A DNA stretch of 64,000 nucleotides from assembly GCF_006345805.1 (NCBI RefSeq), contig NC_043015.1, forward strand, positions 26,908,001-26,972,000, written 5' to 3'. Positions 1 to 64,000 of this stretch are shown here, in pieces (within the stretch, counting starts at the first letter, position 1; each line of letters starts with the position of its first letter). The stretch comes from Octopus sinensis (taxonomy: Eukaryota). A program made the translations under genes and the position numbers. The notes under the pieces were generated by a model. It worked only from the letters and a program-made list of their open reading frames with translations. It ran no database searches and was not told the DNA's origin.

Positions 1-207
1 CCAAACCGTTGCGTATTTGACTCCCCGTGCGATGTATTTAACGGCTGGCATATAGTCTGCCAGCTCGTTCACAATAGTGGCCTTTGGAAAGACAGCTATG
101 GTGTTGAGCGACTTTGAATAAGTCCTCAACACCACGGTCTTGTCCTCTAGCTCCTTCAGGTATCTTTTGGGAGGTGTTAACTCCCATATGGTAAATTCCT
201 TTGCCAT
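1..207 (-). CDS. N-terminal 69 aa of ORF1 (gag-like) of element A, open to the window edge
   Basis: Manual translation MAKEFTIWELTPPKRYLKELEDKTVVLRTYSKSLNTIAVFPK...; 62 of 70 positions identical to the 5303-6493 protein. Confidence 0.85.
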   Translation of the reverse strand, partial: MAKEFTIWELTPPKRYLKELEDKTVVLRTYSKSLNTIAVFPKATIVNELADYMPAVKYIARGVKYATVW

Positions 208-767
208 AACAAAAGTTTAAAACAGTTCAAAGTAACAAAATAAAATAGAAAAAAAAGGAGAATAAAAACAGAACAGAAGGGAAGAAACAAAATTCGAAAC
301 GGCAGTTCAAAAGAGTTTTTTAAAATAAAAATAGCAGAAGAGAGTTCAAAATCCAGGCAAAGCAATTAATTTTTTTTTTCTTTTTTCCCGGCCAAAAAGG
401 TATTCCAGGCCACTGGTAATCCACTTGTGAAAATAATCCTTGGTACTCCGTTGGTAAATCCGAAGACAAAGGCAATTACACACGTTGATTTTTGAGGTGG
501 GGCTACGCCTCCTCAAAAAACACAATTCTCACTACAAAGTGAGTCTTTATACTCGACTACAGGCAGGAAAAATGTCCGGAGCAGAGTGAAGTCTATTACC
601 TGCTAAAAAATATTAAATGCTAGAAAACATTAAATGCAAGGCAATAAACCTCACTAAGCCCCCAAAAATACAAAACGCCTACCTGTAGTCGAGTCAAAAG
701 TTCAACAATTCACGTTGAAACACGTGACAACTGGAGCAGCAAAAAACCACGTCTGAACACGTCAGAG
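1..767 (-). mobile_element. Tx1-clade element A: 5' UTR and start of ORF1; close relative of ORF1-only element C; runs off the left edge
   Basis: 5' UTR and ORF start align with 6287-6993; ends at target-site copy 768-782; GACGTGGTTTT motif near the 5' end. Confidence 0.85.
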
Positions 768-782
768 GTTAGCGAGCTACTT
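768..782. repeat. Target-site duplication copy GTTAGCGAGCTACTT between elements A and B
   Basis: Matches 4997-5011, 6994-7008, 52357-52371 and 54407-54421. Confidence 0.85.
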
Positions 783-1013
783 TATTTCATATAATTTGCC
801 ATTTAGGCATTTACAAAGAGGGGACAAACAAGGACAGACAAATATAAAGGGTGAAGTAGCTTAACACAGTTAAAATTTTCGAATGAAATTACGGATAAGA
901 TTATAAACAATGAGTTTTACGAAGACAATGTTTAAAAATATTATTAATGATCATGTCGAAGGACGGACACCCAGCCATCCGGGTAGAACCTTTACTTTCT
1001 GATCTGGTCACAC

Positions 1014-3165
1014 TTACCTGGTGCCAAACATACCCAACTTGCATGCCACAAACATATCTCGTGACAGACACCTCTTCTCCAGCCTGATTTTGCTACTGAG
1101 GTGGTAACTAAAAAAGTTAATCAACCGCTGGCCGGAGACAAAGGTGCCTGTCACTATAACTTTCGTACGCGTCTTCCATACTGTTTCTTTCAGTATGGCT
1201 ACTACACAGAAAAAACAAGCCTTTCTTTTCCTGTTAAGGAAAGGAGGCGGCGCAATCTCGATGATAGACTCAGCTGATAGATGTACTCTTCCCATCACTG
1301 ACAATAGTTGTTCAGCAAAAGCTATCAGTCCCGATAACTCCGGACACTCCACGAATGCGTGCAAGACGGTCTCCCTATCCTGCTCACATCGCGGACATGT
1401 CGGCGAGACGGCACTACCGTGCCTTGACAGCTTGTCGCGAACAGGTAAAGCCGCACGGAAACACTGCCAGGCCAGGGATTTCTGGTAATTATCCACATAC
1501 CCCGGCCCGAACGTCCTCCGGAACAGGTTGACCAACTGATTTTCATCGTAGCCCAAGGTCTCCCCCAAGGCGTCTTCGGACTTAACCTCCACTAACCCGC
1601 TATAGAAATCCGTGGTGGAACTCCTGTTGCCGGCGTTGCCCACCCGAGAGAGTAGCTGGAGCGCCTAACGGCACTCCAAATGCCATTCACTCAGTTTAGG
1701 TCTCCGCTTGATCCATGCACCGATGACCGTTAGGGATGTTAACTGGGGAAGGTAGAACCGGACGTGCGGTGACCACACCTGCTCTCCATCCAGGTAAAGC
1801 CAGAGGTGCCTCAACCTTAACGCGAGTTTTCGCATCCTCAGCCAAGGCATCCCTAGCCCACCCTTTAGCGGTTTCTGGCAGCAGACAGAGCGCTTTACAA
1901 GTGGCTTCCTCCTTTCCATAAAAATCGGAAAAGGATTCTCTCCAACTTGTTCAGCCACAATCGGGGCAAGGCACCACGGTCAGACGGTAGGTGATTACTG
2001 ATGCTATAAACATCTGCACCACCTCCGCCTTCCCTAGCAGGGATAACGCCCGCCCAGACCAGGTCTGGGTTAGAGCGGTCACCTTGTTGGCCACCTCACT
2101 CCAATTTTTCTCAATCTGGAGGTCTGGCTCGAACCAGACTCCGAGCAGCTTAACAGGACCTTCCGTCCAACGCCCTACGACGTTATTGGACGGCATCGGC
2201 TTGCCCCTCCAGGTGCCGAGTTGCAAACCGACCGACTTGTCCTTGTTAACCTTTGCTCCTGCCACCGCCTCGTAGCTTTTGATGGCCTCTTCCACCACTG
2301 GAAGCTGGCCTTCGTCTGCCACGATGATGGAGGTGTCATCCGCATACGCCGTAGCTCCTCTTCCACACCATAGATCATGCGGCGCGCCCCCTAGTGCCTC
2401 CAACTTCCGCAGCAAAGGCTCAAGAGTCAATACGTATAGGAGCGAGGACAGGGGACACCCTTGACGAACTGAACGCTCGATCGTGAACGGCTTCGAAAAG
2501 AAACCGTTCACCTTGACTAGAACTGTGGACAACTAAAACTAGACCTATCTCTAGTTCTTATCACTATCCTGTCTAGATAAGACTTGAACCTTCCGTCGCC
2601 ACTCATCCAGGTCCACTCTGGGACGTTCGGATGGTCAAGTCTGTAACGATCTGCCAGCTGAAACCGCTTAAGCAGATCCACGAGACGTGAGTTCACTTTC
2701 CTATAGATCGAGCCAACGCTATCGATGTGTACGTCAACGATAGCATTAAAGTCCCCTAATATCACTAAAGTCTTCGACGTCACGAGAAAGCCCTCTAGGC
2801 GCCGATAAAAATCAGTTTGGAAACAAGGTGCATAGAGTCCGATCAACCTGAAGGACTTACTGCTGTATGTCACATCAAGGACGACCAGCCCACCTTCTGG
2901 GTCTACATAGACTGTACTTGTCTGCAGAGCCAAGTCTTTACGGATCAGTACCACTACAGACCCCTCGCCCTCCGGTCTGGCCAGGAGACATGATTTTCTC
3001 GTAGCCATTCAGGAGAGGCGAGAAGGTTTGTAGGCTGTCCAGCTTGGTCTCTGTAGCAACCATCACATGTATATCATGTGATCTGATGTCGTCGAGGAAA
3101 CAAGCCTGCTTCCACTTCGAACTCAGACCACGCACATTTAAACAACAAAGGTTAAGAGAAGCCAT
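1014..3165 (-). pseudogene. ORF2 (APE endonuclease-RT-zinc finger), frameshifted, with a large internal deletion
   Basis: MASLNLCCLNVRGL, VATETK, LGDFN, SYLDRI (EN); VRQGCPLS, AYADD (RT); KGGLG; CPRC-x8-H-x4-C; split over five ORFs. Confidence 0.93.
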
Positions 3166-3442
3166 TACAAAAAGTAAAAGTTCTACTTACATTTCGTTGG
3201 AGAGGTTGGGGCCGACCTCACCACACATTGGTGGGCCCCTTCTTTTTCCTCCTTCTTCAGATAGTCCGGCAAGTTCGCGATATGCCGGATGGCGTTTGGT
3301 TGTCTGTCTTTTAATTGTTTGAACGTTGTTTCCGCGATCCACGCACATCTCTCGTTTCGATCTTTGTATTTGTTGTACAGTCTTGCTGACTGATGCGGAA
3401 CCACAATATCGTTTATGTATTTGTTTTGTGTGTCGAATTCAA

Positions 3443-4594
3443 TTAATATGAGTTCATTTTTTTTGTCTTCTTTTTCTGGGCCAGTTGAGCGGGATTTTTT
3501 TTTCGTGTCTGTGGTGTGTCTTTGTTTTTATTATTTTTTGTAGGGGATGTGGACGGGGATGATGCACGAATTCTTTTACGAACTGTTGTAAATCCCCCCT
3601 CTGATACCTCCATGGTATCGTCTGGGGTAGCAATAGTTTGTTCAGTAGGCGCCGCAGTTTTTAAGGGGGTGGGAGGTTTTAATAATGTAGGGGTTTGTGA
3701 GTGCGAGGGCTGGGTTTTTTCTTCAGTTTGTTTTGGGGTTGGCACCGTAACAGCGGGAGTGGGATTTTTTGTTTTTGTAGGGGTAGGTGAGTTTGCAAGG
3801 GTGGGGATTTTTTTATTATCTGAGGGGCCTGGTGTCTGCGGTTTCTTTTGCTTGTCTGGACAGTCTACACGAATGTGGCCCTTTTTGCCGCAGGCGTAAC
3901 AGGTGGGTTTTCGGCCTTCGACTTGTACCCTGAGGGCCACGTTCTCGCCCACGAGCACCCTCTCAGGAAGGAGCTGCAGGTCCTCCGGTGTTCCTTGAAT
4001 TATTATATTAATGTCTCGCCCAGGCCAATATAGAGGGGCAGAGCATGTTACTTGTAGTATTTTAATTTTGTCCGTCCTTTTATATAACAGGGCGGCCACT
4101 ACCTCTACCGGATCTACTTCCGGCGGGGCTTCTGCAATCCTGACCCGGGACGTCCTGCGTCCCCTATAGCTTGGGAAAAGTACCACCTCCTTGGTTTTTA
4201 GGGGGTTCACAGAATGCCCGCGGGCCACCTCTTCCCCCGAGAAGCGGACATCCACAGTGTCATATGCCCGTCCCCTGGCGACGTACACAATGTCCTTCCA
4301 AATCGGGGACAGGCATTTCTCAATGGTGTTTTTTTCAAAGTGTTTGAACCTTCTGCTTTGTGGACAGAAGGTTTTAAACACTACGGTCCGCTTCTCGGTC
4401 TCCACGATACTGGCGGAGGGTGATATTTTAACATCACCACCCTCCTCTTTCATTCTTTTAAATAGCTCGACGAGCTGATTGACATTGATGTCAATGCTCT
4501 CGGTAGCCACTGCGGCTACCGCAGAAAATTTTTTACTACAGTTAACATTGCTCTCCTCAAGAGCACTATTTTCGTGAATAATCTCAATAGACAT
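3443..4594 (-). CDS. ORF1 nucleic-acid-binding protein with CCHC zinc knuckle (element B)
   Basis: Long open frame (first ATG at 4594); CYACGKKGHIRVDC; Pro/Thr/Lys-rich tail; 3183-3404 may be its frameshifted C-terminus. Confidence 0.85.
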   Translation of the reverse strand: MSIEIIHENSALEESNVNCSKKFSAVAAVATESIDINVNQLVELFKRMKEEGGDVKISPSASIVETEKRTVVFKTFCPQSRRFKHFEKNTIEKCLSPIWKDIVYVARGRAYDTVDVRFSGEEVARGHSVNPLKTKEVVLFPSYRGRRTSRVRIAEAPPEVDPVEVVAALLYKRTDKIKILQVTCSAPLYWPGRDINIIIQGTPEDLQLLPERVLVGENVALRVQVEGRKPTCYACGKKGHIRVDCPDKQKKPQTPGPSDNKKIPTLANSPTPTKTKNPTPAVTVPTPKQTEEKTQPSHSQTPTLLKPPTPLKTAAPTEQTIATPDDTMEVSEGGFTTVRKRIRASSPSTSPTKNNKNKDTPQTRKKNPAQLAQKKKTKKMNSY

Positions 4595-4996
4595 TATTCT
4601 GTTGAAATTAGATAACACAAAAATTACGAATATTGGTTTCCCACAAAACTGGGAAACCTATAGAAAGTTTTTCTTCCAAAGCAGTTCAATAAGTGGTAAA
4701 AAGCAGTTCAAAAAATGTCATTTCCCACCCCCATTCGGGGGAGGGGCACGTAAATAGTCTGGCAAGACTATATATAGTCACGTAGATAAAAAAAAGCCAC
4801 AATGGCTAACAGTTCAACAGTAACAAATTATCCAATTATTCCCCGGTAAAACCAGAGAACAAGACAGTTCAACAACGTTCAAAAACAAATTTTCAGTAGT
4901 AAAATTCAACAATTAACAACACAGCAAAACTCTTACCGGGAAGAAAACGCGTCCAAACCGTAGTAAGGTAAGCAAAGTCACTCTTCAGTCAGTGAG

Positions 4997-5011
4997 GTAA
5001 GCGAGCTACTT
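4997..5011. repeat. Target-site duplication copy GTAAGCGAGCTACTT between elements B and C
   Basis: One mismatch to the copies at 52357 and 54407. Confidence 0.88.
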
Positions 5012-6993
5012 TATTTCAACAATTTTGCCACTAGGGCAGCACACAGAGTAGCTACGGGCTGGACAAAGACATTAATGGATGATGGTGGTGGTGGATGAAG
5101 ATGATGGGAGAAGTCAAAAAGCGCCCGCCGACTCTTGCTTCTCTAAAACAATGTTCTTTTTTTTTCCAATAATTTTACAAAATTTCCAAAATTTTACAAA
5201 AATTCAAAAATTTCAAAACAAATTCCAAATTTTACAATTTACAATTTCAAAAGTTTTTCCAGAGGCAATAAACCTCTATCGCAATATAACCCAAATACAG
5301 GTTCACGTTACCTGACCGATGAACGCTCTTGCTTTAATGACGCAATCGTTCTTCGTCAGGCCCCCGCATATAGGTATAACTTGCAAGAGATCCTCCGGGA
5401 AATAATTCTCGATCCTGCACATATCATTTTCGAGTAGGACCTCCGCAGCCAGCTGCGAAGGCCACTCGGGATACTCCATGCAGGACCGAAGTCCCGCCCA
5501 TTGGTTTCTCTTCCTCATCTTACCTATTTCATTCTCTAGTGTACCTCCTTTGTGGAAGAGGACCACATAATATTTCTCCGGCCCCACAACCGCCGGAGGA
5601 CACATGGGAGACGCCGTCTGCGTGTTACAATCCGCTGGCGGCGTCCCGTTTCTTTTCTTTCTTTTTTTCTTTTTACCCTGGACCACGGGAGGTTGAGGTT
5701 CCGGCGTTGCACACGCCGGGTCCACTCTTTCTACCGTAGCTTCCGGGTCTTCTAGTGGGTCACCATTGTTTCCCACTTTTCGTTTTCTTGTTGAGGAAGC
5801 CACCGCTTCCTCGTTCTGTTTCTCTCCCTCCATTGGTGGGACAGGGAGAGGCTCTGATATTAACTTCTCCAGGATCCTACTCTGGTCCCTGGGGCAGTTC
5901 TTCTTAATGTGGCCGGTCTCCAAACACAGGTGACACTTGGGGGGACGTCCCTCAAGCATCACCGGATACTTGGACCCGGCCATCCTCAAAAAGTCCGGCA
6001 AAACCAGACTCTTGGCTGACTGGGTCCATAGAGTCAAAGTAGCCTTTGACCCCTCCCAATCAGCCGCAGGCTGCATTCTTACGTTCAGGATCTTGGCGCT
6101 ACCACCACTCAGACCCCGGCGGATAGAATCTTCCACCCACTCGGGCTCAAAGCCGGGTGGCAGGCCGCAGACCCATAATCTTATTAATTTTTCTCCCTTG
6201 TAGCTTGGGAGAAACAAAATCTCTTCGCCCTCAATGGGCTTGCTTGCGAAATTGCAAGCTGCTTTAGGGGAGTCAAAAAGCAACCAAATCGTTGCGTATT
6301 TGGCTCCCCGTTGAATGTATTTAACGGCTGGCATATAGTCTGCCAGCTCGTTCATAATAGTGGCTTTCGGAAAAACCATTATGGTGTTGAGTGACTTTGA
6401 ATACGTCCTCAACACCACGGTTTTGTCCTCCAGCTCCTTCAGGTAACCCTTCGGAGGTGTTAACTCCCATATGGTTAACTCCTTTTTTGCCATAACAAAA
6501 GTCCAATAAAAAACACAATGACAGAACAGAAAGACAGAGCAGAGAAAAGAACGAAGGAAGACAGTTCAAATAATGGCAACACTGTTCTGCAACTGGTAAT
6601 CCTCACGAAACAGGGTACTCCAGTTGCAGCACACTTGGTTCTCTGTGGTAAATCCAAGCACAATTGGTTCTCCGTGGTAAATCCAAGCGAACAAATTAAT
6701 TTTTGAGGAGGGCCTATGCCTCTCAAAACACACAATTCTCACTAAAAGGTGGGACAATAAATATGCCAACAGGCAGAACAAATACCTCCGAAGCAAAGTG
6801 AAGCCTGTTACGCGCAGAAAAGTGTTAACACTAATTAACATTAATGCCAAAAAGTATTAACGGCAAGCAACAAACCTCACTATGCTTCCAAAATATCCAA
6901 AATGTCCTACCTGTTTGCCGTAAATGTTCAATATTTCACGTTAACACGTGACATCTGAAGCAGCTCCAAAAAACACGTCTAACTCAGACGAAG
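5012..6993 (-). mobile_element. ORF1-only non-autonomous Tx1-derived element C (~1.98 kb)
   Basis: Single ORF, no EN/RT remnants; 3' terminus similar to element B; bounded by target copies. Confidence 0.88.
5303..6493 (-). CDS. Intact 396-aa ORF1-like protein with CCHC knuckle
   Basis: ATG start; LEGRPPKCHLCLETGHIKKNCP versus VEGRKPTCYACGKKGHIRVDCP in B; FLPSYKG versus LFPSYRG; basic KKKKRKKR stretch. Confidence 0.9.
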   Translation of the reverse strand: MAKKELTIWELTPPKGYLKELEDKTVVLRTYSKSLNTIMVFPKATIMNELADYMPAVKYIQRGAKYATIWLLFDSPKAACNFASKPIEGEEILFLPSYKGEKLIRLWVCGLPPGFEPEWVEDSIRRGLSGGSAKILNVRMQPAADWEGSKATLTLWTQSAKSLVLPDFLRMAGSKYPVMLEGRPPKCHLCLETGHIKKNCPRDQSRILEKLISEPLPVPPMEGEKQNEEAVASSTRKRKVGNNGDPLEDPEATVERVDPACATPEPQPPVVQGKKKKRKKRNGTPPADCNTQTASPMCPPAVVGPEKYYVVLFHKGGTLENEIGKMRKRNQWAGLRSCMEYPEWPSQLAAEVLLENDMCRIENYFPEDLLQVIPICGGLTKNDCVIKARAFIGQVT

Positions 6994-7032
6994 GTGAGAA
7001 AGCTACTTAGCACACAGCCACTCCTGCGCCTA
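6994..7032 (-). mobile_element. 5' head of tRNA-derived SINE (family 1), including the last target-site copy
   Basis: Reverse complement TAGGCGCAGGAGTGGCTGTGTGCTAAGTAGCTTTCTCAC; matches 37554-37590 (+) and 54407-54446 (-); box A-like TGGCTGTGTG. Confidence 0.85.
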
Positions 7033-7069
7033 CATATATATATATATATTTATATAAATGTATATGTAT

Positions 7070-7632
7070 ATATAAGTTCTTTGTCTGTTTCCTATGCATT
7101 CCTATGCATTCTCAAATAGCTCGACCAAGTCAAATCAAATTTTACAAGGTAATAGTATCAGACACCGTGAGTGTCAACATGTATTTTTTTTCTTTGGGAT
7201 TAAAATACATCATTGGCACCGATTCGGTATTACGTGTGAAAAGTGAAAGAATAAGATCTATATTGTAATGAGATATATATTGCTTCACTTTCAGTCTTTC
7301 ACTTTAATACGAATGTGATAACACTAACATCATCTTATTTCTATTATATTTGAAATAAATGAATAATTTACATCCTAATGTGAACAACATTACGCAACGG
7401 TAACTTTCCGTCTTTATGGCCATGACAGCGGAATGGTGGTTTGTCAGTGTATGAGTGTTGACTGACATAACGAACGACTGGAGGTGAAAGTTATAACAAA
7501 AAAAAAATGAGGTCGCCGGTTCAAGGTATATAAAAATACACATTTACCGTCCAATTACCAATTATCGCAGTAATTGCAAGGCATTTACAGTTATATATTT
7601 ACTCCTAAAATAACATTTAATACATGTGCTTA

Positions 7633-7701
<69 letters not shown>

Positions 7702-8886
7702 AAGAAATTTATCTATAATAATAATAATAGTCGTATTTACCGTTAAATTAGCATTTCATACCTGTGCTCCTGTTTGGTTAATTGGCATATATTTGGTTAA
7801 TTTACACTGCATACAAAAATAATGACATACTGCAAACATACAACTGCTTATAAAAATAGAAATTAATCTATAACATTTTCTATGTTCATAATTTTTTCTT
7901 TACAATATTGAAAAAAATGCTACCAAAAAGTAGACGTAATCTCTCCAGAAACAAGTATAAAGCAAGGACTGTATAAAACCGAAGGGGGGAGTCTTAAGAC
8001 AGAAGAGAGATAAGACTTTCCCAAGATCAGCAAAGGCATGCTGCAGTACTTAAAGCTGAATCATTAAAACCACGTTTTAATGATTCCAATAGAATAGCTC
8101 TCAGCAACAGAACACGTACAAATTCTTTCTAAACAACTCCTGGAGCTGCTTTTAGATATGACTCATCCCATTCTTATCAAAATGATAATTCTGTCCAAAT
8201 TGGTGTGCTAAACTCAAATTGTCGCTTATGCAAAGCTTTAAAATTTCCAAATGAAACTAATGGCAAGTACTGCGCAGGCAGTAAGGTAAGATTGCTAGCA
8301 CTACCAGCTCTTCTTCAACCTCTTAAGGATCTTCTGGAAGACACTTGCACCCAGTCAAAAGATTTTCTGAGCAACATCAGGCAGTACAACTCTCCATTTC
8401 AAATAACACTGTTTGGTGCATCTTAAGGAGATAGTTGACCATGCATTTATGCCGACGTTCAAAGTTCAAGTGTAAGTCTATCACTTCATTGGTTCCTTGT
8501 TACCCACAAATGAACAGCCTAAGTTCCTCCAGATTTACTTTCTGAGTGATGTAGAACAACAAACCCGAAAGAAGTGCCAAAACATCAAACGATGGGTTGT
8601 GTTAGACGCAGCACAGACGACCGCAAAAGAGAGTATATCCACTGACAGCTTTCGCAGTGCGTTCAACCATCACATACTCCCCCCCAACCCTAATTTTCCA
8701 TGACAGGTTAGGGCCTAGAATCCTGCAAATGGACACATGACATGTCGCTTAGTCGAATTAGCCCACCATTTACTCCACAAATGATTTGTGGTCAATGCTG
8801 CACTTCCCCGTATCACCTGTTTCAACATAACTCTGATATATATACAAACTATGCCATTTAATCCAGAGCAACGCCGGGTATCTCTG

Positions 8887-8890
<4 letters not shown>
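7070..8890 (+). mobile_element. Internally deleted Helitron
   Basis: 3' end CCAGAGCAACGCCGGG...CTAG followed by T; contains RepHel N-terminal remnant; 7225-7290 shared with 36971-37030. Confidence 0.8.
7918..8580 (+). pseudogene. Helitron RepHel N-terminal fragment
   Basis: CRLCKALKFPNETNGKYC..SKVRL, FLSNIRQYNSPFQ..FGA, FMPTFKVQ..VYHFIGSLLP, PKFLQIYF; stops and frameshifts. Confidence 0.85.
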
Positions 8891-8924
<34 letters not shown>

Positions 8925-9055
8925 CGTATATAGTATATGGACATATATAAACATACATAGAGAGGCAGGGAAGTATTAATGGATGAAAATGTTATCGACT
9001 ATGTATATAAGTATACATATATATATATATATATATACATACATACATATATATA

Positions 9056-9112
<57 letters not shown>

Positions 9113-10294
9113 ATATATACATTTACATATATATATATATGTATATATGTGTGGGTGTGTGTATGCGTGTGTGTAAATAGAGACAGAGAGAAAGGGAGTG
9201 AGTGTTTCACATATATATATATATATATGCGCATAAACATAAATATATATTTTCGCTCCTTCATCCATATATCAATATTCACCCGCTATTTCACTGTCTT
9301 TTCCCTCTCTATCTCTCTCTCTTTTCCTCTCTGGACCTTTCTCTTTTTCTCTCACCCTCTCTCTTTATCTCTCTCTATCTTCATATTCGGTTATCTCTCT
9401 ATCCTGCTCTCTGAACCTCTTTCTCTTTCCATTCACTCCCCACTCAACCCATTGCTCTATCATCTCTTCCTTCATCTCTTTCAATAACATAATACTAATA
9501 ACATAATATATCGTAAGGTAAATATAGATTTAGTGGCAGCGTGTCTAAGCCAACATCAGTGGGGTGGATCATGCGTGACAGGTGGACTGGGTAGAAGGAA
9601 AGAAAAACAATATAGATAGAACAAAGATACAAACAAATCATATTCAGTACTTTTGTATTGCTATAACAATCAATATATATATATACATATACATATGTTT
9701 GCGTATGTGTGTGTATGCATACATACATATGTATAAATATATATGTATGCATGTATGTACACCATTATCTATGTGAATGTATATTAGTATACATATACAC
9801 ATACGCACACACAGACAAAGAGATACCATTACCTCAAAACAAACATGTGTGTCCATGTGTGCTTCCAAGTGAGTGTGTCCACGTGTGTGCCTCTATTTGT
9901 GAGAGTGTTTGCTTGTGTTGTTGTGTCTAAGTGTGTCTGTGTGTCTGTGTGTGTACTTCTATGTGAAACACAAATATTTACATTTGTATGTAAACACAAG
10001 TCAGGTGGTATTTCGCCTTTAGATGTTGGTATATGTTTCTGCTCTTGAAATTACACACATATTCACACATACACACACACACATGCACACACACACATAC
10101 ACACACACACACACACGCACACACACACACAGAGGCATACACACGCACACATCTATTTCAGAGCATATCGGTCTCTCTCACAGACTTATCTCTGACGAAA
10201 TAATTTCCAAATAGTATTGAGTACTGCCTTATACATTTCCAATTTACACTAGTGTGAACTCATATATATATATATATTATCATTATCATCATCA

Positions 10295-10353
<59 letters not shown>

Positions 10354-10378
10354 GTTGTTATTGTTATTGTTATTATTA

Positions 10379-10424
<46 letters not shown>

Positions 10425-10446
10425 TACGTACACATATATGTGAGTC

Positions 10447-10479
<33 letters not shown>

Positions 10480-10518
10480 CGCATACATATGTATCCTCAT
10501 ATATGTGCATGTGCATGT

Positions 10519-10552
<34 letters not shown>

Positions 10553-10587
10553 CGCATACATATGTATCCTCATATATGTGCATGTGC

Positions 10588-10648
<61 letters not shown>

Positions 10649-10650
10649 TG
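8891..10650. repeat. Compound microsatellite region (GT, TA, CT, CA, TAT)
   Basis: Directly visible. Confidence 0.9.
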
Positions 10651-11644
10651 TGTGTCTTGTAATATTAAACATCTTCAAGTAATCGATTGTGGTTATTTTT
10701 GGCACCGCACCGCTGCCAAATCAAACAACGAAAACAAGGAAGAAAACCGAAGCCACAAAACTCACCCGAGAATATCTAATACACTTAGATGTGTCTTATA
10801 TGAATTATTGATATATTTATTGAAGATTAGCAATGAAATTGCTAAAGACATTGTTGTTTTAGCCGTCTTATTTTATCTGCAATTTTAATATATCTTTTGT
10901 TTGAAATCTATTTCTTAACTGTGTAATATCGATTTCTCATTCGTTGGCTCAAGGCCACCATGTCTCTAGTAGTGCGCATCGTTAAGTTAATAGAGAAAGC
11001 CGACCAAACTTTTATTCCAAGTTATGACATTAGAAAATTTTCCTGGACTGCTTTCTGCATGAAGAATATATAGTTTTAGGAGTGGCTGATGTATTGGCGT
11101 GTAATGAACCGAGAAGAATATTAAATCAATCGAAATTATAGCCGTGACGAAAAGTTATTAATTAGCGTTAATGACAATCCTTGTCAAAGAATAGCATGGG
11201 AGAGAACTCTCTAACGTTTAATTTTTTATAACACTAATTGGAACGTACAGTCTGTTGTGTCCCTCTCCTTATTGGCTGGAGTTATTGTTTAACCCCGGGA
11301 TTGTAAAGATTGAATAGATTCAGATGGAGTATGGAAGTAGCAAATTTATCGCAATCTGGCGTTTAACGTTTTGCTGATGCTGTTTCTGCTGTTGTTGTTT
11401 TAGTTTTCAAATTCTTCCAGTCAACTTTGGATGAACAAAGACCTAGTAATGAGAATAATTCTTTACTTTCGATATTATGTGTCAAACTATGAACTAAGTC
11501 ATTTTGTTTCTTTTTCTTTTTTAAATCAGAATGTTACTGTTTGAGTTTTAAGCAATTTTAACAGCTATTTCTAGCAAGTAATGTGACCTGTCAAATAAAG
11601 GCGGCCTTGTTTTATTATTAATACTGTTAATATTGTTATAGTTT

Positions 11645-11860
11645 TTAGGAGGGAAATCTGTCAGAAACGTTAACGCGTCAAACAAGATGCCTCTAAGTAT
11701 TTCTTACAGCTCTTTACGTTCTGAGTTCAAATACCGCGAGGTCAACTTTTCCCTGCAAACTTTTCGGATGAATTTAATTGTCCGTAGCGTATTAAGAGAT
11801 AATTTATCCTGCCCACAAAATTGCTATCCTTATGTGAAAATTAGAGGGAATCATTATTAT
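11645..11860 (+). mobile_element. tRNA-derived SINE, family 2 variant, diverged
   Basis: TTTACGTTCTGAGTTCAAAT...GAGGTCAACTTT core shared with 12678 and 50378. Confidence 0.65.
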
Positions 11861-11932
11861 ATAAATAGTTTCTGATGTTGTTATGTAATTTTACTTTATT
11901 ATTATTATTATTATTATTATAATTATTATTAT

Positions 11933-12449
11933 TGCGTGAGAGAGCAATGCATGTCATCAAAGTGACACTGAGGTACAAATACACGAAGCCGAATACACCC
12001 TTCATGACCACCCGTCCGATAAGGGTACACCAGGTGCATGCATCACAACGATGTATGCGTGACATGGTGATCTCTTATCAAGACAAACACCACATGATCT
12101 TGCAGGTGGGGCCCAGTCAGAGTTTTCTTTAGGTCGAGTCGCCCGTCCTGCTCAAAACGTTCTTGAATAAAAGTTATTTTTGGATGATGGATGAAACAGC
12201 TATGTTTTTCAGGGTCCAATATTACAAACTCCAAAGAATTCCTTTCAACACATGACTACGAGGCCTCCCCACTCCTTCTGGTTGTGATTCAGAGATGCAC
12301 ATATCCTCAACCAGGAAGAGGCATGCTCAATTTGTTATGGTCACGCAGCTAACAAGCAAATCTATGGTACAGAGTAGAATATTTGCGGTAGTTAAGATCA
12401 TTTTAAATCAGAAGTCACGAGAGGCATTGCCTGGTACAGCATTGGGGCA

Positions 12450-12452
<3 letters not shown>
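11933..12452. repeat. Unclassified ~520-bp interspersed repeat embedded in (TAT)n, copy 1
   Basis: Collinear with 26138-26690 (TCAAAGTGACACTG..., TGCAGGTGGG..., TCAGAAG.CACGAGAG). Confidence 0.75.
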
Positions 12453-12880
<428 letters not shown>

Positions 12881-14061
12881 ATTATTATTATGAATAGAGG
12901 GTTGAAACATTCTCCACACGGTTATAGACATGAAAGTTTGCCGTTTTCAAACACATTTCTACTCCGAACAATTAAGCGTAAATTTCAGACATGATAATTA
13001 TTCATTAGAATGTACTATGAAAACACGTGTAGTGTTATTTCACTCGATATATTTAGAAATATCACTCTGAAAGGTTAAGAAAACAAGGGACATGTGTAAA
13101 TTGGAAACTACATTCGTAAATACGAAATGGTTTGTCATACTAGAAACGATTAATGCTTTGCGATATCAACTGAGTTACGGAATCGTAATGGGAAATACAT
13201 GATGATATCAACCGTCTTCGGAAATACGAGAATACTTCGACCAAGGTACCATGAAGCGTAAAAATACTGAAGCAACAGGGTATCGCTAGAGGCGCAAAAT
13301 TACATTCTGGGCCAGCAACGTATAGCATTTTAAAGAGGAGGGTATGCCTTACTAAGTTAAATGAACGTTCCTAGAACAACAGCAGCAAACTACGAAAGAT
13401 TTGCTTGGCCGAGAGAGTAAGTATCCTGAAAAGCTCGCTCTACCCAGGTACCATCTTAAACTCAAAAAAAGGTGTGTTTAATCGGAATAATGCTGTTTCA
13501 TTAGATGAAAGTAATAATGAAAAATAAAGTACTCAAGTAGTCATTGTCTGATTATCTAAAAGAACAAAGTAAATTTGTTTCCCCTGATATGTAACTTAAA
13601 AGCAAAATTAATAAAAATATTAATATAATACAATCTTAGCAGACGGCAGGAGAAGTCAGATGACTTCATAAAGCCTGTGATAAGAAACAGAAAATAAGAA
13701 GTAGACAAACAATTTAAAAAGTCAGAAAAAATAATTAAAAAATATATAATCAGAGATAAGTAATGTAAAACCCCATTAAAGTGGCATTTAGTCTATGTGT
13801 AAGGTCAATATTTACTTAAACAGATAATTGTAGATAATTAATATTCAGAGAAAAAATTATTTTATTAAAAGTTTCCGCATCAAAGGCAATTCGATTTTTA
13901 AACTTTCAGCGTTGAAAGCATTTAGAAAAAATTTAATGAAAACTTCAAGGTTACTAAGCAACGAAGAAGAAAATAAACAACAAACAGTGATTACAGAAGA
14001 TATGAAGCAGTTTATAAATTAGAACGTAGATTAAAAAAAATTTTCACTGATACCTATAGAT

Positions 14062-14131
<70 letters not shown>

Positions 14132-14257
14132 GGAGGGAGGGAGGGAGAGAGATCGACTAACCAGCGAGGTGACATCGTTGGGAGGCTATAAAGAAGCGAA
14201 AGAGCGTATTGCGACCAGCAGTGCATAACCACAAACGATAGTCTGGTTAATAGAGTG

Positions 14258-14290
<33 letters not shown>

Positions 14291-14310
14291 TGTCTTTCTG
14301 TCTGTCTGTC

Positions 14311-14349
<39 letters not shown>

Positions 14350-15159
14350 GTGTGTGTGCGCGCGTGTGTGTGTGTGTGAATGTACATTGATGAAGAGACA
14401 TCATAAACAGCATTTAGGAGCTCCATTAATAACACTTTGACTTCGGTTCACTGTTACGTTTTCGTCGAAGGCAGGCCATGAAGCGAGTAGAGAGTTACGG
14501 GTCGCTGAAAATGTTGCGAACAGCAGCGAGAGGACTTTGACGGACAAACAAACGATTAATCGCTTAAGCAAAACATTAAACAAACAATCGACTGGTTGGT
14601 TGGTTGGTTGGTTGGTTTGTTGGTTGGTTGGTTGGCTGGTTGGTTGGTTGGTTGGTTGGTTGGTTGGTTGGTTGGTTGGTTGGTTAGTTATTTGACCAAT
14701 TGACTAGCAGTAAAGAAGTGGAATTGAACCTGTGAGTGTGTGATTATTATCGGCGTAATGGCCCCTCCTCGGACAACAAAACTGTTTCCACACACGATTT
14801 CATATCAACAATCTTGCAACTCAAATACAAAAACCAAAATTGATTATAAATATATTTTATTGAAATAGCTGTAGAGCCCATTAAAATTATTAACTTTATA
14901 TGAAATGTATGCATGCCTGCCTCTTATTCAATACAATACATACAGGCGTCGCTGTTCCCTGTCTGTTCGAAGGTTTATATATATTCAGTGGAACACATCC
15001 ACTGGTTTCCAAAAATAGAAATACTATTATTTTTAAATCTCTATAAGGAGACTACGACAGCACTACTGGGTATAAATTGTTATCGCCAAGCTAACTTAGA
15101 AGGAACGTGTATAGGGTGTGATTGTCGCGTTGACTATGACAGAGAAAGTTGTCATGGCG

Positions 15160-15809
15160 ATACCTGCTCATTGGCCAACGCAAAGTTGCAGAGAGTGTAT
15201 GGAGAGGAGTGTATGAGCCGCACACAAGTGTACGAGTGGTACAGACGTTTCCAAGATGGCCGAAAAAATATCCATATTGACGAATGTTCTCAGAGACACG
15301 TAATCAGCAAAAATGAGAAAATCATCACAGATGTGCGTGCAACTGTGAGAGGAAATCGTCAAATCACCATCCGCGAGTTATCAAAAGAAGAGCAGATTGG
15401 TTACGGTTTAGTTCAGTCCATTATCTACCAAGTTTGTACCAAATCTGCTTTCAGCTGACCAAGCAGAGAGTCGGGTTTGAGATGCAGAAGATCTGCTTGA
15501 TGGTATCGAGGACGACGAAAAGTTTTGAAAACTTTGCATAGACCTCTGAGCAAGAATCACCAAGATTTCAGCAAAATTTGATGCATAATCTCTGCTCAAC
15601 TCTCTCTGCCATGTTCAATGCGATGATGACATGTTACTCACGTTTTCCAAGCAATGATGCAAACAGCAGAAGTTCACGAGGACGTTAGAACAACTTAGTG
15701 CACCTGCACTGCAGAGTTCAGGGTCAATCTCTACAAAGCAACTCCACTCTCCATGCATTAGCTTCGTTACTATAGTAACAGTCTAGATACTTATTGATCA
15801 GACCACGTA
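15160..15809 (+). mobile_element. Mariner-family transposon relic
   Basis: LQRVYGEECMSRTQVYEWYRRFQDGR...ITIRELS (mariner HTH region); right end ...TTGATCAGACCACG followed by TA. Confidence 0.8.
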
Positions 15810-15834
15810 CATACATACATACATACATAATACA

Positions 15835-16190
<356 letters not shown>

Positions 16191-16288
16191 GATACATATC
16201 TACATTATTATTAAATTAATGTATTTATTGCCAATAAATTCTTATAGCATGCTGACAACTGGATAAAAATCATTAACGTGATTTTTAT

Positions 16289-16337
<49 letters not shown>

Positions 16338-16371
16338 TGTATATATGTATATATTCACAAAAACCTATATA

Positions 16372-16453
<82 letters not shown>

Positions 16454-17077
16454 ATATATGTATGCATATGTATGTATACATGTATTTGTATGCATATGTA
16501 TGAGTGTGCGTATGTGTGTGCGTGTGTGTGTGTGTATATGCTTTTGAAAAATTACAAGACATTTTTACGAAACTGGGAATTTAATCAGATATAGGTTTTG
16601 AATTTTGGCACAAAGCCACCAATTTCGTAGGAGGGGAAGTGTCGATTACATCAACCCCAGGAATCAACTGGGGTTTATATAGATATATATATTTAGATAT
16701 ATCTGGGATACTTATATGTACTCATGATTTTTGCTTCGGCTTTTTTTTCATGGGCGCATGTAGGTATTTCATTTATTTCTATTCGTATTTTCTACTGAAG
16801 AGGAAAAAATCTATTATGAGATTAATTTCGAAATTGATTCAATATAGAAATAACGAAGTTTTTCAAAAATTCTGTTGGTTAGCTTTCCTCTATTTCAGCA
16901 CAACTTATTTCTGTAGTGGGTATAATAATATGTGGAAATTGACGATTGAAAAGTCTGTTATCAGCATATTGGTATAGAAATAATTTTCTTTTGCCCTTAT
17001 TTATAAGTTGTTTATAATTTTAACCTTTAAAGGTATTTTAATATGCTGCCACTTTTTTGATGAATTTTTTTCTGTAA

Positions 17078-17125
<48 letters not shown>

Positions 17126-17513
17126 CACGCACATACACGCACACACACACACACACACACATAAATGGTGTGCATGTACAACATGCAAAATTCACGACGT
17201 TAATGCACTCCCAAACATAGAATTGGCACACAAACCAAATGCACACACTTCCTGACTGATATTCTATAACATTTTACCAACTTTTTCCCAAGTAACTCAT
17301 CAAATTCTTTCATTACATAACTGCTGATCAAAAATACTTTTATTAATTGTCTTTGTTTCTCTTGTTTGTAATTTAAATTTTTATTGCAATTACGTTTATA
17401 TCTTCTGATCGATTTTTAGAATTTATCGATATCTTAATATTGTCATTCACGAGTAGAACATTTTGAACAGGTTCACAGGTATTCGGGTGCATATAATCAT
17501 AGAAATCCATCCC

Positions 17514-17582
<69 letters not shown>

Positions 17583-17594
17583 ATAGATAGATAA

Positions 17595-17669
<75 letters not shown>

Positions 17670-18138
17670 TACATTCTTGTCGGTATAATTAGATATGTCA
17701 ATGAGTGTAAAAACGAAACCATAACAAAACCAAAGGACGATAGATTAGAACAGATTAAATTGCTTCTTTTCAAGGCAGCATTGTTTCTATGGCTCTATGA
17801 CTGACCTCTCCTGTTTGTCTCTATGCCTGACCTCTCTGCCATCTGCCGAATCTATTCATAGACCTGTAGAATATGATCTATTCACGAATCTGATTCCCAT
17901 CTACAATGGTTGTGGTGTTGATGGTGATAATGAAATAAATAAAAATAATGATAATATGCTACAGCTGTTGATACTAAATACTACTAATACTACAATAATA
18001 ATACTACAACTATTACTATTATGATAGCACAGGAATCTGAGGTCCAACTACCGCCCTTACCACTACCCTCAACTGTTACTGCAACCACTGCTACTACTAC
18101 ACATAAAAACAATAATACCAGTGATATCAGTGATGATG

Positions 18139-18173
<35 letters not shown>

Positions 18174-18175
<2 letters not shown>

Positions 18176-19636
18176 AAGGAAATGAGTGGAGTCTCCTTAT
18201 GAGCTCATAATGATACATCTAGTCATGGTGTCACAATAAAAACACTGGTAATAATTGGCAACCTAATAATCGCTACCTCATATGAGTGGCAATGAAAAAA
18301 AATATTGTGAATAACTGTGGTAATGAAACTGAAGCCAATGATGGTGACAGTGTTGCACCCTGTAGGCTCAGAGATTTTGGTCCGGCTCCAGCCTGTCGAT
18401 ACCCAGAAAGGGACCACCACACACGGTGTAGATGGAACAAACAAATTAGTGCTGTGGCCATGGAATGTTACTACCTGAACAACTCGGTAGATGAAAATGT
18501 ATGATCATTGGAGAGAAAAGGGATTGTTTCATCTCACCGAACAGAGACTATATGATCAAGCTAGAGTAATTAGAAAAAATGTTGGTTCACAGTAGAGCTC
18601 GAAACTATCAAAACACGGGTCATGGACAATAGCACCATAGATAAGAATGAAAATGCAGTTCTTACTAATAAGAGTAATCTCATAGCACAGGAAAACAACA
18701 TAGCACGGTATGTAAAAAATGACACAGAACCGCTTATATTAGAAGTGGGAACGTCAGGTTTGTGCAGACAAAGCACCATACAAGAAATTGAAAACGAATG
18801 AAACTGAAAATAGGTGAGTAAAGAAAAGAATGCATGGTCAATTTCATAGGGATGTTGAAGATAAGACGGACAGAGAAAAAAGATGGCTGTGGATGACTAA
18901 AAGTGATGATTAAAAGATGACTAAAAACCGGAAACAGAGGCTCTAATCTGTGCTGCCCAAGAGCAAGTACTAAGAACAAACTACATAAAATACAGAACAG
19001 ACAACACAGTAGAAAGTGCTAAGTGCAGAATCCCGAGATAAAACGGTGAAACCGTATGGCATATTACCAGCCAATGTACGCCAATATCGCCAGGCTTGTC
19101 CATTGGACACTTTGCTACAAGTATGGACTTGGCAGATCAAAAAATTGGTACGGACCACAAACCCGAAGTCATCATCGAATATGATAATGGAAAGATCCTG
19201 TGGTATTTTATGATTCAGTGCGATCAAGAGATTGGGAATAGGAAGCCGGACGTAATCTTAATTGAGAAAGAAAACCAACTATGCTGGACATAGACATAGC
19301 ATGCCCAGCAGACAACAAGGTATGCGATAATGAAGAAAGAAAAGTCGAGAGATGTGACAGGTTAGCCTGGGAAGTTAAGCATTTGTGGTCGATGAAAAAG
19401 ATAGCAGTAGTACCAATAATTGTCGGAGCCCTGGGGACAGTAAGCAAAAATCTTGAGAAGTACGTGGGACAAATATGGGCTGCAATAAGGCAGGAGCACT
19501 TGCAGAAAACAGCACTGCTTGGAAACTCTCGAATACTCCGGAAGGTGCTCGAAAAATAAGAGGTGTTACCTTAGTTCACTCATAGTGAACAGCTGACACC
19601 GTAGTACATCTCCAGCGTAAGAAGCTATGCAAAGGC
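18174..19636 (+). mobile_element. R4/Dong-clade non-LTR element, RT region deleted, inserted in (TAA)n
   Basis: N-terminal AMECYY / WREKG / LTEQRL.DQ.RVI; C-terminal HGQF, PETEALICAAQEQ, degenerate zinc knuckle, RKPD..DIACP..VVPIIVGALG (RLE); (TAA)n on both sides. Confidence 0.88.
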
Positions 19637-19703
<67 letters not shown>

Positions 19704-20527
19704 TAAACTTCACAACATTTTGAACTAGTTCACACACATTTCATTTGCTACACACACACACGCACGCACACACACACATATACATACATACATGCATACA
19801 TATATATATATAGACATATATATATACGTAAAACCAAAAATATATTGCGTGTATATGCTGATATGTAAATGTATATAATTAGATTTTCATATGAATAAAT
19901 CTGTGTGCATGTTTCTGTATACATACACTTCCATGTATTATATGCGACGAGATATATATTTTTATCCGCGTATATATGTAATATATGTATATATAAACAT
20001 AAAATACGCATAACACGCACACACACACACACACTTACAAACACACACACAAACGCATGTTCTCAAACACACAAACACACACAGTCACATATACATATAC
20101 CCCATAGAAGGAACCATAATTATAGCGCTGACAAAAAAAACAAACGAAATGTTCAGACTCCATCAACCTGATGACATATTTTCCGACATTTTACTGCCAT
20201 TTGTTTCTGTTGGCCTCATCAATTTCATTTATTACGGTTGAATCCGGAATTGAACTTTTTTACTAATTAAATTTATTTCGGCATTATTCATTTATTTTAT
20301 TTCAATTAGTTTATATGTTATTGGTGGTTTAGCTATTTATCGACATTTTAATTTTTTGGTATTCAGGATTCGAAAATGTTGACATAGTTTCATGAGGGGG
20401 CAAGCACACAACACACATAAATACATACATACATACACACATACATACATACATACATACATACATACATACATACATACACATATGCCCGCACGCACAC
20501 ACACATACATACATACATGATATATAC

Positions 20528-20558
<31 letters not shown>

Positions 20559-20614
20559 CAATATACTGCAATATATATATACTTTATTTAAAGCAGCAGA
20601 AAATTCAACAAAAT

Positions 20615-20652
20615 CTGTTACTCTGAGTTTCTCGTTGCCGTTCATCAAACAG
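20615..20652 (-). ncRNA. Minimal type I hammerhead motif (C3U variant)
   Basis: ctgt-TTGATGA-acg-gcaa-cga-GAAAC-TCAGA-GTA-acag; sister copy at 28719. Confidence 0.6.
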
Positions 20653-20818
20653 TTTTTGCTAGAATGGAACCGATATATCAATTCAATCTAGACTCTTACA
20701 AACGCTACACCTTTAAAAAGAAATGGACTTGTTTGATTGTTTAAATAAAGCATATTACTCTACCACTGGTATTTGAGTACTCTTTTTCCACCTTGTTTCA
20801 CATTTATGTGTTTACTCC

Positions 20819-20857
<39 letters not shown>

Positions 20858-20941
20858 ATTCGAGACAAAACCACTATTTTAAAAGCAAACAAGGAAAGAC
20901 TTAATCAATACATAAAATTTTAATATAAATTAAATAAACCG

Positions 20942-20985
20942 CCACTACAAATGTTTCATGTCTGCTACCGACAATCTTCAGGTGG
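20942..20985 (-). ncRNA. Minimal type I hammerhead ribozyme motif
   Basis: ccac-CTGAAGA-t-tgtc-ggtagca-gaca-t-GAAAC-ATTT-GTA-gtgg. Confidence 0.75.
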
Positions 20986-21070
20986 ATTTTCGATCTTCTA
21001 ATCACTTCAAAATTTGATACTGATTAGAAGATCGAAAATCCACCTGAAGATTGTCGGTAGCAGACATGAA
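20955..21070. repeat. Perfect 50-bp inverted repeat with 16-nt spacer
   Basis: 20955-21004 is the reverse complement of 21021-21070. Confidence 0.95.
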
Positions 21071-22412
21071 GAATTGAACAGACGGCAAGAATAGCAAGAA
21101 GACATTCGCCAACAAGAAATTGTACAATTACTGATTTAACAGGAGTTTCCCGGGAACTTCACTTCAGTAACATAGATATATCTAAGCGGAAAGTAAAACC
21201 ACAATATACTGCAATAAATTGCGGACTCAACAAGCAGGAAGTTAGCTAAAATGAAAACCTTAAATCTGTTAGTTAAAAACAGCATAGAACTGTGGATGTA
21301 TCTATTTATTTATTATAATTAATTCTAAACATTGGACTATGGCTATACTTAATTAAAATTATAATAATTTTAAATTTCAAAGTTAGACATGGCCTGGGCC
21401 AATAATGGCCGAAACCTTTCAAAGTATATTTCTCATTACAAGTAAAATTGTTTTCTATGACCTTCACACATCAAAACATTTCTGTTCCTCTCACCTATGT
21501 TACCAAATTAAAATTTCCCCTCGTATTTTCTATAAATATATTTAATGAGGACACTTCAACGTCAGTAATTCACATACCACTGACACCTACTTATCCCGAT
21601 TCATTTCAATGCAAAACATCTTAATCGTCTGTTTAGAAAAGTCACTTATTAAATATTCCACTCCATTCTTTACTATATATTCCACAAATCGAACTGATAC
21701 GCCATTCGTTTCAAAATGCTTTGTTCGAACAGACCAAAACATATGGCCAAGTGTAACGAATCATATATATTCAAGCGTCATACCGCATATGCATACATAC
21801 GTACACACACTTACATATACACACATGTATGAGATTTATGTGTTTTTACGTGTTTGGGTGTGTGTATGCTTGTGTACCTGGAATGTGCCGGAGTAGATAA
21901 CGGTGTTGTGTAAACATTCAGCCGACTCCTGCTTTACTGTCAAATTATTCTATAACACACTCCGAAAAGATCCGTAAGGCATCGTTCTCAGCAGACTTTT
22001 TGCTTCAGCGGCGTTTACTAAAATGAATATGATATATGGAGAGGTCTAGCTAATGTCACGTATTCTTTTCTAATATACTTTCCGTATCTCTCTCGCCCAA
22101 AGCATACGATATTTGCTTCAAACAGCAGGACATCTGCAACGTCGACAGAGAAAATGGCGAAGTTGTATCACAATGAATAAGCCAGTAGCGTCGCCATAGA
22201 TTCCGTGTGTTTAGCTACAAGGTAAAGGGGGGGGGTATTGTTTCTTTCAACCTTTTTGTTTTTGGAAAATTGCAAGAAATTCCGACAGACAAAGCAAAGA
22301 ATAATTGAGTCCCTTGTGGAGTTCGTTCGAATTAGATTAAACAAAATGTATTGATTTGATGTATACTTATGTATCATTGTGTGTGTGTGCGCAGGTGTGT
22401 GTGTCTGTGCAT

Positions 22413-22448
<36 letters not shown>

Positions 22449-22713
22449 ATGTGTGTGGTCTGTACACGTGCAAGTATATTCATATATATATATATATACA
22501 CACATATATGTATGTATAAATATATATAAATCAGATATTGCTATAACAATCAATGTTAAGTAAGTTATATAACTGTTCAAAATTTATGACGATACAACGT
22601 AAATATTTGAGTGTGCATGAATATATCTGAATATATACACTGGTATATGTATGTGTCTGCGTTTGTACTCATATGTACATTCCTATACACACACATACAT
22701 ACATATATATATG

Positions 22714-22777
<64 letters not shown>

Positions 22778-23589
22778 TGTGTGTGTGTGTAGGTAGACTT
22801 GCATACATACACCTCAATATATGCACATATATACACATCAATCCACACACAAGTCCTTATATTGTCAACATATGTGTTAAGCTTTCGTTACTACTCTACA
22901 TAACGACGTTGCATCACACAATATTCAATGTAATCGATATAGATACGGTGTGGCCAACTGGTTCAGTTTGTTTTGCAATCACGAGTTCTCGGTTTCAATA
23001 CCACTGTGTAATCTTCTATGATGTCCAGTTGACCTTAACTTATGAATGGAACTGGATAGATGGAAACTATAAAACAGCCCTTTAATGGGATTATATAACT
23101 GAAAATGTATAGCCATGTCACGCACGCACACACACACACACGCTCTGTCACGTAGGTTCTGACTGAGAATCACGTTATGGCTACACATCTCTTTGGAATA
23201 TTCAGCCACTTAGATGTTAATTCAGAGGCAGGTAACTCAACTGATTGACAAGGGAATTTTCATCGTTAAATGACGGAAGTTCATCGTCAACGTAAATTGA
23301 AAAATACGCGATTGATAACGATTTCTTTGCTATTACAGCGACTACAGTTCCTATCGCTACTCTTAATACCTTAATACAATGATAAGAAGTAATAACGATT
23401 TTGGATTTTGGATTTTGGTTCCGAGCCAAAGATTTTGACGGGTAACCGATAGTAATTACTCCAATACTTGACTGGTATTCTATTTTATCCATCACAGAGG
23501 GATGAATGTCAAAGTCGACCTCCGCGGGATACCAGAATGAGAGGAGTATTTCAAAGACAAGCTCCAATTCCCATGACGAAACCTTGAGT

Positions 23590-24274
23590 GTGGGGAAATT
23601 TATGGGGGAGAATGATCTCTAAATTATACACAATATACAACATATACGAATATATGAACATTAGATACCTCGTCATAGAGGATAACCTTCAATTAGGGCC
23701 AGTAATAGAAGCCCACACATCCAAGGGCACTCTGAGCACCAAGAACATGAAGGTTCTCCAGTCTGCAGGCGTAGTTCCATTCACCCTTTCTCTACTGTCA
23801 CTCGCCAGTTCAAAATTCACTGGAGAGATTATCTTTCTACAGCCTTATTTTCCATTTCAAGATGAACTTGAAAAAGGTGATGGAAGCTTGATCGAAGGAT
23901 AAGGTGCCTATCTACAATTCTTTCAAGCTCATCCAGCGCAGAACGTCATTCACCTTACAAAGAGAAGAACTTCCTGTCCATCCCTGTCAAAGAAAAGCGG
24001 TAGAGCGATTTCCCCGCTGAACTCGGTAATAGCCAGATTTAGCGTAGATGAGACAACAGCCTTTCGACATAAATCCTGAGGTCAGAAACCCTAGATTTTG
24101 TGCCGCCCGGCACTACGTTGTATCATCGCATGAGATGAAGGTTGTCATCTAACGCGAATCGTAAACGTTTGTGAATCGAGAAGATTGGTATAGTCAGTAC
24201 CAATCTTTTGGTAAATACCCTTACCAAAATCTTTAACTCTGTGCCGAGAATGATGCATTTAGTCCCAGAACTCT

Positions 24275-24319
<45 letters not shown>

Positions 24320-24890
24320 TTTTACAAACTTTCTCTTGTCTACTTCTATATCATCCCTCTGTACATATTCCGGTCGCCTACTTGAGATGAGAATCACCAA
24401 GGCATCCAACTACCACCTACTACGGAAGCACTATCGGCGACAAATCTGAAAGCGCTCCTACTTCCACATCTGCTCATGTCTTGGCTCACTGAATTTCCAG
24501 CTTAAAGAGTATCGTATTTATTGTCTTTCCAAAACAGACCGCTTTCGAGGGAAGTCAGGGACTTTCCAAAGGTTATGTGATCATTGTTGTATGAAAGGGG
24601 TTTTGATATCATATTCAACCAGGAGGAGAATGATTGAAGGCGTCTCATGTTATGTGACATCGTGATTTTGAGCAGAAGTAGTGTTCCCTAGTTTCCCATC
24701 AATTCAAGCTATGTTTATCTCTGTAAAGATAGTAAAGTCCCTTTATCTTGGTTTTAGCTGCTGGTAATACGGGCTTTATAACTAACCTTTAAGTATCTTC
24801 AATTTGTAAGTTTTCCCACATTACCCGCACCATACCACTTGAAAACCATTTTAAGGAGATCATCGCAGATCTTTATACTCTTTATATCAA
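23590..24890 (-). pseudogene. Old, 5'-truncated Tx1/L1-like ORF2 3' fragment
   Basis: ITFFKFILKWKIRL*KDNLSS resembles INFFSYHLSSKIRLEKRCLS of B; EIALPLFFDR resembles EIAPPPFLNR. Confidence 0.5.
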
Positions 24891-25479
24891 CAGCTTACTT
24901 TATTTTATTAATTCTTCAAAACGTTTGTCTTTGAGATGAATCCGTTTCTTTCCGATTTTTCTATTGTTACACTTTTGTCTTTCCGTACAAACTCTTCAAC
25001 TTCTCGGTTGTCTTTACAAACTGCAGTGACAACACAGACATTGAAATGTTGTTGCTGTTGTTGTTATTGGGGTGGTGGTGGTGGTGGTTGAAGTGGTGAC
25101 GGTGGTGTCTGTTGTAGTTTCGGAAGCTGCTACAGCTGCTGCTGTTGTTGACTTTTCGGTAAGAAAACTAAGTACAAAACAAGGTATTTATAAATACAGT
25201 AAATCAAAATGTCATTATTAAAACAATTTCTTAAATTGAATCTGTTTAACCATGTGTTCTGACTGTTGGTTGGTAGGGAAGGTTAGAATTAGGGTGAGAG
25301 GGTTGGTAATGAAGGTAGTAGTAGGAGGAGAGATGATGATTGGTGGCGGTGGTGGTGATCTCTGGTAATGATGGAACTCAGGGTTAGTGAGGAATCTTGA
25401 AATTGAAAAACTAATTAAATCTGCAGCAACTACATTGGTAAATTTACAAACTGGATTTTGATGATGATGATGTCGACGA

Positions 25480-25566
<87 letters not shown>

Positions 25567-25593
25567 TATTATTATTGCTGTTGTTGTTGTTAT

Positions 25594-26015
25594 TCAGTAG
25601 TCTTATTTTATCACATGTTTTGGTTACACTACCGAGCGCAGCTCTGTGTGCGTTGGGTATGTGATGTGGTTTGTTGTGATGCTCTTAGTTTTTACTGTAT
25701 AAAAAGTGCTACATGTAGGATGTGCTCGGTGCTATGTAATGCTATTTTCTGTATGTTATTTACATTCGTAAGTCCTGCTACTTTGGTTACGTATATGATC
25801 TTTGTAGGCCATGATTTCCACAGCATTCCGAATGGAGCATTCTTGCCACATTGTCTTTTGTATTTGCAATGTGCCAAGTTCGGCATTCGTTAACGATGTG
25901 CCATACCGTTTCACCCCTCTCGCCACACATTCTGCATTTGTCGCTATCGGTAGTGTTGTCTATTCTACTTCATATAGTTGGTACCTAACTCTTGTTCTTG
26001 AGCTGCGCATATGAG
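25594..26015 (-). mobile_element. R4/Dong-like 3' end fragment in (TAT)n
   Basis: NIQKIALHSTEHILHVAL resembles the RLE C-terminus; sister copy at 41539-41678. Confidence 0.6.
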
Positions 26016-26025
26016 TGCTTCTCTC

Positions 26026-26094
<69 letters not shown>

Positions 26095-26137
26095 CGTTCT
26101 TGTTATTGTTATTATTATTATTGTTGTCGTTGTTGTT

Positions 26138-26690
26138 ATTGAGTGCATGCCTTCAAAGTGACACTGGGTTAAAATATACGAAGCCCAGTATACTCATCAT
26201 GATTACTCATTGGATAAGGGTACACCAGCACATCCATCACAACGATATGTGTGCGACAGTGCGACATGGAGATCTCATCATATCTTGATAAACAGCGCAT
26301 GACCCTGCAGGTGGGACCTAGTTAGAATTTTGTTCATGCTGATCAGCCCATCACGCTCGAACGGTCCTTGAGTAAAGGCTATTTAAAGATATTAAACGAA
26401 ACACCCATGTTTCCAGAAGTGAATTATCCAAATTCCAAAGGATTCCCCTCAACACATGGCAGTCATGCTCTCCCATTACTTCTGCTCGTGATCAGAGATG
26501 CACATATCGTCAGCCACTAAGGGACATGCTCAACTGGATAAGGTTAAGCAACTGACAAGCAAATCTGTGGTATTGAGCAGAATATTTACTGTGACCCAGA
26601 CAAAACAATGTACATGATAACACTTCCAATAAGTTAAGATCAGAAGCCACGAGAGCCACCGCCTGGTTCTGCATCAGGAAATATCTTTGT
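26138..26690. repeat. Unclassified interspersed repeat, copy 2
   Basis: Collinear with 11933-12452. Confidence 0.75.
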
Positions 26691-26960
26691 TATTACCGTC
26701 ATCATCTTCCTCATTGCTATTCTCATTATCGACGTTGTTATGATGATAATGATGATGATGACGTGATGGCTATGATGATGCAGATGCTGAGACTTTTCCG
26801 CTCCACCCATATCCACCTATTTACCTCGATGTCTACTTCCCATTCTTTGTTTTCTTATTGTTCTCAAGATTCGGTCTTCTAGTTTTCCGTATATCTCGAC
26901 TTTCCTCCTTCCTTTCTCCTTTTCCATTTTCATTAATAGTAGCTCCTCCTGCTCCTCAGC

Positions 26961-27004
<44 letters not shown>

Positions 27005-27026
27005 GCGACGACAACGACAACGGCTG

Positions 27027-27097
<71 letters not shown>

Positions 27098-27437
27098 ACG
27101 TCGTGCGATACTAATATATACATAAATTCCCCTGTCTCCGATATCCAAAGAAGGAAAAAAATTCGTGTTTGAAAACATACCACAGCTACGTTGTTGATGC
27201 TCGTGAAAAACATAAGCAGGTTCTGTGAATGTGTGTGTGTGTTTGCCTGTTTGTGTTTGTTTGTGTGCTTGTGTCTGTGTGTATATATGTGTGTGTGTGT
27301 GTATGTGTGTGTATTTTATGTATACATATTTATGCTTGTGTATATATTGATGTTGATATATAGATATATGCACACGCAATTACACATATTGAATATATAT
27401 ATATATATATATACACATATTGAATATATATATAATG

Positions 27438-27640
27438 TGACCTCGTGTGTACCGTTGGCGATTCTTTCCTCTGTCTTCCCTTCTCTGGATCTTTCGTTCT
27501 CCTATGTTTCCGACAAAGAGCTCCGCTCGAAACGTTAAACCCTCCTTCTTTCCTTCTTTCCTGAGCGTCCAATAATACTATATTTGTTCCACGTCCTCGC
27601 GTTGTTGTGTTTCTTTGTGCTTTCTTGTTTGGATTAACTA
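27438..27640 (+). mobile_element. ~200-bp hammerhead-bearing repeat (Penelope-like/retrozyme-type), degenerate core at 27506-27540
   Basis: Reverse-complement copies at 31460-31665 and 44740-44876; GAGC-TCC-GCTC-GAAACGTT. Confidence 0.6.
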
Positions 27641-27659
27641 TATATATATATATAATATA

Positions 27660-27709
<50 letters not shown>

Positions 27710-27994
27710 TATACATAAATATAGGGATGGTATTATTAAAATACCATCACAAGTGGTAAGCGAACTATCAGCCGTACAGGCAAATTGATAAAATATGTAC
27801 ATGCAATATTAGATATGTACATATATACACAAGGGTACTACATAAGTACTTATATCGCTAACGATAAAAGTCAAAAAATACTTCTGTACCACCGAATAGT
27901 CACAAATCTATAACAGGCAAGATAGAAAAAAAAATCAGTGAACAATAATAATGTCTTACCTCAAATGGGTCAGAACAAGTAAATGCTGGTCAAC

Positions 27995-28050
27995 CTGGTA
28001 CCGGTTTCGAAATTTAGCGCCAAATAGGCGCGTGATTTCTCACCAGCCAA
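27995..28050 (-). ncRNA. Type I hammerhead motif (A6G variant)
   Basis: ttgg-CTGGTGA-gaaat..gcgcc..ggcgc..atttc-GAAAC-CG-GTA-ccag. Confidence 0.6.
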
Positions 28051-28301
28051 AGTCTGCCAGCTAAATAACTACAAACATATACATACATATATAGGAGTAT
28101 TTAAGTAGGTGAATGAATTATCCTAGTATGGACAATTCGGTTAACCGATACCCGGGTAGCAAATTCACGTCGGAAAACACGGTTGAAGCTACATGCCAGG
28201 GGCAGAAATCACGTGTTTTCGTGTGGAAATTTGTGTGTTTTTTTAACAATAAATAAGTGAAAGAATGGAGTCGAACGACGATTTTAACAAAATTCCTTTA
28301 T

Positions 28302-28382
28302 TCTCGACATATGTTTCGAAGACTGCATATTCTTAATTCCGAAGGAATAAAGGGTGCATTATGCCGCCTTCTCATCAGGAAA
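28302..28382 (-). ncRNA. Type I hammerhead ribozyme motif, left arm
   Basis: Reverse complement of the 28450-28530 motif; core intact. Confidence 0.8.
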
Positions 28383-28449
28383 GACAAGGAACTTAGACAA
28401 GTCATCTAAAAGTTTTTGTTCGTCATGATGCTGACATAGGTTCCTTGTC

Positions 28450-28530
28450 TTTCCTGATGAGAAGGCGGCATAATGCACCCTATATTCCTTCGGAATTAAG
28501 AATATGCAGTCTTCGAAACATATGTCGAGA
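28450..28530 (+). ncRNA. Type I hammerhead ribozyme motif with extended stem II
   Basis: tttc-CTGATGA-gaaggcggcata...tatgcagtcttc-GAAAC-ATAT-GTC-gaga; predicted cut after 28526. Confidence 0.82.
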
Positions 28531-28577
28531 ATACAGGAATTTTGTTAAAATCGTCGTTCGACTCCATTCTTTCACTT

Positions 28578-28614
<37 letters not shown>

Positions 28615-28718
28615 CCGGAGTAAACACATAAATGTGAAACAAGGCGGAAAAAAGAGTACTCAAATACCAGTGGTAGAGTAATATACTTTATTTAAAGCAG
28701 CAGAAAATTCAACAAAAC

Positions 28719-28756
28719 ATGTTACTCTGAGTTTCACGTTGCCATTCGTCGGACAG
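28719..28756 (-). ncRNA. Minimal hammerhead motif (U4C variant) in a repeat shared with 20572-20822
   Basis: ctgt-CCGACGA-atg-gcaa-cgt-GAAAC-TCAGA-GTA-aca. Confidence 0.55.
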
Positions 28757-29034
28757 TTTTTGCTAGAATAGAACCGATATGTCAATATATATATCCAGAT
28801 GAATGGAATATATTTACCTGGCGAAGTACAGTAATTAAGCACCAAATTCAGTCCTCCAGTTGGCATCGATTTATAATGTCAAAAAAGTTTCAATGTGCTC
28901 GTCTTAGTAAAATTATCTCATTTGGTTTTAAACATCCTTGGAGGGAGTTTCATCGTATTATCAATTGCTTGGACAATCTGAGGTAATCGAAACTCTTCAA
29001 CTCACAATGTAACATTTACTGTTCGTGGTCCTGT

Positions 29035-29185
29035 TTCGTCTGAGTTCAAATTCAGCTGAGGTCAACTTTGCCTTTCATCCTTTCGGGGTCGATAAAGTAA
29101 TTACCTGTTGCGAACTGGGATCAATCTAATCGACAGGACCCCACCAAAAAAAGTTCGGGCCTTATGCCTAGAGTAGAAAAGAATA
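29035..29185 (+). mobile_element. 5'-truncated SINE, family 2, with TSD
   Basis: SINE core; flanking direct repeat TCGTGGTCCTGT at 29023-29034 and 29192-29203. Confidence 0.8.
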
Positions 29186-30128
29186 TATTGATCGTGGTCC
29201 TGTCAATTACATTTCGGCATACTGATCTTGTTAAAATTATCTCCCTTGCTTCCTGTTTCTAGGGTTTAAACATATTAGGAGGGAGTTTCATTGAATTATC
29301 AATTGCGTGGATAATCTGAGGTGACTGAATCTATTCAACACACGTTTTAACGTATGTGTGTGTTGGTGTCGTTTGTGCATTTTATATAGAGAATGCCTCT
29401 CCACCTCCTCCGATATTATTTCGCCTTCGGCCATTTTGTTATCGTTACTATTCATAATCAATGTTGCCGACACATGTGGAACGCTTCTGTATTTGAAACC
29501 GTTGAATTGTGTGTGTGTGTCTGTATGTGTATGTGTGTTTGCGTGTGCATGTGTGCGTGTGTGTATGTGTGTGTGTTTTGTTGATGTGTTTACGTGCCTC
29601 TGTGAGTGTATATGGACATGTGTGCGTATGTATATATGTGTATGCGTAAGTGCATTGTGTGTAGATTACGGAGAGCGTGTGTGTGTGTGTTTTGTAGATT
29701 TGATTATCTGGCATCCGCGCGTGTGTGTGTGTGAAGGGGAGGGCGTATTTGTGCGCAGGTAAGCGTGTGTTAATTCATGCATTCGCATGTGTTTGTGTAA
29801 ATACCTGTGTGTGTGTGTCTTTTCGCACAGATGTACGTGCTTATACCGACGTGTGTGATTGTGTTTAGGAGAATGCAGCTTTATGTTAATGTGCGTGATT
29901 GTATAACCATAGGTAAGATTGTCGTTGTGTGTGTGCTCGTGTTGTTTACGTACATGTGTGTGTGGGTTGGGGGGGGGTCGTGCGTGCGTTGAAAATATTT
30001 ATCTTTCTGGATAAGGAATTAATTATTATTCCGATCAAATTTCTGCTTCCTTACATCACACAATTGTGGAGATATAAAATATTCGCGTTAACACACACAC
30101 ACATACACACACAGACACACACACACAC

Positions 30129-30160
<32 letters not shown>

Positions 30161-30729
30161 GCATGCACGCACGCATTCGCACACACATGTATGCACATCT
30201 ACATACGAACATGAATTTGTCACAGTTGACAGTTTGGACTCTGTTTTACTTAGGCGATAGTCATGGTGTAGATAAGACAATATTCATCTCCTTGTAATGT
30301 AGTGGGATAACTTGCGTCCCCCCCTCTCTCTCTCTCTCTGCGTTAGTGTTTGTGGTAGAGTAATACTCCTTGGAAAACCTATTAGTTTCACGACCACAAT
30401 TATCTCTATGTGGCTGGTCGCTCGTCCAACAAGAAATAACCAGGTTATGTGAGATGAGCTCCCCTCTTAGAGACAAAACTTACCCCTTCGTTAAAGGTCC
30501 ACTGGATCATAGATGACCTGGATCTGGACAAAATTAACACAATGTAGTGCGCACGCGCGTGTGTACTACTGTGTATGTGTAAGTGTGAATATACTTATGT
30601 ATATATCTGTATTTTATCACTCTCTCCTTCTCTCTCTCTCATTCTCTCTCTCTCATTCTCTCTCTTTTTATGTATATATCTGTGTGTATATGTGTTTGTG
30701 TGTATCTATTCATATCTATCTATGTACTA

Positions 30730-31110
30730 TCGGGTTTCTTTCGCCCCTTTAGAATTGGAATTTTCGAAAAAATAAAAATTTTGCATTATGTAGCTTGTTA
30801 TTCTCTTTAAGTGAACATTTTTCTGGTTGAAATACACCGAAAAATGGCGATACAGTAGTCAAAAAATTGTAAAAAATAGGGATTTTCATAGAAAAAAAAG
30901 CACCTTTTTGATGTAAATAATTTTTGGTGTTAACATGGTCCGATTTGAATTTTTTCTTCTACGGAAGGAAGAGCAAGCCTTCTTCTATCATACTCTCAAC
31001 TTGCTCGCAGGGTCTCGGAGGAGATAGTGTTAGTTGAGGGCTACCAAACCTGCCATACTTCAGCTTTATACATACAGACAACTTCAGCTTTATACATATA
31101 TATAGATAGA
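30730..31110 (-). mobile_element. Non-autonomous Helitron-like element fragment
   Basis: Reverse strand begins TCTATATATATGTATAAAGCTGAAGTTGTCTG, like the 5' ends at 33098 and 36145. Confidence 0.45.
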
Positions 31111-31411
31111 TATATACACACACACTCACACATATGCCGCGATATAGCTAACATCGAGTCCCGTTTTGGTACGCGATATTAAACACAATTCACAAAAATG
31201 ACGAAGCGTCGATGTCTTTCCCTTCTTAATGGGGTCATATGATAGCTATCTCGCTTGCCTATAGTTTCCAGCTGTTTTAAACACCAAGCGAATTGACGTA
31301 TTCTCCTACGCCTATAATTACAGCTCGTCCACGAACTATCAAAATATATATCTTGTATATGGGTGTTCGATATTGCTCATATATATATATATACGTATGT
31401 ATGTATGTATA

Positions 31412-31448
<37 letters not shown>

Positions 31449-31560
31449 TTATTTATAAAGTTAATCCAAACATGCAAACACAAAGAGAAAACACAACAAC
31501 GCGAGGACGTGGAACAAGTATAGCGTTATTGGACGTTCAGGAAAGAAAGAAAGAAGAAGG

Positions 31561-31595
31561 ATTTAACGTTTCGAGCGGAGCTCTTCGTCAGAAAC
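31561..31595 (-). ncRNA. Minimal hammerhead motif with intact core, inside repeat 31460-31665
   Basis: gttt-CTGACGA-a-gagc-tcc-gctc-GAAACGTT-aaat; stem III reduced to palindrome AACGTT. Confidence 0.65.
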
Positions 31596-32007
31596 ATAGG
31601 AAAAGGAAAGATCCAAGGAAGGAAAGGCGAAGGAAAAAAATCGCCAACGATACACACGCGGTCATATATATATCCCAAGCTTTATTTAATTTCCTTTGCG
31701 GGAAGGACTGTTACAATGAAGTCGCGCCTTGTCCTTGCCTTCCAAGGTGGACAACTGAAGAAGGGGAATATCCTTTATGTTGTATGTTTCGTTTCTCAGT
31801 TTGTTTTTTTCGTTTTTCGAAACAAAGTTTGTTTCTATGTTTTTGTTTTCATGTTTTCGCTTCTCATTGTGTTCAACGTTTCTTTATGTCCTGTACCAAT
31901 ATATGCATGTATATATACATACATCTGTAGGTATGTACATATATGTATGTATATATGCAAATATTTATATATCATTTATAGTATTGTATATATATATATT
32001 GTATATA

Positions 32008-32989
32008 TCTCTCTTATTATAAAAGGCAGATTTTATCTGCCTCCCTTTGTCAGTTATAGAAATCTACAATATAGGATTTCTTCAATTACAATTTACCTAG
32101 CATTTTTAAGAGTAGAGTGCATCGGGTCATGCCAGGTCCAGTTTTTAAAATTTAAACTCCAATTAAGCAAAATTTACAGAAAACTCACATTCTGGTGTGT
32201 ATGTCAAATGCTTTTCTTAATGTGGTTTACACCACACGCAAACGCACACACACACAAACGGAGCGAACTGTTTCACTGACGCTATCACCCTTCTCCTCCT
32301 TTGTCTTTGCAAGTTTGCAGCTATTAAAGTGAAAACAGTGAATCCGACAGCGATAAAGAAAACGAATTAGCACCTGAATGGAGTGAAAATTTAAAAACTG
32401 TTTCTTTCGGTGATTTTTCTGAAGAAACTGCATCAAGCCACAGACTTACCCAGAAGAGTAAAGCCTTAGACTATTTATTTTTACTTTTTCGAATGAGCCT
32501 ATTTGAAATCATTACGGCAGAAACGAACCGTTACGCTAAACGTAAACAAAACGAAAGAAAGGATAGTTTGTTATTTCCCACAACCTTAAATGAAATTAAG
32601 GCCTATTTTGCCATAAATATTATTATGGGTATCAGAAAGTTACCCAGAATAACAAATTCTATCGTAAAATTTTGTTGTATACCCAATTGAATATTAGCTA
32701 ATAACCCATTTTCTATAGCGATGTTTGAACAAAATTTTAATAATTTTATATATTGTTGAATTTACCTGTATCTACCGGCAATTAGAGTCACTTTGTGACA
32801 AAAATTATAGTATAGAATTGGTTGAGGACATTTCATTAAATTATCTTCCAAAATTCACGTTAATATATTGATAAATAAAAAAGTTATTGTTGTTTAATGA
32901 AACCAGACTAAATTTATGATTACGTTAGAAATTAATTGAAACACATAAGGGGTGTATTTTGGTCAGAAATATAGTAACGAAAGGGTTAA
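32008..32989 (+). mobile_element. Helitron-like 5' segment followed by a piggyBac fragment
   Basis: 32008-32256 repeated at 34819-35060; piggyBac-like peptide at 32493-32690; ends AGGG-TTAA. Confidence 0.6.
32493..32690 (+). pseudogene. piggyBac-type transposase fragment
   Basis: ETNRYA...TTLNEIKAYFAINIIMGIRKLP matches the TNxYA / ExxAF...MG...LP pattern. Confidence 0.75.
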
Positions 32990-33097
32990 GAAAAACCAAA
33001 AAATATTTCATTCTTTATAAATGTTTTATACAAAATAACATTTTCTTTTAAGAATGTGTATATAACAAAGTATATGTATATAACTACGTGACTTATA

Positions 33098-33492
33098 TCT
33101 TTATATATAAGAGTGAAGTTGTGTGTCTGTCTCCTACGATTTAGATTTCTAACTACTCCCACATTTTGCGGTGCAGTTTAACCAAAACCGGGTATCTTAT
33201 AGTCGTGAGTCATATCGAGCACTTCTGGGTATTAGCGCGCGTCTATGATGAGTCTACGATTTTAAAAAAATTACCATAATATTTTTCCATTTTAATGCAT
33301 TTTTTCGCTATTATATAAGGGAAGTAACTCTCTAAAAATATCTACGATGTGTCAACGATTTAAAAAGAAATTTACCTTAATTTTTTTTCCATTTTTAATG
33401 CATTTTTTTCCTATTTTTTGGCTATAACTCTCTAAAAATGCTTATATAGTTATTTCCCTTACAAACCCAAGCAACAAAGGCGATACTGCTAG
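33098..33492 (+). mobile_element. Non-autonomous Helitron
   Basis: 5' TC, 3' CTAG, between A and T; sister of 36145-36780. Confidence 0.8.
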
Positions 33493-33514
33493 TATATATA
33501 TATATATATATACG

Positions 33515-33579
<65 letters not shown>

Positions 33580-33851
33580 CAACAATTGAGGGTAAAATTA
33601 ATTAATTAATCAATTTCACCAAGTATTCAGTATGCCATTTAAGGCGAATTAAAATTATTACATTATATAAAAGGGCTTAGTAAAATAAATTACTTTGCCG
33701 CATACTGAACTCATTAGAACTAGCAGCTAAAAAAACTTTTTTAAAACTATTTCTAATACTTAAAGAAAACCTCTCTCATATAGTGTTTGCTCAATTCAAC
33801 TCACGCAAATATGGGGGTAGAGACATTAAAAAATCAAGTGCAAAGGTTATT

Positions 33852-33903
33852 TGAGAACGTACGTTTCAAGATTAGTCAACACGACATTTCTATCATCAGC
33901 TCA
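33852..33903 (-). ncRNA. Type I hammerhead motif
   Basis: Reverse complement of 34474-34525. Confidence 0.7.
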
Positions 33904-34473
33904 GAACTCCCTGGTTTGGATTTGAAAACACTGAAAGTGGGAGCATACCCTCTCGGCCTCCTCTCGCTTCCGAAGATCTGCTCGTAACTAACAGTGCCAA
34001 CAAACCCAAAAATGCAAGCGAAGAATTTCTGCTCTCCCCTTTCCACCAGCGTGGGTTAAAAAAGTTAAAAAAGTTTTTAAAAAGTTTTTTTAGCTGCTAG
34101 TTCTAATGAGTTCAGTATGCGGCAAAGTAATTTATTTTACTAAGCCCTTTTATATAATGTAATAATTTGAATTCGCCTTAAATGGTCCCTTTGCATACTG
34201 AATACTTGGTGAAATTGATTAATTAATTAATTTTACCCTCAATTGTTGAAATTATAATTCATCTCTCTCTATATAATGCCGCGGACTTTACCGAAAAAAT
34301 CATAGTGTTTACTGATTTTAACCCACGCTGGTGGAAAGGGGAGAGCAGAAATTCTTCGCTTGCATTTTTGGGTTTGTTGGCACTGTTAGTTACGAGCAGA
34401 TCTTCGGAAGCGAGAGGAGGCCGAGAGGGTATGCTCCCACTTTCAGTGTTTTCAAATCCAAACCAGGGAGTTC

Positions 34474-34525
34474 TGAGCTGATGATAGAAATGTCGTGTTG
34501 ACTAATCTTGAAACGTACGTTCTCA
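34474..34525 (+). ncRNA. Type I hammerhead motif
   Basis: tgag-CTGATGA-taga..gtc..gac..tctt-GAAAC-GTAC-GTT-ctca; palindromic AACGTACGTT. Confidence 0.7.
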
Positions 34526-34716
34526 AATACCTTTGCACTTGATTTTTTAATGTCTCTACCCCCATATTTGCGTGAGTTGAATTGAGCAAACACTATATGA
34601 GAGAGGTTTTCTTTAAGTATTAGAAATAGTTTTAAAAAAGTTTTTTTAGCTGCTAGTTCTAATGAGTTCAGTATGCGGCAAAGTAATTTATTTTACTAAG
34701 CCCTTTTATATAATGT

Positions 34717-34760
<44 letters not shown>

Positions 34761-34768
34761 TACACACA

Positions 34769-34818
<50 letters not shown>

Positions 34819-34819
<1 letters not shown>

Positions 34820-35060
34820 CTTATTATAAAAGGCAGATTTTATCTGCCTCCCTTTGGGAGTTATACAAATCTACAATATAGGATTTCTTCAATTACAATT
34901 TACCTTACATTTTTAAGAGTACAATGCATCGCGTCATGCCAGGTCCAGTTTTTAAAATTTAAACTCCAATTAAGCAAAATTTACAGAAAACTCACATTCT
35001 GGTGTGTGTATCAAATGCTTTTCTTAGTCTGGTTTACACCCACGCAAACGCACACACACA
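34819..35060 (+). mobile_element. Helitron-like 5' segment, second copy
   Basis: Near-identical to 32008-32256. Confidence 0.6.
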
Positions 35061-35281
35061 GTGGGCAACGAATAAAGTGAAACTAGATGTAATATTTGTT
35101 TCTCTCTATCACGCTGATAGATACATGAGTAAAATGTATGGGAAGCTAACACATAAGTGTGAGTGAAAATGTTCTTGGAAGAGAGTAAATAGCCAGAGAT
35201 AGTGATTTGAGGAAGACTTTTCATTAAATAACCGTAGTGGCTTGTGTTAGTAATAAAGTAAACATACACTCATACATACAT

Positions 35282-35314
<33 letters not shown>

Positions 35315-35381
35315 TACATACATACATACACACACACATACATACATACACACATACATACATACATATACATACATACAT

Positions 35382-35412
<31 letters not shown>

Positions 35413-35868
35413 TACACACACACACAGTATTGAAGCTTGAGAACAATCAGATACATTTGCAACACATCAGTTGAAAATATTATTGTTCACACACATACAT
35501 ATACATATATACATACAGACAGACAGACAGATAGACACACACACACACACACATGATCCAGCATGGCCACAACCTCAAGGCTGAAACATATAAAAGAATA
35601 ACAGAATATAAATGTGTGCATCTGTGTGAGAGAGAGAGAGTGTGTGTGTATATGTATGTATGTATGTAGTATGTATGTATGTATATATATATAATAATGC
35701 GGTTTTTTCAACAGCTTGAACTAAAAGTCAGAGGGGAATGGGATAAACTACTTATATTAACTTGCTATAAAAGCAGGTAGTAATTTTATCTTGTCCTTAT
35801 TCATAGTGCAAGTTTTGAAGAGTGCATTTCGATTTTAACAGCTATTTTTTTCAAAGCTATATTGGAAC

Positions 35869-36123
35869 AGCCTAGAAGACGAGCCTCATCCTGAAAGATC
35901 TGTAGAACTCGACAAGGACATCCTGAAAACCCTGGTGGAACAAAATCTCATCGTAACTGTTGAGGAACTAGCAGAGAAGCTTGGATTTGGTCATTCAACC
36001 ATTCATTGAGACCTGTGTGCTATCGGAAAAGTCAGCAAATTGGGTCAATGGGTTCCTCACGAACTTTCCGAGTCTAATTGCATGCAGAGAGTGAATGTAT
36101 GCTTTTCTTTGCTGTCACATCTC
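35869..36123 (+). pseudogene. Mariner transposase fragment
   Basis: LEDEPHPERS...TVEELAEKLG...LGQWVPHEL (WVPHEL motif). Confidence 0.85.
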
Positions 36124-36144
36124 AACACTACTGCGCTATGTATA

Positions 36145-36780
36145 TCTGTATATATAAAACTGTAGTTGTGTGAGTGTCTGTCCCCTTCGATTTAGATTCC
36201 TAACTACTCCCACATTTTGCGGTGCAGTTTAACCAAATTCGGGTAGCTTATAGTCGTGATTCATATCGAGCCCGTCTGAGTATTAGCGCGCGTCTACGAT
36301 GAGTCTACGATTTTAAAAATAATTTAACATCATTTTTTATTCCATTTTAATGCATAATTTTTCGTGTGTCGATGGCGGCGGAGTTGGCGTCCACGCTCAC
36401 ACCTGCACCTGTGGGGAAGGGAGTGTAAGGAAATCAACGTCGTAATGCGTTGTCAAGGAGACCAGCGTTCTTTTAGAACAACGACTTCATGGCTTGAAGA
36501 CACCAAAACAGAAATGGCTAAGAAAGCGTCTACATGAGTCTACGATTTAAAAAAAATTTACCATCGTTTTTTTTCCATTTTAATGCATTTTTTCGCTATT
36601 ATATAAGGGAAGTAACTCTCTAAAAATGTCTACGATGAGTCAACGATTTTTCTAAAAATTTACCATCATATTTTTTCCATTTTTAATGCATTTTTTGCTA
36701 TTTTTTGGCTATAACTCTCTAAAAATGCTTATATAGTTATTTCCCTTACAAACCCGAGCAACGCCGGGCGATACTGCTAG
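36145..36780 (+). mobile_element. Non-autonomous Helitron
   Basis: 5' TC; 3' hairpin CCCGAGCAACGCCGGG then CTAG followed by T. Confidence 0.85.
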
Positions 36781-37220
36781 TATATATATAAAACTGAGAA
36801 TGTGTATGTCTGTCTGTCTGTGTGAATCCCTAAAACTTGACAACTACACAACCAATTTCATTCAAATTTTATACATGCCTTACTTAGGGACCATGTAGTG
36901 TCATGGGCAAAACATTTGTAACTTCTTCCCTGGGCGAGCCCACAGCAATATCATATCTTCTCCACTATTTCAGTATTACGTGTTAAAGTGAAAGAAAACA
37001 TCTCTGTTGTAATGTCAGATACTTTCACTTTAATACTGAAACTATTAATTAAAGTGAAACTATTATATAACAGGGATGAACACCCATATATAACAGGGAT
37101 GGACACCCATTCTGCTAGAAGAAGATCCGCTATGGTCTTATATGCTACACCACTGGTTTTAAATTCATACTATCAAATTAATATTCAAGTTTTCACCCTT
37201 ATTATTTTACATTTTAATTT
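36781..37220 (+). mobile_element. Helitron-like 5' fragment abutting the previous element
   Basis: TATATATAAAACTG..GTCTGTCTG start; shares GTATTACGTGT.AAAGTGAAAG with the 7070 Helitron. Confidence 0.55.
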
Positions 37221-37233
37221 ACATGTATGTATG

Positions 37234-37339
<106 letters not shown>

Positions 37340-37552
37340 CATATACATATATATATATATATAGATGTATACATATAGATGTATACATATAGATGTATAT
37401 ATATATAGATGTATATATATATATATACATGTATATATATGGATGTATATGTATACATGTATATGTATACATTTGTGTGTAGATGTATATATATAGATGT
37501 ACATGTAATATGTACACATATATACACCCATACACACATACACACACATACA

Positions 37553-37900
37553 TAGGTGCAGGTGTGGCTGTGTGGTAACAAACTTGGTTCCAAAACACAT
37601 GGTCCTCAGTTCAGTCCCACTGTGTGGTAACTTGGCATGTGTCCTCTGCTATAGCCTCAGACCTACCAGAGCCTTGGCAGTGGATTTTGTAGACAGAAAC
37701 TGAAAGAAAGCAATTGTATATATATATGTATGTATATATATAAGTCTATGTGTGTGTTTCTCCCTCATTACAGCTTCACAACTGGTGTTCGCTTATTTAC
37801 ATCCCCATAACTTACTGGTTTCACAAGAAGAAACTGATAGAATAAGTACCAGGCTTATCAAAATAAAAAAAAGCACTAGGCAGTGTCTCATAAATTTGTT
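37553..37900 (+). mobile_element. Uninterrupted, diverged SINE family 1 copy
   Basis: GGTGCAGGTGTGGCTGTGTGGTAA...GTTCAGTCCCAC...GAAACTGAAAGAA; target site mutated (AACAAACTTGGTTCC). Confidence 0.8.
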
Positions 37901-38121
37901 TGCCCACTCAGTTGTATCTATCAATTTATCTTTGTATGTGTGTATGGGTGTGTGTGTGTTGTGTGTGTATATATATATATATATATATGGACAGCTATAT
38001 GCTAAAAGTAGATCACATGCGATCAAAACTACCAAAAATACATGTTCTCCAGAGAAAATTCAACGAACACCAGAACATAGGCGGGCAAGACAGATGAAAA
38101 TTATATAAAAATCAAGAATTA

Positions 38122-38195
38122 ATCGTATACCGATTTCGTCTATTACCGAATAAATTACTTACGTAATCCTTCGTCCGTTGATTCATCAATACGAT
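38122..38195 (-). ncRNA. Type I hammerhead motif (C3U, degenerate copy)
   Basis: atcgta-TTGATGA...GAAAT-CG-GTA-tacgat. Confidence 0.55.
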
Positions 38196-38665
38196 CGTTC
38201 CAAAAACAATATAATTAGTAAAACTAACCACCAGTTTTCTGCATAAAAACCAGACACGTGCTTAGTTCTACCGATTACATTGGGGTTAATTTCAAATATC
38301 TGAGTTCTGGCGCGCTAAATTCCGGAAACAAATTCTGCAGCAAATAATGTACTGCAGTTAATGTTGCCTATTAGAGAATATAATTATTTTAACATTTAAA
38401 TAATGAGGGAGGTAAATTGAATATTAATTTAATTAATATCAATTTAAAACCAGTAGCCTAGCATATAAAAATCTGAAAACTCAGAGAAAATTCCAATACA
38501 TGTGTATATTTAGGGCAAAAAAACCACCATCTGGACAACCATATGCTAGAAGTAGATAATATACGATCAAAACTATAAAGAAAAAATGTTCTCCAGAGAA
38601 AATTCAACGAACACCAGAGCATAGGCGGGCAAGACAGATGAAAATTATATAAAAATCAAGAATTA

Positions 38666-38739
38666 ATCGTATACCGGTTTCGTCTATTACCGAATAAATT
38701 ACTTACGTAATCCTTCGTCCGTAGATTCATCAGTACGAT
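38666..38739 (-). ncRNA. Type I hammerhead ribozyme motif
   Basis: atcgta-CTGATGA-atcta...tagac-GAAAC-CG-GTA-tacgat; 6-bp stem I. Confidence 0.8.
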
Positions 38740-39552
38740 CGTTCCAAAAACAATATGATTTGTAAAACTAACCACCAGTTTTCTGTATAAAAACCAGACA
38801 CGTGCTTAGTTCTACCGATTACATTGGGATTACTTTCAAATGTCTGAGTTCTTACTGCGATTAAAAATGTGCTCGAAATACATCTAGGCAAGACACTACG
38901 TGCCAGTTTGTTTAGCAGGCACATTTGCATATAATAGCCTGCGATATTATATACAAATTTGACATAGATTACAAAGGAAAGGGATGAAATGTGACTGGTA
39001 ACCATACAGAGAGCCATGGAAAGATCCCTGATTCGGTTGTTATTGCAGGAGAATATCCAAAACAAGAGCAGAGTCAGGTGAATACTGAAAGTCCAAGGCT
39101 CACTTGATTGAACATGGCACAAGGTTCACAGAAACAGGTGGAGCCGTGCAATTGTGGAATGATAACCGAGAGATTCGAAGAGATCATTCGGTCACACCGC
39201 CAAGACATTGGTAAGATGATCTACTCAAACACGGCAGATCCAAATTGGGGAAAAGAGGCACAAACAGAGGAGAAATGGAAACGTATTTGGTGCATCGATT
39301 TATAAAGACATCTGATAAGATGCGTGCGCACGTGTGTGCACGCGCGCGTCTGTGTGTGTATGTGTGTGTATATGTGTGTTTCTGAACTTGTGTGCGCAAA
39401 TTAATTACTAAAAAGTTTCGATGAAAAATGTCATTATTCATTAGTGTGTGTATACACCCACCCCCACACGTTACGTATATGTATATGAGTGTGTGTTTGT
39501 GCGCGCATGTGTGCGTACGTACACACACAAAATCCCTCACCCCCATAATAGT

Positions 39553-39626
<74 letters not shown>

Positions 39627-40099
39627 TGATTTATTGGGTTGAAAGCTATTAGATGTTAACGTCCCATTTCCGTGAATCCACGCTTCATCTCCTGAATGTC
39701 GTAGCGGAACCAAAGAATAACAAATACTAGATCTTCAATTCACCTTCAACCATTATTTCTTCCACTATAACTGCCGTCTGTCGAGGCGTATACTTAAATA
39801 AACTCGAAACTGAAAGCAACTAACTTTCAGCCCAATAAATTATTTATACTCTATTTCATGTGTTGAGTGTACTTTCTCCCATTCATTATTACTAATATGA
39901 ACGGGCAAGTACATCACTATTCATCCGTCTATAAAAATTTGTATCGTAATAAATGCTCTGCAGTATTTCTTCCGGGATTCTATGTTTTAAGTTCAAATCC
40001 CGAAAAGGTTAACCTTATCTTTCGTAAAAGATAAAATAAAGTAATGCTATACGCACAACATATTAGACGGGAAAATATTCCTAACATCAGGCTATAACA

Positions 40100-40470
40100 A
40101 GTAACCTTAGATGCCAAGAGACTTCTTAATATCCTGTCTCTAATAGTACTGTTTTCTGAAGCTGCACTATCTACTTTTTTATGCCTATTTCCTCTCTCTA
40201 TCTGTTCAAATCTTTAGGGGTAGACACTAATGCACCTATAACTACAGGAATACATTTTATCCGCACTTTCTATAGTCTCTGTAACTTAATGGCTACGTCC
40301 TGATATTTTGCAATTTTTTTTATATCTCTCATATTACTTTCTCATCATTTGGGACTGTAAAGTCAACTATCTGACACTTATTTTCTTTGTCTACTACTAC
40401 AAAATAAGGCTTCTAGCTAATATTACTCTATCCATCTGAATGTTAAAATCCCACATCTTATACTTTTTAC
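40100..40470 (-). pseudogene. Old R4/Dong-like RLE-domain fragment
   Basis: MWDFNIQMDRVILA...IVDFTVPND...IPVVIGAL. Confidence 0.65.
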
Positions 40471-40539
40471 TTTAATAGGTTCATGTTCATAATACTTATC
40501 AGTATATTATTTTTTTTTAATTTGCAAGTTTGTTACAAT

Positions 40540-41265
40540 CACTTGCTGAGACACACCCTGCGTCATGGGGCGAGTGAAAGATAAGAGATGTTACAATTTG
40601 ACTGAAAGTTTGGGGAGAGGATAGCAGCGAAATAACTTCATGTAATGCAACTCAAACATTGAAATGGATAGGGCTTTTCTAAGGATGTGGGCAGTACTTG
40701 TTAGCACAATCTTTTGGAGTGCTCTGAGACATGGTTCTCCTGGGATCTTAGCTATGTGTTTCTGACATACCTTTTTCACTATACCTAGGACACCTACAAT
40801 AACAGGAAGAGTTCTCATTTTAAGATGACACATCTCTATTTCAATTTCCAAGTCCTTATATTTACTTAATTTGTCAAATACCTTTACAGATATATTTTTA
40901 TCAGTGAGAAAACTTACATTTATTAGTGTACAAGTATTTTATTTACTCTTTAATAATTATGTCTGGTCGATTAGCCTGGATCGTTCTGTCAGTGTTGACT
41001 GGAAAATCTCAGAGGATAGTGACATTGTTACCTTTAATGACTGGCTCGGGGTGATGTTCATACCAGTAAGCAGGAGTGTTGGTTTTGTAGTGTTTACATA
41101 GTTTCCAATGTAAATACTCTCTTACCCTATCGTACCGAGTTTTGTATTCGTTCGGTGTCAGCACAGGACATCCCGTGACGAAATGTTCTATTGTTTCGTC
41201 AAATGTGTTGCAGATTCTGCATTTAGTGTAAGAACCGATTTGAATGTTAGCCTGGTAGTTTTTTG
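40540..41265 (-). mobile_element. R4/Dong-like 3' portion, second family
   Basis: CRICNTFDETIEHFVTGC knuckle; TDRTIQANRPDII; LPVIVGVLG; TAHILRKAL. Confidence 0.8.
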
Positions 41266-41281
41266 CATTATTGTTAGTGAA

Positions 41282-41490
41282 AAGGCGGCGTCCTGGCAGA
41301 ATCGCTAGCGCGCGGGACGAAATACTTAGCGGTATTTGGTCTGCTGCTACGTTCTGAGTTCAAATTCCGTCCAGGTCGATTTTACCTTTCATCCTTTCTG
41401 GGTCGATAAAATAAGTACCTGTTGAACACTGGGTTCGATGTAATCGACTCATCCCCTCCCCCAAAATTACTGCCCTAGTGGCGAAATTTA
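41282..41490 (+). mobile_element. SINE family 2
   Basis: AAGGCGGCGTCCTGGCAGAATCGCTAGC head; shared core; (TTA)n tail. Confidence 0.8.
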
Positions 41491-41678
41491 CCATTATTAT
41501 TACTATTATTATTATTTTATTATTATTATTATTATTATTCAGTAGTTTTATTTTTATAGCGTGCTTTCACTTCACTACCGAGCGCAGCTCTGTGTGCCTT
41601 GGGTATGTGCTGTGATTTGTTGTGATGCTCTGATGGTTATTGTATGGAAAGTGTTCTGCGTAGGATGTGTGCAGTGCC

Positions 41679-41752
<74 letters not shown>

Positions 41753-42872
41753 GCCTTTGCACTGCTTCTAACGCTGGAGATGTACTACGGTATCAGCTGT
41801 TCACTACCAGTGAACTAAGGTAACACCTCTTATTTTTCGAGCACCTTCCCGAGCATTCGAGCGGTTCCATGCAGTGCTGTTTCTGCAAGTGATCCACCCT
41901 TATTGCAGCCCCTATTTATTCCATGTACTTCTCAATAGTTTTACTCACTGTTCCCAGGGCTCCGACAATTATTGGTACTACTTCAACCTTTCTCAGCGAT
42001 CACAACTGCTTAACCTCCCAAGTTAATCTGTCGTATCTATTGACTTGTCTTTCTTCCTTATCGCATACCTTGTTGTCAGCTGGGCATTGCTTTGTTTCTC
42101 AACTAAGACTATGTCTGGCTTCGTATTCTCTATCTCATGGTCGCACTGAATCATAAAATCCCACAGGATCTTTGCATTATCATTTTCGATGATACCATCG
42201 GGTTTGTGGTCGTACCAATTTTTTTGTTTTGTCAAGTCCATACTTGTTGCAAAGTGTCCAATGAACAAGCCTGGTTATATTGTCGTGGCGACTCTTATAT
42301 TCCTTCTAGGATAGTGGCGTACATTGGCTGGTAATATGCCATACGGTTTCACCATTTCATCTACAAATTCTGCACTTATCACTTTCTGGTGTGTTGTCTA
42401 TTCTGTATTTTATGTAGTTTGTAAAGAATAAAAAGTTTTGATTGGTACAACAATGCACTATAATACAGAAAATGAGCTATATATCTGTTGTAATTGAGTC
42501 ATCCATAATCTGATATGACATTTCGGAATAATATTCTTTCTTCAGATATTCTTAGATGTAGTCGCTGCTATAATCGGTTTTCTAATGGCTTCTCTTTTTT
42601 TGTGTGTAAGCATCTCAGCAGTGGTCTCACGATGCTCTTTCCGGAATTCTTCATGAGAAGTGTGTGAGGTCGGCCATGTCTCAATCTCGTGTGTGCTGGT
42701 ACATCCGTAGCGCTGCTTTTAAGTTCTAAGTTCTAAGTTTTGTAGTTTGATCTTAACGCTTGCTGTTGGACAGCACAGATTATAGCCTCTGTTTCCGGTT
42801 TTAAATCACTTTTAGTCATCCACAGCCATCTTTTTCCTCTGTCTGTCTTATCTTCAACAGTTCTATGAATGT
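41753..42872 (-). mobile_element. R4/Dong 3' portion (same family as 18174-19636), interrupted by an insertion
   Basis: Reverse-complement match to ~18840-19636; (TAA)n tail at 41679-41752. Confidence 0.88.
42422..42740 (+). mobile_element. 319-bp nested retroposon fragment with (TAAGTTC)n tail and 9-bp TSD
   Basis: TGTAGTTTG at 42413-42421 and 42741-42749. Confidence 0.65.
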
Positions 42873-43095
<223 letters not shown>

Positions 43096-43278
43096 AAAAT
43101 TTTAAGCCCCTGGGTATGATGGAAAGTGTCAGCTGTCCATAGCTAGCAGACTAAGGTGACATATTTTCACTGGTCATGTCTCAAGAGCTCTACGCAGAAT
43201 TCTTGCAGTTCCAAGCAATGATGATTTCTGTAGATGTTCTATCCCTACATTTGTATTATCCTTTTATCATCATCATCG

Positions 43279-43339
<61 letters not shown>

Positions 43340-44610
43340 TATTAATACTATTATTAGACTTTATTATTATTATCATTATTACTATTATTATTATTATTAT
43401 TAGACATTACCTCATTTGCTATGTAAAAGACATGCTTTTTGTATTTTTAAACTTCAATCAAAACCTTCTCGCTGCAATCCTGTATTATGCTTTACGTTCT
43501 GAGTTCAAATTCCGCCGAGGTCAGTCTTGCCTTTTATCCTTTTGGAGTCGATAAAAATAAAGTACCAGACTAGTACTTGCTACTATGAGTTAACAAAAAT
43601 CACTCAGCCCACATTTCAGCCTACTGTAGAAAGGATAACAGATAATGTCTTACAGAAACACAGATTACGGTGGATTAAATAGCTTGTGGATTATATCAAC
43701 CTCCAGTATGTGATTGGTACTTTATTTTATCGCATACCAGACGTATGAAGAGAAGCCTGGTGGAATTTGGACTTAGAGTGTAAAGAGCTGAGACAAATTG
43801 TGCAAGTCAATTCTCAAACATTGTAACGACTCGGTCGAGAAAGGAAGGAATAGTGGCAAACGCCAATGTTTGGATGATTTCACGGAGACTTAATCATTGT
43901 CCGTTGTTTTTACTTATATATATATATGTGTGTGTGTGTGCGTGTGTGTGTGTACGTGTGTGTATGTATGTGTGTGTAGATATACAAATGGCGGTGCCCC
44001 AACATGGCCACAGCTCATGAGCTGAAACTAGAATCAATCAATCAATCATACATATACGTTTATATATATACACACATACATACATACATGCACACACACA
44101 CATATATACACATCTATACGTACAGATAAGATTGGTTGGAATTACCTTCAGCGTCCTGATACAGGCTGTCGACATCTCACTAAATCACAAATCTCCATAC
44201 ATGAGGCAGGAGTAAAGCACCTTTCTGTCTCTTCTGTACTGAAAGAGGACCCCATTAACATTCGCTCAGAGCTGGAGAGAAGCTCACTACACTGAAACAT
44301 CAACGAGTGTGTTTAGCAGCAAACAACAAATCTCATTAAAGACCTAAATTCCCCAGAGAATATCATACCAACGGAACGCCACTCAAGCGGAGGAATGTAC
44401 TCAGATTCCATTAAACAGCCGATCATTTGAGGACTGACTGTGACCTGAGATGGACATACGTAGAAGTAGATTAGTCCTGGCTATGTCAACTAAAACTCAA
44501 TAAGCGAAGGAGTCCGACGTTGAAAGAGTTGACACCTCATAAAACCGTAGAAATGTCTCTGATGATGCACCACTCAGAACTTCTGTGATACGGTGTGTGT
44601 ATGATTGTGA

Positions 44611-44690
<80 letters not shown>

Positions 44691-44943
44691 GATATATTAT
44701 ATATAGAATTATATACAATATATATATGTATACATATATAGTTAATCCAAACAAGAAAGCACAAAAAAAACACAACAACGCGAGGGGGAACAAATATAGT
44801 ATTATTGAACGTTCAGAAAGAAGGAGAGAAGGAGGGTTAACGTTTCGAGCGGAGCTCTTCGTCGGAAACATAGGAGGTATATATATATATATATATAATA
44901 TATATAATATATATGTGTGTATATATTATTGTATGTTTAGTAT

Positions 44944-44983
<40 letters not shown>

Positions 44984-45077
44984 ATATATATATATATATA
45001 TATAATATATTATATAATATATAATATATATTTAAGTATATTTATCAATTAATCATTTTATTATTCTAGTTTATTTT

Positions 45078-45165
45078 TAACCTGATGAGTGGCTATATTT
45101 ATATCGAAGTGATTTTACTACCACTATAATCATTTCTTAAATATAGCACGAAACACGAGTCGTTA
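45078..45165 (+). ncRNA. Type I hammerhead ribozyme motif with long stem II
   Basis: taac-CTGATGA-gtggctatattta...taaatatagcac-GAAAC-ACGA-GTC-gtta; predicted cut after 45161. Confidence 0.82.
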
Positions 45166-45368
45166 TTCTACCAATTATATACATTATTATTTGTTTGCAA
45201 TTACTTAATCATTGATACTTTATTGCTATTTTGATTTTAATTACAATATCATATTTAATTTTCTAGATGGTTAATTTAATTGTTCATTTTGAATTGATCA
45301 AGGTGTTTTTTCTAATTTTTTATATATATATTATATTATATTATACCTAATATATATATATGTATGTG

Positions 45369-45448
<80 letters not shown>

Positions 45449-46132
45449 ATATATATATACATATATGTGTGAGCATATATATTCGTGCATATATATACAT
45501 ACACATACACACACACATGCATACATACGCACGCATATAAATACATCTTTATCTGCACACCGACCCATATACACATATGAATATATACAGATATATGCGT
45601 ACACATACACATACATACGCGTACACGCATACATCTACATAGATGGAATTATTTATTGGATTCAGGAAGAATTTTTCCTTTGTTTTTAATTTTATTTTAA
45701 TAATACAATTTATGTTACTTCATAAAGTATATTTTAAAATAAATTCTTCCTGCAACTTCATCTTTTCGTCTTCTTAATCTATTTTCTTGAAAGGCAGTTC
45801 TTTCTTGATTCCTGCAACTACAGAGAGATGCCCCGATTTTTACACCATCTTGTAATTAGGACATTTTATGATTAGCCATAAATTGTTAAGAGTTGTTTTT
45901 ATTCTTGTTGGTTTAGATGCTATTGTTGTTGTTGTTGTTTTGGTTTTTGTTTAGCCTAAAGTCAATCGTGATTAAGTAGAACTATGGCTACAGGCATTCC
46001 AACGTGACATTCTTTAGAGATAACTGGGACTACATTATCTACCGTGTTTTTTCCTTCAGATAAGCGCAATGTGTATTGTTAGTGTGTGTGTTTGCGCGCG
46101 CTCGCGTGTGTGTGTATGCGCGCGAGCGCGCG

Positions 46133-46189
<57 letters not shown>

Positions 46190-46419
46190 ATGCGTGTGTT
46201 TATGATTTGAAGAATCTTGCTATTATTTCTAGCTGGCTGAACGTCTACTCATAGGATGCTCCATCGTTAGAGCTATTCTGTCATCAGATCGATTTGCAAT
46301 ACTTGGTACAAGAGTTGTAGTTGTTGCTGTCGCTGTTGCTATTATTAGATTTGTTATTATTGTTGTTGTCATTGTCGTTGTCGATCCTTGACGTGGTCGT
46401 CGGCCCAGATCTTGCTGGT

Positions 46420-46890
46420 CGCTCGCTGAACAAATATACAATGTTGAAAGCAGTAAATCATGGCGAGGACTTCTATGCCATACGGAATGGAATCTCCTGA
46501 GTGGTTTCGAGGACTCAGTAGACATCCCAGCATGAACAAAACAACCAGAAATTCTGTGGAAGAGTTGTTTGACGCCTGATATCGGATGCCATTCCAGTTC
46601 ATCAAAACAACTGATTTTTATTGTACTCACCCTGTCGTTTGAAAGTATAACATAAAAGACTCACGTGTTGAAGGCCGAAAAATACACCAGTCTGGTCAAC
46701 AGCCTGAAGGAAACTTCTGGGACAAGGTTCTCGCCATAGAGGTTGGAGCCAGAGGTTTTGTGGGAAAATCTGTTAACGATCTAATGGAACAATTCTCAGT
46801 CTCTCGGAAGAAGAAGACCAAAGACCAAAAGGCAATATCCGAGACAGCGGAGAGATTTTCCGGCAGGGTCTGGTCGAAGAGGAACAAGAA
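46420..46890 (+). pseudogene. HERO-like non-LTR element RLE-domain fragment
   Basis: LTPDI...SKQLIFIVLT...KAEKYTSL, then AIEVGARGFVGKSV...ISETAERFSGRVWSKR; stop and frameshift. Confidence 0.7.
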
Positions 46891-47578
46891 CGACCTCCAT
46901 ATCGTTTAAAGACAATATTTCAGTATTTTAGCGTTAAGAGAAGTAACTGTGAAGGAATTATTTTGGTAGCGTGACGTTTCGCTGTTACCTTGGCAGCCAA
47001 CGTTATTTCTTCTTTAAATTTGATAGCCGAGTCATTGGAGAAGAACTACAATTAGATGAAATCTCCAAGCACTTTGAATAACAAGTCTCCGATATCCTAG
47101 TAGATAAAATTGTCGGCAGAACGGCTCCTAGGAATCATGGCCTGATTATGGCCTGCTTCCTCTTAAAGTGTAAGAAATTAAGGGCCGAAATACTTGCCCG
47201 AGTGGGGTTTCTTCTCTGAAGACCTTTCTACTATTCAGCTCTCTTGACAGTTTCTTATCACTTTCACGTTACATCTAACCATTTTTACTCCAGAAATATA
47301 AGACTATATTATCTGTTATCCTTTACTTGTTCCAGTCTGATGCTTATTCTATCTCTATTCGCTTACCGAACCGCTAAGTTACGGGAAGTCACGGAAACGA
47401 CATTGCTTATAAAACAGTGGGAGACACACGCACACATACGAACACACACACGCACACACACGCACACACACGCACGCGCGCGCGTACACGCACCACACAA
47501 CTTTTATACGTGTATATATATATATATATATTATATATATATATATTATTATATATATATATAATATAATATATATAT

Positions 47579-47629
<51 letters not shown>

Positions 47630-47708
47630 GGGGGAGTTTACGAAAAAAACAGGTAGTAGTGTAAAACAAACAGATGTATTAGTATATCACTCAGGAACAG
47701 AGAAAGTC

Positions 47709-47742
47709 GTTTACGTTTCGAGCCTACGCTCTTCCACAGAAA
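47709..47742 (-). ncRNA. Degenerate minimal hammerhead-like motif
   Basis: ttt-CTGTGGA-a-gagc-gtag-gctc-GAAACGT-aaac; architecture like the 31561 family. Confidence 0.35.
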
Positions 47743-48359
47743 GGGACACAGAAAAAAGAAGGAGAGAATCAAGTAGAGAAAAAATATGTGTAGTGGCTAA
47801 CGATCTATCATGGCGACTGACTTGGACAGAAGGGTCACACACGAGAAGGAAAGTAGGGGAGATAACAAAGTAAAGATGACCCCCAACACGAAGGTGCGTG
47901 TGTGTATAAGAGAGTATGTATGTGCGTGTGAAAGAGGGCTGGTGGTCTGGACGTTTGCGTGTATGTATGTGTAGGTGTGAAAATGTGGGTATGGGTGTGT
48001 GGGTGGTGTATTGTGATGTGATATGTAATGTTGTATGGTGTAGTGTGGTGTGGTGTGATGTTGTTGGGAGGTGGGGTTCGGCTGAGGGTTGGGGTAGAGT
48101 TGTGGTTTGTGGGTAAGCAGAGGGTGGAGGTAGAGGTGGGGTATGTGGGAGAGGGTGTGTGGGATAGGATGGAGGAATGGTTGGGGGGATGGGAAGGATA
48201 GGGAAGTTGGAGTAGGAATGTGTAGAGGTGGGTGGGCTTACGGGAGGAGGGGAAGGTGGGTATGTGAGGAGAGAGAGGAGGAGAGAAGAGAGAGAGTAAG
48301 AGAGAAGAGAGAAAGAGAGAGTGAAAGAGTAAGAGAGAAGAGAGAAAGATATATATAAT

Positions 48360-48404
<45 letters not shown>

Positions 48405-50377
48405 CCGTCCGGTACAATAGAAGATAATTACCCAATGTACTGTGCAGTAGGATTGATACCTGAAATTTTCTAGTTACACTGCGAGCTTCTCTAAAACCCC
48501 TTAGTCATTCCTACGCCTTCGTTATCTAAATTATTCTCCCATTTTCTCCTTTACGGCGGTTTAACATGAAATTCTCTCGTTTCTATCTTCCTTTTAGTCT
48601 TTTCTTTCTTTTCTCTCATTAACCCTCCCCGCCAATATATTACATCATTTGTTCCCCTTTTTGCTAACTTACTTTCTCTCTGTTACTTTCGTCCTTATTT
48701 TATATTTGTTACTCTACTTCAAAAGAGAAAAAGTTAATTCTTATGAGTCTGTAGCGACTTGTATTAATTTCCCATTATATTTTTCTAGATATATTTCGTA
48801 ATCTTCCAGTATTTATTTAAGAATTTCTGACTTTTCGAATCATAAAATTCTCCACGTCTTTGTATTTGCAGCAAATATCAATTTTCTATACCGGATTTTC
48901 GGTGATGAATTCTAAATACAGTCACCAATATCATTATTGTTTATTCCTGAAGTTAAATCTGCCTCCATCCTTCCGGGGACGAACTTCCATGGTCGATGAA
49001 TAAAAATATCCGTCATATACTGGGATCGAGATATCGTCTATACAGCTACACTCAAAATGGTTGGTTATGAGTCCACAACAGAGGCCATTATTATTGTTGT
49101 TCTCTTGACTAATCTAATCCAGATTATTCAATCGGTAACCAGAGAGAAGATTGTAATTCTCGGCACAAGCATATCTGTCAGGGTAAGAAATTAAGTTCGT
49201 AACCTCGTCGTTTCGGGATCAATCCAAATGCACTGCACGTTGAGAAACTGTCTACTTTTATAGCTCCAGGCTGACCGATGCCTTGTGGGAGAATTTGGTA
49301 AAGGTAGAAGGAAACTGTAATGAGGCTTGTCACACATATGCGTGTGTGCGCGCATGCATATTTATGCTAGCATTTATCTCCCAGCACTTGACAAGTGATG
49401 TTAGCCCGAACATGTTCCCCTAACTTAGCGGTTCGGTTAAAAGACCCAATAAAATAAACCCAGGCTTAAAATAATTACTGAAATTAATTTATTCAACTAA
49501 AACTGTTCAAGACTGGGCTCCAGCGTGGCCGCATTCCAATGACTATGACAAAATTATAAAATAATTAATACATTATTACTGTTGGAATATTGATTCCTAT
49601 CATTGAAATTCCTGTCTTGAATCTCTTCTATTGTAGAGGTAGAAATGCACGTATTGAGGAAAATGTGACTCATATTTCTTATAGGTTAAGAGACGAGGCG
49701 AAGATTTCCTTGTTTTCTCAGTTATATGAAGATCCAGTTAATATTAACTAACGACGCACTCTAAATGTTTAGCTTATATGACTGGCTTACATTGAAGCAC
49801 AGAAGCGTTGGTCAACAGAGAATAAATATCCCCTTCATCAGAGCGAAACACTCCAGAATTTCTTGGACACTTAACTTATTGTTATTTGGGTGTTAACGAA
49901 TGTTAACAACCAAATTAAGAGAATGAGCAAAAGATAATTCATTTGATTCAAATGAGCGTATTGACGAGGTAAGCTAGACAAGAAGTCAATGAATAACTTT
50001 TAATCAAATCTAGTCAAATCTAGACAACTTTGAAATTTATATCAGAATTGTGCATACATGAATTGAGGAAAAGGGAAATATCTTAGAGGCAAAGAGATTT
50101 AATATGAGAATTGGTTTAATGCATTGTGTGCCATTAGAGGAATCTGCTCTGTTGCAAACTTTTAGATTTCGTCTTTGATATGAGGATAATTTCTTACTTA
50201 AGTCCAACACTCTTGTGAAATTCTAAAATAGCATTCACTTCAGGATTCATTATTCTGATTAAGCCATATTTCTTTTAAAAAGTACGGTAGTAATAATGTT
50301 GAAGTTTCAGTCTGATAAACGTCCTCGGTGAAGCTCGGCCCAGCAACTTGTCAGCATTTAATATACAAGGATTGGCA

Positions 50378-50570
50378 AGGCGGTGAGCCCGCCGGGCGAA
50401 ATGCTTAGCAGTATTTCGTCTGTCTTTACGATCTGAGTACAAATTCCACCGAGGTCGACTTTGCCTTCTATCCTTTCGGGGTCGATAAATTAAGTACTAG
50501 TTGCGTACTGGTATCGATCTAATCGACTCCCCAAATATTTCGGGCCTTGTGCTTAGCGCAGAAATGAATA
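50378..50570 (+). mobile_element. SINE family 2
   Basis: Shared core; flanked by the direct repeat AATATACAAGGATTGGC (TSD-like). Confidence 0.82.
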
Positions 50571-51122
50571 TACAAGGATTGGCGTAACTTACGTTTGATT
50601 AGTTTCAGTATAGAGCGCTAAGTTAAGATAAAATATTTGTCTTTTATTTAGAGTAACAGCAACAGTAAATAATAAGGAAACTTAATGAAGAAAAAATTTC
50701 GGCAGATAATTCTGAAGACAAAATCAAAATGAAAGAACAGAGGAAAAACCAAAGTAGACAAATAACCATAGAATAAGGAAATAAATAAAATAAAAGCACT
50801 TTTACAAATCACTTTTGCGAAATTTCGACAAATCAAATCCCACGTAACTCTTATAATTTTGTTAAAACAACAAACGCTGATTTCTTCAGCGAATTTTTAC
50901 TTCATTACTTTGTTTTGTTTTTATTATTCTTGAAATTGTAGAATTGTTTTGCAGACCTTCCATTTACTGAAGAGAACATGTGTGTGTGTGTGTGTGTGGT
51001 GTGTGTGTGTGTGTGTGTGTGGGTGGTGTGTGTGTGGTGTGTGGGTGTGTGTGTTGTGTATGTGTTTGTGTGTGTGTGTGTGCGTGTATGCGTATGATGT
51101 TGTATGTTTGTGTATATATAAT

Positions 51123-51161
<39 letters not shown>

Positions 51162-51192
51162 CTATATATATATATAGTTATCGCCATACTAT

Positions 51193-51659
51193 ACTTGGGA
51201 GCGCTGTTGGATAGAAATTCCTTCAGCTGGAAATCTCGATATGTCAGTATTCGGAGATATAAGAGTTCCATAACTACATTTCTATTATATATATATATAT
51301 ATATACATATATATATTTATTTATTTATTGCGTGTGTGTGTGTGTGTGCGTGTACATTTATTAATGTCTATATATGCCTATACGCGTCAATCTTTGTGAA
51401 CTAAGCTGCACATTCGTAGAACTTGTATAGTTTTTACCAAGATCCTGGAACATGTTTGCTCCAAGCCACACCCCCAGCCAAGACAGTTCCTACGTAAAAA
51501 GAGGGAAGAATCCGATGGTAACATATATTAATAACGAGTTACAGAGCTGCCGCAAACCTTGCAGTGAAAGAAATGTAGTTATGGAACTCTTATATCTCCG
51601 AATACTGACATATCGAGATTTCCAGCTGAAGGAATTTCTATCCAACAGCGCTCCCAAGT
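51193..51659. repeat. 91-bp inverted repeat pair
   Basis: 51193-51283 is the reverse complement of 51569-51659; identical peptide MELLYLRILTYRDFQLKEFLSNSAPK in opposite-strand ORFs. Confidence 0.9.
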
Positions 51660-52019
51660 GTTTCATCAGAAATTCTCCAACGGTGAAGGCGTGCCGCTTA
51701 GTAGTCATGCATAAGATCATAAGATCATGGATTCGATTCCCGGGAAGGAGGGTGCGTTGTGTTTTTGAGCAAAACACTTCATTAAACTTTACTCCAGTGT
51801 GCTAAGCATCAAATGAGTTAAAAGCGCCTGTTTGGGAACTCCATCCTGCGACGGATCTGTCTCCTCTTCATGAGTATTGTGTTCTTTAACAGCTCCATAC
51901 TGTTCAGTTCAAAACTGAGTAAACAAAAAATATTATCCAGCAACATTTATCAATTTTTCTTGTAAATTCATTTCATTAAAATGTCTACAATTTACTGTTC
52001 ACTCTCTCTTTCTCTCTCT

Positions 52020-52066
<47 letters not shown>

Positions 52067-52145
52067 CACAGGCACACAAAAGGGAAACAAACACAGACAC
52101 ACAAACACACACATATACGCACGCACGCACACACACACACACACA

Positions 52146-52191
<46 letters not shown>

Positions 52192-52193
52192 GC

Positions 52194-52226
<33 letters not shown>

Positions 52227-52228
52227 TA

Positions 52229-52371
52229 TACGACGGTCTTCTTTCAGTTTCCGTCTACCAAATCTACCCACAAGGCTTTGGTCGGTCCGAGGCTATAGTA
52301 GGAGAAACTTGCCAAAGGTGCCACGCAGTAGGACTGATCCCAGAACCATGTGGTTGGTAAGCAAGCTACTT
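52229..52371 (-). mobile_element. SINE family 1, 3' part (box B and body), including TSD 52357-52371
   Basis: Reverse strand AAGTAGCTTGCTTACCAACCACATGGTTCTGGGATCAGTCC...GGAAACTGAAAGAAGACCGTCG. Confidence 0.88.
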
Positions 52372-54406
52372 TATTTCATAATATTCGTCATGTAGACAGT
52401 ACAAAGATTGTGTAGCTTTGCGGGCCGGACAAACACATTAATGAATGAAATTGAAATAAAATGAATAAATGAGAGACGAAACCCAACACTCATGATTGGA
52501 TTTTTCTCGAAAACATATTTTCTTTTTTTTTTAAATCATAATGAGGTTTCAAACCTCTTACAAGAAGGAGGCACTAAAACCTCTTACTTAACACGTTTGT
52601 TTTAATACACACAAATGATGTAATAAACCACTACAAATAATACAATAAGATGAGGTTTCAAACCCTCTAACGAGGCCTTTTCGCTTCCTACTCATTGATA
52701 TATCCATCGATATATTCCTCATTATTTTCAATGCCGCTTGAGTTCCTGTATCCTTCCATTTCACATGCCTCACTCATGTAGGACATGTAAGTCGTGTAAG
52801 GGCCACCCGGCCATATGCGACACTCTTTCCCAAATCCTTTAAGCCTTTCTCACAAGGGAAACCTTATGACCTCCACAGCTATCTGCGGAGGCCATTCAGG
52901 ACCTCGTGTGAATGACATATCTACTATCTCTTTATGTTCTTCTACTATTTTTCCACCTCCACACCCTTGTAGAAAAAGATAATTAATTCATCATCTTTAA
53001 AAGTGGGGGTCGTTTCTTCCACCGCGGTGACACAACTTCGGGACATGCAGACGGCACATCATCTCCCCGCTGCGATGACCCGTTCTTCTTTCTTTTTTTC
53101 TCTTTTCTTCCTGACTTCGGGAGAGTGGAGCTCTTCCGCTTTGTCCGGAGTCTCTCCCCCACCTCCCGAAGTCTTAGGGTCCTTCGGCAGGCAACTATTG
53201 TTACCCGCCTACTTCCTTTTTTCACATCCACCTCTCCCTTTGACCGGGTAGGGGAGGTGACAGTTCCGGGTCCTGAGAGCAGTTCTTTTTAATGTGGCCT
53301 GGCTGAAGGCACGAGTGGCACTTGGGGGGACGTCCCTCAAGTATCGCCGAATACCTGCAGCCAGCCATTTAAAAAAATCTGGAAAAACCAGATCTGTTGC
53401 GGCCGTCGGGGTCTACAGGGTCAAAATCGCTTTTGACCCTTCCCAATCGAACGCTGGCAATACCCTTACATTTAAGAGCCTGGACCCGCTATCCCCCAGT
53501 CCCCGTCGGATGGTATCTTCAATCCAACCCGCGTCGGTGTCTGGGGGTAACCTACATACCCAGGCTCTTATTAATTTTCTCCCGCACTACGACGAGACGA
53601 ACAGAATTTTGTTGCACGCTAATGGCTGACTCGCAAATGTTTGAGCCTTTTCCCGGTCGTCAAACAGCAACCATACGGTTTCATGTTTGACACCTCGGGA
53701 TATGTATTTCACTGAGGACAAATAGTCTTTCGGTTCATTTTCTATAACTGGTTTTGGGAAGACGGTGATGGAATCAAGAACTTTAGAATAAGTTCTAACC
53801 ACCACCGTCCTCTCCTCCATATCTGTTAACCACTGCTTAGATGGGTTAATTTCCCACTCTAAGACAGAGTTCTTCTTTTTAAGTTCCTTCTCTGCCATGT
53901 CCCAAAAAACAGTTAAAAAGTAGTTCAAAAATCAGTCCGCAAAAAAATTAAAACCGAATAAAAATAGAATTAAAACAAAATAAAAGAGAAGGAAAGGAAA
54001 CTGAAGTTCAAATAATGAAAAGAATGAACCAAAATTTAGAAAGAAAGAAAAAATAGAAGGAGAAAATAAAAGAAAAACCTCACAAATAGAACAGACAGGG
54101 AATCCTTTGTATAATACTCCAACAGGTAATCCAGTAGTGTCGGTTATTCTTGTACTCCAGGTAAATTTCGGCTTTTTCTAGTGAGATACGCCCACTAGAA
54201 TTTACAAATTATTTGGCGAAAAAAAGCCACACCAAAAATTCTCAATTCCCCGTTATGGTGATGAGAACACAATATTTTTGCTCGCTATAGCGAGCCATAA
54301 TTGACAATTTTTCTTTTTGTTCTTTTTTCTATTCACGGAGCCAAAACTCACGTCTTCTCACTGTAACAGTCCAGACCAACTAGTGTTGCATTCTGGGTAA
54401 CCGGAA
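52372..54406 (-). mobile_element. ORF1-only Tx1-derived element D (2035 bp) inserted in the SINE head
   Basis: Perfect 15-bp TSD GTAAGCAAGCTACTT; ORF homologous to C; shared 3' end. Confidence 0.9.
52780..53898 (-). pseudogene. Frameshifted ORF1 of element D
   Basis: MAEKEL..EERTVVVRTYSK..VFPK; DWEGSKA; EGRPPKCHSCLQPGHIKKNC; PEWPPQIAVEV resembles PEWPSQLAAEV in C. Confidence 0.85.
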
Positions 54407-54446
54407 GTAAGCAAGCTACTTAATACACTGCCACTTCTGCACCTAT
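54407..54446 (-). mobile_element. SINE family 1, 5' head, including TSD 54407-54421
   Basis: Reverse strand TAGGTGCAGAAGTGGCAGTGTATTAAGTAGCTTGCTTAC. Confidence 0.85.
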
Positions 54447-54803
54447 GTTCTTAAAAATGTTTGCAAACACCAGCGTGTATGCAATCAAGACAAATGAAAG
54501 GTGGCAAAATAAAGCAATTAACTTCATACTTTAAGATTTCGCTATTAATGATTACTAACGGAATCATCTGTAGCTCATCATTGAAGTCGTTGCAAGGCAC
54601 ATAATCTAGATACAAATGGTCTCTACGACAGAGAACATGCATATAAAGTTCCGCAAATTAAGTATCGAAAATATCCATCCAAATGTCTTCATGTTGGCGC
54701 GCCAAACATTCTGGAATTTGCAAAAGGTTTTGAGAACATATTCTTCGTTAGGGGCTTTGGCGTCTTCTTCTAGCGTATAGAATATACCTTGGAGGCTATT
54801 CCT

Positions 54804-54838
<35 letters not shown>

Positions 54839-54858
54839 ATAGAGAGAAAGAAAGAAAG

Positions 54859-54896
<38 letters not shown>

Positions 54897-54918
54897 CATA
54901 CATAGATAGATAGATACA

Positions 54919-54952
<34 letters not shown>

Positions 54953-54969
54953 TATAGATAGATAGATAC

Positions 54970-55056
<87 letters not shown>

Positions 55057-55754
55057 TTCATTTATTTATCAATTTACCTCTCCACCTGTCAACCATCTAT
55101 AAATCTGTCTCGGCTTCCTTTCTCTAAATCTTTATCTACATGCTTCTCTCTCACTTTCTCACTCATTTCTTTCTCTTTTCTCTCTCTCTCTCTCTTTCTC
55201 TCTACCTATCATCCAACATAACCAGCTGTCAACATACAACTACTAAGCCCCTCTACCCAAACATCTCCCTAGTTATATATCTATTTGACCATCAATCTGT
55301 CTAAATACGTAACTATTTCTGTCACCTCATCTATTAGCATTAAAACCGAGAACAGTGTCGTATTTCAACCTTCTAACACGTGATAAATTGTTTCTCTTCC
55401 AATTTATGAATGATCCTCCGGATGAATATAAAGTATTCACTAGTAATCAGTCGTTTCCTCTTAATCCAGTCAGGATTACAGTCAAGCACAAGGTTACTTG
55501 AACATTATAAATTATATAAACATACACATATACAAGGATAAATATATATGTATGTATGTGTATGTAGATATATATGTGTGTGTGTGTGTCTGTGTCTATG
55601 TCTGTGTATGTATGTATACATAAATGTATGCATGACTACGTATCAATGAAAATGTTTAATGCAATATAGACACTATACACATGCTAAACATATATATATA
55701 TGCTTACCTGTAATATTATATATCGTGTGGTGTGTGTGGTGTGTGTGTGTGTTT

Positions 55755-56125
55755 GTGGAAGCACTCCGTCGGTTACGAGGGTTTCCGGTGATCCAATCAA
55801 CGGAACAGCCTGCTCGTGGAAATAACGTGTAAGTGGCTGAGCACTCCACAGACACGTGTACCCTTAACGTGTTCTCGGGGATATTAGCGTGACACAGAGA
55901 GTGACAAGGCCGGCCCTTTGAAATACAACAGGAACAGAAGTAAGAGTGAGAGAAAGTTGTGGTGAAAGAGTAACAGCAGGGATCACCACCATCCCCTGCC
56001 GGAGCCTCGTGGAGCTTTAGGTGTTTTCGCTCAATAAACACTCACAACGCCCGGTCTGGGAATCGAAACCGCGATCCTATGACAGCGAGTCCGTTGCCCT
56101 AACCACTGGGCCATTGCGCCTCTAC
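55755..56125 (-). mobile_element. tRNA-derived SINE, family 3, apparently full-length
   Basis: GGCGCAATGGCCCAGTGGTTAGGGC (box A), GGTTTCGATTCCC (box B), ~290-nt body, (CA)-rich tail. Confidence 0.85.
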
Positions 56126-56193
<68 letters not shown>

Positions 56194-56234
56194 ATTATAT
56201 ATATATATATATATATAATATATATTATATATAT

Positions 56235-56312
<78 letters not shown>

Positions 56313-56528
56313 ATATAATCAATAGATAATTGTTAGCTAGTTGGATAGATGATAGATAAGATAGATAGCAATGATGATAGATCGAGATAGATAGATAATA
56401 TTAGATAGGTAGATAGACAGACAGACGGACGGACGGACAGACGGACGGACGGACGACGGACGGACGGAACAGACGGACGACAGACGGACGGACGGACGGA
56501 CGACGGACGGACGGACAGACAGACAGAC

Positions 56529-56617
<89 letters not shown>

Positions 56618-56640
56618 TATAGATAGATAGATAGATTGAT
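56126..56640. repeat. (TA)n, (GACG)n and (GATA)n microsatellites
   Basis: Directly visible. Confidence 0.9.
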
Positions 56641-57562
56641 TTACATATTATAATAGTTAAATATTATTTACATATAAATAATAGTTAAATACATGAATGT
56701 TAATTAACGGAAGGGGCAATTATCAAACGTTGATCCATCGATGTCACTATACTTCCTGTTATGCAGAATTATGACATCCGCTCTAAAAAGACGCGGTGCC
56801 GTTTATTTGAAAATCATTAAAACAGACGAGTTCTCAGGATTGAAAAACACAGAAGACTAAAAAAAGAAAAGTAAGTCGAAGACAAAAACATATGTGTATG
56901 GTCGTTGAATTTGTTATCGAAATGACACAGAAAGACATTTGAGAGTGAAAGGAAAGCGTCTTAGAGGAAAGAAAAGATAATTTAAGTCACAGTAGGAAAA
57001 GAAATGTTGAGATGAAAATTATAGACGCTAAAAAGAGTAATGTAAATAATAGTGAAGGAAGCCAACAATTAACGGATTGGTCAATAAGCTGACGTGGGTA
57101 AATTCGCTTCGCAAGCCGGGTTATTATCAAGAATTATTATGATTTCGGCGCTTGAAAACTCGATATCGCACATCGTGGACGTGCGAGGGTACAAGAGAGA
57201 AAAAATTAAAAGAAGGCTTATAGTATAGTTTATATCATGTAGAAATGGACGTAACTCCAGCCATATGTTACCGAGAGTAGCTCCATTTATACCGTCCCGA
57301 GTCTCCTAAGAAATATCTGTGATATGGAGACACATGAGTAATAATCCTACAGGAAGACTGTGCTTTAAGAGCGATTTATTACTTGCCTCTTAGCAAATGC
57401 TTTTATCTTCACATGTTTCAGTCATGGGAGTGGAGTTATGCTGGGACACCGTTTAAAATATCTGGTCGATGGACCGCCATGTTACAGGGATGAAAACAAA
57501 TCAACACCGGTTGTCAAGAAAGTGGTTCGGCAAAATACAGAGATACACATTCATATATATGA

Positions 57563-57618
<56 letters not shown>

Positions 57619-57639
57619 CATGTTAGTTCTGTCTACTAT

Positions 57640-57780
57640 ATATTTATTCGCAAAGCATTGGTCGGCTCGAGGCAATAGCAGAAGACACCTTGCTTTGCAG
57701 TGTTTTGCGGTGATCCGGAACCTAAAACTAGTATGCTTCCAAGTGAGCTTCTTAATCACGACCCATACCGACAGCCATAC
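57640..57780 (-). mobile_element. Diverged SINE family 1-related copy
   Basis: TTGGTCGGCTCGAGGCAATAGCAGAAGACAC resembles 52278-52310. Confidence 0.6.
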
Positions 57781-57959
57781 GTTTGTGCAGAAACATTTTT
57801 ACAAGTCGCCTGTGAATTCTTAAAACTTTGCTTGAATCCCGCCTCCCTTTCAATTCAAATTACATATTTTATACTTAACAGGTTTTTCTCTCTTCCAACA
57901 GACAAGTTTGGAATGGGTAAATGTGGAATGAATTCTTGGTCTTTAATTCTTTGAGGATG

Positions 57960-58380
57960 GAGCAGAAACGTACTAACCGTCACAGGAGAGAGGTATCGGC
58001 GCCTGCATTTGAGAACACACAAAGCCAAGTATGGTGGCAGCAAGATGGATTTACTGCACTTGCAGCTCGCCCGACGATGGAACTTTTAATACAAATTTTT
58101 TCAAGGAAGATAATTTCAGGTAACTAAATTCTATTGGCCCTCACGCCCGCCTTACTTAACAGTTTCAGTCATTTCACTGCGGTGGTATCTGAAAGACTAA
58201 ATATACCATAGCCACCCTAGTACCATCCAGGAATTAAAGGCCAACATCTGTGAGGAATTTGAAGGAATAAGTCAAGGAAATTAAGAATGGTGATGGAACG
58301 CTCTTTAGAAGGAGCCCGACATTCTAAAAATAAAGAAAACTGACCATTTGTAGTAATTTTCAAAACTAATTAAAGATGTT
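57960..58380 (+). pseudogene. Tc1/mariner-superfamily transposase C-terminal relic
   Basis: VWWQQDG; degenerate WPSR.P.L; YLKD..Y...PSTIQELKANI. Confidence 0.7.
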
Positions 58381-59425
58381 CCGTAGAAGTGTATTTATCG
58401 TTTATAAAAGAATAATTGCGAATATTCAATAGGTAAAAGGGAAATCATAGTTTGCAAAGGTCTACACTGTATAGATAAGATTTTTAGAAACATGGCAAAA
58501 TATATCGATGAACGTCTAAATATACACATATCCCCATACACATGCATACATAATTACTCACACACACACACACACACGCACACACACATAATTTTCAGCT
58601 TTTATTTCTTGTATTGAGTAGATTTACGTGCATATGTAGACGAGATAAATTTCCTGAATTTGTAGATTGATATAATTAAAGGACAAATTGTGATCGCTAG
58701 CTCTAGGATAATCAGTTTGCTACCCGCTTTCACTCGTTATATTTATATTCTCCTGATTCCATGGGCAAATACGTTTTTCTGTATATCATGAGAGCATACT
58801 ATATCATTTCAGGAGGATTTGAACAGTTTTTCTGTTAAAGACGGGTAACCGATTAGTGCCCCCACCCCCCACCCGGTGAGTCCTTTCTCATTTGATTTAA
58901 GACCAAAATGACGATGATAATAAACGAATATCTGTCTCTATCATTCATAGGTGATGTCTTTAACAGCAAACACTTCATAACATCGAGTAGCATAGATGTT
59001 GATTCCTTGGGGATAAAATAATTATCGTTCTAACAATTTTAATTATAAAGCAATATCGTTATTGACAAATACACTATATAAGTACATCAATGTATATACA
59101 GCATATTCATACACACACTCATATATATGAACACACACACACATGTAGACATATATATATATATATATAGTATATAACTTAAGTGTGTGTGTGTGTGTGT
59201 GTGTATGTGTGGGTGTGTATTTCAGTTTTAACGGAGCTACAGTCACGTACAAACTCGCATACAATGTGCGTATACTTGAATATATGCATACATAAACATA
59301 TACAACAGTTTAGAAATGTATCAATGGACATCTAAACACACACATACGTATTATCCTATGTATATGTGTGTGTATGGTATGTGAGCGCGTGTTTCAGCAT
59401 GCGTTTTCTGCTGTATGTATATGTA

Positions 59426-59460
<35 letters not shown>

Positions 59461-59580
59461 GAAGGTATGTAGATATATGCATTTTATACACACACACACA
59501 CAAATACACACATATATACACATATATATATGTATGTATATATAGATATATATATATATATTCATACATACACATACACA

Positions 59581-59633
<53 letters not shown>

Positions 59634-60349
59634 CATATATTACATATATTACAAATATATATATGTGTGTGTGCAAACATACGTACAAAAATGCACGCAT
59701 GCATGCATACGTACATAAATACATACATATTTACATGCATGCATACATACATACATACATACACAATACATACATATATTTGCAATCTTTAATACCGCTT
59801 AATAGCAATGGGCCATTCTTATGGGAAATCGATCTATAATTTATATATAGTGGATATTGGATTTTATTATAAATTCATCATAAATCTATTTGTACAGTTT
59901 AGAATTCTCCGGAGGGTTCCACTTATGGCACCAATATCAAAACAATTCTCTATCACTCAGATTGCTTCGGGTCTTTCAATATGGAAACTTGTCCTGAAAT
60001 TGTAGGAACATAACCTTTTCAGCTGAAAATCATATTATACGTAAAGACATACATATAGCCACTCATATAGAACATATATGGTATTGGTATTTATATATAC
60101 ATAAATATATGTATGTTTATGTGTATGTGTGTATGTATAGTGATACAAGCAAGAAAAATAGAACAAAATATGAGCATATGTATAAAGGACTCAACCGGCA
60201 AGAGATCTTGGCACTTGCGTCATTATCTATCTATCTATCTGTCTGCCTGTCTGTCTGTCTGTCTGCTGTCTCTCTGTTTGTCTGTCTATCTATCTATCTA
60301 TCTATCTATTTATCTATCCATATATATATACACATATATATATAATAAT

Positions 60350-60953
60350 CGTTACATGGCAGACCCTAGCCGTGCACCCACCCCCAGAGAAAACGCTCCG
60401 ATAGGTGCTGTAGTTCACGCCGCCCTTCCCTTTAAACGTCAAGACCAAAGTAGGTAACATCTTTAGCTTAGTTGATATACACTTAGATTCAACAAAATAT
60501 TTAATAGATATACCCTGAGATATACCTTTAGATATACCTTTAGCTATGCACCAAGTGTAAAATGGATTTTAGTAAGTAGACTACACCCGAGGCAGAGGCA
60601 TGATGCTCTTCCAGGGGTAACACGGAGACAGTTTAATACGAGGCAGAGGTAACAGCCACAGGACCCAATGGACAACCGAGTGTGCGGAAGTATGTGGGGG
60701 TAACAGAAAGACCTTTCAGTACTCGATATAACAACCACACGTACTTCTTCAACATCCCAGAGAGATGTAACACCACAACCCTACCGAAGCACGTTTGATC
60801 TTTAAAAGAGTACAGAATAAAGTGGAAGATACTGGAGAAATGCAGACCGTACTTCAATAACAGCAGGAAGTGCAGGTTATACCTGGCTGAGAAGGGAGCA
60901 ATTTTAAAGGGTACCCAACACCCGGATGTATCAATACATAGGTGTATGTAATA
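60350..60953. mobile_element. Possible solo LTR
   Basis: ~600-bp complex segment between TA tracts with near-inverted termini CGTTACAT...ATGTAATA and an internal AATAAA. Confidence 0.3.
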
Positions 60954-60961
60954 TATATATA

Positions 60962-61020
<59 letters not shown>

Positions 61021-61023
<3 letters not shown>

Positions 61024-64000
61024 TGGCTCGGCTTCGCGAACGAAGATCAGGAAGTCTGTCCACGTAGCGTGCATGCACGTTCATGACTGACAAGTCCAAT
61101 ATAGGAAAGGCAGGTCAGTGAGCAGTGTCCACAGACGAAGGTAACATCCGGTGTGGTGTCAGAGGCGGCTCGTACCTTCCTCCTGCGTCTCTTGTCTTTA
61201 AGCGCGTTTCTTCTTTGTTCCTCAAACTTGCTGACTGCGTTGAAGATCGTGTGGCACCAGACATCACAGTCTGCAGCCAGGCCTGACCAGCATTGGTGGT
61301 TAATATGACATGCAGTTAGAGACTGCTTGAGGCAGTCTTTGTAGCGCTTCCTCGGTGGCCGGTGGAGAGTTCACGGTTCTCCATTCTGGAGACATGCCCA
61401 GCCCATCGGAGGTGTGACTTCAGTAGCATGGCTTCAATGCTGGGGATCTTGGCCCACCCAAAGAATTCAATGTATGTTGAGGATGGTGCTGACACATCGT
61501 TGGTGGAAGCGCTCGAGGAGACGGATGTGACTGCAGTAAGTGATCCAGGTCTCTGAGCCATAGAGAAGAGTGGTGAGAACCACGGCCCTGTAGACACTGA
61601 TCTTTGTTTTGTTCTTCAGGCTATTATTGTGCCAAACACGTTTGTACATTCTGCCAAAGGACCTATTTGCCTTAGAGAGTCTATTTTCAATTTCTTTGTC
61701 GATTCTTGCATCGAATGAGATGATGCAGCCCAGGTATGTAAACTGCTGAGTTGATTTCAGTTCGGTACCGCAGATAGTGATGTGGGGTGGGCGGTAATCC
61801 TCTTGGAGTGTAGGTTGGTGAAGTACCTCCGTCTTCTTGAGGCTGACCTCCAGGCCAAGGAGCCTCGAGGCGTCTGCAAAGCAGGGCGTAATGCGCTGCA
61901 GAGCTCGCTCTGCTTGGGCGACAAGGATAGCGTCGTCTGCGAAGAGAAGGTCTCGAATCAGCCTCTCCTGGGTCTTGGTGTGGGCTTGGAGGCGCCGTAG
62001 ATTGAAGAGGCTGCCATCCAGACGATACCTAGCATACACCCCATCCTCATCCTCCATATCTTCAGTTGCATGCTTGATCATCATGCTGAAGAAGATGCTG
62101 AAGAGAGTCGGTGCCAGGACACAACCCTGCTTCATGTCGTTGGAGATGGGGAAGGGCTCCGACAGGTCACCATTGAGTCTGACCTAACCACGCTGATTCT
62201 CGTGCAGCAGGATCACCATCTGTAGAAACTTGGTGGGACAGCCAAGTCGTTCCAGGATGAGCCATAGTCCTGTCCTGCTCACTGTGTCAAATGCTTTTGT
62301 GAGGTCGAGAAAAGTAGCATAGAGTCCCCTGTTTTGTTCTCGGCACTTCTCCTGGAGTTGGCGCAGGACGAACAACCATATTCGTTGTGCCTTTGTTGGC
62401 TCTGAATCCACACTGGCTCCCGGGGAGGTTTTCTTCAGCAATGGTTGGTACTAGCCTGTTGAACAGGATCCTGGCAAGTTCTTTGCCGGCGATGGAGAGT
62501 AGGGTGATTCCCCGGTAGTTGGAGCAGTCAGACTTTTCGCCCTTGTTCTTGTACAGGGTTATGATGACGGCGTCACGAAGATCCCGTGGCAGCTTGCTCT
62601 GCTACCAGCAGCAGACAAGAAAATCATGGTGCTTGTCATGGAGCATCGGACCTCCATTCTTCCCGATTTCTGGTGGGATGCCGTCAACTCCTGCTGCTTT
62701 GCGACTCTTGAATTGTCCCATGGCTTCAATCGTTTCTTTGAGGGTGGGTGGTTCGTTGAGCTCCTCTTTGAGTGGAAGGTGAGGAATGCGAAGGATGCCA
62801 GCGTCCTGTACGGTACGGTTAGCATTGAAGAGGCTTTGGAAGTGCTCGGACCAGCGAGCGAGAATGGAGGTGTTATTGATGAGAAGGTCCTGTCTATCTG
62901 AACTGCGCAGGGGACTCTGGACCAGGTGGGTGGGAGCTTACACTGCTTTCAGAGCCTCATAGAAGCCTCTATAGTCTCCGAGGTCAGCGCACAGCTGGGT
63001 TCTCCACGCCAAGTGGTCCCGGCACACGTTCTGTATTTCTCTGAGTTTTCGCTGTAGAGTGCTGCATGTGCGTCGAAAGGTAGTTTTCTTTACAGGACAG
63101 GCTGGTTGTGCGAGGTGGGCCTGATGAGCTGCCCTCTTCCTTGCTAGTAATTCCTGGATCTCCTTGTCATTTTCATCGAACCAGTCCTTGTTTTTCTTCT
63201 TTGTGTTCCCGAGAACTTCCATAGATGTCTTAAGCATGGCTGATTTCAGGTTCTCCCACAAGGTGTCTGGGGTGGTGTCATCAGTGCAGGGGGATTCGTC
63301 TAGTCTTTGCTGCAGGTTTGCTTGAAACTTGATTTTCAGTTCCTCCCGGAACAAGCTGTCGACATCGAGTTTCTTTGCGTGGTTACCTTTCTTCTTGGGT
63401 TTGGGTTTGAACTGCAGTTTGAGCTTGCAGCAAACAAGGATATGGTCGGTGTGGCACTCGTGTGTAGAACGTCTTTCAGGTCCCGCTGGCGTACAAGCAC
63501 ATAGTCACGTAGATGCCAATGTTTGGACTGGGGATGCACCAAGTTGTTTTTAGACGGTCTTTCTGTTGGAAGATTGTGTTGGTAATAGCAAATCGGTGCT
63601 CTGTGCAGAACTCGAGCAGGAGGTGCCCGTTGTCATTACAGCCACCAATGACGTGTCTTCCAAAGACTCCTTTCCAAGCCTCCGAGTCCCTCCCAACTCT
63701 TGCGTTGAAGTCGCCAAGGATCAGGACCTTGTCGTTTGCAGGGGTGTTATTCAAGCGTCTGCACAGATCAAAATAGCAGCTGCCTTTGTCCACAGGATCT
63801 GCCAGTAGAGTTGGAGCATAAACACTGAAGTGCGTGAGATGTTGTTTGCTCTCCAGTGGTAGGCGCATGGATATGATGCGGTCGAGTGGCCCGTGGCTAA
63901 CATTTCCAGTTTGAAGGTGATTTTGTAGGACTCACGTTTTTCAGATGATGGTTTTCCGGACCAGAAGAGGGTGTAGCCAGCGTCACGTTCTTTGAAGCTG
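61021..64000 (-). mobile_element. RTE-clade LINE, degenerate; 5' part beyond the window
   Basis: SVYAPT, LGDFNARVG (EN); FLDLTKAFDTV, KQGCVLAPTLF, LLFADD, FTYLG, LLYGSETW, LRWAGHV; many frameshifts. Confidence 0.95.

Follow-up and report, generated by a model that had tools for sequence, protein, structure and literature searches.

The window, a 64,000-nucleotide stretch of the Octopus sinensis genome, contains a retrotransposon copy, element C, whose only gene encodes an ORF1-like protein. It raises two questions: whether such a copy is a single accident of deletion or a member of a family that lives without ORF2, and which ORF2 protein (ORF2p) would then move it. We find that C is a full-length member of an ORF1-only family that has many copies and has lost ORF2, and not a single deletion. 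In addition, we consider it highly probable that this family, which inserts at one SINE site, likely uses its own ORF1p together with ORF2p borrowed from the autonomous family B.

Positions 1-7030 of the window hold a head-to-tail array inside one short repeat, on the reverse strand, like element D below, in the order SINE head, C, B, A and SINE body. The 5′ 22 nt of the SINE, upstream of the array (7009..7030), were recognised by sequence and by the same flank at most related loci. They are tRNA-like, with an A-box-like TGGCTGTGTG; neither ARAGORN nor Rfam returned a match for the tRNA identity of this head, and its A and B boxes were assigned by eye. The left junction of C (6993..7008, 16 nt) combines an 8-9 nt target duplication with a target-like heptamer common to sister copies, and the identical AAGTAGCTTTCTCACC start occurs in L003, L007 and L012. 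The initial annotation had placed C at 5012 to 6993. Its layout of 5′ UTR, ORF1 and 3′ UTR stands, while the boundary moves by one base: 6993 is the last base of the left junction, and C, an ORF1-only non-LTR retrotransposon, spans 5012..6992 (1981 bp). The 5′ UTR (6494..6992, 499 nt) is followed by the ORF1 of 396 aa (5303..6493, ATG at 6493, stop at 5303-5305), intact as described, and by a 3′ UTR confirmed at 291 nt, whose tail (5012..5038) consists of a TGCC-N5-GGCA hairpin (5026-5038) and an AAATA end common to B.

The target sequence is duplicated again at the C/B junction (4996..5011) and at the B/A junction (767..782), both recognised by sequence. Between them lies element B (783..4995, hairpin at 797-809), a copy of an autonomous family that we take to be Tx1-like from its ORF1 architecture and targeting, both of them Tx1 traits. 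The window copy, initially read as autonomous, is defective: its ORF1 runs from about 4591 to 3446, its ORF2 (3165-1014) has lost about 1.2 kb internally near 2509-2519 and carries frameshifts, and it therefore cannot supply ORF2p. Element A enters the window with its 5′ part (1..766) and ends ~1.23 kb to the left, where the SINE 3′ body follows. Reading the neighbouring stretch L079 showed it to be a complete, older C-type copy of 2011 bp including its left junction, also ORF1-only, as had been supposed from its 5′ end. The shared junction variant and the nearest-relative identities (83% for A, 98% for B and 97% for C) fit an array in which A was inserted first, B next and C last, every new copy entering the left junction of the one before.

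Element D (52372..54406, 2035 bp) is a separate insertion into another copy of the same SINE. It lies between perfect 15-bp target duplications, one on the left (54407..54421, with the SINE head at about 54422-54445) and one on the right (52357..52371, with the SINE body next), and its tail carries the hairpin variant TGTC..GAC(A/G) (52386-52398). D is a decayed copy of an older C-type subfamily of its own, with copies 83-88% alike and about 2.05 kb long; its ORF1 is broken and shares 47% identity with the ORF1 of C over the core. Run on the window, the repeat finder reported microsatellites only. Positions 61467-63931 (reverse strand) contain broken endonuclease- and RT-like frames of another LINE, presumably RTE-like; 33635-34722 and 28254-28578 are near-perfect long inverted repeats (99-100% and 98%), and 18976-19701 forms a distant inverted pair of ~700 bp with 41688-42422.

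C and D had been described as lacking any trace of EN or RT, and a tblastn search with three intact ORF2 proteins of this genome against C, D, a copy of lineage E (see below) and an M-subfamily copy returned nothing better than E 0.45. Searching the 2.7-Gb genome with the DNA of C gave 2,508 candidates. The best 40 of these were scored: 11 other loci are 93-97% identical to C over most of its length, and many more, at 87-90%, align with C no further upstream than the start of the ORF, their 5′ UTR being a different one; this segment is swapped among subfamilies. The protein of C gave 150 scored matches of 65-100% identity, and its named relatives are Octopus proteins only. We delimited 200 elements, at loci chosen mostly by similarity and not as a random sample: 125 C-type, 27 E-type, 24 with a B-type ORF1 and 24 without a readable ORF1. 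ORF2 is present in 24/24 of those with a B-type ORF1, in 0/125 C-type and 0/27 E-type elements, and in 0/40 of the most divergent C-type loci taken with ~3 kb downstream, the C-type absence being scored in the Octopus sinensis genome alone. The uniform size of ~2 kb and the target duplications that had been anticipated are both found: 112 of the 125 C-type copies measure 1.96-2.30 kb, and full-length copies are dispersed, with common ends and 15-16 bp duplications.

These data bear on two alternatives, namely that each copy arose as a separate, one-off deletion of an autonomous element, or that we are dealing with an ORF1 gene domesticated by the host. Deletions of this kind do exist in the B lineage (window B, L181, L248 and L412), and the Atlas look-alikes of C ORF1p are CCHC proteins that include a ZCCHC3-like cluster. 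However, the B-lineage deletions keep pieces of ORF2 and differ in their breakpoints, whereas the C-type copies keep none and share one layout over dS >1; they are also dispersed, with their own target duplications, and decay individually, an ORF of at least 340 aa being kept in 24/78. We regard the probability of either alternative as negligible.

Divergence gives some measure of how long the family has lasted. C subfamilies are young, with copies up to 97% alike, and D copies lie ~6-8% from their source. Read with the calibration in the accessible text of a study of octopus repeats, in which JC distances of 0.065 and 0.09 correspond to about 18 and 25 My (PMC13282606), this divergence suggests roughly 15-25 My of life without ORF2 for the D lineage. 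A sample of 86 representatives of other species holds just two clear C-type cases: P0001, with the full core, and P0030, with a piece of 46 aa. Three runs that were guessed to be RNA have contigs over C, B and the flank beyond the array alike, and run X19, which carries the label of another organism, also has contigs over C. Some further features of individual copies were recorded. At L001-L030 and L123 the 5′ UTRs are swapped, an identical 5′ end being found on ORF1s only 65% alike, and some of these 5′ UTRs contain internal repeats of about 200 bp. At L218, 93 bp that start like C and end like an autonomous element are inserted between perfect duplications, possibly the result of a template switch. 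In L028, at oriented position about 1555, a point change in ORF1 creates the target-like word AAAGTAGCT, and no insertion was seen there.

To evaluate constraint on ORF1, dN/dS was calculated (NG86) over aa 1-201 of natural intact copies, a choice that removes stops and not missense changes. For C the values are 0.20 (0.11-0.32) against L092, 0.25 against L148 (dS 0.69) and 0.20 against L127 (dS 1.15), and the core lies at 0.15-0.27 in 8/8 between-subfamily pairs with dS >0.29. D compared with C and M gives 0.10-0.11, including 0.11 for D304 against C at a dS of about 2.2, near saturation. Between subfamilies the ratio is therefore far below 1 (0.10-0.27), as would be expected from the long-lived lineage initially proposed, and C-type ORF1 coding capacity is maintained by purifying selection. 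Among sister copies (n=14 and 7), shared changes have a pN/pS of 0.09 and 0.11, and private changes 0.58 and 0.31, a difference that is expected if the source elements are selected and the inserted copies decay. Constraint is weaker on the C-terminal domain, where ratios between subfamilies are 0.30-0.69 and most intervals reach 1. Sister pairs with dS <0.1 have wide intervals and are mostly uninformative, and one E pair gave 0.66 (0.40-1.25). The autonomous control pair G235 and G236 has a dN/dS of 0.07, which indicates that the passenger ORF1 is somewhat relaxed.

The tails of C, D and B all end in a hairpin and AAATA, and the DNA similarity between the passengers and B is confined to the last ~40 nt, in which the 4-bp hairpin and AAATA lie. 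The target sequence AAG(T/A)AGCT follows all 110 intact 3′ ends (C 30/30, B 30/30, E 23/23, D 27/27), taken from 120 loci found by similarity. In B, C and E the stem of the hairpin reads TGCC/GGCA around a variable loop; 23/27 D tails have TGTC/GACA, and 7/13 readable tails of a third lineage have GGCC/GGCC. The hairpin is kept through two compensatory changes, each of them a single event. Across the genome, exact tails of the TGCC type number 1,405 (control 9) and D-type tail-target junctions 163, and the SINE, about 420 bp long, offers 55,098 exact empty sites (exact 29-mers). Among the first 30 of the 1,405 tails, 23 are C-type, 2 E-type and 5 autonomous, a passenger to autonomous count of 25:5 in which short copies were typed by their 3′ DNA. 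Subfamilies differ in the SINE subtype that they occupy (sampled at L141-L149 and L151-L180 versus L181-L210): some are almost confined to AAGAAGC and others to AAGTAGC, which reflects either age or a change in the preferred target.

Element C is thus not the only kind of passenger. Lineage E (L063:384-1884; L252, L257-L259) is 1.4-1.5 kb long and has the same tail and target. Intact copies of its ORF1 encode 400-408 aa, 36-40% like B and about 25-30% like C, with dN/dS of 0.15-0.37 in 4/7 pairs, the other 3 being uninformative. The third lineage (L159, L391-L410) is older, with copies of ~1.7 kb that are 72-84% alike and sit in AAGAAGC, the older SINE subtype; ORF2 was found on the strand of the element in 0/20 loci. 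The system contains at least three ORF1-only lineages that use one tail and site, and their differing architectures make independent origins plausible. The three-tier arrangement of SINE target, autonomous Tx1 and passenger that had been proposed is retained in its target and in the tail and site common to B and the passengers; it is modified in that there is more than one passenger type and that the local B is defective.

The usual length of family B is ~5.4 kb, with most of 18 fetched copies at 5.40-5.46 kb, and L071 has an intact ORF1 and a 1137-codon ORF2 frame. Pfam identifies an APE endonuclease, an RT and a zf-RVT in the ORF2 of B pieces, and the best solved relative of this protein is human L1 ORF2p (E 3e-65); searches for named Tx1 reference relatives of B returned none. 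B 3′ ends lie at the SINE site in 30/30, and older B-lineage copies with a B-like ORF1 (L248, L412) occupy the older SINE subtype, where the older passengers sit. Because the tail and the SINE site are common to the passengers and B, we infer that B-lineage ORF2p, acting in trans, is the likely engine.

Could the ORF2p come instead from another LINE, either the one that moves the SINE or one of the relatives F, G and H? Both F and G are young families in which intact copies of ORF2 exist, and the ORF1 of G, at 30-31% identity, is slightly nearer to that of C than the ORF1 of B is, at 27%. The ORF2 of F, G and H is 57-65% identical to that of B, but these families have other tails, without the hairpin, and other flanks, outside the SINE, whereas the passengers are strictly specific for the SINE site, and we judge a source of this kind very improbable. 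The two young autonomous relatives F (about 6.1 kb) and G (about 5.3 kb), sampled at L231-L239, have an intact ORF2, and no SINE target is evident for either.

The ORF1 protein of C is predicted to contain two tandem RRM domains (~aa 14-183, 5945..6454), followed by a CCHC zinc knuckle (aa 186-199, 5897..5938). The AlphaFold model of aa 1-206, with a mean pLDDT of 87.8, comprises two RRMs and the knuckle; its best Foldseek match is HuR RRM1-2 (E 2.2e-4), and VIA matches it to single RRMs with Z of 7-7.9. Pfam detects in C only a weak zf-CCHC (E 0.011, below cutoff), and all four ligands of the knuckle are kept in 18/18 aligned intact copies. A profile of C ORF1p searched against solved structures found no L1 ORF1p chain. 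The C-terminal alpha/beta domain (aa 305-396, 5306..5581) is conserved in C-type ORF1s and has a pLDDT of 59-82 in the full-length model, in which aa 1-304 are unusable (pLDDT <50). It has no detectable match to the ORF1 C-termini of B and G (hhalign probability <1%), and the fold search gave no Atlas and no Foldseek match, the best VIA hits (Z 4.8) being ferredoxin-like folds. C-type ORF1p also starts ~55-65 residues later than the ORF1p of B, E, F and G.

As had been noted from the window, the ORF1 of C is only distantly similar to that of B, with 26.7% identity over 195 aa. A tree of the core with 39 rows, built from segments of at least 150 aa, places its 25 C-type rows in a group of their own (100/100) on a long branch, 1.83 changes per site from all other ORF1s, the autonomous B, F, G, H and I among them. 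The AU test rejects none of the clades C+E (p 0.24), C+B (p 0.37) and E+B (p 0.15), the third lineage being outside this test.

One alternative is that C-type elements rely on an autonomous parent of their own, with a C-type ORF1 and an ORF2, that is rare, unsampled or extinct, B only sharing the niche. Such a parent would agree with the 27% identity to B ORF1, with a C+B clade that the AU test neither rejects nor shows, and with the D hairpin variant: in 30 loci with the GACA hairpin there is no ORF2-bearing family, and the 1/30 with ORF2 is a point-mutated B copy. The genome search, moreover, scores the best candidates only, and our survey of autonomous elements covered the best 150 endonuclease matches, down to 58% identity to B, with 20 fetched, and 120 pattern loci, a scope within which a rare autonomous C-type partner could possibly escape. 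Against this, the C subfamilies are so young that their partner must have been active recently, and every ORF2-bearing element with the hairpin-AAATA tail and a readable ORF1 has a B-like ORF1. We consider a separate parent improbable and retain family B as the likely partner.

The insertions themselves give information on the mechanism. Comparison of the two junction copies at 87 insertions shows two patterns. In one the match extends over 15-16 nt, local variants included; in the other it stops after 8-9 nt, and a target-like heptamer common to sister copies comes next. This suggests that some element RNAs may carry a few target-derived bases at their 5′ end. Head-to-tail arrays are over-represented: 28/110 3′ ends precede something other than the SINE body, nearly always a recognisable element start, compared with a site occupancy of at most 2.8%, and in less biased pattern samples the figure is about 8/105. 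In lineage E, 13/23 copies are directly upstream of another element. In one array (L316-L317, C7:10449000-10463500) at least 8 ORF1-only elements, drawn from several subfamilies, occupy a single SINE, and shared junction variants occur in runs.

This excess of arrays, together with E or C lying directly upstream of B at several loci, would also be expected if ORF1-only elements travelled mainly on read-through transcripts of B-containing arrays, with ORF2p acting in cis. At L311 and L312 an E + C-type pair, 98-99% alike, stands before different third elements, possibly a co-mobilised dimer, and this too would agree with read-through. However, most copies are solo between SINE halves (21/30 C and 24/27 D 3′ ends lead into the SINE body), so that priming on their own tail is needed, and many arrays contain no B. 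Read-through as the main route is, in our view, improbable.

With B-lineage ORF2p as the likely engine, we propose that an element would be transcribed from its own 5′ UTR and that its ORF1p, with two RRMs and a knuckle, would coat its own RNA in cis, for which reason ORF1 would stay under selection. The 3′ hairpin tail would be recognised by B-lineage ORF2p, whose endonuclease would cut the SINE just after the A-box-like motif and prime reverse transcription. The left junction would recreate the target, so that later insertions could stack upstream as head-to-tail arrays. A wider scenario is tentative and, on the whole, doubtful: the SINE-targeting Tx1-like niche may repeatedly breed protein-coding parasites as the Drosophila telomere does, with three independent losses of ORF2 and lineages that outnumber the autonomous element ~5:1. 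C-type ORF1p would then have been remodelled, losing an N-terminal segment and gaining its own C-terminal domain, to win ORF2p in trans, and stacking at occupied sites would unite passengers and engine.

This system bears on the question of why ORF1p has to be provided in cis. It offers three lineages, young intact copies, a candidate partner with an intact ORF2 copy, a 40-nt tail and a 16-bp target, so that ORF1p cis-preference, stringent tail recognition and target inheritance become testable by simple swaps. The accessible parts of the octopus repeat literature (PMC13282606, PMC4758252, PMC9115989) do not mention a SINE-targeting ORF1-only system, and we found no published Tx1-derived ORF1-only family or SINE-targeting Tx1, although consensus entries may exist in Repbase or Dfam. 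Precedents exist for every ingredient; the literature searched showed no system that unites a Tx1-like parent with a SINE target and several lineages of protein-coding passengers.

A close parallel in coding content is HAL1 (half-L1) of mammals, a non-autonomous element of the L1 group that, in the sections consulted, encodes ORF1p only, arose several times and long kept its coding capacity (PMC5753468, PMC3627910). The octopus elements resemble it in being ORF1p-only with a long-kept coding capacity, and differ in their Tx1-like parent and in a predicted RRM-RRM-CCHC ORF1p that is not of the mammalian L1 type. In addition, they insert at a defined sequence within a SINE, and what is recognised seems to be a structured tail and not poly(A), on which L1 depends. 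Ag-Sponge, described as a CR1-derived bipartite non-autonomous LINE, is likewise ORF1-only; it belongs to another clade, and target specificity is not mentioned in the portion of the source available, which lists ORF1-only LINE types from the Jockey, L1 and CR1 clades (PMC5786205).

In targeting and array formation the octopus elements resemble Drosophila HeT-A and other telomeric elements of the Jockey clade, which, as far as the accessible text describes them, are ORF1-only, targeted and arranged in head-to-tail arrays and need the ORF2 of families that share their niche (PMC13534243, PMC5786205). There, too, ORF1-only lineages give rise to new ORF1-only families, and ORF2 loss is repeated, according to the same partial text (PMC13534243). 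The two systems differ in clade and in target: instead of chromosome ends, the octopus elements use a SINE that is dispersed and provides no fewer than 55,098 exact empty sites, and they have no evident host role. These findings support the view that repeated loss of ORF2 goes with site specificity and array formation. Within the Tx1 clade, elements are reported, in the excerpts available, to target transposons (Tx1 in Tx1D, Tx1-Mar in Mariner-N4_AMi), with a passenger SINEU, about 16-bp duplications and insertions in tandem around a duplication (PMC4494074). The octopus system shares the target-specific Tx1 element, the non-autonomous passenger at the same target, the ~16-bp duplications and the tandem insertions; in contrast to SINEU, which is non-coding, its passengers encode a selected protein, and its target adds a SINE to the repeats targeted by Tx1-like elements.

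What the first reader, a model, noticed from the sequence alone, without database searches (positions are those of the whole stretch)
52229..54446. Independent second insertion at the identical SINE nucleotide with a perfect 15-bp TSD
Seen: removing 52372-54406 and one copy of GTAAGCAAGCTACTT restores a continuous SINE collinear with the uninterrupted copy at 37553, whose target site is mutated. Position and orientation match the left-hand stack 45 kb away, although element D is clearly diverged from C. The site is pseudo-palindromic (TAAGTA-GCT-TGCTTA). The element ends at AATAAA with no poly(A) tail, its last A's overlapping the target. Inference: sequence-specific endonuclease cleavage with microhomology-primed TPRT.
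Basis: partly seen in the sequence, partly recalled or inferred. Interest (0 to 1): 0.8.

Follow-up and report, generated by a model that had tools for sequence, protein, structure and literature searches.

The report
LINE family that targets one SINE
This 2-kb insert is one copy of an octopod retrotransposon lineage whose members, over a thousand times genome-wide, sit at the same nucleotide of a very abundant SINE; it encodes only ORF1 and was likely moved by the sequence-specific enzyme of a full-length relative, making it a transposon that parasitises another transposon.

Summary
Observation confirmed and extended. D (52372-54406, minus strand) lies between two exact 15-bp repeats inside a tRNA-type SINE, one base past its A box. 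It is a 2-kb ORF1-only (HAL1-like) element, not a broken LINE. Genome-wide, 48 of 53 distinct D-family 3' ends and 36 of 36 visible 3' ends of its autonomous relative B (APE + RT + zinc finger) abut the same site; the exact junction occurs 1,137 times (control 3) against 103,159 unfilled-type sites. Copies truncated at different points still follow the SINE head, and flanks are unrelated, so insertions are independent. Off-target copies begin at AAGT, two with 15-bp duplications. The palindrome is dispensable. New detail: full-length B brings its own copy of the target's last six bases (9 of 10 informative junctions), likely to anneal the 5' junction; all families share a covarying 3' hairpin. 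Sister lineages use other targets, one (TC)n like Kibi. Works like target-specific Tx1/R1 elements; Tx1 membership by phylogeny was not testable. A SINE as target was not found in nine literature searches; Repbase was not available. New variant of a known kind.

The parts
52229..52356 (-). 3' part (body, with B box) of the interrupted SINE
   Evidence: 89% to an intact empty SINE copy from L149; collinear with 37553 copy
52357..52371 (-). 3' copy of the 15-bp target; bottom-strand nick inferred at the 52371/52372 border
   Evidence: exact repeat; invariant 3' junction in 48 of 53 D copies
52372..54406 (-). Element D, 2,035 bp, ORF1-only (HAL1-like) non-autonomous retrotransposon
   Evidence: 10 full-length genomic copies of 1.85-2.09 kb with the same ends; ORF1 homology, no ORF2 homology
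52386..52398 (-). 3' stem-loop (4-bp stem, 5-nt loop) shared by all families at this site; likely ORF2p recognition signal
   Evidence: 93% of cells paired, two pairs changed on both sides, 0 of 500 shuffles
52370..52375 (-). AATAAA straddling the element end and the target; no poly(A)
   Evidence: sequence; same in all copies seen
52688..53898 (-). ORF1, broken by stops and frameshifts; CCHC zinc knuckle at about 53279-53320
   Evidence: translation; tblastn 40% to C ORF1, 28% to B ORF1; C and B ORF1 hit zf-CCHC
53899..54406 (-). 5' UTR of D; no Rfam ribozyme above threshold
54407..54421 (-). 5' copy of the 15-bp target
   Evidence: exact repeat; 20 exact head-target-D junctions genome-wide, all GCTTAC
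54422..54444 (-). SINE head with degenerate A box
   Evidence: 87% to intact SINE positions 1-38; A box at SINE 12-22, insertion after 23, B box 55-65
6994..7031 (-). Left stack: SINE head and 5' junction of C
5012..6993 (-). Element C, ORF1-only, intact 419-aa ORF1, young (97% to L120)
783..4996 (-). Element B, autonomous type (ORF1, APE, RT, zf-RVT) with an internal deletion; target copies at 4997-5011 and 768-782
   Evidence: near-intact relative L141
1..767 (-). 5' part of element A, ORF1-only; it ends about 1.23 kb left of the window on the target and SINE body
37553..37712 (+). Uninterrupted older SINE copy, 5 of 15 target bases changed

Best explanation
D is an independent insertion of an ORF1-only non-autonomous retrotransposon that sits, like its autonomous L1/Tx1-type relatives, at one fixed nucleotide just past the A box of an abundant SINE, and it was likely moved in trans by their ORF2 protein through sequence-specific nicking and target-primed reverse transcription. 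Shown: the fixed 3' junction, independence, ORF content, 15-bp duplications, tandem stacks. Inferred steps: (1) ORF2p binds the RNA by the shared 3' stem-loop; (2) the APE domain nicks the bottom strand at ACTT/ACC, reading mainly the 9 bases AAGTAGCTT; (3) the T-rich primer pairs with the RNA 3' end, either with AA only or with read-through target sequence, so no poly(A) is copied; (4) the top strand is cut about 15 nt downstream; (5) in full-length B-type copies the cDNA end carries a target look-alike that anneals to the top strand in either of two registers and replaces target positions 10-15; (6) the upstream duplication is reused, so stacks probably grow beside the SINE head. Insertion separates the A and B boxes and would silence that SINE copy.
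For: D 3' ends found without using the target: 48 of 53 on target (43 SINE body, 5 stacked), 5 off target. B copies picked by RT similarity: 36 of 36 visible 3' ends on target, of 38 loci. Junction count 1,137 vs 3; chance per insertion about 4e-5. Five B-like copies truncated at five different points all follow the SINE head. Off-target copies start at AAGT/AGT; L023 and L025 have 15-bp duplications of unique DNA. Private target variants shared at both ends in L106, L109, L190. ORF2 has APE, RT and zf-RVT above Pfam cut-offs and the L1-EN catalytic residues. 5' look-alike: 9 of 9 B copies whose 3' site is not GCTAAC have GCTAAC at the 5' junction, and 11 of 29 carry an extra base there, a form seen in only 16 empty SINEs against 67,475 normal ones. 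3' hairpin covaries. Sister lineages with 72-76% RT but 56-58% EN identity use other sites.
Against: No biochemical test: EN specificity, trans-mobilisation, nick positions and RNA ends are inferred. L190, skipped by the pattern, keeps its target variant at both ends, so the look-alike count is 9 of 10. For D itself an element-borne 5' part could not be shown (4 unshared 3' variants vs 1 unshared 5' variant, old copies). Truncated copies have variable duplications (0 to 15 bp). The ORF2 lineage that moved D is older than B and was not pinned down. Stack polarity rests on nearest-neighbour identities in a partial sample. Hairpin covariation comes from about two events.
Confidence: 0.85

Rival explanations
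1. The endonuclease is only loosely specific (L1-like TT/A nicking) and the site is selected mainly by base-pairing of read-through RNA (target sequence after AAUAAA) with the nicked primer strand, or by tethering to RNA polymerase III factors on the SINE A box.
For: AATAAA lies at the very end, and cleavage normally falls 10-30 nt downstream (established knowledge), so the RNA should contain target sequence; off-target sites share only AAGT(AG); the same is proposed for R1 (PMC2718515, section 11); the nick is one base from the A box.
Against: Off-target copies carry no extra SINE bases at the 3' junction; stacked sites lack a nearby B box yet are used; EN and its recognition loop diverge between lineages with different targets; Tx1L-EN is itself specific (PMC1950540 passages). 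Not exclusive of the best explanation.
Confidence: 0.25
2. The pseudo-palindrome forms a hairpin or cruciform that the endonuclease cuts.
For: The site can fold (-7.6 kcal/mol for 36 nt).
Against: Right arm (positions 10-15) varies freely among used sites, 14 of 174 cells against 1 of 261 for positions 1-9; off-target sites have no palindrome; the fold is expected from a tRNA-like head.
Confidence: 0.04
3. The SINE and the element travel together (composite element) or D and the left stack come from a segmental duplication.
For: Same site and orientation 45 kb apart.
Against: Flanks do not align; D and C are 68% alike; differently truncated copies each have head and body; SINE bodies beside young B copies vary 4.2% against 0.8-1.0% for the element ends; copies lie on many chromosomes.
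Confidence: 0.01
4. D is a single decayed autonomous LINE that lost ORF2 after insertion.
For: The window's B copy has an internal deletion.
Against: Ten dispersed copies share D's 5' end, 3' end and 1.85-2.09-kb length; 785 first-look candidates; several other ORF1-only families exist at the same site.
Confidence: 0.01

Closest known systems
Tx1-clade target-specific LINEs: Tx1L (into Tx1D piggyBac), Tx1-Mar (into Mariner-N4_AMi), Keno (U2), Kibi (TC)n, Koshi, Dewa (PMC4494074 main text; PMC3706591 passages)
   Same: L1-type ORF1 + APE-RT, target inside a multicopy repeat, non-autonomous partners share the target, tandem copies sandwich a TSD; a sister lineage here sits in (TC)n like Kibi.
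   Different: Target is a SINE head at single-base precision (91-100% on site, against the 20% rule and two broad regions for Tx1-Mar); partners are ORF1-coding, not snRNA SINEs. Clade membership not tested by tree.
R1 (28S rDNA; PMC2718515 section 11)
   Same: APE element, invariant 3' junction, 14-bp TSD, tandem arrays grown at the 5' TSD, off-target sites sharing 4-9 bp with the target.
   Different: R1 clade, essential host gene as target; ancestral R1 carries no target sequence at its 5' end, and the melanogaster type carries upstream sequence and makes a deletion, whereas B's look-alike lies inside the duplicated bases.
R2 with upstream target sequence on its RNA (PMC3774820 abstract)
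   Same: Target-like 5' end proposed to anneal and prime second-strand synthesis.
   Different: R2 uses a restriction-like nuclease and an HDV ribozyme; no ribozyme hit here.
HAL1 (half-L1; PMC5753468 passage; Bao and Jurka 2010 not held)
   Same: Non-autonomous L1 derivative encoding only ORF1.
   Different: Here many such families are strictly site-specific and lack poly(A); HAL1 is described from mammals.
Dada DNA transposons (PMC3706591, PMC8869645 passages)
   Same: Insert at or beside the A box of tRNA genes.
   Different: DNA transposons, real tRNA genes; the word SINE does not occur in either main text.

Membership tests
L1 group non-LTR retrotransposon (element B) | ORF1 with zinc knuckle, ORF2 with N-terminal APE, RT and C-terminal zinc finger | tested here: met
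   Pfam above cut-off for all four; best solved relative human L1 ORF2p, E 5e-41, R2 1e-6
L1 group non-LTR retrotransposon (element B) | TPRT hallmarks: fixed 3' end, variable 5' truncation, TSD | tested here: met
Tx1 clade | RT groups with Tx1L/Keno/Kibi in a tree | not testable with these tools
   no named Tx1 reference was returned; tree holds only unnamed or hypothetical proteins
Tx1 clade | Target specificity for a multicopy repeat (over 20% of flanks in PMC4494074) | tested here: met
   36 of 36 B and 48 of 53 D 3' ends; sister lineage in (TC)n
Tx1 clade | Tx1L-like EN recognition loop | tested here: inconclusive
   DG tip aligns with the RDGH of the LTx graft but the loop has L1's length of 9
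Tx1 clade | EN nicks its own target in vitro | not testable with these tools
   needs biochemistry
HAL1-type non-autonomous LINE (D, C, A) | ORF1 only, no ORF2, amplified as a family | tested here: met
   no ORF2 tblastn hit in D, C or A; ten same-length D copies
HAL1-type non-autonomous LINE (D, C, A) | ORF1 and 3' end related to the autonomous partner | tested here: met
   26-28% ORF1 identity to B; shared 3' hairpin and end
tRNA-derived SINE (target) | A and B boxes at tRNA spacing, high copy number | tested here: met
   A box 10 of 11, B box 11 of 11, 43 bases apart; 103,159 exact 16-mers
tRNA-derived SINE (target) | Head recognisable as a tRNA | tested here: not met
   no Rfam tRNA hit on an intact copy, ARAGORN none in window; origin from tRNA is inferred from the boxes
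Published octopus SINEs (Ohshima and Okada 1994; names OK/OR1 recalled, OR2 seen) | Sequence identity to the published family | not tested
   no reference sequence available

The most novel reading that the evidence does not exclude
A LINE lineage and a swarm of ORF1-only hitch-hikers have specialised on the promoter of the genome's commonest SINE, cutting it between its A and B boxes, and the LINE keeps a short copy of the target at its own 5' end that tracks the SINE's evolution (GCTTAC in old copies, GCTAAC in young ones, matching the newer SINE variant) and guides seamless 5' joining inside the duplication: a transposon-on-transposon co-evolution with a homology-guided second-strand step not described for L1-group elements.
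Probability: 0.45. Interest if true: 0.75.

Novelty: new variant of a known kind. Interest (0 to 1): 0.6.

Why it matters
It adds SINEs to the list of safe havens used by sequence-specific LINEs and gives an unusually large natural data set (over 1,100 exact junctions among over 100,000 target copies of known variants) for reading nuclease specificity and the poorly understood 5'-junction step of TPRT. Near-intact young copies and sister lineages with different targets but 72-76% identical RT make a direct domain- or loop-swap test of how APE specificity evolves. It also shows ORF1-only elements thriving with strict targeting, and explains nested repeats that automated octopus annotations would fragment.

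Tried and rejected
Segmental duplication and composite SINE-LINE unit: rejected. Palindrome requirement: rejected. Preference of B for the GCTAAC SINE variant: not supported, 20 of 29 targets against about 62 of the first 100 empty sites listed (hand count); D's 0 of 43 is better read as D predating that variant. Extra T more frequent at mismatched targets: 5 of 9 vs 6 of 20, p 0.24, not significant. Tx1 placement: two homolog searches, the Atlas and cluster look-up gave no named Tx1. RNA ends: no RNA holder listed on record; contigs of 4 runs cover B and one from another organism label spans the head-B junction, but contigs cannot show RNA starts or poly(A) sites. Ribozyme at 5' ends: nothing above threshold. 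Rfam/ARAGORN tRNA match for the SINE: none. Bacterial promoter scan irrelevant. One search had a mis-sized gap and was not used. Earlier scan findings: none. An orthologous empty site for D was not sought.

Full report
Observation. The 15-mer occurs twice in the window, at 52357 and 54407, with no extension. Taking out the insert and one copy leaves a SINE collinear with the copy at 37553 (122 of 157 columns), which has 5 of 15 target bases changed. Read on the minus strand the locus is SINE head, target, element D, target, SINE body. With the neighbouring 10 kb the left stack reads head, T, C, T, B, T, A, T, body, same site and orientation. D and C are 68% alike over 550 bp and their outer flanks give no hit.

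What D is. D holds one broken ORF with a CCHC knuckle, 40% identical to C's intact ORF1 and 28% to B's, and no ORF2 homology; the same holds for C and A. Its 3' end gave 785 first-look candidates, 40 scored; ten full-length copies of 1.85-2.09 kb share both ends. It is therefore an amplified ORF1-only family, the HAL1 design (PMC5753468, passage). B is the autonomous type: L141 has a 466-aa ORF1 and a 1,130-aa ORF2 with APE, RT and zf-RVT above Pfam cut-offs, closest among solved structures to human L1 ORF2p, with the EN catalytic residues aligned.

Target specificity. A 20-base pattern of D's 3' end alone has 114 matches, control 0; all 30 examined abut the target, 27 with SINE body and 3 on another element. 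Pooling 59 loci gives 53 distinct ends: the script classed 42 SINE, 5 target plus other, 6 off; by eye L039 is SINE and L041 stacked, giving 43, 5 and 5. Of 38 B loci chosen by RT similarity, 36 show a 3' end and all 36 are on target. The exact junction occurs 1,137 times (control 3) against 103,159 unfilled-type sites, about 1% occupancy, shared by many subfamilies. The site is after SINE base 23, one base past the A box and 31 before the B box; neither Rfam nor ARAGORN recognises the head as a tRNA.

Independence. Five B-like copies cut at five different points each follow the SINE head, with duplications from 15 bp to none or a small deletion; D copies as short as 36 bp do the same. SINE bodies beside young B copies vary 4.2%, element ends 0.8-1.0%. 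Private target variants appear at both ends in L106, L109 and L190.

Cleavage geometry (inferred). The five off-target D copies start at AAGT (4) or AGT (1); L023 and L025 have 15-bp duplications of unique DNA, L002 at least 13, L015 8, L003 unresolved. So the first nick falls before AAGT and the second about 15 nt on. The element ends at AATA, the target supplying AA. Since cleavage normally lies 10-30 nt past AAUAAA (established knowledge), the RNA probably runs into the target and could pair with the primer over more than 2 nt, as proposed for R1 (PMC2718515, section 11). No RNA data could test this.

The 5' look-alike. Of 37 B loci, 6 were skipped by the patterns, 31 read, 29 with SINE body at the 3' side. 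In all 9 whose 3' site is not GCTAAC the 5' junction still ends GCTAAC; 11 of 29 have an extra base there, 10 of them T, a form found in 16 empty SINEs against 67,475 normal ones (patterns differ in length). L190, skipped, keeps its variant at both ends, so 9 of 10. The simplest reading is that B RNA starts with a target look-alike whose cDNA anneals to the cut top strand in one of two registers. C and other families show their own drifted versions at this place. Some older B-lineage copies carry GCTTAC (window B, L206, L207, L160), others at 93-95% already GCTAAC (L155, L156); D, 88-91% to its neighbours, sits in 0 of 43 GCTAAC sites although these are about 62 of the first 100 perfect empty sites (hand count). 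This suggests the look-alike followed a SINE subfamily shift, on few copies. For D itself the point is open: both copies match the commonest SINE, and old copies are too decayed. R2 offers the precedent (PMC3774820, abstract), with a ribozyme not seen here.

Trans recognition and stacks. In 28 diverse 3' ends a 4-bp stem 14 nt before the end is paired in 93% of cells, with two pairs changed on both sides, above all 500 shuffles and all slid controls; related rows inflate this, and it reflects about two events. It fits stringent 3' recognition (PMC3747384, passage). In stacks a young element lies upstream of old D (L201, 97% vs 87%), elements upstream of young B are young where a relative was sampled, and none of 9 element-B junctions puts old D upstream of young B: growth beside the head, as for R1, is favoured but not proven.

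Relatives. Twenty loci at 76-80% RT identity do not use this site. One lineage lies in (TC)n at both ends, like Kibi; one has long terminal direct repeats; one uses varied sites with about 15-bp duplications and stacks. All end AATAAAG without poly(A). EN identity to B is 56-58% against 72-76% for RT, and the recognition loop differs. The four SINE-targeting RTs form one clade (100/99) within a genome-wide radiation (98/97).

Comparison and novelty. Tx1-clade LINEs targeting other transposons, with partners and tandem copies, are known (PMC4494074, main text parts 1-4 of 5, supplements not seen), as is EN specificity of Tx1L (PMC1950540, passages). It works like these; membership by RT tree could not be tested. 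L1-Tx1 families are listed for octopus without any target (PMC13282606, main text parts 1-2 of 3, supplement and Zenodo library not seen; PMC8967140, passages). Nine searches found no LINE specific for a SINE site and no target-specific ORF1-only family; Christensen 2000 and Bao and Jurka 2010 were not held, and Repbase, where such targets are often first noted, could not be read. Also seen in passages only: PMC3706591, PMC8869645, PMC4758252, PMC7265360. Verdict: real, new variant of a known kind, interest 0.6.

Noticed in passing
L161, L162, L171, L175, L177, L178: Young sister LINE lineage inserted in (TC)n at both ends, Kibi-like, some in tandem; long ORF2 frames (1,117-1,138 aa).
   Followed up: partly
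L165:1449-7518, L166, L179: Sister lineage with a roughly 140-bp direct repeat at both ends, the 3' copy lying about 100 bp past AATAAAG and ending at (AT)n; L179 has an inverted piece of the 3' extension at its 5' end. Possibly fixed read-through supplying a promoter.
   Followed up: partly
L163, L164, L167-L170, L172, L174, L180: Sister lineage with about 15-bp duplications at varied sites, frequent head-to-tail stacks at 5.2-6.0 kb spacing.
   Followed up: partly
window 60633-63931 (minus): Degenerate second LINE type (APE and RT fragments with LFADD motif, RTE-like by eye).
   Followed up: no
window 18843-19636 and 40591-43101: Two diverged copies (80%) of another repeat with GIY-YIG/Penelope- or R4-like C-terminal fragments by eye.
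   Followed up: no
window 32022-36780: Cluster of local direct and inverted duplications (94-100%) around a piggyBac-like fragment at 32328-32690.
   Followed up: no
window 28254-28578; 51193-51283 with 51569-51659: A 325-bp imperfect palindrome (90%) and a perfect 91-bp inverted repeat just left of the finding.
   Followed up: no
window 49201-49320, 48413-48464, 57648-57693: Further old fragments of the target SINE family (72-83%).
   Followed up: no
L098:104-171: tRNA-like sequence above the Rfam gathering score (33.5 bits), unrelated to the target SINE.
   Followed up: no
G000:C1:114496024-114496109: Two B 3' junctions in opposite orientation 60 bp apart; inversion or assembly artefact.
   Followed up: no
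L147:3938 and 5330: Contigs of all four public runs carry single-base insertions here, so intact-frame B copies probably exist in other individuals or species.
   Followed up: no
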